A DNA stretch of 64,000 nt from an uncultured virus (IMG/VR IMGVR_UViG_3300043438_001628) (lineage: Duplodnaviria; Heunggongvirae; Uroviricota; Caudoviricetes). Location: the IMG/VR virus record IMGVR_UViG_3300043438_001628. One strand, 5' to 3'. Below, in pieces: positions 1-64,000 of this stretch. The translations under genes were made by a program, and so were the position numbers. Below the pieces are notes generated by a model, which saw only the letters and a list, made by a program, of their open reading frames with translations, searched no databases and was not told where the DNA came from. Position 1 is the stretch's first letter. The number at the start of each line of letters is the position of its first letter.

Positions 1-12
1 CCCCGCCACCTT

Positions 13-80
13 TAATGTATCGTCTAATTAGGACTCCTCCGACGCTGGAGGGAATGTAGGTGGAAATCCTACTGCATTAA
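13..80 (+). tRNA. Atypical tRNA-like gene, possibly Val(GAC)
   Basis: 7-bp acceptor taatgta/tgcatta, D arm, T arm gtagg-tggaaat-cctac (no TTC); the anticodon arm is irregular. Confidence 0.4.
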
Positions 81-88
81 CTTTTTTA

Positions 89-170
89 GGGTAGTTCGTA
101 TAGCGGCAATTACAGAAGACTGTAAATCTTCCCTCTTCGGAGTTCATTGGTTCGAGTCCAATACTGCCCA
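89..170 (+). tRNA. tRNA-Tyr(GTA)
   Basis: gaaga-ctGTAaa-tcttc, long variable arm, GGTTCGAGTCC. Confidence 0.92.
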
Positions 171-177
171 CTTTCAT

Positions 178-215
178 CCTCACTAAGCTTTAATGGTGAA
201 GCGTCTGTCTGATAT
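178..215 (+). pseudogene. 5' half of a tRNA truncated in the anticodon loop (Phe or Ile)
   Basis: D arm gctt-taatggtg-aagc, then tctgt-ctga; no 3' half; followed directly by the promoter and ORF of an endonuclease. Confidence 0.6.
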
Positions 216-226
216 TAAATACTAAT

Positions 227-847
227 ATGGAAGATCATAAAGAATGTAGTACTTGCGGCGTGCTTATATCTAAATTCGGGTATAATCGTCATATTGTTAA
301 ATGTGATGGTAATGGTCCACAGCGAGATAGAAAAAAGTCTAAAAAGAAAAGAATCGCATGGAATAAAGGATTGACCGCTGATACTGATAGTCGTGTTCAA
401 GAGAATGCAAAAAAAGTAACAGAATCTATAAGAAAATCTGTATTAGATGGGACATATAAACTAAGAAGAATGGGAACCGAAGCCCGTAAGAGATTATCAT
501 TTCAACAGTCAGAGAAAAATCGTGGAGGTAAATGTAAGTGGTTTAATGTTAATGGTATATATGTTCAAGGTAAATGGGAATATAACATAGCATTAAAACT
601 TAATGAGTTAAATGTCGAATGGCGTAGAGGTTCTCCTATTGAATATAAAATCGATGGTAAACTAAAGCATTATACTCCTGACTTCTTTCTTGTAAAAGAA
701 AATGTTTTTCTTGAAGTTAAAGGGTATTGGTGGGGTAATGATAAAGAAAAAATGGAATGTGTATATGCTCAATATCCCGATATGAAAATATTAATAATTG
801 AAAAAATACAGTATGAGAAAATTATGGACGGTGAGCTAGTCTGGTGA
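227..847 (+). CDS. PD-(D/E)xK homing-type endonuclease with NUMOD3-like motif
   Basis: AWNKGLT motif; YTPDFFL...LEVKG catalytic motif. Confidence 0.75.
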   Translation: MEDHKECSTCGVLISKFGYNRHIVKCDGNGPQRDRKKSKKKRIAWNKGLTADTDSRVQENAKKVTESIRKSVLDGTYKLRRMGTEARKRLSFQQSEKNRGGKCKWFNVNGIYVQGKWEYNIALKLNELNVEWRRGSPIEYKIDGKLKHYTPDFFLVKENVFLEVKGYWWGNDKEKMECVYAQYPDMKILIIEKIQYEKIMDGELVW

Positions 848-904
848 CATCAGCGCTTGGTTGAAGCCCAAGAGAAGCAGGTTCGATTCCTGCACCGTCC
901 ACCA
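826..904 (+). tRNA. tRNA-Phe(GAA)
   Basis: cttgg-ttGAAgc-ccaag, T arm, encoded CCA; overlaps the last codons of the endonuclease. Confidence 0.88.
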
Positions 905-913
905 GTTTCAAAC

Positions 914-991
914 GGGCCGTACCCTTGTGGGCATCCAAATCAGTGAAATGTGGAGGTTAGGTAATAAGTTGGACGATACCAACACGGCACA
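914..991 (+). ncRNA. Degenerate tRNA-like element
   Basis: Closing stem gccgt/acggc with a T-arm-like hairpin gttgg/ccaac. Confidence 0.3.
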
Positions 992-1002
992 CTATTTCAA
1001 AA

Positions 1003-1076
1003 GCAGCCGTAGCTCAGCTGGATAGAGCACTCGCCTTCTAAGCGAATGGTCACTGGTTCAAATCCAGTCGGTTGTA
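1003..1076 (+). tRNA. tRNA-Arg(TCT)
   Basis: tcgc-ctTCTaa-gcga cloverleaf. Confidence 0.92.
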
Positions 1077-1084
1077 CTTTTTAA

Positions 1085-1153
1085 TGCTCGCTGGAATCCT
1101 GCATGTCGCGATCAGGATAACCTGTGCTGTGTGAACCAGACGGTGAGCAACCA
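1085..1153 (+). ncRNA. Small RNA with acceptor stem and ACCA end but a non-tRNA core
   Basis: tgctcgc/gtgagca plus ACCA; internal ctgg/ccag and atcctg/caggat helices. Confidence 0.5.
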
Positions 1154-1158
1154 ATTTC

Positions 1159-1229
1159 GCGGGATTAGTTTAATGGTAAAATAATAGCCTTCCAAGCTGA
1201 AGTCGAGAGTTCGATTCTCTCATCCCGTA
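1159..1229 (+). tRNA. tRNA-Gly(TCC)
   Basis: tagc-ctTCCaa-gctg, T arm gagag-ttcgatt-ctctc. Confidence 0.9.
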
Positions 1230-1234
1230 TTTTT

Positions 1235-1393
1235 TTACCACGCCACATATGGCAACGAAATCATATGTGAGCGATTGAGTTGAGTTTGCACTAGCCATGT
1301 GAGCAAAATAACTCAACGTATTCCGACGCACGATAGTAAAATTAGGTGGCTCTAGATAATATCTGTCCTCTGTGATTCTCGGTAGTGTGGTAA
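1235..1393 (+). ncRNA. Structured ncRNA of about 160 nt
   Basis: 9-bp closing stem ttaccacgc/gtgtggtaa; hairpins cacatatg/catatgtg and gttgagtt/aactcaac. Confidence 0.55.
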
Positions 1394-1402
1394 AGCTTTC
1401 AT

Positions 1403-1479
1403 CTGGTATTAGCGAAGCTTGGTATCGCGCCTGATTTGGATTCAGGAGATCGTAGGTTCAAATCCTACATACCAGACCA
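1403..1479 (+). tRNA. tRNA-Pro(TGG)
   Basis: cctga-ttTGGat-tcagg, CCA end. Confidence 0.92.
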
Positions 1480-1482
1480 ATT

Positions 1483-1584
1483 AAACATGTAGTTCAGTAG
1501 TAGATCACATCTTCTCTATGATGGTAAGCTACGCCGCAAAAGAGAGAAGCTCTGAGGACGCAGGTGCAATTCCTGCCATGTTTA
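1483..1584 (+). ncRNA. tRNA-like RNA with expanded anticodon domain
   Basis: Acceptor aaacatg/catgttt, D-like arm, T arm gcagg-tgcaatt-cctgc; central domain of about 50 nt with a cttctct/agagaag stem. Confidence 0.6.
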
Positions 1585-1597
1585 AGATTATTTTAAT

Positions 1598-1686
1598 GGG
1601 TGTGTGGCTGAGTCTGGCTTAAGGCGCTCGCCTTGAAAGCGAGAGAGGTCTGAAAGCCTCCGTGGGTTCGAATCCTACCGCACCCG
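1598..1686 (+). tRNA. tRNA-Ser(TGA)
   Basis: ctcgc-ctTGAaa-gcgag, long variable arm, G73. Confidence 0.92.
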
Positions 1687-1695
1687 CTTTTTAAT

Positions 1696-1766
1696 TGGCA
1701 TATAGCGTAATGGTAGCGCAACTGACTTTGACTCAGTGTGTGGGGGTTCGACTCCCTCTATGCCTG
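1696..1766 (+). tRNA. tRNA-Gln(TTG)
   Basis: actga-ctTTGac-tcagt. Confidence 0.9.
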
Positions 1767-1880
1767 CTTTTTATAGTGTAATGGCAGCACACCTCGATAG
1801 GGTTGTTGAGGTTCGATTCCTCCTTGAATATGGTAACGTAAATCCGCACGGGGAGGAACGGTTCGATTCCGGTGTTTTTC
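1767..1880 (+). pseudogene. tRNA fragments (a D arm and two T arms, no anticodon arm)
   Basis: tagtgtaatggcagcac; gaggttcgattcctc; cggttcgattccg. Confidence 0.45.
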
Positions 1881-2109
1881 CAATGTGTTGGCCATGATGA
1901 TGTAATTTACGAGGCCGTAAGAATAGATGACTGCGAGTGCGACTGACGGAGTAAGTCTTTTTAGACCGAAACAAAACAATATCTCGACAAGACCGGATAC
2001 TTGAACAAATTTCTGCTATTCAAACTTCATCGTTTAAACACATTGGTTTTGCTCGTAGGCGGTTCTATGGTAATTCATTGCTGCCTACGGGTTCTAAAAT
2101 TTCAACTTT

Positions 2110-2202
2110 TTCTACCTGATAAGAGCCTATAAGGAACGGTGATATAATGATCGTAGTGCTTCGGCCAGATTGTTTGAATCGGGCGAATCCTGCACGGTAG
2201 AA
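2110..2202 (+). ncRNA. Structured small RNA
   Basis: 7-bp closing stem ttctacc/ggtagaa with internal helices, T-rich flanks. Confidence 0.4.
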
Positions 2203-2222
2203 TGTTTTAATAAATAAAATTA

Positions 2223-2765
2223 ATGAAAAATGAAAACGCCATAATATGGGAACAGTTCTTATCCGAATCTCCTTGGGTAACACAACAAGTCCCCGATCAA
2301 TTCAATATCGATATGTCAAATATCAGTATAGAAAAGATAAAAGCTAACCCAAAAATTGGAAGTTATAAAGATTTCGAAATATACCAAAGTGTGAATGAGT
2401 ATGAAACAAGTCTATATTTTCTTAAAGATGATATATTCACTGCTTTTTATAAATACATAAAAACAGAACTTGGCAACATTCAAACAAAATTGATCTGGAA
2501 TGATCAAAAATACAAAGGATCGTTTTTGGATATTTTTGCGAATTATATAATTCCAAGATTTAAAATTATTGAGAGTGATGATATGATGACACCTCAAGCT
2601 TTTGATATGTGGAAATCTTTAATGCTGTTGAAACCGGAATATAAATTTTATGTTAAACGAGAAGATAAAATCCTAAAATTAGAATCGCCGTATGACATTC
2701 ATTTATATAAAGAACGCATGGGAGTAGACGATAAAGAGAACTCAACATTTGTGGTTCAAGAATAA
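2223..2765 (+). CDS. Hypothetical protein, possibly GNAT-like; resembles 36256..36843
   Basis: 180-aa ORF, TAAATA upstream, SDxxxT...W motif. Confidence 0.55.
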   Translation: MKNENAIIWEQFLSESPWVTQQVPDQFNIDMSNISIEKIKANPKIGSYKDFEIYQSVNEYETSLYFLKDDIFTAFYKYIKTELGNIQTKLIWNDQKYKGSFLDIFANYIIPRFKIIESDDMMTPQAFDMWKSLMLLKPEYKFYVKREDKILKLESPYDIHLYKERMGVDDKENSTFVVQE

Positions 2766-2768
2766 CAC

Positions 2769-2841
2769 GGGAGTATAATTCAATTGGTAGAATACCTCAC
2801 TTTTAATGAGTAAGTTTCGGGTTCAAGTCCCGATGCTCCCA
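2769..2841 (+). tRNA. tRNA-Lys(TTT)
   Basis: ctca-ctTTTaa-tgag, GGTTCAAGTCC. Confidence 0.92.
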
Positions 2842-2874
2842 CTTTTTTTAATTTCTTGCAGAAGAGAGGAAAAA

Positions 2875-3054
2875 AGTAGCTGATTCAGCTACTGGCGGTT
2901 CCTCAGAAGAAGTCGTGTTCTTCTTAGTGTAAATGTCAAGCCACGAACCAAGCACGCTGCTATATATTTTATAAATGTTTGTTGAGTCGCGCTCAACTGA
3001 TCTGGAATAAGCAGGAGGAGGTCTAGAAAGAACGATGATAAACCCTGCACAAAT
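2875..3054 (+). ncRNA. Two adjacent structured elements
   Basis: Hairpins agtagctga/tcagctact and agaagaa/ttcttct; three-way junction tttgt/acaaa, gttgag/ctcaac, gcagg/cctgc. Confidence 0.35.
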
Positions 3055-3097
3055 TTAGTTGACTTCTTCGAAAGAGAGGTTAAAATATTAACATAAA

Positions 3098-3172
3098 TCC
3101 CAAGTAGCTCAATGGTAGAGCGGTGCGCTGTTAACGCATAGGTTGTAGGTTCGAGCCCTACCTTGGGAGCCA
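3098..3172 (+). tRNA. tRNA-Asn(GTT)
   Basis: gtgcg-ctGTTaa-cgcat, GCCA end. Confidence 0.93.
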
Positions 3173-3202
3173 AATTCAAAGGAACCTTAATATAATTACA
3201 GT

Positions 3203-3517
3203 ATGAGCGGAGGACATTTTGATTATAAACAATACGACATTTTCGAAATCGCTAGAGAGATTGAACGTCTCATTAAATTCAATGATTCTGATCAGGTTAA
3301 CGAATATGGTGACAGAATCGGTAGAGACTTCAGCGGTGAAACAATCACAAAATTCAAGACCGCCGTTGACATCCTAAGTCAAGCTGCTATCATGGCACAA
3401 AGAATCGATTGGTTGGTTAGCGGCGACGATGGAGAAGAAACGTTTCATCAACGCTGGGATGAAGATCTAACAAATTTACTTGATTTGCTTGGAGAGGGTC
3501 TGGAAGAGCATGCATAA
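3203..3517 (+). CDS. Phage hypothetical protein (MSGGHFDY N-terminus)
   Basis: 104-aa ORF preceded by GGAACCTTAA-TATAAT-N6-ATG. Confidence 0.7.
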   Translation: MSGGHFDYKQYDIFEIAREIERLIKFNDSDQVNEYGDRIGRDFSGETITKFKTAVDILSQAAIMAQRIDWLVSGDDGEETFHQRWDEDLTNLLDLLGEGLEEHA

Positions 3518-3570
3518 TGAGGGGCAGTACCTCAAGACTCTACAAAAACTCCAAGCACCAATTTAAAAAA

Positions 3571-3795
3571 AGCCAAGCTGACTGGTCATCGGCTAGTGTG
3601 TTCGCGAAAGACACTTGATGGTAAGGCACCATTGAGTCCACATGAAGGGAAGCCAGTAATACTGGTAAAAATCGCAAGTCTAGCTCAAGGTGACTCTTGG
3701 GAAGGATGCCTCGGCTGCGTGAAGCTTGTTATGTAACTGTTGGCTGGAGCGAAAGCTTTGAAGGTTGACCACTTTCTTCGGAAGGGTTACAATCA
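3571..3795 (+). ncRNA. Multi-stem, probably double-pseudoknotted ncRNA of about 225 nt
   Basis: agccaa/ttggct closing stem, five or more hairpins, loop-distal pairings tggtca/tgacca and aggca/tgcct. Confidence 0.6.
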
Positions 3796-3821
3796 CGAAA
3801 TTTTAAAACAATATACATATT

Positions 3822-4370
3822 ATGGAAATACCCAAAGAATTACTCGAATCATTATTAGCTGATAATTTATCAACATATAAAATTGCCGATAAATTGGGTA
3901 TATCGCAAACTAATGTCAGATATTGGCTTATGAAACATGGGATTGTCAAAACCCCCCCTCCAAAAAGGCCAATACGACACTGTGAGTTTTGTAATAAAAT
4001 AATGTGTACTAATTCAAATGTAAAAAGATATTGCAATAATTTATGTCATAAAAACTATCAAAATGCACAATCGATAAAAGAATGGCAATCTGGTGGCATT
4101 GATTATGTTGGATATAATGGTAAAAACATGTTAATTAAACCATTTATTAAAAATTATCTGTTGGAAAAACATGATCACAAATGCCAAAAATGTGGGTGGG
4201 GAGAAATGCATGAAATAACAAAAAAAGTCCCTCTTCAAATTCATCACATAGACGGTAATCCAACAAATTGCACAGAACTTAATCTACAAGTATTATGTCC
4301 AAATTGTCATACATTAACTCACAATTATGGTAATTTAAATCGAGTTTCTCCTAGAGTTAGAAAAGATTGA
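3822..4370 (+). CDS. HNH homing endonuclease with N-terminal HTH
   Basis: CQKCG...LQIHHIDGNPTN...NLQVLCPNCH. Confidence 0.9.
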   Translation: MEIPKELLESLLADNLSTYKIADKLGISQTNVRYWLMKHGIVKTPPPKRPIRHCEFCNKIMCTNSNVKRYCNNLCHKNYQNAQSIKEWQSGGIDYVGYNGKNMLIKPFIKNYLLEKHDHKCQKCGWGEMHEITKKVPLQIHHIDGNPTNCTELNLQVLCPNCHTLTHNYGNLNRVSPRVRKD

Positions 4371-4373
4371 AAT

Positions 4374-4471
4374 TTTATAGGTCTGGGCAGCCAGATGATA
4401 TTGAGCACTCGGCTTCGATTACCGTAACCTCAATACACGAAGAGACGAATTGATCAGCGTTCGCCTATAAA
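4374..4471 (+). ncRNA. Structured small RNA
   Basis: Closing stem tttataggt/gcctataaa; hairpins ctgg/ccag, tattgag/ctcaata, cgaa/ttcg. Confidence 0.45.
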
Positions 4472-4478
4472 CTTTTCC

Positions 4479-4550
4479 GCCGGATTAGCACAGTGGTAGT
4501 GCAATCGCCTTGTAAGCGATAGGTCGTCGGTTCAAATCCGACATCCGGCT
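4479..4550 (+). tRNA. tRNA-Thr(TGT)
   Basis: atcgc-ctTGTaa-gcgat. Confidence 0.93.
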
Positions 4551-4556
4551 CTTAAT

Positions 4557-4630
4557 GGATGCGTAGCTCAGCTGGTTAGAGCACAGCTTTGATAAAGCTG
4601 GGGTCGTTGGTTCGAGTCCAACCGTGTCTA
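4557..4630 (+). tRNA. tRNA-Ile(GAT)
   Basis: cagct-ttGATaa-agctg. Confidence 0.92.
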
Positions 4631-4638
4631 CTTTTTTT

Positions 4639-4711
<73 letters not shown>

Positions 4712-4719
4712 CTTTTATC

Positions 4720-4791
4720 GGCGTGGTGGGAGAGTGGTTATTCAGCAGATTGCAAATCTGCCTTATGTCAGTTCGATTCTGACTCACGCCT
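4720..4791 (+). tRNA. tRNA-Cys(GCA)
   Basis: gcaga-ttGCAaa-tctgc, U73. Confidence 0.88.
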
Positions 4792-4794
4792 CTT

Positions 4795-5001
4795 ATGTTT
4801 AAAACAAAATACAGAATCAGGGAATACGTTAAAGCTAATGGCAGCTCATCGTATTTTATTCAAAGAAAGTTTTTACTCTTCTTTTGGGAAGACCTCGATT
4901 ATTGGGCCAATCCATACCCGTACAGTTCATTGATCGAAGCAAGGAACGAGATCGATAGGTTGCACAGTAATGAAATCGTAAGGTCTAAAATCCATTATTA
5001 A
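4795..5001 (+). CDS. Hypothetical protein
   Basis: 68-aa ORF filling the gap between two tRNAs. Confidence 0.6.
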   Translation: MFKTKYRIREYVKANGSSSYFIQRKFLLFFWEDLDYWANPYPYSSLIEARNEIDRLHSNEIVRSKIHY

Positions 5002-5007
5002 CCTAAC

Positions 5008-5079
5008 GCGGGATTGGCGCAGTGGTAGCGCAGCTCCTTTACACGGAGAAGGTCGTAGGTTCGAATCCTACATCCCGTA
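5008..5079 (+). tRNA. tRNA-Val(TAC)
   Basis: ctcc-ttTACac-ggag. Confidence 0.92.
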
Positions 5080-5086
5080 TTTTTAT

Positions 5087-5926
5087 ATGAAAACAGTATT
5101 AGTGACAGGATCACATGGATTTGTCGGTACTCAGTTAGTTACTCAATTATTGAACGGTGGACAATACCGTGTTATCGCAGTTGATGATTCAATTATCTTG
5201 GGTTATTCCGAGTATAACAACCTGATTATCTGCAATACATCTTATGATAATATTGCAAATTTTCAGAATGTTGATGCTGTTGTTCACTTAGCGAATTATA
5301 AATATAATGATAATTCCAATCGATTGGCGTTTGACATCGCAGCGCTTCCGAAGTTCCTAAACAAATTTCAACCTCATGTGAAATTTGTATACGCATCATC
5401 AGCTGCTGTGTATGATGAAAACTATGATGTGAATCCATCCACAATGTATGGATTGTCCAAGTTGACACAGGAAAATATTTTACTCGGAAGTGACTTTAAT
5501 AATTTATCAATCTTGAGATTTTTTAATATATACGGTAAATCATCAAACGGTGGCGTGATACAAAATTTCAAAAATGCTATCGTAAACAATGAGCCTATCT
5601 ACATCAATGGTGATGGTAACTCCACGAGAGATTATATACATGTTTCCGATATTGTTAATTCGATTATCAAAGAAATTGAATGTGAAAGCACTGGCAAGAT
5701 CATCAAAAATATAGGCACTGGAATAGGCACAAGTTTAAATAATCTGGCTTCTATTATGTTTGATGTGTTTGGAAAATCCACAACAGTGATACACAATCAA
5801 AATGCAGATTGTGGTATACAGTTTTCAATAGCTCCAAATCATTTGTATAATTGCTTGGATCTGAAAACGGGATTGAGAGAATTCCAGATTGACAATTCCA
5901 GAAACGGTGATAAGATACTTGCATGA
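5087..5926 (+). CDS. NAD-dependent epimerase/dehydratase (extended SDR)
   Basis: VTGSHGFVG, ASSAAVY, YGLSK, LRFFNIYG, GDGNSTRDYIHV. Confidence 0.9.
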   Translation: MKTVLVTGSHGFVGTQLVTQLLNGGQYRVIAVDDSIILGYSEYNNLIICNTSYDNIANFQNVDAVVHLANYKYNDNSNRLAFDIAALPKFLNKFQPHVKFVYASSAAVYDENYDVNPSTMYGLSKLTQENILLGSDFNNLSILRFFNIYGKSSNGGVIQNFKNAIVNNEPIYINGDGNSTRDYIHVSDIVNSIIKEIECESTGKIIKNIGTGIGTSLNNLASIMFDVFGKSTTVIHNQNADCGIQFSIAPNHLYNCLDLKTGLREFQIDNSRNGDKILA

Positions 5927-6249
5927 CGTTGAACGAATACCAACAGATGGCAGTTGAAACCGCAGTTTATGGCGATGGGGATAAGATCATTTACCCAACA
6001 CTGGGACTGTGTGGAGAGGCTGGTGAAGTTTCAGATAAGGTTAAAAAAATTATACGAGACAAAAATGGAATCTTTGATGAAGAATCAAAGCTGGCTATTG
6101 CCAAAGAGATCGGTGATGTAATTTGGTATTGTGCTGCTTTGGCTAGAGATTTAGACTCTTCTCTCGAAGAGATTTGCACGATCAATATCGAGAAGCTAAA
6201 ATCCCGACAACAGAGAGGTGTGATAGCTGGATCAGGAGACGATAGATAA
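5923..6249 (+). CDS. mazG: MazG-like nucleotide pyrophosphohydrolase
   Basis: LGLCGEAGEV..KVKK...EIGDVIWY. Confidence 0.88.
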   Translation: MTLNEYQQMAVETAVYGDGDKIIYPTLGLCGEAGEVSDKVKKIIRDKNGIFDEESKLAIAKEIGDVIWYCAALARDLDSSLEEICTINIEKLKSRQQRGVIAGSGDDR

Positions 6250-6255
6250 ATTTAT

Positions 6256-6337
6256 GCCCATGTGGTGAAACTGGTATCCACAACGAACTTAAAATTCGTC
6301 GCCGTTAGGCTTGTCGGTTCGAGTCCGACCATGGGTA
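6256..6337 (+). tRNA. tRNA-Leu(TAA)
   Basis: acgaa-ctTAAaa-ttcgt, long variable arm. Confidence 0.9.
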
Positions 6338-6347
6338 CTTTAATTTT

Positions 6348-6467
6348 ATGAAGAAACAGCAACGAGACGTTAAGAGGGTAAAGCGTAAAGGTATTCACGC
6401 TAAGAGCAAGACATCAAAGCTAAAGAATTCCAAGAATTACAAGAAGCTATATAGAGGTCAAGGTTAA
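6348..6467 (+). CDS. 39-aa highly basic peptide (below the ORF-track cutoff)
   Basis: MKKQQRDVKRVKRKGIHAKSKTSKLKNSKNYKKLYRGQG; the stop overlaps the next ATG (TAATG). Confidence 0.65.
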   Translation: MKKQQRDVKRVKRKGIHAKSKTSKLKNSKNYKKLYRGQG

Positions 6468-6736
6468 TGAAAATTAAATGTACACAGCACATAGAAGCTG
6501 AAATTACATGGCATGATCGACTTGAAATAACAGAAAAAACACTGCGCAGGATTCTCGATTGGCCTGATCATACCTATGTTTCTCAGGATGGTAGACTTAT
6601 AACAGATGTTATATACTCTACATCCCATGCTTGGACTGATAAAGTAGAGCTTCGTAAGGAAGCTACTGAAGATGATAAAGCCTTACAAAGGATTGTTAAT
6701 CTTATTCGTGCCAGTAAATATAAATACAAAGATTGA
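6467..6736 (+). CDS. Hypothetical protein
   Basis: 89-aa ORF coupled to the upstream gene. Confidence 0.6.
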   Translation: MKIKCTQHIEAEITWHDRLEITEKTLRRILDWPDHTYVSQDGRLITDVIYSTSHAWTDKVELRKEATEDDKALQRIVNLIRASKYKYKD

Positions 6737-6744
6737 GTTGAAAT

Positions 6745-6817
6745 GTGGACTATGGTGTAACGGTTAGCATTGGAGATTGTGATTCTCCCGGAGAGGGTTC
6801 GAGTCCCTCTAGTCCAA
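6745..6817 (+). tRNA. tRNA-His(GTG)
   Basis: ggaga-ttGTGat-tctcc, G-1 present. Confidence 0.88.
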
Positions 6818-6823
6818 TTTTAT

Positions 6824-6910
6824 GGAAGGTTGCCAGAGCGGTTTATTGGGACACTTTGCTAAAGTGTTGGAGTTTAAAAGCTTCCGTGGGTTCGAATCCC
6901 ACACCTTCCT
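6824..6910 (+). tRNA. tRNA-Ser(GCT)
   Basis: acact-ttGCTaa-agtgt, long variable arm. Confidence 0.88.
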
Positions 6911-8308
6911 TTATCTTGATATTTCTTCCCAATCTACTGAGCCGTGAACTAATTCACCAGAGCCACCAGCTGTACTTGCTGTCACAGATATAGTTAATTC
7001 ATATCTGTCACCAGTGAAACTGTTTCGTTCTAATTGAAACTTGAACAATGCTTCCTTTAGAATATCAATAGTTGTAGATGCTTGTGTATTTGAAGTGAAA
7101 TACCCACTCGCTAATATTCTACCACCGCTAATGCCAGTACCATTTAATTTATATTCTACAGCAGAATCAGCACCAGCACTTAACCAATTACCTCCTGATG
7201 TAGTCCCACCAGCAACAGCTTCCCATTTATAAACACCTGTACCTACCCCCATTAAAGAGATAGCTGTTAAAATAACAATAGCATCAGGTTTGTCAGCTCT
7301 CAATCTAATTGAAGCTACAGGATAAAATGTACCAGCAACAGGTAACAATTTTGGAGCTAGTATCGATGTACCAACTGCTTGTTGTAATCCTCTAAGTTCA
7401 TATCCACCCTCAGATATAACTGTTGAACAAACTTGCTTCATTTGACTTGGACTGCCTGTAGCTCCTATGTTTTCTATTTCATATCTAAGAGGTAACGATG
7501 CAGTAGTAATATAAGTTGTAGCAATTATATTAGCATGGTGGAAAAAGTGACAAGGTACAAATTGACCATTTATTACAAATCCAGTTCTAACTGTACCTAA
7601 TCCTAACCACTCAATATCCATAAAGAATATTTGTGCTTTTGTTTTGTCTAAGATTATACCAGAAGGTCCAGTTCCATCTAATTTATCAACATTCCAATCA
7701 GACTGTGCTGTTCTAGTTGATATCACTGATCCAGTTACTATGCTTCGCTCTACCATGTAGAGAGTGCTTCCATCTAGCTCTAGATAGATACCATTATCAT
7801 TTCCAAAGTATCCAACACGCTGTCTTAGATTTGTCTTAGGTTCATTGAATGTGAATGTATTTAAAACTTGAAGACTCTTACCAGGTTGATAAGAGAATAC
7901 CTTTGTTGTTTCTCTATAAACTCTTGAACCACTCAATCCATCAACATTTAAATTTACTAAACCTTGATTTGGACTAAAGACAGCAGATGCAGTTCCACTT
8001 GTTAATGTAGACCACAGACTGTTATCTTTATAACGATGAGAAGAATCGAACAATGTAAGAGGTGCAGACATTCGAGTGCGTCCAAATGCATCAGATGTCA
8101 TGTTCAAATTGCCAGTATAATTATCTGCTGTAGTATCAATGTTCTTAACAAGAACGGCGTATTTGGGATACTGTAATGTTCGAACAGCTCCATAAGTTGG
8201 ATCTGTTGTCGCTGAAGTTGGAGGGAAGCGAGTATCATTTACAATCTCTACAAATTTACCACTCTCCGTATTAGCTGCGTTTGTCCAAACTCTAGTGTCT
8301 ATAGGCAT
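6911..8308 (-). CDS. Probable virion-associated beta-rich protein
   Basis: 465 aa, Thr/Gly/Ser rich, TTAAATA promoter; function inferred only. Confidence 0.55.
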   Translation of the reverse strand: MPIDTRVWTNAANTESGKFVEIVNDTRFPPTSATTDPTYGAVRTLQYPKYAVLVKNIDTTADNYTGNLNMTSDAFGRTRMSAPLTLFDSSHRYKDNSLWSTLTSGTASAVFSPNQGLVNLNVDGLSGSRVYRETTKVFSYQPGKSLQVLNTFTFNEPKTNLRQRVGYFGNDNGIYLELDGSTLYMVERSIVTGSVISTRTAQSDWNVDKLDGTGPSGIILDKTKAQIFFMDIEWLGLGTVRTGFVINGQFVPCHFFHHANIIATTYITTASLPLRYEIENIGATGSPSQMKQVCSTVISEGGYELRGLQQAVGTSILAPKLLPVAGTFYPVASIRLRADKPDAIVILTAISLMGVGTGVYKWEAVAGGTTSGGNWLSAGADSAVEYKLNGTGISGGRILASGYFTSNTQASTTIDILKEALFKFQLERNSFTGDRYELTISVTASTAGGSGELVHGSVDWEEISR

Positions 8309-8376
8309 TTAATTATTTAACCAAACGCTGATGCGAACCTTGACATTTCCCAAAACTGTGGTTAAATAGTGGCGAT

Positions 8377-8772
8377 ATGAAGACTATTCTGACAACAGTT
8401 ATACTTCTACTATTAACCGCTGGTTGCACTGCTCAACCACAAACCGCACCGCACACCCGACATGAGAAAAAATATGTAATGGTGCAATCTGGAGAAGCAT
8501 CGTGGTATTCGACCAGATGCAATGGCGGCACGAGAACAGCGAGTGGTATCAGTTTGCGAGACCACGCTGCTACAGCGGCTCATAAAACTCTTCCATTCGG
8601 AACCCATGTCAAAGTGACAAATTCAAAAAATGGAAGAAGTGAAGTGGTTAAGATCACGGATCGTGGACCCTATAAGCGTGGTAGGGTTATAGATGTCACC
8701 GCTGGAGTTGCACATCGCTTGGGATTCAAATCTCAAGGTGTCGCGAAAGTTAAGCTTGAAGTATTAAAATAA
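8377..8772 (+). CDS. rlpA: RlpA-like lipoprotein (DPBB lytic transglycosylase)
   Basis: Lipobox TAGC; GEASWY, TASG, TAAHKTLPFG, ITDRGPY. Confidence 0.9.
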   Translation: MKTILTTVILLLLTAGCTAQPQTAPHTRHEKKYVMVQSGEASWYSTRCNGGTRTASGISLRDHAATAAHKTLPFGTHVKVTNSKNGRSEVVKITDRGPYKRGRVIDVTAGVAHRLGFKSQGVAKVKLEVLK

Positions 8773-8775
8773 ATT

Positions 8776-9540
8776 ATGATTGAAACAAAATTAGTAGATA
8801 GTATGGGATCTGATCTCTCTGTTGTAAACGCAGCAAGAGTATCATTTGATAAAGCATCAGACTGGGAATATGAGTATGTTGAAGATGTTGATCTAGATTT
8901 CAGAACCATAACAACTGCGAAAGTGCCTAAAAAATTAAAAGCGGGTGATGAAAAGCTTATAGCATTTCTTGCTAGAGAGAATCATTGGACACCATTCGGT
9001 CACGCTTCTATTTCTGTTCATGTAAAGGCTCCTATATTTGTAGCTCGACAACTTGGTAAGCATCAAGTCGGTCTTGTATGGAATGAAGTGTCTCGGCGTT
9101 ATGTTGATTCACCGCCAGAGTTCTATTATCCAGAAAATTGGAGAGCTAGAAATAAAGACAAGAAGCAAGGATCACATGAAGATCAGTTCGTAGAAAATAT
9201 TGAATGTAAAAATCTAATTTGTAGAGACATTAATGGAGACCTTTTTCCTAGTGAAAACATTACAACTCGTAACCTAGTTGAAAGAACAGTTGGAGGTTGT
9301 ATTGATACATATCGTCTATTGCTAGATGCTGGTGTGTGTCCTGAACAAGCTAGAATGATTTTGCCTCAGAATATGATGACAGAGTGGTACTGGAGCGGTT
9401 CTCTAATTGCATTTGCTAGAGTTTGTAATCTACGACTCAAGAAGGATACCCAAAAGGAGACACGCTTTGTAGCAGAGCAGATTGATGAAATTGCATCTAA
9501 GTTGTTTCCAGTCAGTTGGAAACATTTAAAGAAAGTATAA
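8776..9540 (+). CDS. thyX: Flavin-dependent thymidylate synthase
   Basis: VNAARVSF, HWTPF, APIFVARQLGKH, WNEVSRRY, PEQARMILP. Confidence 0.95.
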   Translation: MIETKLVDSMGSDLSVVNAARVSFDKASDWEYEYVEDVDLDFRTITTAKVPKKLKAGDEKLIAFLARENHWTPFGHASISVHVKAPIFVARQLGKHQVGLVWNEVSRRYVDSPPEFYYPENWRARNKDKKQGSHEDQFVENIECKNLICRDINGDLFPSENITTRNLVERTVGGCIDTYRLLLDAGVCPEQARMILPQNMMTEWYWSGSLIAFARVCNLRLKKDTQKETRFVAEQIDEIASKLFPVSWKHLKKV

Positions 9541-9549
9541 TTAAATATA

Positions 9550-10347
9550 TTGATGATATCATTTGAAGAATATTTTCATCCACAGTTTAAATCATTTCTT
9601 AAAGAAGGATTAATCAAAACATATCCAATCGACAATCTTTTAAGAGCTTTGAAACAAGTCGATTATGGAAATGATATGATTTCATTCAATATAATCCCAG
9701 TTACACATAGACAACATTCAGATACTAGATATATAAATGTTGAAATTTTTCATAGTGGTAACAAATCATTTGTGGAAGATTCTAAATTAGTTATTAAAAA
9801 GATTAAATCGATAGCGGAAACATATGGGTTCTTCATTGGAAGATTAAGAGCATTGGATGTGGATGAAGCAATTACTCAAAATGATGATGAAATAATGACA
9901 TATATTCTAACGATAGAACCAAAGTATCCCCACTCTAGTGATGAAACTAAAACTAATTTATATCACATTACATATGACAGATATATTGAAAAAGTAAATA
10001 AAATCGGCTTGACTCCAAAAATATCAAAAACTTCATTTTCTCATCCGGGGAATCGTATATATTTATTTAAAACTACAAGCGGAAAAGAACTAGAAAACTT
10101 AGCAAGTGCAATTGCCAGCAATAGAGTGATGAATATACCAGATAAAATTATTGCAAAAGGAATGAATGCAATCGACACTTACCAATATATAAATATGCGT
10201 GATAAAATGGTTTATTATAAAGTTGACTCGACAGGGCTTAAATTATATGAAGATCCAATGGTAAGCCCGACAGCAGAGTCATCCGCATTCTTCACAACTG
10301 ATAATATACCAGAAGATAAATTATTATTTCAGGGATATGTATTTTAA
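9550..10347 (+). CDS. Protein with C-terminal Tpt1/ADP-ribosyltransferase-like domain
   Basis: LYHIT...KIGLTPK...RIYL...DNIP; MISFEEYF N-terminus. Confidence 0.55.
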   Translation: MMISFEEYFHPQFKSFLKEGLIKTYPIDNLLRALKQVDYGNDMISFNIIPVTHRQHSDTRYINVEIFHSGNKSFVEDSKLVIKKIKSIAETYGFFIGRLRALDVDEAITQNDDEIMTYILTIEPKYPHSSDETKTNLYHITYDRYIEKVNKIGLTPKISKTSFSHPGNRIYLFKTTSGKELENLASAIASNRVMNIPDKIIAKGMNAIDTYQYINMRDKMVYYKVDSTGLKLYEDPMVSPTAESSAFFTTDNIPEDKLLFQGYVF

Positions 10348-10348
10348 T

Positions 10349-10588
10349 TTACTTATAATATAACTCACGCTCAAGTAGACGGAATCTCTTATCTGAATGC
10401 CAAACTTCATTGGTCTCAGGTGTGTAGATTCCGTCTTTTGTTTGAACAGCTTTACCTTCTTCCAGATAGAGAATAGAAGGTTGATATATGTTCAATACTT
10501 CGTTTTTCTTCCAAGAGTTCTGCTCGCAGGAGGTCAGCCCTGTCATTGCTGCTATTAGTACCAGCAGCGCGTAATTTTTCAATTTCAT
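10349..10588 (-). CDS. o-spanin-like lipoprotein
   Basis: Signal peptide with lipobox LTSC; overlaps the upstream ORF in another frame. Confidence 0.7.
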   Translation of the reverse strand: MKLKNYALLVLIAAMTGLTSCEQNSWKKNEVLNIYQPSILYLEEGKAVQTKDGIYTPETNEVWHSDKRFRLLERELYYK

Positions 10589-10712
10589 TGATTAATTCTT
10601 TTTGTCTTGTTCTAGATTTTTGCATTATGTCATAATAAAACGCCTTACTCTTTAACTCTAAGAAAGCAGTTAAAGCTAGTAAGGCGCTTTTGATTAGACC
10701 TATAATGTCCAT
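10452..10712 (-). CDS. i-spanin-like protein
   Basis: N-terminal hydrophobic helix plus coiled coil; Rz/Rz1-like overlap. Confidence 0.65.
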   Translation of the reverse strand: MDIIGLIKSALLALTAFLELKSKAFYYDIMQKSRTRQKELINEIEKLRAAGTNSSNDRADLLRAELLEEKRSIEHISTFYSLSGRR

Positions 10713-10900
10713 TACTTACCTTTATCTTTTGCCTTGCCAATGTTCAGTGCAAGGAAATCAATAACGGCATATACCTTAGCCCATACAGAACCTGCTTTGG
10801 GAGTTGGGGTAACAGCAGCAACAGCGGATGCTAAAGCGATGACCGCTGTAACAACACCGAAGTATTGATTGCTTTGGATTAATTGAATTAGTGTTTCCAT
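10712..10900 (-). CDS. Putative holin
   Basis: 62 aa, hydrophobic helices, basic C-terminus, next to spanins and endolysin. Confidence 0.6.
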   Translation of the reverse strand: METLIQLIQSNQYFGVVTAVIALASAVAAVTPTPKAGSVWAKVYAVIDFLALNIGKAKDKGK

Positions 10901-10934
10901 AACATATATATTTAACCCGTGATTAAATAAAAGT

Positions 10935-11696
10935 ATGGAATTTCCAGAAAAGAAAAGCTTGGTGAGATTAGTTCAAAGACATTTAAATCTTAAAGATGAT
11001 GGTGTTGATGGTCCAAATACATGGAATGCAATTTTGAAAAAGTTAAACTTGTCTGTCGAGGAGCCTGTGAATAAACAAGAAACTCCAGCGATTGGGTTAT
11101 CCGAAAAAGCATATAACTTAATTTTGAAACATGAAGTTGGAGGCGGATCTTCTTATTACAATAAAGCTTTGAAAAATCCAACATATCCCGGTGGCGCATC
11201 TGGTGTCACAATAGGTATCGGATATGATTTGGGATACAATACAAAATCCCAATTTGCTTCTGATTGGAAGCACCTATTGTCACCAACGGTGTTTAGCAGA
11301 CTTGAATCTTGCGTTGGAATCAAAGGGGAATACGCAAAGCAATTGGTTAGAAATGTCAGAGACATTGAAGTTTCATGGGATGCTGCATCTGATGTGTTTA
11401 AGAAAAGCACATTACCAAGATTCATATCTGAAACCTTGAAAGCATTTCCCGGAGCTGATAAACTTCACCCTGACGCATTTGGTGCATTGGTATCCATTGT
11501 TTTTAATAGAGGAGCTTCTGTTACAGGCAACAGCAGACGAGAGATGTTGAATATAAGAAATCTAATATCCAGTAAGAATTACAATGCCATCGCAAATGAA
11601 ATAAGAAGCATGAAGCGTTTGTGGGTTGGTAAAGGACTGGATGGTTTATTAAAAAGACGCGACGAAGAAGCCCAAATGGTTGACTCTTGTGGATGA
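10935..11696 (+). CDS. Endolysin (PG-binding domain plus pesticin/lysozyme-like domain)
   Basis: DGVDGPNT; HEVG...PGGASGVTIGIGYDLG; ALVSIVFNRG; GLLKRRDEEA. Confidence 0.85.
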   Translation: MEFPEKKSLVRLVQRHLNLKDDGVDGPNTWNAILKKLNLSVEEPVNKQETPAIGLSEKAYNLILKHEVGGGSSYYNKALKNPTYPGGASGVTIGIGYDLGYNTKSQFASDWKHLLSPTVFSRLESCVGIKGEYAKQLVRNVRDIEVSWDAASDVFKKSTLPRFISETLKAFPGADKLHPDAFGALVSIVFNRGASVTGNSRREMLNIRNLISSKNYNAIANEIRSMKRLWVGKGLDGLLKRRDEEAQMVDSCG

Positions 11697-11715
11697 TCTA
11701 TTAAATATTTCTGCT

Positions 11716-11913
11716 ATGATTAAACGTATTAATGACAATACCGTTAAGCTTTGCTGCAACGGAAAAGGATGCCCCACAGTAACAGATCTAGGAAACGGAC
11801 TGGTTGAAATTATCGATGATGATGGAAACAAGATCACCGTGAAAAGAGAAGAAGCTGCTCTTATTTCAGATGGTGTGAAAACCCTGACTGAAGATAAGTT
11901 GATTCTTGGATGA
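11716..11913 (+). CDS. Small Cys-containing hypothetical protein
   Basis: MIKRIN...CCNGKGCP; start chosen from the TTAAATA at 11701. Confidence 0.6.
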   Translation: MIKRINDNTVKLCCNGKGCPTVTDLGNGLVEIIDDDGNKITVKREEAALISDGVKTLTEDKLILG

Positions 11914-12179
11914 ATTTAGTATATGACACTGTGGTAACTTTAGGGATATGCTTCATATTAAAATATGGGGCTATCCTCAATTTTATTAGAAATCCTTTAA
12001 AGCGTATAAAATTCTTCAATGAATTGTTTTCATGCGCATTATGTATGGGATTTTGGATAGGATTGATATACAGTGGCTTATCGCAACATCATATCACATT
12101 TTCATTCTATACAGCTGCCACATGTTGGGTGGCTGATTATGGCATACAAATTATTCAAAAACATCTATATCCAGATTGA
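11910..12179 (+). CDS. Membrane protein with CxxCxGFW motif (DUF1360-like)
   Basis: CALCMGFWIG and hydrophobic segments. Confidence 0.6.
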   Translation: MNLVYDTVVTLGICFILKYGAILNFIRNPLKRIKFFNELFSCALCMGFWIGLIYSGLSQHHITFSFYTAATCWVADYGIQIIQKHLYPD

Positions 12180-12246
12180 TTTTTTAAATAATTTTATTAA
12201 ATAATGTTTTTTATTTTATGTTATCTTAACATTAAATAATACTATA

Positions 12247-12564
12247 ATGGAACCGGATAAAACTTTAATTAAAGACTTCTTGGAGGGGGGTTGGATCATC
12301 ATGATGATCGGGGGATCTGCAATGTTAGCTAGGCTTCTTGCGTCCAATACCGCAATAACAATCATTGAGCATTTCAAGAAGATCATAAGCGCAGCTATCG
12401 CTTCAGGTATAGCTTGGTTTATATTAAAGGATGTTCAGGGATGGGATCTTTACAAAGCAATTGCGTATGGCGTCGTTGGTGTTATATCCCCTGAGATTAT
12501 TGACGGTATCATAAAGCTTGGCAAGAAGTTTGCCAAGAATCCAGAGAAGATAATTAAGAGGTAA
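12247..12564 (+). CDS. Holin-like membrane protein
   Basis: Three hydrophobic helices, basic C-terminus, late promoter. Confidence 0.5.
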   Translation: MEPDKTLIKDFLEGGWIIMMIGGSAMLARLLASNTAITIIEHFKKIISAAIASGIAWFILKDVQGWDLYKAIAYGVVGVISPEIIDGIIKLGKKFAKNPEKIIKR

Positions 12565-12795
12565 TTATTTTTCCATTTTCGCGAGACGATCATAATAATC
12601 CAACATCTCATCGATGTGATGGGAAGCGATGCGACGAGCTGTAGCTTTATCTGTAGTGTGTTCCATTTCAACTTTGGTTCCCTTATCAATCGCTTTCTTG
12701 ATACGGGATTCTGAAACATTGTGTTTTTTCATCAACTGTTCGACGCTTATCTCGGGTTTCATTCCTTCGAAAAAGTAACTATAGAATGGTTTCAT
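12565..12795 (-). CDS. DUF5661-like protein
   Basis: GTKVEMEHT...IASHHIDE..DYY.RL..ME. Confidence 0.65.
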   Translation of the reverse strand: MKPFYSYFFEGMKPEISVEQLMKKHNVSESRIKKAIDKGTKVEMEHTTDKATARRIASHHIDEMLDYYDRLAKMEK

Positions 12796-12814
12796 TTTTA
12801 TTATTTAACGATGC

Positions 12815-13669
12815 TCAATCGTAGTTATAGAATTCAACAACATCCTTCCCAGTTTGAATAATATTACTCTCTTCTGCTTTATCCAGCCTTGAGTATAAGA
12901 TCTCCGCAGTGAGAGGATTCTTTGTGAATCTATAAATGCCCACTATTCTAGGATTCCCTGTGACTCCAATCGTTTTCGTAATGCGAATACTGTCCAAATC
13001 AAAATCAGTGACTTTGTTTTTAAATTTCAATTTTAATTTTGTTATTTTGTCAAATGTATCCCTGAACCACGATTCTGTGTTTGGCTTGTTGTAATGTTCT
13101 AGAAACTGTCTAACTTTTTCTGGATCAACGGACGGGTTTCTATCAATTCCCCTGAAGAATAAACCATAAGCGTTGGCAATCAATATATTCTTTAACGCTT
13201 CGCGTTGATGTGTGTTCATGTGAAACTTGGCTTTAATAGCCTTTAAAAAATCTACGATAAAGCTTCGCATCTCTGGAAACATAGAGAATCCGCTTTCTAC
13301 AAATTCATCTAGTTTCGAAGCAACTACATCCTCCTTAATATACGGCAAAGCGTTTATGATATTATCCTCGTCCATGAATAATTGAGTGAATCCTCTGGAC
13401 TCAATGACAATTACTCCAATATCATTTAAATCGACGACCCCCCAATCATCAGCTGTCATCATTAGCTGTTTTAAATTTCTACCCATGTAGTTTCCGAAAT
13501 ATGATTTTTTAGAATGGGTGCCTGCATCATATTCATCTTCGAAGTTTGATAACTTATTCGGTATCAAACCTTGTGACAAAATGGTTTTTAAATTTTTACC
13601 ATCTGTTACATGATAAAATAATTCACGCTGCTTTGATCCCTCTTCAAAATATTCTAAGAAACTTAACAT
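12815..13669 (-). CDS. Protein with N-terminal ART/Tpt1-like motif
   Basis: FYHVTDGKNLKTILSQGLIP; MLSFLEYFEE N-terminus. Confidence 0.55.
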   Translation of the reverse strand: MLSFLEYFEEGSKQRELFYHVTDGKNLKTILSQGLIPNKLSNFEDEYDAGTHSKKSYFGNYMGRNLKQLMMTADDWGVVDLNDIGVIVIESRGFTQLFMDEDNIINALPYIKEDVVASKLDEFVESGFSMFPEMRSFIVDFLKAIKAKFHMNTHQREALKNILIANAYGLFFRGIDRNPSVDPEKVRQFLEHYNKPNTESWFRDTFDKITKLKLKFKNKVTDFDLDSIRITKTIGVTGNPRIVGIYRFTKNPLTAEILYSRLDKAEESNIIQTGKDVVEFYNYD

Positions 13670-13678
13670 TTTATTTAT

Positions 13679-14203
13679 TTAATTTACTCTGGTTAATATA
13701 AACTGACTCTCTCCATCTCCCATATCCTTGAACAGTTCGTCTAACTCAAAGTTCTCAATCATCGGAACCAATCTTTTTTTGTAAAGCTTTGTTCTGTTTG
13801 CTCCTTTAGATGTGAATGTCAGTAATCGGATTTCGCGGTTTTCATCAAACTCTATAAATTGATTTATAATGTTGATCACAGTTGCCAACACTCTAAACGC
13901 ATCACCTCCCTTTGTCAATTCAATATCCAGCTTTGTTTCTCCTCTGATTCCCTTTCCTGATTCGACGCCGAACGCTATTTCCCAAACGCTATCGTCGTAT
14001 CTACTTTGTCTGGCATACCACAGATACGGCACTCCTGCATCCGTTTTGAATTGTATAATTTGCACAGGAGTCAACACTTCATCCATGTAGGTTTCTCCTG
14101 TATCATCATCTTCCTTCTCAATAGTTTCGGTGGAAAAGGTGTTTTTATATCTATAAGGATTATCAAAACTCTCGTTGAGGAAATAAGATTTAAAAGACCG
14201 CAT
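13679..14203 (-). CDS. Hypothetical protein, putative head-packaged
   Basis: 174 aa, MRSFKSYFLNE N-terminus, late promoter. Confidence 0.65.
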   Translation of the reverse strand: MRSFKSYFLNESFDNPYRYKNTFSTETIEKEDDDTGETYMDEVLTPVQIIQFKTDAGVPYLWYARQSRYDDSVWEIAFGVESGKGIRGETKLDIELTKGGDAFRVLATVINIINQFIEFDENREIRLLTFTSKGANRTKLYKKRLVPMIENFELDELFKDMGDGESQFILTRVN

Positions 14204-14243
14204 ACGGGTATTTAATTACATCCATTGATTGTTAAATACATAA

Positions 14244-15959
14244 ATGCGTACCTTTTCGGAATATTATAATTTCTACATTTTAAAAAAAGAAAAGTTAAGT
14301 GATATACTTGTTGAAAATGCTAAGAGCAGAATGGCTCGTTATAAACTGATGTTCTCTAAGTTTTTGAAAGAACATGATCAATATGAAAAGAATATTGATC
14401 GAGTAGTACAAAAATGTGTCGCAACATTAAAAAAAGATAATGTTATAGTGTTTGTCTTAAAAACTCTGAGGGAGTCTATGATAAAATTTGAAAGTACGGG
14501 AGAGGATGCCACTTCGGCAATTGTCAAAGTGAATTATTTCATAGATTTATTAGAGCATTATCTATCCCTGTCAATACCAGAAATACAGAACTATAAATAC
14601 GACAACAAAACCCGCAGCGAAGTACTTCAAGATTTCAAAACATTCGAAGATGAGTGGAAGAAGAGCAGAGTGGAATGGATTGATATAACTGATGAGTTGA
14701 AGGAAGGAACCATCACTCCAATTATAAACTATAAAAATGGATATGCGTGGTTTGATTTAAGCAGACCGTATTGTAAAATGGAGGGAGATGCGATGGGCCA
14801 TTGCGGGAACTCAGCGTCTTTCTTTAAAGACGACACTGTACTTTCATATAGAGCTGTTAAAAAGTCAGCGGGTACAACGATGGCTAGACCATCCCTCACA
14901 TTTATTTTAAACTCTGATGGTTATTTAGGGGAAATGAAAGGGCGAGCAAATGAAAAACCTAGAGAAAAATATCACGACGCTATCGTGGATCTATTACTTC
15001 AAAAAGTGAATACATCGTCAAGAGATGAAAATAAAAAAGAATTTTTCATAAAGGGTATTCGTGGAGGAGGATACCTACCAGAAAGTAATTTTAGTATAAA
15101 TGACTTAAATGAAACTTTAAAAAATAAATTATTTTCTCAAAGACCTGAACTCAAGCCATTCTTAGAAAGGATGGCAACAGATGATAATGTGCCGTCAACT
15201 GCGGATATAATTAATGAATTGTCGAGTGTGACCGGAATTTCAAATGATAAAATAGTTATACCAGTCCCATATACAAAACAATTCACAAAACCAAATTCTA
15301 ATTTTGCAAACATTTTAATGTGGGATAATTGGGATGATTTACTTGATGACACATATCTTGATATTCCTAAAAACTTGGAAAATTACAAAGTATATGTCGA
15401 ACGCGGCGATTATCCACAGGATTCTCGTTCTGTTGATAAAGAACAAGTGATGGAGTTTTTAGAAACTGTAATGTCTAGGAACAGCGTGGTCAAAGCCCGA
15501 ATAATGAATGCGATCAACGGTTGGCTCAATGACTATCCTGAAATGTCGGAGGAAGGCATTAATATAAATCCGAATGATATAGAGGGAGTGTATAATCTTT
15601 TAAAAATCAATGATCGTGATGTTATTGATCTGGCGAAGGATTCCATAGCAGATGGTGAGGGGGCCGCAATACACAATCAAATTCTAACAGCATTCAAAAA
15701 CGGTATACAAAACTTAAAATTCAGTTCTTCTGATGGGGTATCGTTCGGAGTGAGATTCCTAGATGGAGATAGTTGGATGGATTCTCCGTTATACGCAACA
15801 TTCACCTTTGAAAATGTCGCTAAGATAATGGATAGTAAAACAGATCCGTTTGATCCATATGACCTTGACGATGGCGATATGCAAATTCCTTATTACGGCT
15901 TCGATGGTTATGATGAAGATTATGCGATTTCCAGTTTCGTGGATCAATTAGATATATAA
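14244..15959 (+). CDS. Large hypothetical protein with PcfJ-like motif
   Basis: EGDAMGHC...EMKGRAN; 571 aa; late promoter. Confidence 0.6.
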   Translation: MRTFSEYYNFYILKKEKLSDILVENAKSRMARYKLMFSKFLKEHDQYEKNIDRVVQKCVATLKKDNVIVFVLKTLRESMIKFESTGEDATSAIVKVNYFIDLLEHYLSLSIPEIQNYKYDNKTRSEVLQDFKTFEDEWKKSRVEWIDITDELKEGTITPIINYKNGYAWFDLSRPYCKMEGDAMGHCGNSASFFKDDTVLSYRAVKKSAGTTMARPSLTFILNSDGYLGEMKGRANEKPREKYHDAIVDLLLQKVNTSSRDENKKEFFIKGIRGGGYLPESNFSINDLNETLKNKLFSQRPELKPFLERMATDDNVPSTADIINELSSVTGISNDKIVIPVPYTKQFTKPNSNFANILMWDNWDDLLDDTYLDIPKNLENYKVYVERGDYPQDSRSVDKEQVMEFLETVMSRNSVVKARIMNAINGWLNDYPEMSEEGININPNDIEGVYNLLKINDRDVIDLAKDSIADGEGAAIHNQILTAFKNGIQNLKFSSSDGVSFGVRFLDGDSWMDSPLYATFTFENVAKIMDSKTDPFDPYDLDDGDMQIPYYGFDGYDEDYAISSFVDQLDI

Positions 15960-17717
15960 CCCAATCACTTTACACAAATCATCAAACGATGCTACTTTTT
16001 CATGTAGACTCAACTCCAATTGATCTCCAGATTCCTTTCGGGTTTTTATAGATAGAATTGGTAATTTGATGTCTTCCGGTATGTTGTAAGACCCTGTTTC
16101 TTCTTTATTTTTCATAAATGGATAAACATACTTGCTTATAAATTTTTGAATTTGATCTATGTAAAATTCAAAATGCTCGTCAAAGTTTTTCACCATTTTC
16201 AATTCTCGCATGTAATCAAATTGATTTCGTTCATCACCCATATCATGATATGGGTATTCATACTGAAATGTTATATTGTTGCGATCTAACAAGACATCCA
16301 ATCCGTTATCCAACAGTGGCTTTAAAAAATGCGCAAGCAGCACATATGGATGTTCACTTCTTTTGAATTTTTCAATATAGCTGGACTTTACTCTACGAAC
16401 ATTCGCCTCTTCCCGTATTGGGAAATCTATAGATACAATTCGGTGGAAAGTTGACGCTTCGTTCATATCACGTTCCAAGTTTTTAAATTTCAGATCATCC
16501 AAATCAATTTTATCTGAAAACTTTTTAAAAGCTGTTGGAAGATATCCATATTTCAACATAACTTCTTTAAATTTTTCATCAAATGATTCGCTGTCATATT
16601 TGCGTTCGAATGAGCTTATATCACCTATGAGATCGTTGACGGCTTCAAATGGTTCTCTTATATCTGAAGTTATACGAACTTTAATTCCATCCAGAGCTTC
16701 GCTTATCGGGTCGCTATAATAAAACTCGTTCGGATACAGATAAAAACTATCCAACACCTTCGCAATTTTTTCCAAGAATGCTCTATCACCAATGTAATCT
16801 TCATACATTGAAAGATCATAGGATATAAATCCATCTGCTGCTGCTTCAAAATATTCTAAGCCATTATATGTGAAGTCTTTTTCAATGGTGAAGATTTCAA
16901 ATTCTTTGTTTGCCTCATCGATCATAGACTCTAATTCTCCTATGATCTTATCAGCTATTCTTCCATCATGACCTTCCCCAACCTCTTTCATGTAATAATT
17001 GATGGCTTCTGAATCAAAATCTTGATTTAATATATAATCAGTGATTTGCTCGCTTTGCATCAAGTCTATTTCATCTGATGATAATGATCTGGTTCTATCG
17101 TTGACATCACGGCATTGACCAGATCCCAGACTCATTAAGGTGTGTGGTTTGTCATTTAATGTAAAATAAAAATAAGGAGGTTCTTGACTCTCAAAGAATT
17201 TTGGATCTTTAACACACCAACCGGTACTTCTAAAATGTTTGGCAGCAGCTTCTTCAGATGTGACTATATATAAACTATAACCAACTCCTTCTTCTCCTTC
17301 TGAAGATTCGATGAAATCGATGCCTTGTTCTCTGGCTCTTTTTTTAAGTTCTCCCTTGGTTGTTAAATTCCCAAACTGATCCACGGTGGCTGACAAATCA
17401 TCATATGATTTATATGTATTAACATCACGCTTCTCTTTTGGAAAGTTTGGTTTTTGTTTAAGTCTATCAAAAACCAGCAGTGTAGTTTTAATTTCCTCTC
17501 CATCATCTCCCAATTTGTTTTGCTTGAGCATCCGCAGAATCCAAGATATATACGCTGAATTTGGTGTTGGGTCGAATGTTTCGGCTGCCCAACGAATGTA
17601 CTCTTCTTTATTTTCAACATCATTGGAAACCAGATTCAACAATTTGGGTATTTTTTCTTCGATACCTTCCTCCAATAAATTGAAATATATATTGGATATA
17701 TCATTAATGTAATTCAT
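15948..17717 (-). CDS. Large acidic hypothetical protein
   Basis: 589-aa ORF, STGWCV motif, late promoter. Confidence 0.65.
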   Translation of the reverse strand: MNYINDISNIYFNLLEEGIEEKIPKLLNLVSNDVENKEEYIRWAAETFDPTPNSAYISWILRMLKQNKLGDDGEEIKTTLLVFDRLKQKPNFPKEKRDVNTYKSYDDLSATVDQFGNLTTKGELKKRAREQGIDFIESSEGEEGVGYSLYIVTSEEAAAKHFRSTGWCVKDPKFFESQEPPYFYFTLNDKPHTLMSLGSGQCRDVNDRTRSLSSDEIDLMQSEQITDYILNQDFDSEAINYYMKEVGEGHDGRIADKIIGELESMIDEANKEFEIFTIEKDFTYNGLEYFEAAADGFISYDLSMYEDYIGDRAFLEKIAKVLDSFYLYPNEFYYSDPISEALDGIKVRITSDIREPFEAVNDLIGDISSFERKYDSESFDEKFKEVMLKYGYLPTAFKKFSDKIDLDDLKFKNLERDMNEASTFHRIVSIDFPIREEANVRRVKSSYIEKFKRSEHPYVLLAHFLKPLLDNGLDVLLDRNNITFQYEYPYHDMGDERNQFDYMRELKMVKNFDEHFEFYIDQIQKFISKYVYPFMKNKEETGSYNIPEDIKLPILSIKTRKESGDQLELSLHEKVASFDDLCKVIGLYI

Positions 17718-17753
17718 GTTTATATTTAATTATTAAATCCCCGCAGTCCGCTT

Positions 17754-19028
17754 TTATTTGCGCATCAGTTCTATGATTTTCTGTCTGTGGTATCTCGGCA
17801 GTTTTAGAAAGTCTTCCACACCAGTTGCCCATAGTTCAAGATCATTGCTCATGCCGTAGCTATCAGACCATTTCACAAGATCTTTTGCCACATCTCTAAT
17901 GTATTGCTTGCTCTCACCGGAGAAGTTTTTGTAACTGTCAGCTTCTTCTTCTCTCTTTGTCATTTTTAACACATGATGAATCAGATTCAATAATAACGCA
18001 ACGACATCGGGGGATACAAATACATCAAACACCAAATTGTATCTCTTTCGGTATGATTCTATTTTTTGGCCATTGGCCTGATACCTATCTCTATCCCCCA
18101 TATGTGCAACATCATACAAACTCATTTCAGGATGTTCCTCGATATCCCATTTGATATCGCTATTATCATAACTGATTTTTTTATCGACGTGTGGTAACAG
18201 AAGAGGAGCATAATGAACAGCTACTTTGTTAATGAATTTCTTGTATTTATACATTTCATTTTTCAAAGATGAATCTATGATGACGCTTCCCTCAGTGATG
18301 ATCTTTTCCAATACTTCCACCAAATAAGATTCTCTTTCAGCGTATTGCTTTTCTGAACTCTCTTTCCAATATCCGTCTGGGTCAAAGTCGGGATCTGGGT
18401 AACTCATGGTGTATAGGGAATTATACACATTGGAAATATATAACCAGATGTTATCTACAATGTATGTGAACGCATCGTCTTCTAATTTGATGCTGTACCC
18501 ATCTTTACCTATAAAAGGATAATCCGCATTTAAATAATCATATGCATCTGGAGGAGTTGTGTAAGACTCAATCGAATAATCCCGTATCAAATCGTAATAC
18601 TCTTTAACTGCCTTTTTAAATGCTTTGGAGTTATTAAACATCCAAAGGTGCGCCCATTCGTGAACAATGAGTTTGATTAGATAATCAGCGTTTTTGATCA
18701 TGTCAGCACCGATCACCATATATTTCCCTTTTTGAGATGCAAATCCCCCAACTCCACCTCCCGTGTTTTGATTTACACGTTGAGATAAATCGCGTATCAC
18801 TATATTGGAATGCATGGAAGAAAATCCCATTTTGGCTATGCTATTCCTAGCTTCTTTACACGCTTCCTGTAAACTGTTTTTATATGACTCTATCTGATCA
18901 GCGTTTGTTTGCGCTAGTTGTTTGTCAATGAAAATGGAAAACATAGGTACATCCATTAAATGAATGTGGTCTTTCCTATCTCTGAATCTAGATTCGTTGA
19001 GATGGTAAAATTGTTTAAATGGCAGCAT
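17754..19028 (-). CDS. Zincin-like metallopeptidase
   Basis: IVHEWAH plus distal YGMSNDLELWA. Confidence 0.6.
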   Translation of the reverse strand: MLPFKQFYHLNESRFRDRKDHIHLMDVPMFSIFIDKQLAQTNADQIESYKNSLQEACKEARNSIAKMGFSSMHSNIVIRDLSQRVNQNTGGGVGGFASQKGKYMVIGADMIKNADYLIKLIVHEWAHLWMFNNSKAFKKAVKEYYDLIRDYSIESYTTPPDAYDYLNADYPFIGKDGYSIKLEDDAFTYIVDNIWLYISNVYNSLYTMSYPDPDFDPDGYWKESSEKQYAERESYLVEVLEKIITEGSVIIDSSLKNEMYKYKKFINKVAVHYAPLLLPHVDKKISYDNSDIKWDIEEHPEMSLYDVAHMGDRDRYQANGQKIESYRKRYNLVFDVFVSPDVVALLLNLIHHVLKMTKREEEADSYKNFSGESKQYIRDVAKDLVKWSDSYGMSNDLELWATGVEDFLKLPRYHRQKIIELMRK

Positions 19029-19114
19029 GCATGTATTTAATTTTCAATAACCCCAATGCAATCAAAGTGATCAGAACCCAATCACTTTACGATAGATATA
19101 TTAAATAATATAAT

Positions 19115-19726
19115 ATGGAATCATTCAGCGTATTTTTCGAAAATTTGGGATTTAAACATGCCCAACCTGATAGCGCGAGATCTCAGAAAAAAAAGAAAAA
19201 ACTCGAAAACATCAGAGAAAAAGTCTCGAAGAATATAAAAGATATTCGGAATATATTAAAAACCATGGGATATAATTTAAAGAAGGCTGATTATAGTCAC
19301 ACTATACGAAAAAATAAATTAGTCGCAATTGAAAAAATCAGATGGTTGCCGCATGTTCCGAACTATAAGCAGAAGTATGTATCTGCTCTATTTACATTGG
19401 CTCATGAAACTGGGCATACCTTACAATGGGGAGACGATGACAAAAAAAAGTTTTTTGATTTTTTCTTTCAGAAAACATACTCAGCCAATGATGATACTGA
19501 AAAAATCAAATTAACGCATTTAAAGCAAATGTATTATGAAATTGATGCGTGGGTGTTGGGGTTGCAATTTATACCAGACTTTATGCGACCATCATATAAA
19601 GCATATGCAATAAGCAATCTTAGATCATATTCAGCCGCAAAACCCAAAGAAATCGTGTACTCTGATTATCCTTATCTAAAAGATGCGATGGATCAAATGA
19701 GAATCACAGACAGTGATCTTAACTGA
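19115..19726 (+). CDS. Zincin-like metallopeptidase
   Basis: LAHETGH...EIDAW. Confidence 0.6.
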   Translation: MESFSVFFENLGFKHAQPDSARSQKKKKKLENIREKVSKNIKDIRNILKTMGYNLKKADYSHTIRKNKLVAIEKIRWLPHVPNYKQKYVSALFTLAHETGHTLQWGDDDKKKFFDFFFQKTYSANDDTEKIKLTHLKQMYYEIDAWVLGLQFIPDFMRPSYKAYAISNLRSYSAAKPKEIVYSDYPYLKDAMDQMRITDSDLN

Positions 19727-19744
19727 TCACATGGCATTGAAGTA

Positions 19745-19876
19745 AAACCGTAAAAAATACAAAAAAAAATATTTTTTGATAGGGGGCCTTTAGGAGAAAA
19801 CTGTAAAAAATAGTAAAAATATTTTTTGATAGGAGGGCTTTAGGAGAAAACTGTAAAAAATAGTAAAAATATTTTT
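19745..19876. repeat. 50-bp tandem repeat (about 2.6 copies) with A/T tracts
   Basis: attttttgatagg..ggc.ttaggagaaaactgtaaaaaatagtaaaaat recurs at 19771 and 19821, partially at 19871. Confidence 0.9.
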
Positions 19877-20054
19877 CCATGGCCGCCCCGACATATGTCG
19901 AAGTTATGTCATACATAACCAAATCATAACATGGAGTTATGGCATATCTCATCACATGTGTAGAAGACATGCCATATCTCACGACACATCTACAGCACAA
20001 CTCCCCCATCCCGCACAGACATGCACAGGACAGGGGAGATGTGTCAGAGATATC

Positions 20055-20264
20055 TCAGGAGATAGGGCGGAAGTTAGTGAATGCAACTTCCGCTCCCCCC
20101 TTATGGGCAAGCGTGACTCCTTCAAATCGGAGTTCGGTTGCATGTCTTGCTTTAGTTAAAGCTGTCATAGCCTCATGCATAGTCCAGTGAGTGGACATGA
20201 TAACTTCCGCGCCCGTTTCTGGACAGATTGAAACCAATTCGATATCGTTCATGTTCATCTTCAT
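20055..20264 (-). CDS. Hypothetical protein
   Basis: 69-aa ORF in the minus-strand run. Confidence 0.45.
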   Translation of the reverse strand: MKMNMNDIELVSICPETGAEVIMSTHWTMHEAMTALTKARHATELRFEGVTLAHKGGAEVAFTNFRPIS

Positions 20265-20379
20265 GATATGTTAAAAGTTAAACCAATGGTGGATATAGAT
20301 AGGGTTGTTGTCGAGATAAATGACAACCGCCAGAAAGGCGATGACAGCAAATAGTTTTTTCACAGTTGTATCAAAGATA

Positions 20380-20416
20380 GGGCGGAGATATAGAAATAAT
20401 ATCTATATCTCCGCCC
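20380..20416. terminator. GC-rich inverted repeat
   Basis: gggcggagatataga...tctatatctccgccc directly after the stop of 20427..20804. Confidence 0.6.
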
Positions 20417-20426
20417 GTGGTTCAAT

Positions 20427-20804
20427 TTAGCGCCCGCCCATACCGACAAGGCGCAAGAAAGCCTCGTCTTGCGCCACGCAAAACCCGCGTGCCGCTTGGC
20501 TTTCTTTGGCCCCTAGCAGGGCCATGGCAGCCTTTGCAGAGTCTTCCCAAGAGAGAGACCCGGCAGAGACGCGGGACTCAAAAAAAGACCCGCTTTTCCA
20601 TCCATTCCGGGCGGGTTGCGAAGGGAGCATAAGAGGCTCCCCGTCTAGTAAATACCCGTCCCCGTCGTATTTCAAAACGACTTCACAGTAGACCCCGCTT
20701 TCCGGGTGGGCATCCCCTTGAATGGTGATCGAATCGCCCCGCCGCATCGTAACATGGCGATTGGCAAGAGTGGCGAAGCGGGCGATAGAAACGAAGGATT
20801 TCAT
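20427..20804 (-). CDS. Hypothetical protein
   Basis: 125-aa ORF between two hairpins. Confidence 0.55.
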   Translation of the reverse strand: MKSFVSIARFATLANRHVTMRRGDSITIQGDAHPESGVYCEVVLKYDGDGYLLDGEPLMLPSQPARNGWKSGSFFESRVSAGSLSWEDSAKAAMALLGAKESQAARGFCVAQDEAFLRLVGMGGR

Positions 20805-20842
20805 GATAAGAGAGAAGAGAGAAGAGAGAAGAGAGAAGAAAA

Positions 20843-20867
20843 GCGGGCGGATAACTTATCCGCCCGC
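20843..20867 (-). terminator. Hairpin gcgggcggataa-c-ttatccgcccgc followed by a pyrimidine tract
   Basis: Perfect inverted repeat, then ttttcttctctc repeats on the minus strand. Confidence 0.65.
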
Positions 20868-20877
20868 CCTAATAGGG

Positions 20878-21201
20878 TTAAGGTAACTTACCTTGCCACG
20901 GGACACCCATGCCTTTGCACCATTCGTAACGATTTTTATATTCCAATAGTTTATCCACTAACACTTGGATATGCCAGTCTAGACATTGATAAAATTCATG
21001 ATTTGTTCCCGGCCACTCCCCCATGTAAAATGACCAGATATCTTTTTCCATACCCTCAAGCTCTACTGCTTGTCCGCCATAGATATGCTTAGTGATGATA
21101 CGCTTTCCATCTAATGTATAGATACGCGTTCCATAAGCGTATCCGGTATCGACTCGCGATAGTGTCACGATTGCATTACCTGATTTGATATCTTTTTGCA
21201 T
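20878..21201 (-). CDS. Hypothetical protein
   Basis: 107-aa ORF with alternative start. Confidence 0.5.
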   Translation of the reverse strand: MQKDIKSGNAIVTLSRVDTGYAYGTRIYTLDGKRIITKHIYGGQAVELEGMEKDIWSFYMGEWPGTNHEFYQCLDWHIQVLVDKLLEYKNRYEWCKGMGVPWQGKLP

Positions 21202-21225
21202 CTTATCTTCTATGGTTAAAGTTAA

Positions 21226-21256
21226 GGGGCGGCTGGATAACTTATCCAGCCGCCCC
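21226..21256 (-). terminator. Hairpin ggggcggctggataa-c-ttatccagccgcccc
   Basis: Perfect inverted repeat sharing the ggataacttatcc core with the 20843 hairpin. Confidence 0.6.
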
Positions 21257-21267
21257 GGTTTACTTAT

Positions 21268-21600
21268 TTACTTACCGTATTTTTCGATAAGTGCCTTTGC
21301 TTCGGCAATTTGCTTATCGATCTTAATTTGCGCCCTCTTAGCGGCGAAGTCTTCCGCCATAGCGGCGAACCTATCATTGCCGTCGCTATCATAGCGGTTA
21401 GCCATAGCAACCGCGATAATGATATTCGCGGCTTCCATGTCATTTTTAAGTCCGATATCCACTTTGATATCTTGGACCGTTGCCTTATCCTCTGGATAGA
21501 GGACAATGGGATGTTGCTTAGTCACCTTCCGCTCAGTTACCGCGTCGGCGGTAACATTGTTGTTATTGGCGGCGGTGGTGGCGGTGTCGTTGTCTTGCAT
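21268..21600 (-). CDS. Hypothetical protein
   Basis: 110-aa ORF, first gene after the sigma70-type promoter. Confidence 0.6.
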   Translation of the reverse strand: MQDNDTATTAANNNNVTADAVTERKVTKQHPIVLYPEDKATVQDIKVDIGLKNDMEAANIIIAVAMANRYDSDGNDRFAAMAEDFAAKRAQIKIDKQIAEAKALIEKYGK

Positions 21601-21825
21601 AGTATTCTATTCTAACTTAACTAGGCTCACTATTTCATCGGACTTGCCACCGACTTATATCACACGATATAAGGTTAGTTTATAGTGCTTCACTTTATGT
21701 CCGAAAAGTGAAGTAGTTTGTCACCTATCCAAGGGCGGGGCCGTCGCGAGTCAATCGGCCTTTACGCTAGCGCGGGAGGGTTTGGACCTCCGGGCGGGCG
21801 GACCCCGCTGCGCGCTGACGGGGCC

Positions 21826-21855
21826 AATATAGGCAGGGCCGGGAATGAATGTCAA
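21826..21855 (-). promoter_or_regulatory. Sigma70-type promoter
   Basis: TTGACA-N18-TATATT on the minus strand. Confidence 0.65.
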
Positions 21856-21891
21856 CCCACAAAGGAAAGAATTCCGAAAGATTTTCCTACG

Positions 21892-22093
21892 AATAAAACG
21901 TTAAGCGCGAGCGCAGGGCCGAGTGGTTCCTAACGTTTTATTATTCCCCTCCCGTGCTAACGTTTTACTATTCGATTTTGGATCAATAAAACGTTAGAGA
22001 TCATGCCCGCGCTAACGTTTTATTGATCCCCCCTAACGTTTTATTGATGAAATGAGGGGGAGGCTATCACTAACCTCCCCCTAACGTTTTATT
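21892..22093. repeat. Array of seven AATAAAACGTTA-type boxes in both orientations
   Basis: Copies at 21892 (inverted), 21931, 21958, 21985 (inverted), 22013, 22034, 22082. Confidence 0.9.
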
Positions 22094-22442
22094 ACTGGTT
22101 CCGAACCAGCGATTTGCACCCGATCACTTGTCCCGAGATATCACGGATCAAGGCTCCCGGACTATAAACATCCTTTCTATCAGGAACCGCGAGCCTAACC
22201 ATAGTGCTAACAATGAAACCGACATCGGAGATACTATCAGGAAGACCCTGAACTTCACCAATGATGTCAGCGGTGAATTCGATATTGCCAACCTTGCCAA
22301 GTTCATTAAGAACTGTGGCGCGGCTGCTATCATCAGGCGTGATATCAATACGGGCGATCTTACCGCTGGGAGCGAAAACAAAGTTTTCGCCCATAGAGTT
22401 GAGGATCGAGACGGCGTGAGGAGTAAGGTTGATCAGTTGCAT
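22092..22442 (-). CDS. Phage hypothetical protein (INLTPH family)
   Basis: MQLINLTPH...GLPD...FIVS...RKDVYSPG. Confidence 0.7.
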   Translation of the reverse strand: MQLINLTPHAVSILNSMGENFVFAPSGKIARIDITPDDSSRATVLNELGKVGNIEFTADIIGEVQGLPDSISDVGFIVSTMVRLAVPDRKDVYSPGALIRDISGQVIGCKSLVRNQ

Positions 22443-22740
22443 CGACGCCAGCTTACCTTAACGTTTTATTAATAGAAGAGGGTAACGTTTTATTAATACG
22501 AATCCAGCCACAAGCCGTTTGTGGACCCACAACTCGTTTAATAATATTATTATAAAAATAATACCAAGGCGAAAATATAGGAAGCTCGATGATATATATA
22601 CCATCGAGCTTCCGTTGTGTATGGATTATCTATCGGCTGAACTCGTGTGCGAGTGCATCAATAGCTTCATCGGGACCGTCAACAGGGATTGTGATTTGCA
22701 TCATGGGTAGTATACTCTAACGTTTTATTACTGGAAAAGA

Positions 22741-22815
22741 TGGTGGGATCATCGGGACTTGAACCCGAAACTTACAGATTAAAAGTCTGCCATTCTACCA
22801 TTGAATTATGATCCC
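22741..22815 (-). tRNA. tRNA-Lys(TTT), second copy
   Basis: gcaga-ctTTTaa-tctgt, CCA end. Confidence 0.93.
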
Positions 22816-22831
22816 TTTTTATTAAGAAAAT

Positions 22832-22906
22832 TGGCAGGTCGTAGAGGAATCGAACCTCTATTGATTGCTTAGAAGGCAACAGTCCTATCCTTTAGACGAA
22901 CGACCC
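22832..22906 (-). tRNA. tRNA-Arg(TCT), second copy
   Basis: ttgc-ctTCTaa-gcaa, GCCA end. Confidence 0.9.
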
Positions 22907-23045
22907 ATTGATGAATTATCTATATATAGCCACAATAGCCGCTATGTGTTTTATAGGATTTATTATAACTTGTCAGAACGATAAGTTTGTGGTCTCAACA
23001 AAGAAATAATAATCTCCCGAACTCGGCGATTTAAAGATATCAAGC

Positions 23046-23071
23046 AGGCAGTTTATTGAGATGCCCAGCTC
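23046..23071 (-). ncRNA. Repeated 3'-UTR pseudoknot motif GAGCTGGGCATCTCAATAAACTGCCY (copy 1 of 6)
   Basis: Other copies at 25907-25932, 26680-26706, 27271-27297, 31813-31838, 48038-48063. Confidence 0.7.
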
Positions 23072-23077
23072 ACACCA

Positions 23078-23260
23078 CTAACCGATAAGTTTATTAATAG
23101 CTTGGAGACAAGCTTCGCGGGTATTCTTCCCGGTGATTTTCTTAGCAGCTTGAAAGACTTGATTGCGCGAGCTGCGCATCCCGGTTTCGATCTCAAGCTT
23201 GAGACCACGGGCGATAACTTTCAGGCGGTAGGTTTCGATGTCAGCAGGATCGGTGAGCAT
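23078..23260 (-). CDS. Hypothetical protein
   Basis: 60 aa; box promoter upstream, pseudoknot downstream. Confidence 0.7.
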   Translation of the reverse strand: MLTDPADIETYRLKVIARGLKLEIETGMRSSRNQVFQAAKKITGKNTREACLQAINKLIG

Positions 23261-23293
23261 GGCAACAGTTTACTCTAACGTTTTATTGATAAA

Positions 23294-23581
23294 TCAGATG
23301 CGCTCTTCACACATACAAGCGCCTTCAACTTCCTTACAAGAGCGGCAAGTCCATTCCTCTTCTTCTTCGTCCTCTTCTTCATCATCAGTTGAAGAGATAC
23401 CAAGCACCTCACAGCATCTATAAATAGCATCAATCACTGTGCTATCATCAAGCTTTCCGATAATTTCATCGAAGCTGATACCATACTCATCAATAGCCTG
23501 TTCAACAATAGAGTTGCGGCAACCGGGATAGATATCAAACCCAATCTTAGAAAGCTCTTGTTTCTTCTCGAAATTATTCAT
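23294..23581 (-). CDS. Hypothetical protein with acidic and Cys-rich tail
   Basis: Likely start MNNFEKK; C-terminal CRSC...CMC. Confidence 0.55.
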   Translation of the reverse strand: MNNFEKKQELSKIGFDIYPGCRNSIVEQAIDEYGISFDEIIGKLDDSTVIDAIYRCCEVLGISSTDDEEEDEEEEEWTCRSCKEVEGACMCEERI

Positions 23582-24101
23582 ACTTTTCTTCTTCTTTGTT
23601 TTCTGATTCAAGTGCGGGTGGAAGAGTGATGCTTTGGAAGCTATCATGAATCTCATTCACAACATCATCAACATTCTTCCACCCGCTGTAAACACCAATC
23701 AGTAATTCTTTAATTTTCTCCTTCGTCATAAAGTTCATTCATTGCCATCTCATGCATGGCGAGCAACTCCAGTGTATCAAGCAAGGCGAGGTTGTCAAGG
23801 TCGGGCATGGCACAATCCTACCCTAACGTTTTATTAATAGATGCTGGGAGGGGTGGGCGGAATCCCCGCCGATGGGTCGCAGGGAATCGCCGTTTCTTGC
23901 CCCCTAGCATCGACGAGAATCGACGATTGAAAGCTTCCGCTATCATCACCCCGGAGAGATCACCGATCGTTTCTAGGGGCATCCTAGAGCCTCGCCGAAA
24001 ATGCCGTGGGAACTGGGGGCTAACGTTTTATTAATAGAATCGAAATGGAAAAAAATAAGGGCGGGGGACTTGACATCCCCCGCCCCGGTGTTAGTTATAC
24101 T

Positions 24102-25622
24102 TTACTCTTCAACCGCATTGCCCCGCTTGGTAGGAACATCGGTGATATGAATAAGAGTGTTCTTCGCTCTGGTAATAGCGACATATGCCAGATTATCCTC
24201 TTGGACTTTCATCCAATCCATAACTGCATACTTACTGGGCTGGAACTGAGCCATGCCAAGAATAAAGCAGCGGTCGAATTCAAGCCCCTTGCTCTTATGA
24301 ATAGAACTGAGGGTAACGACATTGGGAACATTGTAATCGTCATTATCGCTGAACATGTCAGAGATAAGCTTGCGCAAGCTGTTGAGATCATGTTTACCAA
24401 GGCTCTGGCAACGCTCAATAAGAATGATCATGGTTTCATACTTATCTTCGAGATTGGCAAGCTTAGCGCCCTTGGCCTTGTCCATCTCCCGATTGAAATG
24501 GTTTTGAAGTCGCAGGGTGAAAGTAGCAAGATCATTCACTTTCCACTTATTGGTAAGAGTGACAAGGTTCTTGCCGATGTCTTTCCCCTCAATACGGCAA
24601 CCGATACCCTGCCGAATAAGAGAGAAAGCAAGAGAGACAAGCGGGGCATTGTTACGGCAGATCACGCCGTCGCTCTTATTAAGACCAAGACCCTCGGCAG
24701 TCTTAATAAACTCATCATATTTCATATTGCTGATGGTGCCAGCGCCATTGCTTTCAAAGGCAACAATGTCGGGAACATATTGCTGAGCCGCTTTAATGAT
24801 ATCATGCCCGCAGCGATAGCAAACGCTAAGAGGCAGCTCGACAGCATTAAACATATCCTTGATAAGATTCATGCTATCGTTTTCCGCTCCGGTGAAACCA
24901 TAAATAGCTTGTCCCGGATCACCAATAGCGAGAAGGCGACCTTTATCACCGAGCAGCTTATTCATCATAAGCTTACGAACGACATTGGTATCTTGGGCTT
25001 CATCAACAATAACCCAGTCATACTTGGTGAAGGTATGATCAAAAAGCAGGGGAAGATAAATCATATCGTCGAAGTCGATATTCTTAACATCGCGATTATT
25101 AAGAACCAGAACTTGCTTACAGACTTCAATAAGATCAGCGATATCAATATCCATGTCGATATCAATATCCTGATGCTTGATGATATTAACCCAAGCGTCG
25201 GTGTCATCAATAGATGGGCAACCCTCAATCCCAAAGCCACTGTTCTTAGCAAAAGAAACAAGCTTCATGATAGTGCTACGGCTCTTCATAAGCGGGCCGC
25301 TTTCGGTGAAAAGCTGAACGATATTATAAACCTTGCCAGTGAAAACCTTAGCGCCGGGCTTATTCTTAAGAAAGACTTTCATGCCTTCGCTGTGAAAAGT
25401 AGCGGCAGCGGCATGGGGGCAACCCATAGTGGCAAGGCGAGATTGAAGCTCAACGACAATCTTCTTATTGAATGCCAGCATAAGAACATTGCCAGACATT
25501 CTAGTAATACCCTGAATGGCGGTGGTAGTTTTACCGCTGCCAGCCTTGGCATTAACAATGGCATTGCCGACGCCGTTCTCAATCCAGTTGAAAATGTCGA
25601 TCTGATAATTGCTAGGGGTCAT
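24102..25622 (-). CDS. SF1 UvrD/Rep-like helicase
   Basis: AKAGSGKTT, VDEAQD, GDPGQAIYGF, CYRC, SIHKSKGLEF, YVAITRA. Confidence 0.92.
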   Translation of the reverse strand: MTPSNYQIDIFNWIENGVGNAIVNAKAGSGKTTTAIQGITRMSGNVLMLAFNKKIVVELQSRLATMGCPHAAAATFHSEGMKVFLKNKPGAKVFTGKVYNIVQLFTESGPLMKSRSTIMKLVSFAKNSGFGIEGCPSIDDTDAWVNIIKHQDIDIDMDIDIADLIEVCKQVLVLNNRDVKNIDFDDMIYLPLLFDHTFTKYDWVIVDEAQDTNVVRKLMMNKLLGDKGRLLAIGDPGQAIYGFTGAENDSMNLIKDMFNAVELPLSVCYRCGHDIIKAAQQYVPDIVAFESNGAGTISNMKYDEFIKTAEGLGLNKSDGVICRNNAPLVSLAFSLIRQGIGCRIEGKDIGKNLVTLTNKWKVNDLATFTLRLQNHFNREMDKAKGAKLANLEDKYETMIILIERCQSLGKHDLNSLRKLISDMFSDNDDYNVPNVVTLSSIHKSKGLEFDRCFILGMAQFQPSKYAVMDWMKVQEDNLAYVAITRAKNTLIHITDVPTKRGNAVEE

Positions 25623-25941
25623 AATAAGTGGGTGGTGGTGGTTATTGGCAAGCTACCGTCGCTTGCTGGCACCATCTTAGTCTAACGTTTTATTGAGATT
25701 CTCCGCTCTTTTTTTCTTAATAAAAGCGGAGTGCGTTCTCTTCAATAATCATACCCTAACGTTTTATTATTGGATTTTGTTTGGAAAGATTAATAAAACG
25801 TTGCCCATCGAAATATCAATAAAAAAACGATGATCGCTCTAGGGAGAAATCGACTTTAATCGTTGATAAATCAAGCTTTCAGAAAATTCTCTAACAGAAA
25901 ATAAATGGGCAGTTTATTGAGTTGCCCAGCTCTTTGTTTAT

Positions 25942-26640
25942 TCACTCCGGTTCCACCACAAAACCAGAAGCGTCTTTCTTAGCTTTACCCTTCTCAACAA
26001 GTCCAACAATAACACCCTTGGGATCAAGAAAGCGAAGATCATTCTCATCCCCATTAATAACTTTCTTGCCCTTGTAAGTATCGGGAAGTTTACCACGGAA
26101 AACAACCGCAACATTTCCCCCGCAACTCATAACAATATCGGCGTGGGTTTGATTATTTTCGCTGCGGGAGAAAGTAAGATGGTAATTCTTAGGGAATTTA
26201 CCATTAATGAAATTCAACATACGACGGGGAATTTTCGTATAATCATAAAAGCTGACATCAGGAAACATTTCCATGATGGTCTGATTATTAATAGTAATCT
26301 TCTCCCATGCAATATCACTAGTGAGATTAAGACGGAAGGCGGGCGTCATATTATTTTTCTTGGCCTTCTTGATTGCACTCTGGATTTCCTTAACAAGAGC
26401 GTTAAGAAAATTACCACGATCTTCAAAGAACATTTTTGTTTTCTTAATACGAGCAGCTTGAACCGTGCTATAAGCTCCCATGCCAGCGGTATTAAGACAA
26501 GCGGCAGCGCAACCCTTACTAGCAGCAATGCAAGTATTATAACCAGAAAGCTTATGAGGTGCGAGATGAATGCCAGCGGTTTTAAAGCCGGATTTTTCGC
26601 CTTTGCGGATTTTCGTATTTGAGGTGGAGAGAAGAGGCAT
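25942..26640 (-). CDS. GP88-like protein
   Basis: C...GCAAACL, RLNLTSD, FYDYTK, YHLTFS, GDENDLRFLD. Confidence 0.7.
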   Translation of the reverse strand: MPLLSTSNTKIRKGEKSGFKTAGIHLAPHKLSGYNTCIAASKGCAAACLNTAGMGAYSTVQAARIKKTKMFFEDRGNFLNALVKEIQSAIKKAKKNNMTPAFRLNLTSDIAWEKITINNQTIMEMFPDVSFYDYTKIPRRMLNFINGKFPKNYHLTFSRSENNQTHADIVMSCGGNVAVVFRGKLPDTYKGKKVINGDENDLRFLDPKGVIVGLVEKGKAKKDASGFVVEPE

Positions 26641-26717
26641 GGGGGTAGTCTAGCTTAACGTTTTATTGAGAGAATGGACGGGCAGTTTAATGAGAATGCC
26701 CAGCTCGATTCTATTGA

Positions 26718-27227
26718 TCAGCCTTCGACCAATTCATTATAGTCTTCCGTGCCGAGAATATTATCGGCGCTGACAGTGAAACACTCAAGAGGCTTTTCTT
26801 CTGGATTAAGAAGTTTATTAGCTTCTGAGGGAGTAAGATAGCTTGCAAAGGTAACTTTATCCACTTCGCCATTATTAACAAAATACTTAACCTTCGGAGT
26901 ATTAGCAGCAGAAGGATAAAGGCGAATGTATTCCTTTTCCTTGTGGGTGATTACATAAGGAAAGCTTTTCCATTCTCCCCATGGAAGACTTTGAACTTCC
27001 CCGCGCTCTCCATTAGCAATACCTTCTTTAACACTAGAAAGATTGGCGAAGTCAATACCAGCACGAACCACGGCATTCGTAACTTTTTCGAGGATAACAC
27101 CCGCTTTCTTATGAGATGCGGCAGGAGTAGGATTCGACTTCCAAAAAACCTTAACAAAGTTTCCTTTGCAATTAAGAATCTTTTCAGTGATTTGAACGGC
27201 GGTGAGCGATTGAGTATTGGTTTGCAT
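26718..27227 (-). CDS. Hypothetical protein
   Basis: 169 aa; box promoter upstream, pseudoknot downstream. Confidence 0.75.
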   Translation of the reverse strand: MQTNTQSLTAVQITEKILNCKGNFVKVFWKSNPTPAASHKKAGVILEKVTNAVVRAGIDFANLSSVKEGIANGERGEVQSLPWGEWKSFPYVITHKEKEYIRLYPSAANTPKVKYFVNNGEVDKVTFASYLTPSEANKLLNPEEKPLECFTVSADNILGTEDYNELVEG

Positions 27228-27315
27228 GACGATGATGATGGTAGCTTAACGTTTTATTGAGAAAATGAGGGGGTAGTTTATTGAGAATACCCAGCTCGTT
27301 TTTATTCTTTACTTT

Positions 27316-27516
27316 TTAATTCTTATAAACCAGATAACCCTTAGCGGTATTAAGAAGACAATCGTCTTTCATAGTGAGCTCAATAAACTCTTTAGCTTTC
27401 TCAAGAGCATGAACAAACTCTTGGAGAATATACTTCGGAGTAATGCGCATAAGAGAGAAAATATCTTCGTAATCAATACACTCTTCGAGTTTCTTTTTGA
27501 ATGCTTGCGTTGTCAT
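27316..27516 (-). CDS. Hypothetical protein
   Basis: Start MTTQ set by promoter spacing. Confidence 0.6.
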   Translation of the reverse strand: MTTQAFKKKLEECIDYEDIFSLMRITPKYILQEFVHALEKAKEFIELTMKDDCLLNTAKGYLVYKN

Positions 27517-27824
27517 CGACACCATCCTACCCTAACGTTTTATTATTCGTCTACCCTCGCAATCCATTAAGACGAGTTTCATTCATTATATTTCCATTAA
27601 TTATTAATATATAACTCTTTAATGTATAATGACTTTTTAACTTATCTATTATCATATAACTATATAACTACATAGTTATATTTGTAACTCTCTATACTTT
27701 ATATTCTTATGTGTTTTCCTCGTTTTCTCCCCGTTTTAAGTGTATTTTAATGCATTTTTGCGTATTTTCAACCGCTTTTTACACCGAGTTTTTCTTCGTT
27801 TTCCCTCTTAAACATTACACCTGA

Positions 27825-28022
27825 TTACTCTCTCTCCTCTTCTCTCTCCTGTGTGTTCTTGCGTGGTGCGTGATCTTGCAGTGCCAGCTTCAATCGTTCA
27901 ATCTCAATCTCCAATCCCATTACATGCCCTGCTTCAATGTCCTCCCCGTCGAGAATATGTTTCAGTTTGGTTTCCGTGGAATTGAGCATAAACTCAAGAT
28001 TCTTTCTTTGTTCTGCTGTCAT
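27825..28022 (-). CDS. Hypothetical protein
   Basis: 65-aa helical ORF. Confidence 0.5.
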   Translation of the reverse strand: MTAEQRKNLEFMLNSTETKLKHILDGEDIEAGHVMGLEIEIERLKLALQDHAPRKNTQEREEERE

Positions 28023-28160
28023 GCTTGTATATTGTATATTGTATATCTGTGTGCGTTGTGTGTCTTATCCCGCTCTAGCCACTATGCGTTTCCTGATGGA
28101 TGATCGAAACTATTGGATTTACTTTTTTGTGATGGAGAGACAAAAATAATAATTTGGCCT

Positions 28161-28736
28161 TTATTCATATTTCCATTTAGAGATTAAAGATCCATCCATT
28201 GTGTAGAGTTCGATACGGATCGTTTTAACAAGTCTTTTGTCGAAAGTGCAAACGCTTTCAATTGTTTGGGTGTTCATTTGATTTGAAGTATCAACATCAA
28301 AATGTTCATCATATGCAGGAACATTGAACCTCTCTGTATTACCACCCATTCGACCAATGACCTTAACAATCTGAGGTTCCACACTCTTTAGAATATGGAC
28401 ATGCATCAAATCTCGATCATCGTCATAATCCGATGATGGAATATCTTTTTTATCCAGAACTGCGATGCGATCTTCATAATTGATCCATCTCGATAAGTAG
28501 TCATTATCTGATTTAGACAGATCTTCAATACTGATCCAATATCCTTTCTTGGTATCTTTAAGCAGAAGATGACACTTCCAAACATTATTGTCCAGATGTT
28601 TATCAATCACCTTTGCTGTGATAATTTTATTAGACTTTGCGGATGTCCACTCTCTGTAAACATCAGCGTTTGCTGTCGTTACAACACAAGTCAGAAGAAC
28701 TGCATATTTTATGAATCGATTATAATAATGTGACAT
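28161..28736 (-). CDS. Secreted protein with SHD1-like domain
   Basis: Signal peptide; REWTS...I.A.......I.IEDLSKSDNDYL. Confidence 0.6.
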   Translation of the reverse strand: MSHYYNRFIKYAVLLTCVVTTANADVYREWTSAKSNKIITAKVIDKHLDNNVWKCHLLLKDTKKGYWISIEDLSKSDNDYLSRWINYEDRIAVLDKKDIPSSDYDDDRDLMHVHILKSVEPQIVKVIGRMGGNTERFNVPAYDEHFDVDTSNQMNTQTIESVCTFDKRLVKTIRIELYTMDGSLISKWKYE

Positions 28737-28741
28737 ATGAT

Positions 28742-29242
28742 TTATCTGTGATAAATGACAACGGTTTTTCCTGTATTGCCGTTTCGACCACGGGATGAAG
28801 GAGTATTACAAACTGGACGCGAGCAATACATATTCGTTTTCCAATTAGTATTTTGCTTTGCTCTGATAAGCGCGAGTTGGCGATTATGCGCACGATCCCT
28901 TTCATCTTTAATTCTTTCCATATTTTTATTTTCGCGATCTCTTTTTTGAGCAGCGAGCATCTCATTATAGTGTGCTCTCAAATAAGCACGGTGCCATGTT
29001 GTAGCTTTATTTTGTTTGTAATGAAAGATTTTTTTCAGATCATTTGAGATACTATCAATTGGAACGCAACTCTTAACGCCTGCACTATGGTGGATACTTA
29101 CCCACGCTGGAGAAGTTTTCACAATCTTAACATTATGAAATGTCTTTCCATTAAGCGTATACTCATCATATTCTACCTGCTGCGCATTTGTAGAGAGAAT
29201 TGAAATCTTAAAGAGAAAAACAAATAAAATAATATTCTTCAT
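28742..29242 (-). CDS. Secreted hypothetical protein
   Basis: Signal peptide; TLNGKTFHNVKI...SIHHSAG. Confidence 0.6.
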   Translation of the reverse strand: MKNIILFVFLFKISILSTNAQQVEYDEYTLNGKTFHNVKIVKTSPAWVSIHHSAGVKSCVPIDSISNDLKKIFHYKQNKATTWHRAYLRAHYNEMLAAQKRDRENKNMERIKDERDRAHNRQLALIRAKQNTNWKTNMYCSRPVCNTPSSRGRNGNTGKTVVIYHR

Positions 29243-29256
29243 AATCCAGTGCTTTG

Positions 29257-29673
29257 TTAGCTTTTTTGTGTTGTTACTTTATCATACGGCAGCTCTTTAA
29301 CTTTTGTTAAATCCTCTTTGTGAGACATGCTTTGTTCTCTGCCGTCGATGCGATTCTTTGTGGTGTATCGTCTCAATACAAATCCGTATTTTTTGAAAAC
29401 CCGGTAAGTCTTTTCATCTGTGCCAAACCAACGACGAAGCTTTGTTAAGCTTGCGAAACCGTATCTCAAATCTCCCACCGTCTCATCTTTTCTGTATTGA
29501 TCTTTTAACTTCTCATCTTGATAAGGAGCAACATGATAACCGCTTTCAAAAGTATGTCCCAGCTCTTTTCGCATAACATTGTAGAACTGTTCTTTCTTTC
29601 GGGTTTTCGTTCTAATGGATGCGCGATAGGGACCGATCCCGCTTTCTTTGTGTTCAATTCTGTAAAAAAACAC
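29257..29673 (-). CDS. Hypothetical protein
   Basis: YRIEH...GPY; GFASL..L..WF. Confidence 0.6.
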   Translation of the reverse strand: MFFYRIEHKESGIGPYRASIRTKTRKKEQFYNVMRKELGHTFESGYHVAPYQDEKLKDQYRKDETVGDLRYGFASLTKLRRWFGTDEKTYRVFKKYGFVLRRYTTKNRIDGREQSMSHKEDLTKVKELPYDKVTTQKS

Positions 29674-29800
29674 GATTCGCGTTTGTTGAGGTTATTCGTG
29701 TTAGTTTCCCGCCCACCAAGCTCCCACGATAAAACCAAAGGAGAAAACGAAAGCGGTGAAAGCGATGAAAAATAGAGTTTGGCCGATCATAACATTTCTA

Positions 29801-30124
29801 TTACTTCTTGATCTTCAGTTTGTTGACATCAATGCCAAGCTTGTTGGCAATCTCGTCCATGGTCAAGACAATTTCCTTAGCGGTTTTCTTCTTGAATTCT
29901 TCTTCGGTGTAGATCGTATTATTCAGATACCAAGCTTTATAACCCCACTTATCTTCAACAGCAGGACCATCTTCACGATGAAGCATATCATTCAAAAGCC
30001 AAGATTTAAGACCATCTGCATATTCAACAGCAGGTCCATCTTCACGATGGCGAATGTTCATTTCCCGATCTTTGAAATAAAACTTGTTTCCGTATTCGTC
30101 GATGTAAATGTATTGCGGAGTCAT
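29801..30124 (-). CDS. HREDGPA-repeat protein A (2 repeats)
   Basis: MTPQYI...HREDGPA x2...KEIVLTMDEIANKLGIDVNKLKIKK; start corrected using promoter and paralogs. Confidence 0.85.
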   Translation of the reverse strand: MTPQYIYIDEYGNKFYFKDREMNIRHREDGPAVEYADGLKSWLLNDMLHREDGPAVEDKWGYKAWYLNNTIYTEEEFKKKTAKEIVLTMDEIANKLGIDVNKLKIKK

Positions 30125-30174
30125 GCGCTTATTGTAGCTTAACGTTTTATTGATGGATTCGGAGTTCCCTTGAG

Positions 30175-30663
30175 TTAAAGAGCATCGGACAATCGAGTTC
30201 CGCATGTTTTACAGCACTTCACGGAAGCGACTTCTTCTCGCTTCATGCCATTCACGGCTTTCTTGTTGTCGATATTTCTATAGACCAGCTTGATGATCTT
30301 GAGCATAAAACAAGGATCATTGGTTCGCAGCAACCACTTGTATGCTGTCATTGCTTCAGACAATTCATTTTTAAATGGATAGATTTGATCCTTGATGTTG
30401 TGATTGGAATAACGGAAAGAACTTTTCACAACAAGAGCATCATCGAGGATTACCAAGATCAGGGTTTGCTTATTATTTTTACAAACAGTGATGCTCTTGA
30501 TACCATTATACAAAGCAGCCTCCCGCAGAATATCAATTGTGAGTTCAGCAAGCTTTTTCTTTGCTACATCCTTCCGCTCCTTCTTTGTCATTGGACGAGT
30601 GGTGGTGATGGTGGTGCCAACAGGCGGCATGAATAGATCGTAGAGAGTGGCGATGTCTTGCAT
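30175..30663 (-). CDS. Hypothetical protein
   Basis: 162-aa ORF with C-terminal CxxC. Confidence 0.55.
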   Translation of the reverse strand: MQDIATLYDLFMPPVGTTITTTRPMTKKERKDVAKKKLAELTIDILREAALYNGIKSITVCKNNKQTLILVILDDALVVKSSFRYSNHNIKDQIYPFKNELSEAMTAYKWLLRTNDPCFMLKIIKLVYRNIDNKKAVNGMKREEVASVKCCKTCGTRLSDAL

Positions 30664-30721
30664 AATTATATTTGCTAAATTTATTATTAATTATTACAGT
30701 TTGATCCAATGATAATTCAAC

Positions 30722-31603
30722 TCATGATAGAGATGAGAAAATGTGAGCAATCACATCCACCGTCCATCCATTACCGAGACATTTCTTAGCCTTTGGCGAA
30801 CTAATAACAGCGGTGTAATCGTCAGGAACGGTTTGCAATCGTTCGCATTCTTTTCTGGTCAAGTTCCTGTATCTGTCATTATACCTCACCCACATGTTTC
30901 CGTTGTTTGGATTTGTTCTGAGGGTGTTTGATTTATATCCTTTGATTTCGGATTTGTTATAAGGATCGCAGTAATCAGGCAAGTTGTTGGGAACATACTT
31001 ATCCCAACCTTCAGGAAGATCGACCTTCGTGTCTAAAGAACTTGCATCATATCCATCACCGGGTGGCAATTCCAGAATATCAGACAATAGAATGTTTTTA
31101 TCTTCTGGTTCCTTGATGTTGGGAATATTTGTCCAGTAGTATCGGATACGGTTTTGTGCTGAAACCAACGACGAGTTAATCATAATTGGTTCTACACCAA
31201 GGTGTTGTGAGATAATGTCCAGATATTCTTTCTTCATGCGGACATTTTCCAACAAGAACTTAACACCGGGATTCACTGTTCTAATCTCCTTGAGAATCCT
31301 AACATACTCAAAGAACAATTTACTTCGGGGATCTTCAAAGTTTAATTGTTTACCCGCAAAACTAAAACCCTGACAAGGCGAACCTCCAATAACAAGATGA
31401 ATCTCAGGCAATGTTTCAACATTTAGATCGGAAACATCTCCCACTTGAATTGTGTTTGGATAATTATGTTGCGTGACACTGATTGCGTGCTTATCAATCT
31501 CACACGCGAAATATTTACACACCTTGATTCCAGCTCGCTCAAGAGCAATTTGCCCACAGCCAATACCATCAAACAAACTCAATACATTGATTCCGTCTTT
31601 CAT
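30722..31603 (-). CDS. C5-cytosine DNA methyltransferase
   Basis: LSLFDGIG, GGSPCQGFS, LENV, AQNRIR, LGNGW. Confidence 0.93.
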   Translation of the reverse strand: MKDGINVLSLFDGIGCGQIALERAGIKVCKYFACEIDKHAISVTQHNYPNTIQVGDVSDLNVETLPEIHLVIGGSPCQGFSFAGKQLNFEDPRSKLFFEYVRILKEIRTVNPGVKFLLENVRMKKEYLDIISQHLGVEPIMINSSLVSAQNRIRYYWTNIPNIKEPEDKNILLSDILELPPGDGYDASSLDTKVDLPEGWDKYVPNNLPDYCDPYNKSEIKGYKSNTLRTNPNNGNMWVRYNDRYRNLTRKECERLQTVPDDYTAVISSPKAKKCLGNGWTVDVIAHIFSSLS

Positions 31604-31846
31604 TACACAGTTGCCGCTTCGGGTTTGATGTTATACCGACAAGTAATTCGCACATTGGGATTCTTTTGTTTCTTCCAAGTGATAAAGTCTTGGATGTTGG
31701 GATCTCCCTTGAGAAACTTGTTGCAACTACCATCACTCCAGTTGATGACAGTGATATGTTTCGGCTTGTTCCAATTATAGATGGTGCTCATGTTTGATAT
31801 TTAAATGGTGTGAAGCAGTTTATTGAGATGCTCAGCTCGATTATTC

Positions 31847-32236
31847 TTAGAGTTTCAATTTGAAAACGATTGCAACTTCTCGTTTTCCATGTTTCGTGAT
31901 ACCATTTTCGTCCCAAATTGTATTGTTATCATGAAGACGCTGAAGCTTGCTCCAGAACATTACAGGATGCCCATGATACTTCTTCTTGAGTAGTTTATCA
32001 AGTCCGAATACTTCGTCAATATCACTAACATTATAATCAGAGCAGTTCTTCATAACACGCTCTAGTCCTTTCTTGGTGAGACAACGACCCACCGCGCACA
32101 TCTTATTATCGCTCGTAATATACTCACATGTGATGCTAGGTCTAAGACAACCATCTTCCATGTTCTCAACGGTGGCGCGATTCTTGGAATTATAGAATGC
32201 AGCAGTTTCGCGGACGATTTCTTCTTCGGTCATCAT
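31847..32236 (-). CDS. CAVGRC-family protein, copy 1
   Basis: CEY...CAVGRC...FW..LQ.LHD. Confidence 0.75.
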   Translation of the reverse strand: MMTEEEIVRETAAFYNSKNRATVENMEDGCLRPSITCEYITSDNKMCAVGRCLTKKGLERVMKNCSDYNVSDIDEVFGLDKLLKKKYHGHPVMFWSKLQRLHDNNTIWDENGITKHGKREVAIVFKLKL

Positions 32237-32264
32237 ATAATTTGTTTTAAGTTTTAATTAGAAT

Positions 32265-32537
32265 TTATTGAGCGTCACGAATCTCTCGGGCAATTTCATT
32301 GAAGACTTCGTGGTAGTCATACACAGCAAACGCTGTATCATCTTCAAGAACTGCTACGATATTATAATCAACATTGTCAATGTCAACTCCAATAACAGCG
32401 GTTCCAATATTTACGATGCGATCAAACAACCAATTGAAATCTTGATTGAATGCTTCCCCATCAACATTATGAATAGTGAGACGCTGTAGTTTATGCAGTA
32501 GATTGCTTAGTGCTTGTAGTGCTGGTGTTGGTGTCAT
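32265..32537 (-). CDS. Hypothetical protein
   Basis: 90-aa ORF in operon. Confidence 0.55.
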   Translation of the reverse strand: MTPTPALQALSNLLHKLQRLTIHNVDGEAFNQDFNWLFDRIVNIGTAVIGVDIDNVDYNIVAVLEDDTAFAVYDYHEVFNEIAREIRDAQ

Positions 32538-32566
32538 AGTTTATTTATGTGATTGAATTTCAGTTA

Positions 32567-33097
32567 TTAAGCAACTGTTCGGATAGTGGTGAAGAAATGC
32601 ACAATTCTGGTTTTGCAATCGTTACAAACATAATTTGCTTTACCACTGAGAATGCGATTATGTTTCACGGATGTGATTTGATGGGTTCTGCACTTGCATG
32701 CATATGAAAACCTTTTAACACTGCGCTTCTTGGTTTTAGTAACGCTGGTGTCATAACTATGGCAACGATCCGGTTGAAGTTTATAAACCGCTCGCATGAT
32801 ATGTTTCCATTCCTTGCCGTGTGGCTTTACTGCGCTTCCATAGCCAAAGACAGCACGCTGAACATAATGAGCAACTTCATGAGGAACGACTTGATTGATA
32901 AAGTCTTCAGAGTTGTGCTCGGCAAGATCCAATTGAAACATCAGGGCTTTTTTTGTATAATTGCTCCAACCTGCCGTGGTGCCATTGCGCTTGAAGATAA
33001 TAGACTGCGGACGAATGAAAGATTTATTAAAAAATTGCTCGGCAGCAACAAAGCAATTTTCAACCTTCTCGGAGATTTCAGCTTGGATGTTTCGCAT
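32567..33097 (-). CDS. sprT: SprT-family metalloprotease with zinc ribbon
   Basis: VPHEVAH, PHGKEWK, YACKC, YVCNDC. Confidence 0.88.
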   Translation of the reverse strand: MRNIQAEISEKVENCFVAAEQFFNKSFIRPQSIIFKRNGTTAGWSNYTKKALMFQLDLAEHNSEDFINQVVPHEVAHYVQRAVFGYGSAVKPHGKEWKHIMRAVYKLQPDRCHSYDTSVTKTKKRSVKRFSYACKCRTHQITSVKHNRILSGKANYVCNDCKTRIVHFFTTIRTVA

Positions 33098-33130
33098 GTC
33101 AGTAGTTTAGTCTAACGTTTTATTGATAAA

Positions 33131-33478
33131 TCAGACGGGGATTCTGGTGCGGGCGGGGATTCCCATTCTTCGGCATTGCTCTTTGAAGTCAGCGCCGTGA
33201 TATTGCGACTTATTATTTTTCCGATGGAACTTCTTACCATTGTTTTCCCACTGCAAGAAATGAGCAATCTCATGCTTCAACACTTCTTCAAACAGGGAGA
33301 ACCTTTTAAGAATAGTCAAGCTCAGTTTGATTTTATTATCATGAACACAAGCAAGCCCAAGATACGATTTATAATCACCCCATACAATTTTCAAATGATC
33401 GAGCTTCCATTGCTTCAGGGTCAGCTTGATGTATTGAGCGACTTCTTCAGGTGTGAAAGAATGCATCTTGCTTTGCAT
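33131..33478 (-). CDS. SprT-like protein
   Basis: LKHEIAH...HGADFK. Confidence 0.8.
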   Translation of the reverse strand: MQSKMHSFTPEEVAQYIKLTLKQWKLDHLKIVWGDYKSYLGLACVHDNKIKLSLTILKRFSLFEEVLKHEIAHFLQWENNGKKFHRKNNKSQYHGADFKEQCRRMGIPARTRIPV

Positions 33479-33503
33479 GCCACCAGTTTAGCCTAACGTT
33501 TTA

Positions 33504-33812
33504 TTATTGCACGCTCCAGTCTTCTTCCATCATACACAGTTCAAAGATATCAACACCGATCTTATTAGCGATAACCTCTTCGTGATCCAGCATGGCATCA
33601 ATTGGATCACCAGCACAGATATTCAAGTCGATGTATTCATCAATCTGTTCTTCTGTCTTCGCTTTAAGCCGTGCTTTCTTATCAAAGAACTTGCGATTAC
33701 TCTCGCAGTAAGGACATCCACCATGTGGGCGACAGCTATGGTCGAAAGCCTGTGAACCATAGTATTCTTTGCGCTTTTCTTTACCGTATTTGATTGCTTT
33801 TTCGAGGCTCAT
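33504..33812 (-). CDS. Hypothetical protein
   Basis: SCRPHGGCPYC motif. Confidence 0.65.
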   Translation of the reverse strand: MSLEKAIKYGKEKRKEYYGSQAFDHSCRPHGGCPYCESNRKFFDKKARLKAKTEEQIDEYIDLNICAGDPIDAMLDHEEVIANKIGVDIFELCMMEEDWSVQ

Positions 33813-34457
33813 TTATTTATGCGTTAAGATTTTATGCATATTGACCAAACTGCTTTTCCGCCTTTGGGATTTTCTCACATGAGCATTCCCACCCAACAAA
33901 GGAATCGTAATAGCCACGGTAATCAAATGGTCTCATTTCCGTTTTGCAGTAAGGACAAACGGGCATCACAATAGGCGACTCTTCGATAGTATTCTTTGCT
34001 TTTTCGAGGCTCATGATTTTATCAGATATTAAAGGACATTAAAATTACCGTCTGCTGTAAAATTAGCAACTCCAAAATCGACAGAACTATCTACAATTTT
34101 ATCCACAACATCAGCATTCCTTTTTTTGTTTAATTGAGTTTAATGGATACTGTCTTGATTCCATCAAAGACATAGGCGACTGGATCACCATTTGTATTTC
34201 CATAAACAGAAATATCAGGATGCTTTTTTAAGAGAGCGGCGAAATCCTTTTGGAATTTTTCGAGTTTCTTTTGAGCGTCTGTCTTAGCGGCGGTCATATT
34301 ATATTATAGAGTGAGTGTGTATCCTAGAGCTTTAAGCTCCTTACAAACAATCCGAAACCTCTTTCGGTCAACGAACGATAAATTTGTTTTTGACTTGCGA
34401 ATTAGCAAGCAAAGCTCTTCGAGCAAAGCATCGACTTTATCTTGTTCTTCTTGCATA

Positions 34458-34712
34458 TTAGTATGCGCGAGCAACAGCGTAGAAGGTGCCATCGCTATTC
34501 TTTTCAATGTCCCAGCTCACTCTACGATTACCACACTCACAGCGTCGTTCTTCACCATCCCAGCCCGAGCATTCAAGCTGACCTTCTTCAAGATAATCAT
34601 TGCAATTCATACCATCAAACTCGATCCAAATATGATCTTCAACATGTTGCTTAGCAGCAAGCATAGCGTCTTCTTCAGTCTTATGCGGTTCATAAAATTT
34701 CAACCTCTTCAT
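34458..34712 (-). CDS. Cys-rich hypothetical protein
   Basis: CSGWDGEERRCECGNRRV; class-2 promoter upstream. Confidence 0.7.
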   Translation of the reverse strand: MKRLKFYEPHKTEEDAMLAAKQHVEDHIWIEFDGMNCNDYLEEGQLECSGWDGEERRCECGNRRVSWDIEKNSDGTFYAVARAY

Positions 34713-34741
34713 ACTCGGATTATATCAGTGTTCCGTTCTCT

Positions 34742-35257
34742 CTATTCCTTGTCGAAGACCATCAAAATAGTACGACCTTCGTCATCTTCGGTCAATTCCC
34801 AACGGTAATCCTTGTCCAGAGTGATACCATCACCAAGCCAATTAATACCCATAGCAAGTCCTTTCGGAAATTCGACAGCAACATTAAGTGCTTCTACCAA
34901 GCTATCAAAACAATCATCCACATCATCATTCATCCAGGTTGGATCTTTTCTAGTAGCACGAAGCAGGATGTTCTTAATCGGAGGAGTCTTGGCATCCTCA
35001 AGCTGCTTACGAAGATCAGCCATACGCTGTTCAGTATCCTTCAGCTCCTTCTCGATCTTACTGACCAGATCAGGAGAGATATTATTATCGGTTGAATCCT
35101 TGACTTTTTCCTTAACTTGGATGAATGAGCCTTTGACATACCAATAGAGACGACCATTATCATTACGGACCTGATACTCAGAGTGAGAACTTTTTACTAC
35201 TTCATAGATTTTACCATGGCTCATAGTATTACCAGTTCCGATGTATTTTACTTTCAT
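34742..35257 (-). CDS. Hypothetical protein
   Basis: 171 aa; box promoter upstream. Confidence 0.7.
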   Translation of the reverse strand: MKVKYIGTGNTMSHGKIYEVVKSSHSEYQVRNDNGRLYWYVKGSFIQVKEKVKDSTDNNISPDLVSKIEKELKDTEQRMADLRKQLEDAKTPPIKNILLRATRKDPTWMNDDVDDCFDSLVEALNVAVEFPKGLAMGINWLGDGITLDKDYRWELTEDDEGRTILMVFDKE

Positions 35258-35283
35258 ATTATATAGTATAGCTTAACGTTTTA

Positions 35284-35631
35284 TTACTGAGGATTCAATG
35301 CATAAATTCGACAACCGAGGATATAAACAAAGTCGGCTTTGTCAATGTATTTTTTGCCGTCGTGGAATTTTTCCAGTTTGTAAGGATTGTAGTTGATAGA
35401 ATCAAAGGCAACGAGATTTTCGGGAACTGCATTCGCGATGCCTTCGATGTAAGCGTGAACATTCTTTCTCTTCTGTTTTAGAACACGCTGACGACCCGCT
35501 TCACTCACTTTGAAAGTAGCATCCCCCAACCAAATTTGTTCCACATGGTCAACAACTTTCCATCTTCCGTTCACCTTTTCTTGAACGGACAGCATCTTTT
35601 TGTGAAGATTGAAATACACTCGGCGTTTCAT
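35284..35631 (-). CDS. Phage hypothetical protein (VYFNLHK family)
   Basis: VYFNLHK...VSEAGRQRV...KNVHA...YNPYK. Confidence 0.7.
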   Translation of the reverse strand: MKRRVYFNLHKKMLSVQEKVNGRWKVVDHVEQIWLGDATFKVSEAGRQRVLKQKRKNVHAYIEGIANAVPENLVAFDSINYNPYKLEKFHDGKKYIDKADFVYILGCRIYALNPQ

Positions 35632-35633
35632 AA

Positions 35634-35966
35634 TTACATTTCAATAACCTGATTCCAAACATCAGTCACTTTCTTCTTCAAACGAAGTTCCCAGCCGGGA
35701 ACTCTATTGATACGATTGCTTTTAATAACTCCCCGATTTGTTTTAGTATTAACCGCACACACCCGGATAGCGTCTTTTCCGCAGGCACGACTGATACCGT
35801 CATTCTTGTGAATTGAACTATAAACCTTTACAACAACATTTGGTTTACTGATAAACCTTTTAACATACACAATCTCCTTAGCGTGTCCACTAAATTCTTT
35901 CACCCATTTTCTTTCGGGGCGGAAGATTTCGTCGAACTCGCTTTCGAGGATGGTGATGTAAGCCAT
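35634..35966 (-). CDS. Hypothetical protein
   Basis: Start MAYITI from promoter spacing; GKDAIRV motif. Confidence 0.7.
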   Translation of the reverse strand: MAYITILESEFDEIFRPERKWVKEFSGHAKEIVYVKRFISKPNVVVKVYSSIHKNDGISRACGKDAIRVCAVNTKTNRGVIKSNRINRVPGWELRLKKKVTDVWNQVIEM

Positions 35967-35999
35967 GCCACTAGTGTAGCTTAACGTTTTATTAAAAAA

Positions 36000-36072
36000 T
36001 AGCGGTGGTGGGATTTGAACCCACACTTTACTGATTTTGAGTCAGTTGCCTCTGCCGTTGGGCTACACCGCC
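36000..36072 (-). tRNA. tRNA-Leu(CAA) with short variable loop
   Basis: actga-ctCAAaa-tcagt; 5-nt variable loop; A73. Confidence 0.85.
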
Positions 36073-36255
36073 GAAATATATCAGATCGCGCCCTTAATAC
36101 ATTGCACAGCGAAGTAGATAACAGCAGCAGCTACGAGACCAATGCTGATGATGATCGACATGAGAAAAGCGAGATACATTCCCATCACTTTCTTCATGAG
36201 ACGCTGATCTTCTGGAGTGAAGAGTTCATCCAGTTCGTTTTGTTTGTTTGTTTTC

Positions 36256-36843
36256 TTAAATGTTAGCTTCATTTGTTTTTTCGTATACCAATACTTTGTT
36301 TTTGTTTGATCCATCAACGCTCCAAATGTCAGATTGAGGAGTTTCTGTAGTGATGTTATCACTCTGTTCCATTGTGTCAAGGTTTACAAGATAAACTTTA
36401 TACTCAGGATTGTCGGTGGCTTGCTTGATGAAAGACTCCCAAAGCTTCTTACCACCTTCTAGGTGTTCATTGTCAGATACAATACCATTAAACTTATCAA
36501 CATAAAGTTTATACCATGTTGATGTAATGTTGGCATTTGCATAAGCTTCTCGGATTCTTAGAAAATATGCCTGCTTGTATTGCAGAGGTGTATCTCTGAG
36601 AGACACCCTCATAACAGGCACAACTGTTTGCTTTGCTGCTTGAATATCAACAACAGAGAATACAAATCCCATAGTTTGTTGAGGATGAACAACATACAGA
36701 AATTCATCAACTTCACCTAGAACAACATAATCATCAAGATTGCGTACACTGATAGGTGTGAACTTGGTATCTTTTTGATAGGTGATGTCTCCGGGATAAT
36801 ATTGAGGCATTTCCTCTAGGATATATTGCTTGAAACTTTTCAT
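36256..36843 (-). CDS. GNAT-like hypothetical protein with capsid-targeting-like N-terminus
   Basis: MKSFKQYILEE; SDNEHLEGGKKLW. Confidence 0.6.
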   Translation of the reverse strand: MKSFKQYILEEMPQYYPGDITYQKDTKFTPISVRNLDDYVVLGEVDEFLYVVHPQQTMGFVFSVVDIQAAKQTVVPVMRVSLRDTPLQYKQAYFLRIREAYANANITSTWYKLYVDKFNGIVSDNEHLEGGKKLWESFIKQATDNPEYKVYLVNLDTMEQSDNITTETPQSDIWSVDGSNKNKVLVYEKTNEANI

Positions 36844-36851
36844 GTATTACT

Positions 36852-37196
36852 TTACATTGACGAATAACGCTCGATCTCTTTTTCAAAATTCATTTCTTTT
36901 GATCTTAGAGCGTAGTAGAAGTCTTCCAGTCTGATTTTTGTATTTCTTGAGCAATGACAACCAGATACAATCTCACGACTGTTGCCTTTATAATCATAAA
37001 GATGCCCACTAGAAAAAGGATGATTTGAAATCCAGACCTCATACTTATTGTCGAATGTGATTGTGTATGGTGAGATATCCGTCACTTCTCCTTTATCAAT
37101 TAGAAGGTTCAGTAGCTTATCCCATTCTTGGTCAACTGATTTGCTTGTCAGCCAAAAGCATTTAAACATCCGCGAGAATTTACTTGTCTTTTTCAT
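36852..37196 (-). CDS. Hypothetical protein
   Basis: 114 aa; class-2 promoter upstream. Confidence 0.65.
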   Translation of the reverse strand: MKKTSKFSRMFKCFWLTSKSVDQEWDKLLNLLIDKGEVTDISPYTITFDNKYEVWISNHPFSSGHLYDYKGNSREIVSGCHCSRNTKIRLEDFYYALRSKEMNFEKEIERYSSM

Positions 37197-37218
37197 AATT
37201 TAATTTTATTAGAGTTCC

Positions 37219-37473
37219 TTACTTCTTGATCTTGAGCTTGCTCACATCGATACCAAGCTTATCAGCAATCTCATCCATTGTCAAGGTGATTTCTTTAGCA
37301 GTCCGCTTCTTGAATGCTGCTTCAGTGTAATACACGCCATTCAGATACCATTCTTTATAACCACCAATATTTTCATAAGCAGGCCCATCTTCCCGATGAT
37401 AGATCATCATCTCTTTGTCTTTGAAATAATGCTTATTACCATATTTGTTAATTTCAATGTATTGGGGAGTCAT
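37219..37473 (-). CDS. HREDGPA-repeat protein B (1 repeat)
   Basis: Paralog of 29801..30124. Confidence 0.85.
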   Translation of the reverse strand: MTPQYIEINKYGNKHYFKDKEMMIYHREDGPAYENIGGYKEWYLNGVYYTEAAFKKRTAKEITLTMDEIADKLGIDVSKLKIKK

Positions 37474-37581
37474 ATGTTTTAATTGTTAATAAAGTTGATT
37501 AGTCTGCCGTCGAACATAGCAATCACGGTGTTGAGAATACATGCAGCAATTACAGCTTTCTTTAAGACTTCCATGATTGAT

Positions 37582-38115
37582 TCAGCGTTCATTTGAATTA
37601 AAAATAACTTCCACAAGCGATTCATCAAAATTTTCACCAATAGATAGTACAATACCTTCAAATACATAACAGCAGCGTTCTCCAATATCACTTTTCATAA
37701 CTGAATGAATGTCCCTAGCTTTCACAATAGTCTTCTTGGTGAGACAGTGATGGCGAGATCCACATTGCCAACGATCTTCCCAAATGCAGGTGAAATATTT
37801 AGAAGTTTTCTGAATGAATTCATCTTCAGAGAGTTCCAAGCCGTTTAACCACCAAGATTTAGTGCCACTAGCATACTCAACAGCAGGTCCATCTTCACGA
37901 TGACGAACACCATTCAACCACCAAGATTTATAACCATCAGCACATTCAATGGCAGGTCCATCTTCACGATGACGCACATCATTCAACCACCAAGCTTTAT
38001 GACCATCTTGCCCTTCAACAGCAGGACCATCTTCACGATGAAAGATTGTCATCTCTTTGTCTTTATAGTAAAACTTATTACCATCTTCGCTGATTTTAAT
38101 GTATTGTGGAGTCAT
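37582..38115 (-). CDS. HREDGPA-repeat protein C (3 repeats, unrelated C-terminus)
   Basis: Family N-terminus and repeats; tail replaced after FIQKTSK. Confidence 0.8.
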   Translation of the reverse strand: MTPQYIKISEDGNKFYYKDKEMTIFHREDGPAVEGQDGHKAWWLNDVRHREDGPAIECADGYKSWWLNGVRHREDGPAVEYASGTKSWWLNGLELSEDEFIQKTSKYFTCIWEDRWQCGSRHHCLTKKTIVKARDIHSVMKSDIGERCCYVFEGIVLSIGENFDESLVEVIFNSNER

Positions 38116-38302
38116 GTGCTTATTGTAGCTTAACGTTTTATTATTTTTATCGGTGGTCCTTTTTCAATTCCAGCAGATCTAACACCCATCGCAGTCGGAA
38201 TTGTCAATTCCAACGATCACTGATGTATTGCAGATTGTCAAGAATGCTTTCATCGCTGTCATACGATAGCGAATGTAGTGATTCCATTTCATACTAAAAA
38301 TG

Positions 38303-38683
38303 TTAAACCGTGATGTTGAAGAAAAGATTTGCCTTCTTTTTTCCCATATCTGATAGTCCTGTCTCATTCCAGTTGCTTTCATTATCGTGGAGGGTTTGCA
38401 AATAATCCCAAAAGATAACACGGCATCCTTTATATCGGTCTTGAAAGATATGGTCAATGTTTCCGTGATCATCTTCGAAAAAACCAACGGTTACTTGGGA
38501 GATATCTTTACGAGCTAGTGTCTCTTCGTTCATACAACGACCGACAGCGCACTTGTGTCCTGATTCGCTCAGGTATTCACAACTGTCACTTTCTTTGTCA
38601 TAACCTCGATTAGAGAGATTGTAGAAGCTGATGGTTTCAAAGAGAATTTCTTTTTCTTTTTCGGTGAGAGTAAGAGTAATCAT
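38303..38683 (-). CDS. CAVGRC-family protein, copy 2
   Basis: Tandem paralog. Confidence 0.8.
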   Translation of the reverse strand: MITLTLTEKEKEILFETISFYNLSNRGYDKESDSCEYLSESGHKCAVGRCMNEETLARKDISQVTVGFFEDDHGNIDHIFQDRYKGCRVIFWDYLQTLHDNESNWNETGLSDMGKKKANLFFNITV

Positions 38684-38697
38684 TTGATTTGTTTTGT

Positions 38698-39081
38698 TTA
38701 TAGAGTAACTCCGAAGTAATTCTTCACATTTTCTTTACCGTAATCATTAATCCCAGATGCATCCCAGCATGCGGAAATATCGTGGAGTGATTGAAGCCTT
38801 TTCCAGAAATTAAGGGAAGCGCCTTGATACTTTTCTTGAAGAAGGGAATTAATATTGACCTTGTAATTGATAACAATAACATCAGACGCTCCATCAACAG
38901 GAAATTTTTTGGCAAATTTAATACCTTCGTCCGTCATACAACGACCAACAGCACAACGGTTGCCATCCAATCCTTCGTAAACACAGTGACCAGACAATTT
39001 ATCATAACCACGGTTTTCTGAGTTATAGAAGCTGATGGTTTCCAGTAGGATTTCTTCTTCTTTTTCGGTGAGAGTAATCAT
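38698..39081 (-). CDS. CAVGRC-family protein, copy 3
   Basis: Tandem paralog. Confidence 0.8.
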   Translation of the reverse strand: MITLTEKEEEILLETISFYNSENRGYDKLSGHCVYEGLDGNRCAVGRCMTDEGIKFAKKFPVDGASDVIVINYKVNINSLLQEKYQGASLNFWKRLQSLHDISACWDASGINDYGKENVKNYFGVTL

Positions 39082-39095
39082 TTGATTTAATTATT

Positions 39096-39479
39096 TTATA
39101 GAGTAATTCCAAAATTATTCTTTACCATGTTCTTACCGTAATTAGTAATCCCATATTTATCCCAGCATGTAGAAATATCATGTAGTAATTGAAGCTCTTT
39201 CCAGAACTCAAGCGAAGCACCTTGATACTTTTCTTGAAGAAGAGAATCAATATTGACCTCCTTATTAATGACATCAACACTAGTTTCTCCATCATCTGGA
39301 AATGCGTTGGCAAATTTAATACCTTCGTCCGTCATACAACGACCGACAGCACAACGCTTATGATCTTGTGTTTTATAAACACAGTTGCCAGAGGCTTTAT
39401 TATAACCACGGTTTTCTAAGTTATAGAAGTTGATGGTTTCAAAGAGAATTTCTTTTTCTTTTTCGGTGAGAGTAATCAT
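39096..39479 (-). CDS. CAVGRC-family protein, copy 4
   Basis: Start MITLTEK from paralogs; the longer ORF overlaps a tRNA. Confidence 0.8.
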   Translation of the reverse strand: MITLTEKEKEILFETINFYNLENRGYNKASGNCVYKTQDHKRCAVGRCMTDEGIKFANAFPDDGETSVDVINKEVNIDSLLQEKYQGASLEFWKELQLLHDISTCWDKYGITNYGKNMVKNNFGITL

Positions 39480-39502
39480 TTGATTGTTTGTTGAATTAAA
39501 AG

Positions 39503-39593
39503 TACGGCAGGTGGGACTCGAACCCACAAAGAAGCTATCAACTCCATACCCGATTATGAGTCGGGGCCATTCACCAATTCTGGTCACTGCCGC
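39503..39593 (-). tRNA. tRNA(CAT) with long variable arm, Ile2 or Met, copy 1
   Basis: cccga-ctCATaa-tcggg; acceptor GCGGCAG/CTGCCGT. Confidence 0.85.
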
Positions 39594-39775
39594 TTTTGAA
39601 ATTTTTACTTGTGCTTAATTATAAGCTAGTTTTTTTGAAAGTCAATATCTGAATTTGAAAAATCATCTAGCCTATACTTGAACCGATAACTCTTGATTTG
39701 TGAAGGTATATTCCGATTTTAATTTAAATGTTTATATTTATTGAATTTCTAAACATTTAAGTTAAATAAGAATGT

Positions 39776-40336
39776 ATGGAAAGAAATATATTAGAAGAGA
39801 TGGTTGAACGGGGTTTATCAACTTATCAGATCTCCAAGGAGATTGGAAAGAGTCAAACATCTATCAGACATTGGTTGAGAAAGTATGGAATGAACACAAA
39901 GCATGTATCATTTAAGTATCATCATACTGAAAGTGAAGACTTTGTAAATGGACATGAGTGTAAATGTTGTAGCAAACCCTTAACTGGAAAAAAACATAGT
40001 TACTGTAGTGATAAGTGTAAAAGTTCATATTATTACACAACTCATAAATCCGAGGTAAATCCTAATTCAAATATACGACAAAGGCAAGTCTCCAAAGAGA
40101 GAAAACTTCGTCTAATTGAAATGAGCGGCGGGGCTTGTAATAAATGTGGATATAAAAAGAATTATGCAGCCTTGACATTTCACCATTTAGACCCAACTAA
40201 TAAAGTTTTCACTGTAGACTCTAGAAGATTAGCCAATACTAATTGGAATTCTATTTTAGAGGAATGGAAAAAATGTGAATTATTATGTGCAAATTGCCAC
40301 TCTGAACTACATAATCCTAATTGTGAATTATCTTAA
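39776..40336 (+). CDS. HNH homing endonuclease with N-terminal HTH
   Basis: GGACNKCGY...LTFHHLDP...KCELLCANCHSELH. Confidence 0.9.
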   Translation: MERNILEEMVERGLSTYQISKEIGKSQTSIRHWLRKYGMNTKHVSFKYHHTESEDFVNGHECKCCSKPLTGKKHSYCSDKCKSSYYYTTHKSEVNPNSNIRQRQVSKERKLRLIEMSGGACNKCGYKKNYAALTFHHLDPTNKVFTVDSRRLANTNWNSILEEWKKCELLCANCHSELHNPNCELS

Positions 40337-40338
40337 AG

Positions 40339-40429
40339 TAGGAGAAGTGGGACTCGAACCCACAAAGAAGCTATCAACTCCATACCCGATTATGAGTCGG
40401 GGCCATTCACCAATTCTGGTCATTCTCCC
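40339..40429 (-). tRNA. tRNA(CAT) with long variable arm, Ile2 or Met, copy 2
   Basis: Same 76-nt core as copy 1; acceptor GGGAGAA/TTCTCCT. Confidence 0.85.
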
Positions 40430-40435
40430 TTTATA

Positions 40436-40472
40436 AAATCACACGCTCTAGAACCAACTGAGCTAACGAGGG
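40436..40472 (-). pseudogene. 5' half of a tRNA truncated at the anticodon loop
   Basis: ccctcgt-ta-gctc-agttggttcta-gagc-g-tgtga, no 3' half. Confidence 0.7.
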
Positions 40473-40486
40473 ATTATACAATCATT

Positions 40487-40672
40487 TTAATACAAATAAC
40501 CAGAATTGCAACCATCTTTTTGAACAAAAGATCCTGAACTCTTAACCACTGCATTCGCACGAATGCCAAGGCTTCGATTCACTACGGTTTTCGTCTTGGA
40601 TGGCTTTTTAAATACCTCATCACGCCATGATGATTGAAGCTTTCGTTGCGGTGCTTTGAATTTCTCTTGCAT
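40487..40672 (-). CDS. Hypothetical protein
   Basis: 61 aa; box promoter upstream. Confidence 0.6.
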   Translation of the reverse strand: MQEKFKAPQRKLQSSWRDEVFKKPSKTKTVVNRSLGIRANAVVKSSGSFVQKDGCNSGYLY

Positions 40673-40838
40673 GTGTGTAGTTTAGCTTAACGTTTTATTA
40701 GTAACCGAGCACTTTCAATGCCCAAATGATCATCACGCCTCCCAAAATAGAGGACACCCAATCGCGTTCATACATTGAATGGACCCAGCCAACAACATAG
40801 AAAAACAGCGTGGATTTGACATAGATATCAACCATTTT

Positions 40839-41348
40839 TTAATCCAGATCAGATTCTTCTTCTTCTTCTTCATCAAGATCATCGTTGATGATGTCGCTCA
40901 AATCGTCGTAATCAGAATCGACATAACCGAAATGTTCTTCGGCGAACTTGATCAGTTCTTCATCACAATACTCTTCATCGTTGTCAACGATTCCATCGAA
41001 AGCTTCTACAATACCTCCAAACATGTTACCACCTTCAAAGTATCGAAGCGTGAATTTCATAGTTGGGAACATATTAACAAGCTCGTAGATAATTGGAATC
41101 GGAGGATTCCAAGGAGTTTCAAACTCCATTTCATTTTGATCATTGAACACAGGAACATCCCCATCTGTCCAGACATCCCACTTAGTACCCCAATTATCAA
41201 CTCGCCATGTATATCCAGCCATTGTATCTGGATCTAGATCAGAGGGATGCGGAATGATTTTTTCAAAGGAGAAACCATCCTTGAAAAGATTGATAAACTC
41301 TTCAGTTGGATTTTCGACGGTGAGACGATTTTGAGCCCAGTTTGGCAT
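40839..41348 (-). CDS. DUF1281/YubB ferredoxin-like protein
   Basis: MPNW..N; NWGTKWD; FETPWNPP. Confidence 0.8.
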   Translation of the reverse strand: MPNWAQNRLTVENPTEEFINLFKDGFSFEKIIPHPSDLDPDTMAGYTWRVDNWGTKWDVWTDGDVPVFNDQNEMEFETPWNPPIPIIYELVNMFPTMKFTLRYFEGGNMFGGIVEAFDGIVDNDEEYCDEELIKFAEEHFGYVDSDYDDLSDIINDDLDEEEEEESDLD

Positions 41349-41367
41349 AATATTAGTGTGTTATTGA

Positions 41368-41598
41368 TTAGCGGTTTTTGTAATACGATTTCAGCGGATG
41401 TTCTTCAGAAGCAGCGAATGATGGACGCTTGCGATGCCATCCTCGAATCTGCTCGCCTTGGTAGTTATAAAAATGTGAAAGATTTCCATCACTACTTTCG
41501 TTGATGCAGTTCATAAGCATACTCGCATTGGTGATGCGGGCTTTGTATTGATCCTTGAATTTCCAGCGGTAGTATGCTTTCCAAAGCAGCGTTTTCAT
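41368..41598 (-). CDS. Hypothetical protein
   Basis: Start MKTLLW from promoter spacing. Confidence 0.6.
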   Translation of the reverse strand: MKTLLWKAYYRWKFKDQYKARITNASMLMNCINESSDGNLSHFYNYQGEQIRGWHRKRPSFAASEEHPLKSYYKNR

Positions 41599-41623
41599 GT
41601 GCGGAGTGTAGCTTAACGTTTTA

Positions 41624-41986
41624 TTAGTCGAAGTCGAAACCGTAGAGCACAAAATTCGTACCCACTTTAATTTCTCGAAACCCCCCGCGATATTGGTACT
41701 CAACATCGGTGCCGTAAAGATAATCAAAATGCTCTCGATTCTCTGAGATTGAGATGATACTACCGGATTCATAAGATCCAATATCAGCGTCCATCTTCTC
41801 AACACACGCTTGATAATCTGGATGCCCACTCGTCTTGCTCTTTAGTTCTTCAGCAAGAAACGAAGCGCGAGCGTTTTGTTGCTCGAACATGTGTTGGAAC
41901 TCTTCAGGATATTCACCGTGGTTTTCCTTGTAATTAACCACCCAATTAGGATATTCAATAATCAACATTTCAGTTTGTTTTTTCAA
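41624..41986 (-). CDS. Hypothetical protein
   Basis: 120-aa ORF. Confidence 0.6.
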   Translation of the reverse strand: MKKQTEMLIIEYPNWVVNYKENHGEYPEEFQHMFEQQNARASFLAEELKSKTSGHPDYQACVEKMDADIGSYESGSIISISENREHFDYLYGTDVEYQYRGGFREIKVGTNFVLYGFDFD

Positions 41987-42096
41987 TGATCAGTTTAACT
42001 TTCCTTCAGTCAGGCGTTGTCGCCTTCGATGCAGCTATCTTACTCTAACGTTTTATTATGTTCCCCTGATGTGGGGTTATCAATTTTCCAAGCTTG

Positions 42097-42495
42097 TTAT
42101 TTCTTCACAAATTTGACACCATCGTAGAACCAAATATTCTTGTAATTCAATTGATCAAGAACTCTTTGGCAATTCACACAAGGACAACTCCTAGCAAGTT
42201 TGTCATTGTTGTCGATGCGCATATTCACAAATGTGATACCACCACAGTCTTCCAATCCAAGCTTGATGATTGCACTTACTTCGGAATGGATACCAGCGAT
42301 GTAATTATCACCTCCTTTGGTGCTTTTATAAACACCAAACTTATGCGATGGATGACTCTTTGTGTAGTTGTTAATTCCAATAGCTAATAGTTTACTTCCT
42401 TTAAATGCAAATGTGGTGTGAAAACATTTACCAGTTTGCTTTGAATGTTTCAAAGCTCTTGTAATCTCCTCAAGCTTGGAAAAATTGATAGCCAC
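42097..42495 (-). CDS. Cytidine-deaminase-fold protein
   Basis: IHSE...SCPCVNC zinc motif. Confidence 0.8.
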   Translation of the reverse strand: MAINFSKLEEITRALKHSKQTGKCFHTTFAFKGSKLLAIGINNYTKSHPSHKFGVYKSTKGGDNYIAGIHSEVSAIIKLGLEDCGGITFVNMRIDNNDKLARSCPCVNCQRVLDQLNYKNIWFYDGVKFVKK

Positions 42496-42501
42496 TTGTT
42501 T

Positions 42502-42741
42502 TTACTTTGCAACAGCACTCTTGATGCCCGCCATGGTTTTTCGATACTTGCCAAGAATCGAATAAACAGCGTCTTGATTGCTTGCGATGATGCTTGCTAC
42601 ATCGGTGCTGCTGAGATTACCAGACCTGCCTGAAGTGTGGAGAAAGCCACGGATGTTGAGCATCAGTTCGTGGTTCTCGGCTTCGGTTCGTTCGTTGAAC
42701 AGGCGACCATCTTTGGTTTGGTATGATTTGACTTGCTTCAT
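42502..42741 (-). CDS. Hypothetical protein
   Basis: YQTKDGRLF motif; box promoter upstream. Confidence 0.65.
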   Translation of the reverse strand: MKQVKSYQTKDGRLFNERTEAENHELMLNIRGFLHTSGRSGNLSSTDVASIIASNQDAVYSILGKYRKTMAGIKSAVAK

Positions 42742-42750
42742 GTGTGTAGT

Positions 42751-43389
42751 TTACTTTAACGTTTTATTATAGAATTTCTTATATACAATCTTTTCGAGTC
42801 CGAAATTATCAAGCATGGGGAGAATTTGATTACGAATGTGATTGCGCCTAAACCGGTTATCAGCATTTGATGGGTCTTCCACAACATATTTCATCAACCC
42901 ATTGTGCTCAGCATATCGCTGAATGTTAATCTTGGGTGTGGTTAAAAATGGCCGGATCATTTTGAAAGGAACTCCATCCAACGGTGTGATCTCTTGAATT
43001 GGTTTATACTCAGGGCAACCTTTCAGGGCATTCATCAAGTAGGACTCTACTGCATCATTCAAGTGATGGCAGAGGACAATATCACTCTGCAATGTTTTAA
43101 ATGCACCTAAACGAAAATCACGAAGTCGTGCTTCAACATTACTCGTAATCAAATCCTCTCCGTGTCTGATAATTTTAACGAGAGGAATATTGTGATCTTC
43201 ACAGAAAGCTGTTACAGATTCCATCATGTCTTTATTAATGGGTTGATACCCATGATTGACATGACATGCTGATACCTTGTTCTTATAGATTCTGTGAAGT
43301 AAGTGGAGGCATGCGATAGAATCAACGCCTCCACTTACTCCAACACAAAACCCATCAACAGGAATCAGTGAAGATTCAATATTGATCAT
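42751..43389 (-). CDS. tilS: tRNA(Ile)-lysidine synthetase, catalytic domain only
   Basis: VSGGVDS, HVNHG, HHLND..E, IRPFL, EDPSN, RNHIR. Confidence 0.9.
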   Translation of the reverse strand: MINIESSLIPVDGFCVGVSGGVDSIACLHLLHRIYKNKVSACHVNHGYQPINKDMMESVTAFCEDHNIPLVKIIRHGEDLITSNVEARLRDFRLGAFKTLQSDIVLCHHLNDAVESYLMNALKGCPEYKPIQEITPLDGVPFKMIRPFLTTPKINIQRYAEHNGLMKYVVEDPSNADNRFRRNHIRNQILPMLDNFGLEKIVYKKFYNKTLK

Positions 43390-43392
43390 TTA

Positions 43393-43716
43393 TTATTCAG
43401 TGACTTCAAACTCAAATCGGATATGTTCCGCAGGAATATCCTTGAAGTATCGAACCGCTCGACCTTCTAGACTCTTGTACCTATCCATAATAGCTCGTAC
43501 AGTTGCTGGACTCTCAGGAAGAGAGTATCCATCCTTAGACAGTGCTCGACTAACTGCGATATTAACTCCCCGAGCCTTATCATATTTGTCTGCTTTGTTG
43601 CAGATGGAGAATCCATAAAACACTTGATTGCTATCGGTATCCTTAACCGCAACAGCGACGCCGTATGGATTGTTCTTCTTGTCTCGAATGTATTCTTTAA
43701 TCAATGTTTGCTTCAT
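43393..43716 (-). CDS. Hypothetical protein
   Basis: 107 aa; box promoter upstream. Confidence 0.7.
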   Translation of the reverse strand: MKQTLIKEYIRDKKNNPYGVAVAVKDTDSNQVFYGFSICNKADKYDKARGVNIAVSRALSKDGYSLPESPATVRAIMDRYKSLEGRAVRYFKDIPAEHIRFEFEVTE

Positions 43717-43789
43717 GTGTCTATTCTAGTCTAACGTTTTATTAAAAGAAGGGGGAGTGGTGGTATTATCACCACTCCCCATCGGATCA

Positions 43790-44797
43790 TCAAATACCGT
43801 AATCCAGATCAATGATGATCACGCCATTATGATCAAACCAAGAGCAGTTTAGATCTTGAAGAGCGTCTAGCACCTTTTCCTTGGAAGGATATTCAGGTGA
43901 GAAGCTATTCTGAATCTGTCGAAGGGTTACTTGATATGCGCCAGAATCAACCTTGTTGTCCAGATAACGAGCGACACGCTCAACAAACTCATCGCGAATA
44001 TTGGATTGTTCCTCCGCAATACCTACACCATCATTTGATGTGATAGGAGATTGAATCTCAGCTTCATATTCAGAAACGACTTCATATGCACTGACACGGC
44101 ATTTCTGGCAACTGTAATCAGTTGGAACACTGACAACATCCTTTGGATTGACCTTAACAACGACAAGCTTTTGACCAAAAGATTGTGCATATGCAAGAGA
44201 ACCAACATGAAGACCAAAGGAACAATGATTTTCACGATTGTCGTCAACATCGCGACGCTTCACAGAGATGCGATCTCCGACAGTGTTCTTGATGCGTCCA
44301 GAACCATCGACAACGCCTTCGACGACGATGGTGCGGGTGTTGCCGTGGATGCTCCAACCATCGGCTGTGATGCCCTTGTAGGCTAGGAAACAGCCATCTT
44401 CAGTGATCGGAAGTTCCTTGTATTCGAGGAATTCCATAAGCTCATCAACAGAACTAGCTGATGGGTTTTCACTTAGATTTTCCCAAAACTTTTCAAATGC
44501 ATCAAGTGGTAGATTTTCTCGAACAATGCTGCGCACCTTTTCAGATAGAGCTGGAGGAAGTTGTTCACCCTTATACCAAACATTATCTTCGATGATTTCA
44601 AATCCATCTTGACCATGTAGAGCAGCTACCTTTTCAGATACGCTTGCGATGATTTTAAGAACGGCTTCTTCTTGAAGAGACTTATCAAGAGAGAAACATT
44701 CGATGACCTTTGAATACCTCGGATCAGTCTTTTCAATCTTAACAGGCTTGTTTGCTACAAACAGTACGATACCGGCGTGGTTGATGATGTATGTCAT
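43790..44797 (-). CDS. rIIB: RIIB-like protein
   Basis: LPITEDGCFLAYK, CSFGLH, VNPKDVVSVP.DY; downstream of rIIA. Confidence 0.85.
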   Translation of the reverse strand: MTYIINHAGIVLFVANKPVKIEKTDPRYSKVIECFSLDKSLQEEAVLKIIASVSEKVAALHGQDGFEIIEDNVWYKGEQLPPALSEKVRSIVRENLPLDAFEKFWENLSENPSASSVDELMEFLEYKELPITEDGCFLAYKGITADGWSIHGNTRTIVVEGVVDGSGRIKNTVGDRISVKRRDVDDNRENHCSFGLHVGSLAYAQSFGQKLVVVKVNPKDVVSVPTDYSCQKCRVSAYEVVSEYEAEIQSPITSNDGVGIAEEQSNIRDEFVERVARYLDNKVDSGAYQVTLRQIQNSFSPEYPSKEKVLDALQDLNCSWFDHNGVIIIDLDYGI

Positions 44798-44973
44798 ATG
44801 TGTATTAGTTTATCAGTGTTTACTTGGTTGTCAATTGGTGATTTGATTTTACTCTAACGTTTTATTGATGGATGATTGATTCTTTTTGGATTTTTTGGAA
44901 TGATGTGGTTCGTTGCATGTGTTCAGTTTAGTCTAACGTTTTATTACTAAACAGCACGAAAGTCGCCAGTAGT

Positions 44974-45141
44974 TTACTGTTCATCATCAAATGTAAACAT
45001 ATCTGTTTCTTTGATTTTATAATTGTTAATCTTTACAGCACCCTGTTTAATATCTTGTCTAATTTTAGATTTAGAATAATCGATATTCCAAACATGTTTC
45101 CACACCCACTGAATAAAATCTATCGCTTTATATACTTTCAT
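44974..45141 (-). CDS. 55-aa stand-alone S4-like RNA-binding protein (not in the ORF track)
   Basis: SKSKIRQDIKQGAVKINN. Confidence 0.6.
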   Translation of the reverse strand: MKVYKAIDFIQWVWKHVWNIDYSKSKIRQDIKQGAVKINNYKIKETDMFTFDDEQ

Positions 45142-45157
45142 TATAAATATGATTTAT

Positions 45158-47032
45158 TTATTCAGTAAGCTTGAGAAGTTTGCGGAAATCGCTTCGATCA
45201 ATGTTCACAGTGTAAGATGCGGTGTTCAGCAGTTTGAACATTCTGGATCGAAATGTATCCTCCTTTAGAATAGCGTTGTAAATCGTGATGAATCGATTGA
45301 TCGACTTTGGATTATTGTAAAGACGACGAACAGCCTTTGCATTGATCGTGGTCTTGAAGTATTTACGAACATCGCATGATGCTTGAAACAGTCGTTGACG
45401 CTCTTGTTCAGCGGCAGCAATAGCCCGCTTTTTATCGAGATACTCCTGTGAATTTACATCAATCCATCCAAGATTGAGAAGTGCGGCATATGCAATTTTG
45501 CTCTGTGTAACTGTTCCATACCAGCCATTTTTAGTTTTGTATGATACAGTTCTACGATTCAGACTTTCCATGTCGTCAGCGTTCTTGAGCCAGTCTTTAA
45601 GCGGAACTCCTGTTCGTTTAGCAACTTCATCTTCAAGTTCTTGTGGTGTATAGCTACCAAGCAGTTTACCATTTCGGTAAATGCTGTAGCGAATTACACG
45701 ATTTGGATCTGGTTTTCCCCTAAATTCAGCAGGGATTCCAACTTTACGAATATCAATATATTCAATATCCGAAAAATCAACGGTGGTATTTTGATTGATC
45801 AGAGAAGTTTTAACATGCTCCTCGATATACATAAACGCAACATTGATATGCTTCGTAAGTCTAGCCAACCAACGACCGCGACTTTTTTGATTATGCGTAA
45901 CATAAACTTTAAGCTTACCGTTGTCGTCAAGGTTAATGCTCTGACCATAATACAATCCGTAAGAATTGAAGCAACGATGCAAACGAGACTGCTCTGGATA
46001 GCAAGAACTCGAATCGTAATTAAACCATCCAAGTGTGATCTTGCGATACATTGATCGAGTGGTTTGAGCAATTAGATACTCCCCCATCTTCATCTTGGGA
46101 ATAGTATTCATGTCAGCAGCGCGCATATCATCAATCGCTCTGTTAATGCCAGCAATGATCGTGTTGTTAGCTTGCGTGGTTTCTAGATATTCTCTAGAAA
46201 TTGGAATGGTAAGCTTGCCAATCGGAACATCGACAATGATATAACCAGAGATATTGTGAATCGAGAATGTTTTATACACAACACCGCCCATGCGAATAGC
46301 CACAGCGTCATTAATGATATGGGTATCTTCATCGTACAGATTGTAAGTGATGCCATCAATGATGCGTGTATCCTTAGCAGCAATCGGCGTGATTGCATCA
46401 TCATCGAAACGAAGGAATTTGATGATGTTTGGATTTCCAAACGACTTCACGAATTGCTTTGTAGTATCTCCGAAGGTATATGAGTCGTGCTGCTTGATAT
46501 TGAAAGAGATTTCAATACCGCTTTCAGTGGTTGGATTCTCGCTGATTTTATAAATCTCACCAACGGGAACTCCCTTGGAACCACCACCAAGAACACATGC
46601 GTACAGTGCGCAAGTGCCATTGTGATGAGACTTGATGTAGAATGTATCAGTGTAACAGTGCGCTGCTTTTGAACCAATACCAAACCCACCAATCATTGAA
46701 TTGGTATTTGATTTGGTGCTTTCAAAATACATACCGAAGATGTTGCGAATGCCGTGCTCATCAAGACCTTTCGCATAATCTCGAACACTCCAGACAATTT
46801 CATCATCCTGCTTCTTAATTTGAACAAGAACAGGATCTTCAATATTGTGCTTGATGTGTTCGTCCACAGCATTGCAGATATATTCACGCACACAGGCAAG
46901 AATCTTATTGCTGTAGATCTTATCTCGGAGGAAGTAACTAGCAATATCCATGCCTTTAGCACTCATGCCCATGGTGCTCTTTTCAAGCTCAGCGGATGCG
47001 ATTGCGGGAGATGTCAGGATTCCAGTTTTCAT
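45158..47032 (-). CDS. rIIA: RIIA-like protein (GHKL ATPase N-terminus)
   Basis: IYSNKI...REYICNAVD, VRDYAKGL, STK, GGFGIGSK. Confidence 0.85.
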   Translation of the reverse strand: MKTGILTSPAIASAELEKSTMGMSAKGMDIASYFLRDKIYSNKILACVREYICNAVDEHIKHNIEDPVLVQIKKQDDEIVWSVRDYAKGLDEHGIRNIFGMYFESTKSNTNSMIGGFGIGSKAAHCYTDTFYIKSHHNGTCALYACVLGGGSKGVPVGEIYKISENPTTESGIEISFNIKQHDSYTFGDTTKQFVKSFGNPNIIKFLRFDDDAITPIAAKDTRIIDGITYNLYDEDTHIINDAVAIRMGGVVYKTFSIHNISGYIIVDVPIGKLTIPISREYLETTQANNTIIAGINRAIDDMRAADMNTIPKMKMGEYLIAQTTRSMYRKITLGWFNYDSSSCYPEQSRLHRCFNSYGLYYGQSINLDDNGKLKVYVTHNQKSRGRWLARLTKHINVAFMYIEEHVKTSLINQNTTVDFSDIEYIDIRKVGIPAEFRGKPDPNRVIRYSIYRNGKLLGSYTPQELEDEVAKRTGVPLKDWLKNADDMESLNRRTVSYKTKNGWYGTVTQSKIAYAALLNLGWIDVNSQEYLDKKRAIAAAEQERQRLFQASCDVRKYFKTTINAKAVRRLYNNPKSINRFITIYNAILKEDTFRSRMFKLLNTASYTVNIDRSDFRKLLKLTE

Positions 47033-47082
47033 AGTTTGTTGCTTTCGATGTGCTCAGTGTAGCTTAACGTTTTATTGATGAA

Positions 47083-47997
47083 TCAGTTCTTGCTTTCGTT
47101 GATGAGTTTGATGATGCATTTGTCCTTGGCTTTCACCTCAACTTCCCAAATGCAATCAGGATTATTGATCACGCATTCTGGAATAGTTGTAATGTAATCA
47201 CTGTGACTACGAGATCCACAGATACCTTCGCTTAGATGGAATACTGGAGTGTAAGAACCCCATGTCTCTTTGAATTTGTCCACATAAGATTTTTCGGATG
47301 GTAGACATTGGTCATGCAGATTGTCATAAACCAGTGGGAAAGAAAAACCAAACAGCGCATATAGATTTGCACAGTTCCAATAACCACTGTCTTCGTTTTC
47401 AAGAACAATACGACGACGAACTCCTAGATCACACTTCCTCCAGTTTGCAATGAATCGATCACGATATTGAATGATAGTTTCAGCAGTTAGATCAGGACGC
47501 TTGCTGACATGCAAGCACATAGGAGTGGAGAAATCTTGCTCACATCCCATCGTATCAAGAACCCACGATTGGTGATTGAGTTCTTTGATGGTGCGATCTA
47601 CAGTATCATCGCAATAAGAACCTAGAACATTGAATTGATCAGGGTGGGATGAAAGTGTGACACCGACTTTTTTAGCATATTCACCTGCGAATTTCAAACT
47701 ATCGCAAATGGCAATGTAGTCAGGAAGATCTTCATAAGACAGGTTCAAAGTTCTGTCTGTGATCAGTGGAAACAACGCAGAAGAAACTCGGTAATGTGAA
47801 ATGCCGTTTGATGCACAATGTACAATAACCTGACCTGTAACTTTTGCATTGTTGAGAATTTTCTTAGAGAGCTGAACAATAGCCGCATCTCTATTCATTG
47901 AATTGAATGACTTGCGAGTCATTGTTTGAAATGCGATTTTTTTATCCTTGAGGATTTCGCTGATGCATACCAGACCGAAGCGGGGCGTGTTTGACAT
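47083..47997 (-). CDS. uvsE: UV-damage endonuclease
   Basis: YRVSS, HPDQFNVL, LENED, YDNLH, HSDY, EVKAKD. Confidence 0.9.
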   Translation of the reverse strand: MSNTPRFGLVCISEILKDKKIAFQTMTRKSFNSMNRDAAIVQLSKKILNNAKVTGQVIVHCASNGISHYRVSSALFPLITDRTLNLSYEDLPDYIAICDSLKFAGEYAKKVGVTLSSHPDQFNVLGSYCDDTVDRTIKELNHQSWVLDTMGCEQDFSTPMCLHVSKRPDLTAETIIQYRDRFIANWRKCDLGVRRRIVLENEDSGYWNCANLYALFGFSFPLVYDNLHDQCLPSEKSYVDKFKETWGSYTPVFHLSEGICGSRSHSDYITTIPECVINNPDCIWEVEVKAKDKCIIKLINESKN

Positions 47998-48075
47998 GTG
48001 AGTAGCTTACTCTAACGTTTTATTGAGAAAAGGGAGGGGGCAGTTTATTGAGATGCCCAGCTCTATATCAAACAA

Positions 48076-48303
48076 TTACAGAGAGATAATCTTATTACCT
48101 CGAAGTTCAGATGCGAAATCTCGGGTATCAACTCGTACCCATTCTGACGAATGTTGATTTCGACGCTCAAGAACCATAGTTTCCCCACCGATCATGTGGA
48201 AAGAACCATCAGGATTTTGCACAAACTTGGCAGAGAAAACCTTTGGATTCTTGCGTTGATTGCGATTGCGTAGCCATTGCTTGTTTTTCTTATTGTTTTT
48301 CAT
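48076..48303 (-). CDS. Hypothetical protein
   Basis: 75 aa; pseudoknot downstream. Confidence 0.6.
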   Translation of the reverse strand: MKNNKKNKQWLRNRNQRKNPKVFSAKFVQNPDGSFHMIGGETMVLERRNQHSSEWVRVDTRDFASELRGNKIISL

Positions 48304-48551
48304 AGAATTATAGAGGGTCTGTTCCTTGTGGTCCTACTTCCAAGAAGTGTTCAACTTCAAGAACGCAGATTAAATCTTTCAGCTTTCGTGATATTTTGTT
48401 TATTTGTTTTTCTTTATTGATCACATCTTCGTATGAGTACGCTTCGTGATCACTGATTTTATCTAGTTGAGATGTGAGTTTTTCGATTTCTAAATCAATC
48501 TCATCGCTTGTCATGTTCAGGTATTCTACCATAGTGTTTTGGAAAGTCAAG

Positions 48552-49250
48552 TCAGTGGTGATCGAATTTCGAGGTTTGTTTCGCTGCCAGAATTCGCACA
48601 ACATCTTCAATATCGAAAAATGCAGTTCCATTGAATGCTTTAGCGTTTTCAACACCACAGTCTAAAATTTTCCCAAATTGATCTTGATCTGGATTGATCT
48701 GTTTAAGATTTCCGTGGCTGTGTCCACAAACGCAAACACGACCATTATTTTGATCATGGAAAATCAAGGGACTCATATGAGTGCAGAAGAATCTATCTCT
48801 ATCGATATCAAGAAGAAAACTCTCACCCATCATAGTGACACGATCCGCAATATTCAATGGATAGATTTCTTCAACACCTCTGGGAAGAGCTTGCATCAAT
48901 TTCAAGTTATAGATACTATCTCTGTAAGCTTGATACACTCCTGAATTGTGATTTCCCCACACCATCAAAGTTTCACAAGGAATACGATTCAAGAAATCGA
49001 TAATAGCACTAGATCCAATACTAAGTCCGACATCACCCAAGCAGATCAATAGATCATCTTCATGTAGAGTTGCGATTTGTGAATCGATCCAATCGTTGTG
49101 TTCTTGAGCGGATTGGAATCCTCGGACACCGTAAAGGAATTCCTTATTATGTCCATAATGGAAATCGCTGGAAAACTTGATCTGTCTGTAATTATTGCGA
49201 CTCTTTTTTACTTTTAACATGCTGTTTAATCTTTTTAATGATATCATCAA
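48552..49250 (-). CDS. Calcineurin-like metallophosphoesterase
   Basis: SDFH, LGD, GNH, GHSH; start uncertain. Confidence 0.85.
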   Translation of the reverse strand: MMISLKRLNSMLKVKKSRNNYRQIKFSSDFHYGHNKEFLYGVRGFQSAQEHNDWIDSQIATLHEDDLLICLGDVGLSIGSSAIIDFLNRIPCETLMVWGNHNSGVYQAYRDSIYNLKLMQALPRGVEEIYPLNIADRVTMMGESFLLDIDRDRFFCTHMSPLIFHDQNNGRVCVCGHSHGNLKQINPDQDQFGKILDCGVENAKAFNGTAFFDIEDVVRILAAKQTSKFDHH

Positions 49251-49446
49251 CTCCTTGAATTGATTCGGTCACAGTGTCTTCTTCAATGACAACTAGGCGA
49301 GGGACTCCTTTGATATTGTATTGTCTGAATGCGTCAATATTTTCTTCCATGTCGATTGTATCGACTTCGATATTTTCATCGTTTAATCTCCTTTTGAGGA
49401 GATGACATGGACCACAAAATTTAGATGTTGCTAGTATTAGTTTCAT
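49192..49446 (-). CDS. Thioredoxin/glutaredoxin
   Basis: CGPC and cis-Pro GVP. Confidence 0.85.
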   Translation of the reverse strand: MKLILATSKFCGPCHLLKRRLNDENIEVDTIDMEENIDAFRQYNIKGVPRLVVIEEDTVTESIQGVDDIIKKIKQHVKSKKESQ

Positions 49447-49455
49447 ATGTCTTAT

Positions 49456-50544
49456 TTAAAGTAGAGTTTGAAGCTCTTGGTGAATCGCGTCTGACTCCAT
49501 CTTAGCAGGGATTTCCCGCTTGTCAAGCATTAAAAATGCAAATGATTTGCGCCAGTCATCGTAGCGTGCGGTAATGACAAGAGCTTGCTCCTTGCGAGAA
49601 TCACAGAAAGAAAGATCATTCACAACATCAGTCAATCGTTCAAGTTTATCCTTATAGCTGCAATAAGCCTTCACCACAACAGCGATATCATCCTTGATCT
49701 TTTCAGCAATTTCATAGTCAAGAGCTGTTTCCACATAATTGTAGAATCCTTCGTAAGAAGTGAATCGAGGAGAAGCAATGAATACATCCATCACTTGTTT
49801 AACAGTTTTAATTCCAGTAGCGATCTTGTGTAGTTCACAATACTCTGATGCCTTGATCTTCTTGAGAGTTTGACCATCAGGAGAATACAGCACAACACCT
49901 TCTTTACCACGCCAAGCATCGACATCAAGAATACACTCTTCTACAGAGTTGTATTCATACTTTCGAGGACGGGGAATTTCTAAGTAGTCAGCATAATAAT
50001 CAACGAACTTTTGAGAAAGATAGTGACCAGTTTCATTATTTACAATCCCCAAAAATGTTAGTGTTGGTTCGTTGTGTTCACGAAGGACGATTACATTTGA
50101 TGGAGTAGTCCATTCAAAGAGGTAAGAGAGTTCACTGGTCTCTCTGTTCGTATCAAATAAACGAAAAATGAAGTATTTTTTGATTAGAAGATCAATCTCA
50201 TCTCCATTGGCCATGCTACGAGCATCAACAGTACCACGGGTACGAATAATCAATTCACCCTTGTACTTACTAACAATCAAGAGTGATCCGTCCAGCTTAT
50301 GTCGTGCTTCAAACTTCCAAGAGGAATCCCATGGTTGAAAATCGGGACGCTCGCCGAAGTTGGTGAACTTACCAAATCCTTGTGAGATTACAAAGTTATC
50401 ACTCTTTCGTAGGAGAGTACTACGAAAGCGAGCATTATCATCATCCCACTTAACACTCATGTCTTTTGGAGTGATGAGGATACATTCATCACCACAAACA
50501 ACACAATCTTTATAGTTGAAGTCGTCGTGATCTGGCAGTTTCAT
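49456..50544 (-). CDS. RNA ligase, Rnl1-like
   Basis: KFTNFGE, KLDGSL, TRG, FE, EGVV, KIK. Confidence 0.85.
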   Translation of the reverse strand: MKLPDHDDFNYKDCVVCGDECILITPKDMSVKWDDDNARFRSTLLRKSDNFVISQGFGKFTNFGERPDFQPWDSSWKFEARHKLDGSLLIVSKYKGELIIRTRGTVDARSMANGDEIDLLIKKYFIFRLFDTNRETSELSYLFEWTTPSNVIVLREHNEPTLTFLGIVNNETGHYLSQKFVDYYADYLEIPRPRKYEYNSVEECILDVDAWRGKEGVVLYSPDGQTLKKIKASEYCELHKIATGIKTVKQVMDVFIASPRFTSYEGFYNYVETALDYEIAEKIKDDIAVVVKAYCSYKDKLERLTDVVNDLSFCDSRKEQALVITARYDDWRKSFAFLMLDKREIPAKMESDAIHQELQTLL

Positions 50545-50566
50545 AATGTAATTTTATCAGAGTTCC

Positions 50567-51028
50567 TTACTTAGCGATCTTGAGCTTGGAGACATCAATC
50601 CCAAGCTTACCAGCGATCTCGTCCATTGTCAAGACGATTTCTTTGGCAGTCTTCTTCTTGAAGTTTTCTTCGGTGTATTCTCTACCTTCGAGCCACCATT
50701 GTTTATCTCCATCGGCGTATTCAACGGCAGGACCATCTTCACGATGGCGTTTACCATTGATGAACCAAAATTTACTACCATTCTTCCATTCACAAGCGGG
50801 GCCATCTTCACGATGAATATGCCCATTTAAGTACCAGTCCTTAGATCCGTTGGGCCATTCGATAGCAGGACCGTCTTCACGATGAAGCTCATTATTTAAA
50901 TACCAAGCTTTATAGCCATTTGGATATTCAACGGCAGGTCCATCTTCACGATGAAACGATGACATCGCTTTGTCTTTGTAGTAGTACTTGGTACCACATT
51001 CGGTGATTTCAATGTATTGTGGAGTCAT
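50567..51028 (-). CDS. HREDGPA-repeat protein D (4 repeats)
   Basis: Family paralog. Confidence 0.85.
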   Translation of the reverse strand: MTPQYIEITECGTKYYYKDKAMSSFHREDGPAVEYPNGYKAWYLNNELHREDGPAIEWPNGSKDWYLNGHIHREDGPACEWKNGSKFWFINGKRHREDGPAVEYADGDKQWWLEGREYTEENFKKKTAKEIVLTMDEIAGKLGIDVSKLKIAK

Positions 51029-51050
51029 ATAATTATTATATTAGAGTTCT

Positions 51051-51467
51051 TTAGATCAAAGTCAAGCTGTTTCGGATATTCTCAGCTTGAATCTCACGGA
51101 CATTCTGTGGGCATCCATGAATATCTTTGTTGCCGTGACGATTCTCGACGACAAGGGAAATAAACATAGCACCAGCTTCTTTAGCAGCGTTCTCATAGAA
51201 AGAGAACTCTCGCTCTCTAGTGTTGGTATTTGCCACTACAATTCCTTCAACCGTTGGATCATACAGAGCTTCCATAAATTTTTGCTGACACTCCTTATGA
51301 GCATGTCCCAACTTAGATGCATCAAAATTATAAACACCATTATTATCAGTGAAATAATCGTCAGCACATACAGTGAGCCACCCAACTTTAGTATTAAAAA
51401 TATCAGCAAGAGTGCTCTTTCCAGCACCACTGACGGCACGAAGTAGAATTACGGTTGTTTTGTTCAT
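51051..51467 (-). CDS. P-loop kinase (AAA_33/PNK-like)
   Basis: AVSGAGKST, ADDYF, VANTN. Confidence 0.8.
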   Translation of the reverse strand: MNKTTVILLRAVSGAGKSTLADIFNTKVGWLTVCADDYFTDNNGVYNFDASKLGHAHKECQQKFMEALYDPTVEGIVVANTNTREREFSFYENAAKEAGAMFISLVVENRHGNKDIHGCPQNVREIQAENIRNSLTLI

Positions 51468-51688
51468 TTTGAAAAATATTTACAAATAAAAGCAAAAAGC
51501 AAAAATGCCAACATTACAGCAAAAATTAAAATTACAATGATGAGCGGTATACACAAAATACCCACAATAATACCAAGTGTAGCCCAACTAATGTTTCAGA
51601 TGCCTGCCAGTTTCAGCACGATAAGAATCATCATAATTGGGATGAGGGGAATCGTAATGTTTAATTTGTTTTTAGAATTACTTTTCAT
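51464..51688 (-). pseudogene. Membrane-protein gene with in-frame TGA at codon 31
   Basis: IVLKLAGI*NISW...; the frame continues to an ATGA overlap with the kinase start. Confidence 0.55.
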
Positions 51689-51917
51689 CTTTGCAGTTTT
51701 ATATTTATCGAGTACTAAAGCTGGAGTATTGAGTAATAACAATAAAATTATCCCTCACTATAAATAGACTTCCCCATTTTTTTTCAAAGTTTTCAAGAGT
51801 TCCAGTATAGGAATAAGCGTCATTCTCATCTTTCTCACAAAATGATTCTAATTTATCCAAAAGATTTTGTGGTAATCGTCCGTGCCACATCCAAATTCTT
51901 CGTGTTTTCATATTATT

Positions 51918-52238
51918 TTACAAATTTTCAACAATTTCAACTAATTTTTTTTCATGTTTCAAAAATTTAGAATGTGGCCATTCTCCCCATAAAATACTAA
52001 TCCAAAGACCAACAAATTCTTGCTCGGGGCATTCTTCTTTTTTATTATATGGTAGATTGTAATATAAGTGTTCTACTTTATCCAAATCTTGCGCTAAGAA
52101 AGCATTGAGTAAAGTTAGTTGTCGTTTTAAAACAGATCCTTTAAACACTTCACGAAGACGAGAAATTTCTTTTTCAATATCATAGTCATACTCTTGAACT
52201 GTTGTGATTTTTATTTTCATATTATTTTTAAATTTCAA
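51918..52238 (-). CDS. Hypothetical protein
   Basis: 106-aa ORF. Confidence 0.55.
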   Translation of the reverse strand: MKFKNNMKIKITTVQEYDYDIEKEISRLREVFKGSVLKRQLTLLNAFLAQDLDKVEHLYYNLPYNKKEECPEQEFVGLWISILWGEWPHSKFLKHEKKLVEIVENL

Positions 52239-52659
52239 TCATTTCAGGCCAATACTCCATCACACCTTGTTTACCATTTCCTACAGTGATGTGCAAGCCT
52301 TTGTATCCATCGTTCTCAACAACACCGATCTGCTGTTTGATTCTGGTTAGATCTTTTGAAAAGACTTTGATGTAAAACATCACAAACCCTTTGGTCAATC
52401 CACCTCTCACCATGTTTGGATCATAATCAAATGATACAATCTGTCCATGGTAAAGATCGTGTGCTTTTCTATAGTCTACATTCTTATGAAGTTTAGAGTT
52501 TGCCAGTGTGATATGAGCACGATGCTTTGAAGTATGGAGAGCGATCCAATACTGTTTCTTGATAAACCAGTTGTAGTAACGCACAAAGTCTTGAGAGACA
52601 TCTACAACAACACGCTTGTTGACTTTATCAACAAAAATCTTACCAAGAGCACTACGCAT
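52228..52659 (-). CDS. 2H phosphoesterase
   Basis: Two HxT motifs, AHITL and LHITV; start MRSALG. Confidence 0.7.
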   Translation of the reverse strand: MRSALGKIFVDKVNKRVVVDVSQDFVRYYNWFIKKQYWIALHTSKHRAHITLANSKLHKNVDYRKAHDLYHGQIVSFDYDPNMVRGGLTKGFVMFYIKVFSKDLTRIKQQIGVVENDGYKGLHITVGNGKQGVMEYWPEMIEI

Positions 52660-52816
52660 ATTAAAAGAAGGAAAGGATAAACTCTCCAATAGCGACGCCA
52701 ATGGTGTATGCTCCCATACCGTAGCACACCGTTACAAATAAAAACAGCAAAACCAGTAGAGGGTGAAGATCTTGTTCTTTCATGTGACCATTTTACTCTA
52801 ACGTTTTATTCATAAA

Positions 52817-53356
52817 TCAGAAGGTTCTCGTCTTAGAAGGAGTCGAGGTAGCTGATGTTTCATAATTTTCAATCTTGTAAATGCGCAATTCAAGATCAAA
52901 CTCTGTTACAATTTCCATCATGATTTGATTCACGATATTCCAGTTTCCACCAGCTCGGCAACAACCGATCAGATAAGGAACACCGATAATCTTTTTGTTT
53001 TGTTCAGCGGCATCTGAACAAATTTTATAAAATCCGTCGTAAAAATGATCATACTTGAGATTCCGATTCAGGGGATTTCCATTATTACCAATGCGCTCCA
53101 TAGCGTATAGATTGCAAATCTGCCTACCGTCATCAATCACACAAGATGAATAAGTTCCCAACTTGTTTTCATCTCCATGCGAGGTCTCAAGATCTGCGTC
53201 ATACACTTCTGGATATGTTTGAAGAATTGAGCGAGCAATTCCCGATCCGAATGTGTGATAAAGATTAGCTACATGCACGCCAACTTCCCAAGTTCCATTG
53301 AACCAATCACCAGTGATAATTTCCATTTTCGTTTCCATTTTAATAGGTTCTTTCAT
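52817..53356 (-). CDS. Macro-domain (ADP-ribose-processing) protein
   Basis: GD...HVAN...FGSGIA...P.IGCCRAGGNW. Confidence 0.85.
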   Translation of the reverse strand: MKEPIKMETKMEIITGDWFNGTWEVGVHVANLYHTFGSGIARSILQTYPEVYDADLETSHGDENKLGTYSSCVIDDGRQICNLYAMERIGNNGNPLNRNLKYDHFYDGFYKICSDAAEQNKKIIGVPYLIGCCRAGGNWNIVNQIMMEIVTEFDLELRIYKIENYETSATSTPSKTRTF

Positions 53357-53567
53357 ATTTTACCAATCTTGTTTTGAGCCGTATGCTGTGAATGCTGGTT
53401 CTTCCCTGTCAGTATCTCGAATGCCTGCAACATAAGATGAATATGCTACCTCTTGTAGAATTTCTTCAACTTGATTTAGAATATCAGGATCTCTAATTAG
53501 ATCTTCTTTAAGGAGCTGTAGTGCTTTGGTGATGTTCATGTTTTAAGTGTAGCTTAACGTTTTATTA

Positions 53568-53855
53568 CTATTCTGCGGGTTCTTGTTCAAGAAGACCATC
53601 GGATTGATGACTTTCCTCAGAGACTTCTGAAGTTTTGAAATCGATCACAATGTGTCCTTCTTCGTCGTATTCTACTATGCCTTGATGCCTTAGACTATCA
53701 ATAGTTTTACAAAAACTTCGATCATTGTCCCACAATGCTTTACAGCACCATGATGCCTTTGGAGATGCTAGTAATACAACGATAGCTCCAATTTCAGACA
53801 GTGTTAAGTTTTCTTCTATTAATGATACTGGTATTTGTATGTTAGACTTGCTCAT
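53568..53855 (-). CDS. Hypothetical protein, possibly winged-helix
   Basis: 95 aa, coupled to the upstream gene. Confidence 0.5.
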   Translation of the reverse strand: MSKSNIQIPVSLIEENLTLSEIGAIVVLLASPKASWCCKALWDNDRSFCKTIDSLRHQGIVEYDEEGHIVIDFKTSEVSEESHQSDGLLEQEPAE

Positions 53856-54831
53856 GTTGAATATTGTTTAATTGATCATTGATAGCTGCCATGGAACTTT
53901 CTAGGAATGTTGGAGCATCAACCGATTTATGTTTCCAAATCGATTCAGACCCCCTGCCAAATTTCTTCAGCTTATTCTCGTAGACAAGCTCTCGGAGCAG
54001 ATTGGATGCTGTTTGATGACCCACTCCTAGTTCATCAATCACTCGTTCAATAGTGATCAATGGAGGTTCAATCATATCAATGATCATTTGTTTGCGCAGT
54101 TCTGAAACAGGCTGTTTAGAAGTTTTGGTGGATGATTCGACAGGTTCGATATACTTACCTTTGAATACATAACCAGCTTGTGTCATTTCCATTTCATATT
54201 TTCCGGTTTGTCCAAACCGGTTTTTATATACTTCAAGTACACGAAACTCTTCACTTACATCAACATCTTTACTGATACGAATGTTGATGTCAACAGCGAA
54301 TGGCAATGTGGTTCCTCCCTTGATTTCACCGCTTGATGTTTTTTGCACAATCACAAAAACACTACACTTATGTTCTTTTGCCTTTTTTACAATAGTATTA
54401 GCAAAATACTGAACTTGTGCTCGTGAATTCAGATCCTTCTTGGTTGTTAGACATTGGAAGCTATCGATTACAAGCACATCGAAATGTTGCATGGCATCTG
54501 CAATTTCATCAATATCTGTGATGGTTGCAGTTTGCAATTGCTCAATTCCCAATCGACGAACATTGTAAGCGATTTGACTGATGTCTTCTTCTCCAGAAGT
54601 GTAACCCACTTTATAATTTTGCAGAGTGAGTTTTTCTAGAATTGTCAAACACAAAATGCTTTTACCGACACCGGGATCGGAGATGATGGTTGCGGTAGAT
54701 CCGGGAAGGATACCATCCCCAAACATATCGTCAATTTCCGGTTCGTTTGTTTTCAATCTATTGAAGAAACTCTCGGGAATCTCGACATCTCCAATACGGG
54801 TGAATCCAACGCGCTTGTGTTCAAGTTGCAT
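53842..54831 (-). CDS. RadA/Sms-like RecA-family ATPase with C-terminal HTH
   Basis: DPGVGKS, SGEE, VIDSFQ, KNRFG. Confidence 0.88.
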   Translation of the reverse strand: MQLEHKRVGFTRIGDVEIPESFFNRLKTNEPEIDDMFGDGILPGSTATIISDPGVGKSILCLTILEKLTLQNYKVGYTSGEEDISQIAYNVRRLGIEQLQTATITDIDEIADAMQHFDVLVIDSFQCLTTKKDLNSRAQVQYFANTIVKKAKEHKCSVFVIVQKTSSGEIKGGTTLPFAVDINIRISKDVDVSEEFRVLEVYKNRFGQTGKYEMEMTQAGYVFKGKYIEPVESSTKTSKQPVSELRKQMIIDMIEPPLITIERVIDELGVGHQTASNLLRELVYENKLKKFGRGSESIWKHKSVDAPTFLESSMAAINDQLNNIQHEQV

Positions 54832-55235
54832 GCCAGTAGCATACCCTAACGTTTTATCAATATCAAGAGCTGAAATTCTTCAAGAAGAAGTCGCTGATTT
54901 CATAGTGGAAATCTTTTTCTGATTTAATACTACCTTCTTTAACATAAATGTAACTGTATGGATATTCACTGTCCATATCAGTCCACACTTCAATAGTATT
55001 GCTATCTTCCATAATAAAATAATAATTATTAATGTCAGCCTCGTATTTTTTCTTGTTCATTTATTGTCTTTTGTTCGGATTAAAACGTCATAATATCCCT
55101 TGTCTTTAAGGGCAGTTGCTTCATTTAATGCATCTGATGTGTTTGTGATTTTCTTCTTTAAAAAATTCAGAAAACCATCTTTGTGTATTCTGTATTCGAT
55201 TATGAAATTACCATAATCAAATTTTGTTTTAGGTT

Positions 55236-55886
55236 TCATAGTCTATTAATTACTTGTTTGACTAGTCTTTTAAAGAGGTAAGTTGCAGAATTATTCGGCA
55301 TCTTCTTCCAGTTGGTTATAACTTCAGCGAAGAATTCATGGAAATCATTCAATCCATATTCGCTTGGAAAGCCAAGATATCGAGCTATTTTCTTACGCTC
55401 TGATAACTTAATTTCCATTGTCTTTTTTGTATCGCTTCTGCGATCTTTTAAATCGATTCTCTTTCGTTTTGTTTTTCTGTAGTATTCTTTCAGCATGTCA
55501 TCATAAGCTCTTATCAATAAAGGCTCTGTCTGCTTTGATACTCTATCAACCAGATAATGAGCATACTCATGAACAAATAAATCCACACTGTTTATTTTAT
55601 ACTCATCGATGTATATTATACCTTGAGAATAATACGCTGGCGTTGTGCCAGATTTACGGTAACTTATATTCTGGTCTGTTAGATCCGCGATGACAATTTT
55701 GGGTTTTCTAAAAGGCAATAGATCTTTTATATGTGATGCCTTCGCGGATCTAACAGTTTGCTGCAATACGGATTTAGCTTTAGCCAGAGATGATTCATCA
55801 TTCGCAATAGAATCATCTTTACTGAAGTAAAAATCAAAACCGTCTATGTTGATTTTGATATACTTATCTGGTGTCAATCTATCCAT
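55236..55886 (-). CDS. Zincin-like metallopeptidase
   Basis: FVHEYAH...YGLNDFHEFFAE. Confidence 0.65.
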   Translation of the reverse strand: MDRLTPDKYIKINIDGFDFYFSKDDSIANDESSLAKAKSVLQQTVRSAKASHIKDLLPFRKPKIVIADLTDQNISYRKSGTTPAYYSQGIIYIDEYKINSVDLFVHEYAHYLVDRVSKQTEPLLIRAYDDMLKEYYRKTKRKRIDLKDRRSDTKKTMEIKLSERKKIARYLGFPSEYGLNDFHEFFAEVITNWKKMPNNSATYLFKRLVKQVINRL

Positions 55887-55899
55887 ATAGAATATTTAA

Positions 55900-57015
55900 T
55901 CACATCGCCTTGAAGCTGTGTCCAAGAGTTGCGACATTTGCAACTCCATCGTTTACCATAACTTGCTCGACAGAATATGATTGGAATTCTTCGGTGTTAT
56001 CATATCCAATGATACTAAATCCATTCTGCCAATTTGGGGATGATGCATATATAGGATTTAGATCACAAGCACATGCATTTTCCCATGCGAAAATTTGCTT
56101 ATCTTTACGACCAGCGATGCCGGGAATTCTCTGAGCAGTTGAACCAAATCTATGTGTGTGGTTATGCATAAGTGATATATTAAACTTATCCAACATACCA
56201 CGCGCAGAATATCCACCGTTTTTGCGAACTACATCACCGTGAAGAATGATAAAGTCATCGGTGATACTGGCATAATCAACCAATTGGATATCCGATGCAT
56301 ATTCTCCCAAGAACACCTTCTCATAAGAAAGTACATCTCTAATCTCAGGAAGAGATGCTAGTTCACTGATGCGCTCAGATAGATATCTCCACCAACGACC
56401 AGTCACATCATTACCACTGTGGTTAGCATTTACTTCTAGAATTTCAGCATCCGCTGATGCTACACTGAAAAGGTCATCTAAAAAGGAATGATAAGCAATG
56501 CGTTCATCCAATAGAGAATACCCGCTTCTAATATCCTTTGGGTATCTAGATACCGCCAACATGTCAATGGTATCACCATTTAAAATGATCTTTGAAGGTG
56601 AAAGCTCATCAACGACGCCGAGGAAAATATCCAGCGTTTTTTGACAATGCTTTGGGAAATGCATATCCCCGATAACCAAAGCGAAATCGGTGGTCGGCTT
56701 AGATGATGCGGATCTCTTACGCTCTGCTGTTTTAATTGGAGCCAGAGTTGATAGAAAGTTTAAAACTTCGTCGGATGACTTGTCAAATTTAACTGGCTTT
56801 TCACGCTGCAAGTTCTCATTTACAAATCCCGAGCCTTTGACTTCTTTAGATTTAGTCCAATCATATACAGTGGTTCGAGGAATACCGTATACTCTTGAAA
56901 TTTCTCTCAATGACATACCATTGTCTCGGGCGTTTTTTACTTGTTGTTTTATATCCATAAATTTAGCATTCTGTGCGATTAAAAAATTAACCCAGATAGA
57001 AGAAAAGTCAATCAC
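55900..57015 (-). CDS. HTH plus metallophosphoesterase
   Basis: GIPRTTVYDW; GDMH, NGD, NH, HG, HTH; real start probably MDIKQQ. Confidence 0.82.
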   Translation of the reverse strand: MIDFSSIWVNFLIAQNAKFMDIKQQVKNARDNGMSLREISRVYGIPRTTVYDWTKSKEVKGSGFVNENLQREKPVKFDKSSDEVLNFLSTLAPIKTAERKRSASSKPTTDFALVIGDMHFPKHCQKTLDIFLGVVDELSPSKIILNGDTIDMLAVSRYPKDIRSGYSLLDERIAYHSFLDDLFSVASADAEILEVNANHSGNDVTGRWWRYLSERISELASLPEIRDVLSYEKVFLGEYASDIQLVDYASITDDFIILHGDVVRKNGGYSARGMLDKFNISLMHNHTHRFGSTAQRIPGIAGRKDKQIFAWENACACDLNPIYASSPNWQNGFSIIGYDNTEEFQSYSVEQVMVNDGVANVATLGHSFKAM

Positions 57016-58076
57016 TTTCGAGCGTCGTAATGTTTGTTGATGATTTTGAATGATCCTGCTGGGAATTCCTTTTCTACTTCCCCGCTGAATCCTTCATTTT
57101 CGATCTTAATCTTCTTCACATATCCACCGTGATTAATTACAACGCCTTCAAATGGTAAGCTGTCAATCTTCGAAATTCCAGAAGAATATTTCTGAATTAG
57201 CTCAGGAGTAAGAACAACATCATGTTCCACGATAGGGACATGTGGTAGTAGCATTTCTCGTGCTACATCATAGAAATAGAATCGATCTCTCTTTCGAGCA
57301 TATCGTCGTTCACTGATGAGATAAACACTAAAGATTGCAAGACCAGCAGGTTTAGAGCTGTGAGGATTATGCTCACCACGCTGGATACCATTACCATAGG
57401 ATTCACCACGAATGCAAAGTGAGACATTGTGCTTCTTACAATATTCTTTAAGCTTTTCTTCGATACCGTAACGCTCAATTTGAGCAGTATAGTTGTTAGT
57501 GCAATCAAGCTTGTATTCCATGGTCCGACCAAGAACACCAAATTCATCGGTGTCAACCTTATAATAAGCGCTCCAGCTTTGACCATCAAGCTTTAGAGTA
57601 ACATCTACAACTTCTCCATATGGAAGTTCGTCTTCCATGTTCTCCCATCGCTCCTCATCAGTCTTAGGAATACCGAAAGGAAGAAGACCTTTAGCACTAA
57701 GATCCTGTGGCACAGGAGGCTCATAATGCTTGATGCCAAGAAGTTCAGAAACATCCAAGCCAATGTTATTGCCATTGATGATACTGGTATCAATAACGCC
57801 TTCTAGAAGATCAGAACGAACAATGATTCCTTCACTCCAACGCCCACGGAGCTTTACTGCCTTGATACGCTTTGGACTATACTTACGATAGTCTTCAGCC
57901 CACGGTTCTTCTGGAAGGATACTGTCAGGTTGAATGTAAACAACGATGTCTCCTTCTTTGTAAAGACCGCGCTGAGTGACACACTGATAACCTAGAACAG
58001 TGATTAAATCCAGACGATCTGCTTCTGGATGGAAGCAGGCACTTTTAATCTTTTCAATTGTAGCAATTTTGTTCAT
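57012..58076 (-). CDS. RNA ligase, DRB0094 family
   Basis: HPEADRL, IPKTDEER, KLDG, GE.YG, EGVV, SFKII. Confidence 0.88.
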   Translation of the reverse strand: MNKIATIEKIKSACFHPEADRLDLITVLGYQCVTQRGLYKEGDIVVYIQPDSILPEEPWAEDYRKYSPKRIKAVKLRGRWSEGIIVRSDLLEGVIDTSIINGNNIGLDVSELLGIKHYEPPVPQDLSAKGLLPFGIPKTDEERWENMEDELPYGEVVDVTLKLDGQSWSAYYKVDTDEFGVLGRTMEYKLDCTNNYTAQIERYGIEEKLKEYCKKHNVSLCIRGESYGNGIQRGEHNPHSSKPAGLAIFSVYLISERRYARKRDRFYFYDVAREMLLPHVPIVEHDVVLTPELIQKYSSGISKIDSLPFEGVVINHGGYVKKIKIENEGFSGEVEKEFPAGSFKIINKHYDARK

Positions 58077-58083
58077 ATAATTA

Positions 58084-58542
58084 TTATATCAGAGTTCTTT
58101 TAAAATAGTCAAGCCATTCTTCTTTATCTGTAAAGAAAGGAATACCGAATCGTTCACACACAATACGGACATTTCCTTGCCTCCAAAAACCGTCTGGACA
58201 GCAAACAATAAGTTTTCCTTGCCGAACGAACAATCCAAGTTCAAGCAATGAAATCGAACTTTTAGTGTTTGGATCGAAATACATTAGAATGATGTCAGAT
58301 TCTTGTAAGAAGTCAAGCTCCCAATTCACCTGTTCATTAAATTCTGGAGAATTGTGAATCCAAGAAGAATCCCAATCATCACGACGAGGATTATAAAACA
58401 CAACATTCTTGTTGAATCGCTTTACAACTTGCTCTTGCCAAGGTTCAGCAGATCCCATTTCAATGCTTCCTGCTAGGAATACCCTGTTGAAAGCTCTGTT
58501 AGGTAAAGAGCGTTCAGGTGGTTTAATCTCAATACTTTTCAT
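58084..58542 (-). CDS. Nucleoside 2-deoxyribosyltransferase-like protein
   Basis: VFLAGSI, NPRR, QVNWE, SLLELG. Confidence 0.85.
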   Translation of the reverse strand: MKSIEIKPPERSLPNRAFNRVFLAGSIEMGSAEPWQEQVVKRFNKNVVFYNPRRDDWDSSWIHNSPEFNEQVNWELDFLQESDIILMYFDPNTKSSISLLELGLFVRQGKLIVCCPDGFWRQGNVRIVCERFGIPFFTDKEEWLDYFKRTLI

Positions 58543-59486
58543 ACACTAAAATCAAACATGGTGAAATTATCGTAACCATAATCAGGATGCTTTCGGCTGT
58601 TGGTGGTGTAATACCAATCAAAGTAATTAACCATCTTTTCAATACCCTTTTGACAATCAGCATGAGCAGTAAACAGCATCAGTGATCCACAATTCTTACT
58701 CTTAAGAACTTCACCGAGACCAATGAATGTGCCACCCATGCTTAGAATGTCATCAAAAATGATAGTTGGAAATCCGTCGAGGTCATCATCTTGTACGAAG
58801 AAATCTTTAAGAGAACCGTCTCGAACATCACGAATCTTTTCACAGCGAACAAGGTTAAAATGCATTTCGCTGAATGTTTTAGCTAGGTGAGAAACGATCT
58901 TGAGTGTACGCTTACCAGCTCCAGCGTCAGGACACACGATATTAAACGCTTTGTGTAAAGGTTCTCTACAAATAATATCATTGATCACCATTTCAGCGTA
59001 TGCCAGCTCATCAATCACAACAACATTGTTGAGGAGTGCTGGAGTGACTTCGCTGTGTGGCGTGAAGATATAAACAGCTTCAAAACCACATCCATTGATC
59101 ATATCGGTGTAAACCTTGAGAGTCAAAGGTTCGCCAGTGTTACAAACACGATCCTGTCGTGCTGCTGGGAAGTATGGAAGAACCAGTTCAATATGTTTGA
59201 ATCCAAGACGACGAGCAGCATCAACGGCAAGAACAACATCAAAAACATCAGAAATAATGTCAGCTCGTTGAGTGATGACTAGACGCTTATCCGAAACCAT
59301 TGGAAAATCAGGAATATCAGAAGTGTCAATCTGGATGTGCCTCTCTCCTCCAAGGAAAGTATGAGCTTTGTGCTTTAGGAAAAAGAGAGGTCGGTCGTCT
59401 GTATATGGATTGAAGTTTTTATCAAGATTCAAAACAAAAGTTTGATCTGTATTGACCTTCCAGTGTAGGTGTAGGTGTTGTTTCAT
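58539..59486 (-). CDS. prs: Ribose-phosphate pyrophosphokinase-like (Adps-like) protein
   Basis: PYFPAARQDR, PHS, PDAGA, DDILSMGGTF. Confidence 0.9.
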   Translation of the reverse strand: MKQHLHLHWKVNTDQTFVLNLDKNFNPYTDDRPLFFLKHKAHTFLGGERHIQIDTSDIPDFPMVSDKRLVITQRADIISDVFDVVLAVDAARRLGFKHIELVLPYFPAARQDRVCNTGEPLTLKVYTDMINGCGFEAVYIFTPHSEVTPALLNNVVVIDELAYAEMVINDIICREPLHKAFNIVCPDAGAGKRTLKIVSHLAKTFSEMHFNLVRCEKIRDVRDGSLKDFFVQDDDLDGFPTIIFDDILSMGGTFIGLGEVLKSKNCGSLMLFTAHADCQKGIEKMVNYFDWYYTTNSRKHPDYGYDNFTMFDFSV

Positions 59487-59508
59487 AATTTAATTTTATC
59501 TGAGTTCC

Positions 59509-59832
59509 TTACTTCTTGATCTTGAGCTTTGATACATCAATACCAAGTTTGTTGGCAATCTCATCCATAGTCAAGACAATCTCATCAGCTGTCCGCTTCT
59601 TGAATTCTTTTTCAGAAAAGCAAACACCATTCAAATACCAAGCCTTAAAACCATCAGAGAATTCAACAGCAGGACCATCTTCACGATGTCTCACCCCATT
59701 CAAATACCAAAATTTAGTACCCTTAAATCCTTCATAAGCTGGACCATCTTCACGATGAATGATCTTCATCTCTTTGTCTTTATAGTACATTTTACTACCG
59801 TATGAATTGATTTCAATGTATTGTGGAGTCAT
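59509..59832 (-). CDS. HREDGPA-repeat protein E (2 repeats)
   Basis: Family paralog. Confidence 0.85.
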   Translation of the reverse strand: MTPQYIEINSYGSKMYYKDKEMKIIHREDGPAYEGFKGTKFWYLNGVRHREDGPAVEFSDGFKAWYLNGVCFSEKEFKKRTADEIVLTMDEIANKLGIDVSKLKIKK

Positions 59833-59863
59833 GTTTGTATTGTAGTTTAACGTTTTATTAAAG

Positions 59864-59976
59864 TGAGCGGGGTAGGATTTGAACCTACATTCATACTATG
59901 CCGATGCTTCGATATGCCTATCTACAACAAAGGAGAATCGACTGCCGTCGTGTGTTTACCGTTTCACCACCCGCTC
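59864..59976 (-). ncRNA. Leu-like tRNA body with expanded anticodon domain
   Basis: Acceptor gagcggg/cccgctc plus A; D arm gtgaaacggtaaacac; T arm gtagg-ttcaaat-cctac; central insert of about 60 nt. Confidence 0.65.
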
Positions 59977-60161
59977 TGTGATTATTATATCAGTGTTCCA
60001 TTACTCTTCTTCATCTCCATGAAACTCTTTAAGAGCTTCACTATACCAATCCCAATTGTCAACGCCAGCGTTTTCTAGACATTGAAGCATTCTTGAATCT
60101 TCGAGAAGATCGTTATATTCCTTTTTTGTAATTGTTACTGTTTCTTCCATATTATAATTGT

Positions 60162-61667
60162 TTAGAAGTTCTTAGCTACTCGTTCACGAATTTCGGATAG
60201 TGTCCAATCCTTAGTGATCTTGCCATCAGAAAAGACCACTTGAAGTTCACCACCCTCTTCTTCTTCACGGGTGCATTGATCTTTCAATACATATTCACCG
60301 TCGATTAGATCAACTCTAAGCAGACCCCTAGCAGATTTTTTCATTCCAGTATCGGTTTTAGGATCTTTATAAAGATCATACCCCTTTCCCTCAACTTGCG
60401 CCCAAGTTGCCTTTTGTGCAATTCCCAATGAATCTCTAGTTGCATAATTCATGCTATAGGAACCGACCCCGAACACTATATTAGAAGACGCGAATCCCTT
60501 TTGCTTTAAACCTTCCAAAATTCCATGTATGATCGGCTGAGTACAACTATCGCCATAGATCAACCCAACTCGTTCGTGAAGAACTTTATATCCTTTTTCT
60601 GAAATAGTTCCTCCGAAAACATCCCAAAGACATTCAATCGCACCTTTGTATTCTGGAGAATCTTTTGGAGCGTCTGGATCGCCACATACAATTTTAATTG
60701 GATCACCGGAATCTGGTCGGAATACAACCTTCGCCATTCCTAGTTCATTGATTGGTCTGTTTAAAATATCTTCTTTTAGTTCGACTACGAATTCGGTTAC
60801 AATTTTGAAAAAGTCATAAGTGTCTGAAACCAGACTCACAATTCCACTTGGATAATCAATAGTGATCGCCTTTCTAAAAAACTCCAATTCGCTAGTGAGA
60901 GCTGTTTCTAATGATGTAACAGCATGTTCTGATGCTGGTACCGATGCTGCGATAAATTCTTTTTCTGCATCAGCATTATAATACTCTTCTAAGAAATCGA
61001 TGGCAGATACGGTATCAGTTCCGTAAGAACTGAGTAGAAGACCAGCTCCAGAGATTTTAGCATCATGTCTACCACTCATTCCACGAAACTCAAATCCGTG
61101 CAGTTGAAACATTGTATGATCTCTACTTCCCACCGTTTCATCTGCATAGATATTGATCAACTGTTTAAATGATTTGACCAAAGTTGCAGTGAAACACGGT
61201 TTCCACAAATCACAAGACAGCACCGTTTCAAGATAATTTGTTAGCCACGCATAATCATTATGGGTATTTACAATGGTCAAAAACGGAACCCTCATTGGAA
61301 CCGATGCTCCTTCGGGAAGTGCTTTAATTTTAATTGGTAAATATCCTAGATCATGTAGATTTTCAAATTTTTCCATTGATACACTTCCCTTTCCTAAGAA
61401 GGTGTCAACTCGGCGTTTGAATTTTTTAATCACTTCATCTTTTGGCTTTTGGAAGAATTCTTTGTTCCATTCATCAATTAGGTAATCCTTGATAAAATAT
61501 TGCAATCCGAAAAAAACAGCATTACCATCAAAAAATGAAGGGCTTAAGGGCATATACTTACTCGTTCTTGGTGTCAGATTTGAATAAATCTTTTCCGTTC
61601 GTTTATCCATAAATCCAGCATGGGATAGTTTATAGGCATCTGCATTTGTCAGTGGGTATGTTGTCAT
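60162..61667 (-). CDS. nadV: Nicotinamide phosphoribosyltransferase-like (Namat-like) protein
   Basis: DAYKLSH, YLET, SVPASEH, VSDTYD, RPDSGDP, IYGDS, KDPKTD..KKSARG. Confidence 0.92.
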   Translation of the reverse strand: MTTYPLTNADAYKLSHAGFMDKRTEKIYSNLTPRTSKYMPLSPSFFDGNAVFFGLQYFIKDYLIDEWNKEFFQKPKDEVIKKFKRRVDTFLGKGSVSMEKFENLHDLGYLPIKIKALPEGASVPMRVPFLTIVNTHNDYAWLTNYLETVLSCDLWKPCFTATLVKSFKQLINIYADETVGSRDHTMFQLHGFEFRGMSGRHDAKISGAGLLLSSYGTDTVSAIDFLEEYYNADAEKEFIAASVPASEHAVTSLETALTSELEFFRKAITIDYPSGIVSLVSDTYDFFKIVTEFVVELKEDILNRPINELGMAKVVFRPDSGDPIKIVCGDPDAPKDSPEYKGAIECLWDVFGGTISEKGYKVLHERVGLIYGDSCTQPIIHGILEGLKQKGFASSNIVFGVGSYSMNYATRDSLGIAQKATWAQVEGKGYDLYKDPKTDTGMKKSARGLLRVDLIDGEYVLKDQCTREEEEGGELQVVFSDGKITKDWTLSEIRERVAKNF

Positions 61668-61717
61668 ATATTTTATTTTTTGTTTGTTTTATTTACGGGT
61701 AGATACTAAATAATAAA

Positions 61718-62527
61718 ATGAAATACTCAAAAGAAGAGGAAATATTTATTATTGAGAATTATCCAAAGTTTGGAGCGACTTATTGTAGTTCCGTATTGAT
61801 CGGAAGAGATGTCGATGCAATTGGAACAAAAGCTAGAAGAATGGGGTTGAGACATGATAGTAAATTCAGACATCCATCGTTGTGTAAGAATTTTAATTTT
61901 GCTATTACCCAATCCCCTACTAAAGAGTTTGCATATTTATTAGGATTTTTGTGGGCGGATGGATATATATTAAAAAAAGTTGATAAAAAAGGGTTTAATC
62001 ATCATAGAATAGTTTGCGAAATTGTCTCTGAAGATTTTGAAATGATATGGGGCTATTTTGATAATTTTTCTAAATGGTCTATTAGTAAAAGAAAAAGAAG
62101 AGATAATTGGAAAGAAACAACCACAGGGACTATTAATAATAAATATTTCTATGAGTTTTTAGAGTCATTGGGATTTAAAGATAAAAATCTAGGATTTGAT
62201 AAAGTCTTTTTATACTTAAATCAACACCGATTAACAGATTATTTTATATGTGGACTTTTTGATGGTGATGGGCATACAGACTTTAAAAGATTAATCGAAC
62301 TATCTTCTAGAATATCCCAAAATTGGGAGTCGCTAGAAAATATTTTCAAGACCAATTGCATATCATATGGAATATACACTTATGAGCATCCGACAAAAAA
62401 ACATTCAGCATCGATCATAAAAATTCAAAATAAAAAAGGATTCGATTGGTTTTGTGGAAAATTTTTAAAGAACGACATTGGGCTTATGAGAAAACGTCCA
62501 CTTCAGTTTAAAGTACCATGTGTCTAA
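61718..62527 (+). CDS. LAGLIDADG homing endonuclease
   Basis: YLLGFLWADG and FICGLFDGDG. Confidence 0.88.
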   Translation: MKYSKEEEIFIIENYPKFGATYCSSVLIGRDVDAIGTKARRMGLRHDSKFRHPSLCKNFNFAITQSPTKEFAYLLGFLWADGYILKKVDKKGFNHHRIVCEIVSEDFEMIWGYFDNFSKWSISKRKRRDNWKETTTGTINNKYFYEFLESLGFKDKNLGFDKVFLYLNQHRLTDYFICGLFDGDGHTDFKRLIELSSRISQNWESLENIFKTNCISYGIYTYEHPTKKHSASIIKIQNKKGFDWFCGKFLKNDIGLMRKRPLQFKVPCV

Positions 62528-62563
62528 TGTATTCTAACGTTTTATTAATTTTATCAGAGTTCC

Positions 62564-62887
62564 TTACTTTTTAATCTTGAGCTTGGAGACATCAATTCCA
62601 AGCTTATCAGCAATCTCATCAAGAGTCAAGACAATTTCTTTAGCAGTCCGCTTCTTGAATTCTTCTTCGGTGTATTCCAAGCCATTCAAATACCAAGCTT
62701 TAGCGCCAGATTTCCATTCAACAGCAGGTCCATCATCACGGTGAAGTTTTCCATTCAACCACCAAGCTTTAGTACCACTATCATATTCAATGGCAGGCCC
62801 ATCTTCACGATGAAGAATAGTCATCGCTTTATCTTTGAAATAATACTTAGTTCCAAATTTGTTGGTTAGAATGTGTTGAGGAGTCAT
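62564..62887 (-). CDS. HREDGPA-repeat protein F (2 repeats)
   Basis: Family paralog. Confidence 0.85.
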   Translation of the reverse strand: MTPQHILTNKFGTKYYFKDKAMTILHREDGPAIEYDSGTKAWWLNGKLHRDDGPAVEWKSGAKAWYLNGLEYTEEEFKKRTAKEIVLTLDEIADKLGIDVSKLKIKK

Positions 62888-62912
62888 GGTTGTAGTTTAG
62901 TCTAACGTTTTA

Positions 62913-63392
62913 TTAGTAAGAAAGCACATAAGCTCTCATTTCTCGTGGCAAAGGCTCAGTTGCTCCTTTAGGCAAATCACCAATATTAGTATACTTGTAG
63001 TTAAGTTTAGACATCGCTGCATTATACTCAGCCGCCAAACTATTATAACTAGCTACAACACCAGCTACCTCTTGTTCCCAAATATTGAATTGTTCCTTGT
63101 CTGGACGATCCCAATCAATACGAGCTACACCTTCATAATCCCGCTTAATCATAACCAAGCGAGACTTGTAAACTTCAATATCAGCAAGCTTCTTATCACA
63201 CTGTGCTGCTACATTCTTAAACCATTCATACCTCTTCAGAAGTAGAGCGGGATCAACTTGCTGTTCTGCTACAGCAGAGACCTTTCCGAGATAGGAGCAT
63301 CCCTTAGAAACAATAGAGAAGAAGAGAAGTCCAATAATAAAAGCAAGGATACAAGCGATGTATTTAATAATATTCATTTTAGTTTTGTTCAA
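62913..63392 (-). CDS. Membrane-anchored hypothetical protein
   Basis: N-terminal transmembrane helix, coiled coil. Confidence 0.7.
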   Translation of the reverse strand: MNKTKMNIIKYIACILAFIIGLLFFSIVSKGCSYLGKVSAVAEQQVDPALLLKRYEWFKNVAAQCDKKLADIEVYKSRLVMIKRDYEGVARIDWDRPDKEQFNIWEQEVAGVVASYNSLAAEYNAAMSKLNYKYTNIGDLPKGATEPLPREMRAYVLSY

Positions 63393-63930
63393 GGTTAATG
63401 GTGATATTCTTTACAGGCATTGGTTGATCTGCTACATGGATGATTTGACCACCTGTGAAGAAGTGACTGTGGTAAATTCCCTTGCTGTCAAACCAGTAGA
63501 TATATTCACATGAAGAACCATAAGTGCCATCGTCTTGTAGGACTTCGGAGGTCTTCTTTGTATAACCACCAATATCAACGCTCATACCAGTATGCATTGA
63601 TCCAATATGCTGACCCTCAATTGCCGCTACAGTTGTAGGAGTAAGACGCTTACCAGATGATGTAACCTTGCCACGAACGGTGGAATACATAATCACCTGA
63701 CCGCTGTATGGACTGATTACATATAGATGCTTGATAGCACCAACAATATTATCTCGTTCCAAACGCTCAGCGATATTTTTTTGTTCAACAGTCCAACCAT
63801 TGGCATCAGTAGCAACTTCAACGGTTTGCTTTGTTACTGTTCCACCAGCGGAAACAGGAGCGACATTTTCTTCAAGGCACGATGTCATCAATAGAGCTGA
63901 CACTACAGTCATTAGCATTTTTGTTTTCAT
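63379..63930 (-). CDS. Lipoprotein
   Basis: Lipobox MTSC; GKVTSSGKRLTP, DGTYGSS. Confidence 0.75.
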   Translation of the reverse strand: MKTKMLMTVVSALLMTSCLEENVAPVSAGGTVTKQTVEVATDANGWTVEQKNIAERLERDNIVGAIKHLYVISPYSGQVIMYSTVRGKVTSSGKRLTPTTVAAIEGQHIGSMHTGMSVDIGGYTKKTSEVLQDDGTYGSSCEYIYWFDSKGIYHSHFFTGGQIIHVADQPMPVKNITINLEQN

Positions 63931-63965
63931 TGTATTATTTTGTTTAGTAATTTTATCAGTGTTCC

Positions 63966-64000
63966 TTACTTAGCGATCTTGAGCTTGCTCACATCAATTC
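63966..64000 (-). CDS. 3' end of HREDGPA-family protein G (partial)
   Basis: IDVSKLKIAK* followed by the family 3' flank. Confidence 0.75.
   Translation of the reverse strand, partial: IDVSKLKIAK

Follow-up and report, generated by a model that had tools for sequence, protein, structure and literature searches.

Conserved non-tRNA modules interleaved with tRNA genes in the operon of an uncultured freshwater T4-like phage

The tRNA cluster of phage T4 holds two further RNA genes, rnaC (species 1, 139 nt) and rnaD (species 2, 119 nt). Both lie head-to-tail with the tRNA genes on one strand, with the homing endonuclease gene segB in the same array; rnaC contains a T-arm-like hairpin, and the annotated end of rnaD runs into ..ACCA. 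According to two published accounts, their function is still unknown (PMC3014915; PMC9697503). rnaC and rnaD are the closest known kind to the modules described here. At this locus, too, non-tRNA RNA genes neighbor tRNA genes and share their orientation, a homing-endonuclease-like ORF sits in the array, and the T-arm and ACCA features have parallels in the elements termed e4/e5 and e2/e10, respectively.

The window analyzed, a stretch of 64,000 nucleotides whose DNA is contained in lake and freshwater metagenomes, comes from an uncultured freshwater T4-like phage, a lake phage that is kin to the T4-like cyanophages. Its virion protein (6911 to 8308) is 65 to 67% identical to those of Synechococcus phages, and Pfam/PHROG searches showed that rIIA, NAMPT, and ThyX are encoded. 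Two RNA-ligase-family proteins (PF09511 at 49456 to 50544 and PF09414 at 57012 to 58076) and a TilS-like PP-loop protein are also encoded in the window, suggesting that this lineage invests in tRNA repair and modification.

Positions 914 to 4471 form part of a + strand tRNA operon. ARAGORN called 17 + strand tRNAs in positions 1 to 7000, only 3 of which encode CCA. Twelve elements (e1 to e12) occupy the gaps between the tRNAs and four ORFs, and their boundaries were set by alignment to related contigs (given below as L numbers). Compared with the preliminary description, the starts of e3, e5, e9, e10, and e12 moved from 1235, 1767, 2977, 3495, and 4374, respectively. The features, with stems and hairpins as predicted, are as follows.

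227 to 847, + strand: endonuclease ORF within the array, its 3' end overlapping tRNA-Phe (Pfam Phage_endo_I, 2.3e-8; phrog_945); no counterpart in L208
826 to 904 and 1003 to 4551, + strand: nine canonical tRNAs, with Phe just upstream at 826 to 904 and Arg, Gly, Pro, Ser, Gln, Lys, Asn, and Thr within 1003 to 4551 (ARAGORN; Rfam RF00005)
914 to 995, + strand: e1, RNA of ~80 nt with a 5-bp closing stem and three hairpins (four distinct sequences: the window, L305, L318, and L010)
1085 to 1157, + strand: e2, anticodon-less tRNA-end mimic (seven sequences, including the distant L003)
1233 to 1397, + strand: e3, multihelix RNA of ~165 nt with an 11-bp closing stem (six sequences)
1483 to 1584, + strand: e4, tRNA look-alike retaining acceptor, D, and T arms (Rfam tRNA, 39.5 bits)
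1768 to 1883, + strand: e5, tRNA-gene remnants with two orphan T-arm motifs (T-loop motifs at 1810 and 1860)
1884 to 2035, + strand: e6a, conserved module (87.5% identity to L010 over 136 nt; present in L209)
2036 to 2106, + strand: e6b, strong hairpin and then a T-rich run (MFE −23.6 versus −11.2 for shuffles; z = −5.0)
2110 to 2205, + strand: e7, ~95 nt with a predicted four-way junction and a 7-bp closing stem (seven distinct sequences)
2223 to 2765, + strand: 180-aa ORF, an insertion; no Pfam or PHROG match, and missing from L208
2875 to 2966, + strand: e8, hairpin-rich stretch (z = −2.4)
2981 to 3054, + strand: e9, hairpins P1 and P2 and a possible pseudoknot, P3 (25 distinct sequences)
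3059 to 3083, + strand: small hairpin behind e9 (z = −2.2; kept in L135)
3203 to 3517, + strand: 104-aa ORF with its last ~10 codons and stop within e10 (phrog_6724, residues 1 to 83)
3487 to 3560, + strand: e10, acceptor-like stem element followed by N-CCA (eight sequences, including the distant L010)
3571 to 3800, + strand: e11, multihairpin RNA of ~230 nt with GNRA and UUCG loops (five sequences)
3822 to 4370, + strand: HNH homing-endonuclease-like ORF (phrog_1271, 6.9e-15; weak Pfam HNH match)
4380 to 4470, + strand: e12, RNA of ~90 nt with a predicted closing stem and three hairpins (four sequences)

The preliminary description had proposed a series of discrete elements, most of them closed by a terminal stem and several with T-rich spacers like those of the tRNAs. 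Ten of the 12 elements have homologues in other contigs, with similarity ending at the element ends, and thus recur as bounded modules, but discreteness did not extend to e5 and e8, which had no homologue among the related loci compared. Terminal stems of 5 to 11 bp were indeed predicted in seven elements (e1, e2, e3, e4, e7, e10, and e12), and T-rich trailers stand behind tRNAs and elements alike.

Relatives differ in module order, and in contigs from other runs the sequences flanking a single module are joined exactly. The junctions run from 1743 to 1877 (one contig, across e5), 2209 to 2769 (across the ORF at 2223 to 2765), 2842/2843 to 2967 (contigs from two runs, across e8), 2960 to 3095, 3171 to 3486 (one contig, skipping the ORF at 3203 to 3517), and 3805 to 4377 (one contig, skipping the ORF at 3822 to 4370). 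These junctions indicate an operon made up of cassettes that can be swapped. Identity to relatives was 95 to 96% for e2 and 91 to 95% for e4, versus 62 to 97% for the four tRNAs in the aligned block. We propose, with a probability of about 60%, that the core of this tRNA operon is a set of swappable cassettes that yields processed, stable small RNAs. Besides tRNA genes and small ORFs (those of homing endonucleases among them), the cassettes would include conserved non-tRNA RNA genes, at least eight in number (e1, e2, e3, e4, e7, e10, e11, and e12, with e6 perhaps another).

Compensatory changes back the predicted folds of e1, e2, e3, e9, and e10 and, weakly, that of e11. Most of these changes trace to just one or two divergent relatives of each element, and they were scored on structures derived from the same alignments. 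Pairs changed on both sides numbered 13 of 55 in e3, versus 2.9 in shuffles (0/500), with slid controls giving 0 to 2, and 9 of 20 in e10, versus 2.1 in shuffles (0/500); such shuffles may overstate support among related sequences. In e9, 6 of 15 pairs changed on both sides (5/6 in P1 and 1/4 in P2, with P3 invariant), a count reached by 11 of 500 shuffles, while its covariation score was reached by none of the 500. Shuffle controls were confined to these three elements, and the counts for e1 (5/18 predicted pairs), e2 (5/20), and e11 (5/69) stand without them. The e1 sequence is 80% identical to that of L010 over 101 nt; e11 is 93 to 96% identical to those of L209 and L326 and differs by 1- and 2-nt indels. 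Since relatives of e4, e7, and e12 offer nearly no informative variation, these three folds are predictions only: 26 of the 31 predicted e7 pairs are invariant, with 5 changed on one side and none on both, and 27 of the 29 e12 pairs are invariant, with 2 changed on one side. The alifold model of e6a was unreliable, with non-pairing cells in 16 of 46 pairs. Strand-specific base pairing is seen in e3 and e7, where G-U pairs are kept invariant and G-C pairs change to G-U, and the indels (1, 2, and 4 nt) in e3 and e11 argue that these elements are noncoding. Single-sequence folding energies failed to separate the elements from ORF controls; z-scores were −0.7 to −2.7 for most elements (+0.19 for e1), −0.8 to −3.3 for four real tRNAs, and +0.8 to −2.7 for ORFs.

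The elements had been described as non-tRNA, and for 10 of the 12 this was upheld: cmscan of positions 1 to 7500 at E ≤ 10 returned no tRNA match for e1, e2, e3, or e6 to e12. The label did not suit e4, which passes the tRNA threshold, or e5, with its orphan T-arm motifs. At the gathering score, tRNAs were the only Rfam 15 matches in the window, e4 being the sole element among them, and in L209, too, only tRNAs matched; four stretches searched singly had no GenBank phage match. The T-loop motifs of e5 have no acceptor partners, its only tRNA-type match was tRNA-Sec (18.3 bits, E 8.7; cmscan), and it is missing from L208 and L209. We conclude that e5 is tRNA debris and not a conserved RNA. A reading of the elements as pseudogenes, remnants of tRNA-array turnover, would fit the two orphan T arms of e5, located where contigs recombine between T-arm motifs, and the D and T loops of the window copy of e4, which deviate from those of its relatives. 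It is nevertheless very improbable: besides e4, no element matched the Rfam tRNA model at E = 1 or better, element conservation is at least that of the aligned-block tRNAs, compensatory changes preserve folds that are not those of tRNAs, and the best-conserved part of e4 is its inserted arm.

The e4 element aligns over the entire tRNA model and passes the RF00005 gathering threshold of 29 bits, as does its L209 homologue (43.3 bits). In place of the anticodon arm (13 model positions), e4 carries a 43-nt arm that is nearly invariant among six sequences; the RF00005 alignment shows no 5-bp stem capped by a 7-nt anticodon loop, and ARAGORN called e4 only after its threshold was lowered, and then with an "intron" of 26 nt. 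The canonical T loop is kept in the relatives of e4. Judged by its sequence, e4 is tRNA-like but, because of the replaced anticodon arm, would be unable to decode.

Acceptor ends appear to be mimicked in e2 and e10, neither of which has a D or anticodon arm. In the predicted e2 fold, a 9-bp acceptor-like stem is combined with two hairpins, one having a conserved 11-nt loop and the other 3 bp and a 7-nt loop, and is followed by an ACCA that is present in all seven sequences. The 3-bp hairpin adjoins the 3' strand of the 9-bp stem, and from a reading of the predicted fold the two may form a 12-bp minihelix-like stack. Our model of e2 (R2) detected the element only in phages of this related group. 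The e10 fold has an 8-bp acceptor-like stem, a 7-bp stem, and a hairpin, with a self-complementary hexamer in the internal loop. A distant copy was found in L010 by our model R1 (41 bits), and CCA is present in seven of the eight e10 sequences, the exception being that L010 copy. Across the two elements, the base before CCA and the bases behind it vary.

Since e2, e4, and e10 mimic parts of tRNAs, their expected binding partners are proteins that recognize the body or the 3' end of a tRNA. One alternative is that the three act as defense decoys, titrating tRNA-attacking nucleases or transferases of the host; for e2 and e10, these would be enzymes directed at the CCA tail and acceptor stem, not at the anticodon. 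The acceptor-like helix and conserved N-CCA of e2 and e10, the predicted 12-bp stack of e2, and the RNA-ligase-family and TilS-like proteins of the window all speak for this role. So does Cas12a3, which is reported to cut CCA tails and accept minimal acceptor-stem-plus-CCA substrates, and which, its authors state, viral tRNAs cannot easily evade (PMC12851939). MenT toxins are reported to target tRNA acceptor ends. We regard the decoy role as quite unlikely, given that the L010 copy of e10 lacks CCA, that e1, e3, e7, e11, and e12 show no evident tRNA mimicry, and that the predicted hairpins, inspected by eye, show no 7-nt anticodon-loop mimic. The last point, together with the lost anticodon loop of e4, argues against decoys for anticodon nucleases in particular, which the preliminary description had envisaged. 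The acceptor-end mimicry is open to a different decoy reading, one that we hold to be decidedly doubtful: e2 and e10, as anticodon-less minihelices with a genuine N-CCA tail and as a bulk product of the tRNA operon, would rival tRNAs as targets of host immune effectors whose action is to cut or extend the CCA tail, candidates being Cas12a3-type nucleases and HEPN or MenT-type toxins, and e4 would do likewise for effectors that recognize the body of the tRNA.

Most of the stretches in the preliminary description are conserved, strand-specific folded modules, but they do not make up a uniform library: in addition to the debris of e5 and the stretch without relatives among the loci compared (e8), the set includes an mRNA-leader-like element (e9) and a terminator-like segment (the 3' part of e6). 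A tRNA lies no more than 400 nt away in 10 of the 31 e9 contexts, with none called in the other 21, and e9 directly abuts tRNA-Lys in L190 and L259. It carries an AGGAG run (Shine-Dalgarno-like) and a short ORF, the stop codon of which lies 2 nt before (8 cases) or overlaps (4 cases) the start of a 63- to 83-aa ORF in 12 of 28 contexts; in L135 and L259 an ORF begins 34 nt behind e9, in the window none follows, and a TATAAAT-like run lies just upstream of many copies. Its occurrence, mainly outside tRNA arrays and there directly upstream of small ORFs, together with the Shine-Dalgarno-like run and short ORF, makes e9 most likely a portable mRNA 5' leader with a short upstream ORF. Within e6 (1884 to 2106), e6b is common to L209 and missing from L010. 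It appears terminator-like, although it is absent from the list of a simple terminator scan, whose + strand sites in 914 to 4471 lie in tRNA T arms. The e7 element is ultraconserved (93 to 99% identity, versus 70 to 97% for its neighbors) and contains a perfect extended −10-like motif, TGATATAAT, so its conservation could partly reflect a DNA-level signal.

Such features raise the alternative that the modules are cis-acting furniture of the operon and not products themselves, serving as processing guides, insulators of tRNA folding, 5' or 3' stabilizers of ORF mRNAs, or promoters and terminators. The leader features of e9, its coupling to small ORFs and the TATAAAT-like run, e6b, the −10-like motif of e7, and the stop codon that e10 supplies to the ORF at 3203 to 3517 accord with such roles. 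For the modules as a whole this is unlikely, since the multihelix folds and invariant loops of e2, e3, e10, and e11 exceed the needs of a spacer or terminator, modules shift as independent cassettes among different neighbors, and e2 and e4 are conserved at least as well as the aligned-block tRNAs.

Under the proposed reading, that of cassettes yielding small RNAs, the RNA modules would be transcribed on the tRNA strand within polycistronic precursors and excised by the enzymes that mature the neighboring tRNAs. Cleavage by RNase P would fall 5' of a tRNA or of an acceptor-like stem, and the U-rich trailers would be processed by RNase Z, RNase E, or exonucleases. The products would be stable small RNAs, like those of rnaC and rnaD, and might act in trans. 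Release by host tRNA processing, as suggested in the preliminary description, is inferred from anatomy only, namely, the terminal helices, the N-CCA of two elements, and the abutment to tRNAs.

Among known RNAs, e4 resembles tRNA in fitting the whole of RF00005, and e2 and e10 resemble minihelices in their acceptor-like stems followed by N-CCA but differ from tRNA in having no match to its model at E ≤ 10. A further likeness is to tmRNA, an RNA that derives from tRNA, does not decode, and occurs within the tRNA arrays of phages; the related phages L208 (7489 to 7865) and L014 carry tmRNA genes (ARAGORN), and the window has none by ARAGORN or by Rfam at gathering. As a tmRNA candidate, e4 was rejected (16 bits versus a tmRNA_permuted threshold of 47). 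By description, the modules also resemble the 10,006 csRNAs of an IMG/VR survey, which shares their data source and reports, from contigs of uncultured phages, candidates that are tRNA-like or sit upstream of genes (PMC10690425). With rnaC and rnaD as queries, nhmmer returned no matches in positions 1 to 7000 of the window at E ≤ 10. Rfam has no family for either T4 RNA, and its silence therefore says nothing about kind. The locus differs from that of T4 in scale and arrangement: about ten modules of different families are present here versus two in T4, and they are interleaved with the tRNAs and shuffled among relatives, whereas those of T4 lie at one end.

The window covers part of the genome of a large, uncultured relative of the T4-like cyanomyoviruses. 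The product of its virion protein gene is 65-67% identical to those of Synechococcus phages S-RIM50, S-WAM2, and S-RIM8. rIIA, NAMPT, ThyX, MazG, and a nucleotide-sugar epimerase are encoded, with UvdE and a C5 DNA methylase among the further genes, and near-identical DNA was found in lake and freshwater metagenome runs only. Parts of the array were found in roughly 20 DNA sequencing runs and in no RNA run. In the region 89-6910, ARAGORN placed 17 tRNA genes, all of them on the + strand; an Rfam search added one tRNA-model match, at 1483-1584. The twelve elements of the preliminary description, here e1 to e12, are the gaps left between tRNA genes and ORFs. Their G+C content (0.40-0.52) exceeds that of the tested ORF segments (0.27-0.40; whole window, 0.386). 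The features discussed below are as follows.

227-847, endonuclease-I-like gene, just before the span of the elements
914-995, + strand, e1
1085-1157, + strand, e2
1233-1397, + strand, e3
1483-1584, + strand, e4
1768-1883, + strand, e5
1884-2106, + strand, e6
2110-2205, + strand, e7
2223-2765, ORF without family, inside the array
2875-2966, + strand, e8
2981-3054, + strand, e9
3203-3517, 104-amino-acid ORF, phrog_6724 (PHROG match to residues 1-83 only)
3487-3560, + strand, e10
3571-3800, + strand, e11
3822-4370, HNH endonuclease-like gene, inside the array
4380-4470, + strand, e12
6911-8308, - strand, virion protein gene

Several further genes of the window concern tRNA or homing. On the - strand, two tRNA genes with anticodon CAT are unusually long, at 92 nt each, and are separated by about 750 nt (39502-39593 and 40338-40429); a gene for a TilS-like PP-loop protein (42751-43389) is close by, and relatives also have tRNA-Met and tRNA-Ile(tat) genes of 93-94 nt. 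tRNA-Lys(ttt) and tRNA-Arg(tct) are each present a second time (22741-22906, - strand), on the strand opposite to the main array and far away from it, in a gap of 851 nt without ORFs (22443-23293; GC, 0.41). Two RNA-ligase-family genes on the - strand, one of PF09511 (T4 Rnl1-type; 49456-50544) and one of PF09414 with an OB fold (57012-58076), could, judging from sequence, form a tRNA-repair set with a metallophosphatase-like ORF (48552-49250). A LAGLIDADG-like ORF (61718-62527, + strand) represents the third homing-endonuclease-like gene family of the window. Related phages carry a tmRNA gene within the tRNA array (L208, 7489-7865; L014, 11626-12019); none was found in the window.

Conservation of the elements was examined in related contigs (L numbers) gathered from IMG/VR; metagenome contigs added little, and anchoring on the MazG gene yielded only seven loci. 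Close arrays were L208/L307, L209, L305, L310, L318, L325, L326/L328, and L331, and more distant ones were L010/L210, L003/L213, L211, L212, and L014. Ten of the twelve elements recurred, with similarity stopping at the element boundaries, which confirms the observation of separate array elements in the preliminary description. No homologue of e8 was found among the related loci compared, and no paralogues of the elements were found elsewhere in the 64-kb window. Across a block (1078-1693) colinear with four relatives, identity was 95-96% for e2, 91-95% for e4, and 69-87% for e3. For the four tRNA genes that lie within this block it was 62-97%; figures for the two further tRNAs, at the alignment ends, were unreliable.

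Exact joins across single modules were seen in contigs of four further runs, at the following window positions.

1743 to 1877, skipping e5 (one contig, joined between T arms)
2209 to 2769, skipping the ORF at 2223
2842/2843 to 2967, skipping e8 (contigs of two runs)
2960 to 3095, skipping e9
3171 to 3486, skipping the ORF at 3203
3805 to 4377, skipping the HNH gene

Module combinations also differ among relatives: L326 is without e3, tRNA-Lys, and e9; L208 is without e1, e5, e6, e8, and e11; and in L010, e10 directly follows e1. Between e5 and e6 (1871-1881), contigs of three runs contain 283-290 extra nucleotides, which would be a further cassette absent from the window. Positions 593-713 of L209 are 100% identical to window positions 1-121, up to the anticodon (121/122) of tRNA-Tyr (89-171); the next ∼790 nt are unrelated, and ARAGORN found no tRNA-Tyr there. 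This break represents either the interruption of a tRNA gene at its anticodon loop or a point of recombination. Elsewhere in L209, an Rfam tRNA match (3924-3995; 42.5 bits) that ARAGORN did not find directly follows the e11 homologue.

Covariation was scored on structures taken from the same alignments, with double changes coming mostly from one or two divergent relatives and with a shuffle control that takes no account of kinship among sequences. On this basis, pairs altered on both sides numbered 13 of 55 in e3 (six sequences; shuffles, 2.9 ± 1.5, 0/500; slid controls, 0-2), 9 of 20 in e10 (eight sequences; shuffles, 2.1 ± 1.1, 0/500), 6 of 15 in e9 (25 sequences; paired cells, 99.2% versus 90.3% shuffled), 5 of 20 in e2 (seven sequences), 5 of 18 in e1 (four sequences), and, weakly, 5 of 69 in e11 (five sequences), which supports the proposal that these elements are structured, though weakly for e11. 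Elements e4, e7, and e12 are near-invariant among relatives, and their folds are predictions; in e7, 26 of 31 predicted pairs were invariant and five were altered on one side only. Single-sequence folding z-scores separated neither the elements nor the real tRNAs from ORF controls. Invariant G-U pairs and changes from G-C to G-U identify the + strand as the folded strand. A peptide-coding reading was rejected for e3 and e11 in view of indels of 1, 2, and 4 nt; the short ORF of e9, described below, is the sole place where such a reading is kept open. Most of the elements are discrete and conserved, pair in a strand-specific manner, and are exchanged as modules.

Three elements resemble tRNA in part. 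e4 aligns along the whole Rfam tRNA model, with 43 nt substituted for 13 anticodon-arm positions; by reading, the insert would fold into a stem of 7 bp topped by a large loop that has a hairpin inside it. No other part of e4 is as conserved as this inserted arm, and the canonical T loop and D-loop GG are kept in its relatives, the window copy deviating in both. e4 is a tRNA-derived RNA that is unable to decode. In e2, a 9-bp closing stem is followed by a hairpin whose 11-nt loop is kept even in the distant L003, and next to the 3' strand of this stem lies a 3-bp hairpin, the 7-nt loop of which is conserved; read together, the stem and the 3-bp hairpin would form a 12-bp stack like a tRNA acceptor/T-arm minihelix. 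e2 ends in ACCA in all seven sequences. Of 14 matches to the e2 pattern in a metagenome scan, two were real, and L302 was rejected as a homologue, being a chance match inside an ORF.

In e10, an 8-bp closing stem is followed by N-CCA. The CCA is present in seven of seven close sequences, preceded by A, G, or U and followed by varying bases. Only three of the 17 real tRNAs of the array (Phe, Pro, and Asn) encode CCA, and thus CCA is not the default of this operon. The distant L010 copy of e10 was detected with a covariance model only (41 bits; E, 5e-7); its fold is retained through many compensatory changes, with UGCA at the place of CCA. An internal loop (window 3509-3516; also in L200 and L010) contains a self-complementary hexamer that varies by lineage (GCAUGC, AUGCAU, or GCGCGC), a pattern that hints at dimerization by loop-loop (kissing) contacts. 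e10 (3487-3517) also supplies the last ∼10 codons and the stop of the ORF at 3203-3517. On their modeled folds, e2, e4, and e10 should bind proteins that recognize either the body of a tRNA or its CCA end.

The remaining elements are diverse. e3 and e11 are larger RNAs with multiple helices and, in e11, GNRA and UUCG loops, and e1, e7, and e12 are predicted to form closed junctions with three hairpins. e7 is 93-99% identical over seven distinct copies; since a perfect extended -10 motif, TGATATAAT, lies within it, a role at the DNA level is possible. The 5' part of e6 is conserved (87.5% identical to L010), and in its 3' part a strong hairpin (z = -5.0) precedes a T-rich stretch, a terminator-like arrangement. 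e5, which has two orphan T-arm motifs and no counterpart in L208 or L209, is tRNA debris. A Y RNA-like (YrlA) match at 940-1059 was rejected, at 22 bits against a threshold of 69.

Module e9 is of another kind. A first search pattern for it was insufficiently selective (119 stretches, most of them chance matches), and a tighter one gave 113, 42 of them chance. The 25 distinct sequences occur in 31 distinct contexts: a tRNA lies within 400 nt in 10 (ARAGORN), an apparent tRNA start lies downstream in three more (by eye), and the remaining 18 lie between two small ORFs, which in L002 sit between DNA polymerase and a RecA/UvsX-like gene. Helix P1 is well supported (five of six pairs covary), P2 has one covarying pair, and a possible pseudoknot, P3, is invariant. 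The 3' half is also invariant, with an AGGAG run followed after 13-16 nt by the ATG of a 7-9-codon ORF in 27 of 28 contexts (read by eye in five, where the script had taken an earlier ATG). In 12 of the 28, the stop of this short ORF lies 2 nt before (eight contexts) or overlaps (four contexts) the start of an ORF of 63-83 amino acids; in L135 and L259, an ORF of 108-120 amino acids begins 34 nt beyond it. Only a small hairpin and tRNA-Asn lie downstream of e9 in the window. e9 may alternatively be a free small RNA. Given the coupling of its short ORF elsewhere and the lack of an ORF behind it here, we take e9 for a portable 5' leader that carries an upstream ORF and is orphaned in the window. 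The e9 pattern gave three matches in 185,579 bacterial genomes, all without the rest of the motif and thus not host counterparts of e9. Many e9 copies have a TATAAAT-like run a few bases before P1 (window 2966-2980 and other loci), which we take to resemble a T4-type late promoter motif; the run is missing from copies that abut tRNA-Lys (L190 and L259).

Modules and tRNAs have their strand and T-rich trailers in common, most modules are closed by a helix, and some directly abut tRNAs; these features argue for probable cotranscription and release with the tRNAs. By analogy with T4, we consider it somewhat probable (roughly 60%) that the modules are transcribed within tRNA precursors, are released by the enzymes that mature the neighboring tRNAs, and accumulate as do the stable T4 RNAs rnaC and rnaD. 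The preliminary description had proposed such a library of small RNAs, possibly decoys for anticodon nucleases or other RNA-sensing defenses. Its first part is in keeping with the discrete, conserved, folded + strand modules found here; no anticodon-loop mimic was seen in the elements, which weakens the anticodon-nuclease part. Phage tRNAs resistant to anticodon nucleases are documented in passages of PMC11455837. For the CCA end, the account of Cas12a3 in parts of PMC12851939 states that this effector cuts the CCA tail and that minimal acceptor-stem-plus-CCA substrates suffice; there, its authors also consider viral tRNAs unable to readily circumvent it. MenT toxins are described as acting on acceptor ends. 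As modeled, e2 and e10 resemble the competitive substrate expected for such CCA-tail or acceptor-end effectors, although we regard it as improbable that they are decoys of this kind.

Phage tRNA arrays are now mainly read as aids to codon usage or as a means of replacing tRNAs that host defenses destroy. In this lake-phage lineage, non-tRNA RNAs match the tRNAs in number within the stretch described and are at least as conserved as the tRNAs compared; they are swapped as cassettes, and several copy only those tRNA parts that processing enzymes or some immune effectors recognize. The array thereby supplies short, testable RNAs for asking what substrates tRNA-processing enzymes need, whether phages make RNA decoys against tRNA-directed immunity, and what purpose the T4 species 1 and 2 RNAs (rnaC and rnaD) may have.

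To our knowledge, the two array-embedded RNAs of T4 have gone without an explanation for about fifty years. Neither has a family in Rfam, and so the silence of Rfam on e1 to e12 shows only that these elements are uncatalogued. In Rfam 15, e4 matched the tRNA model, which places it as tRNA-like among elements first described as non-tRNA; none of the twelve matched a non-tRNA family. Among 50,697 GenBank phage records, no near match was found for window positions 800-5100, and e9, e11, e3, and e6 plus e7, searched singly, had no match; in a search for distant relatives, the best 30 of 1,606 records matched tRNA parts only. The RNA families of the array are thus in no catalogue searched (Rfam 15 and, for e9, e11, e3, and e6 plus e7, GenBank phages). 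An IMG/VR survey reports, in passages of PMC10690425, 10,006 predicted candidate structured RNAs, tRNA-like ones included, and the non-coding RNAs listed in parts of the cyanophage S-CREM1 paper (PMC9964418) are Rfam-known only. Portions of two papers describe T4 rnaC and rnaD as late RNAs (PMC9697503) with roles that are not known (PMC3014915). rnaC (139 nt) and rnaD (119 nt) adjoin tRNA-Arg in a cluster that also includes the homing endonuclease segB; rnaC has a T-arm-like hairpin, and the end of rnaD runs into ACCA. Neither RNA resembles the present elements in sequence. In kind, the array corresponds to that known from T4, in a large version built of cassettes.
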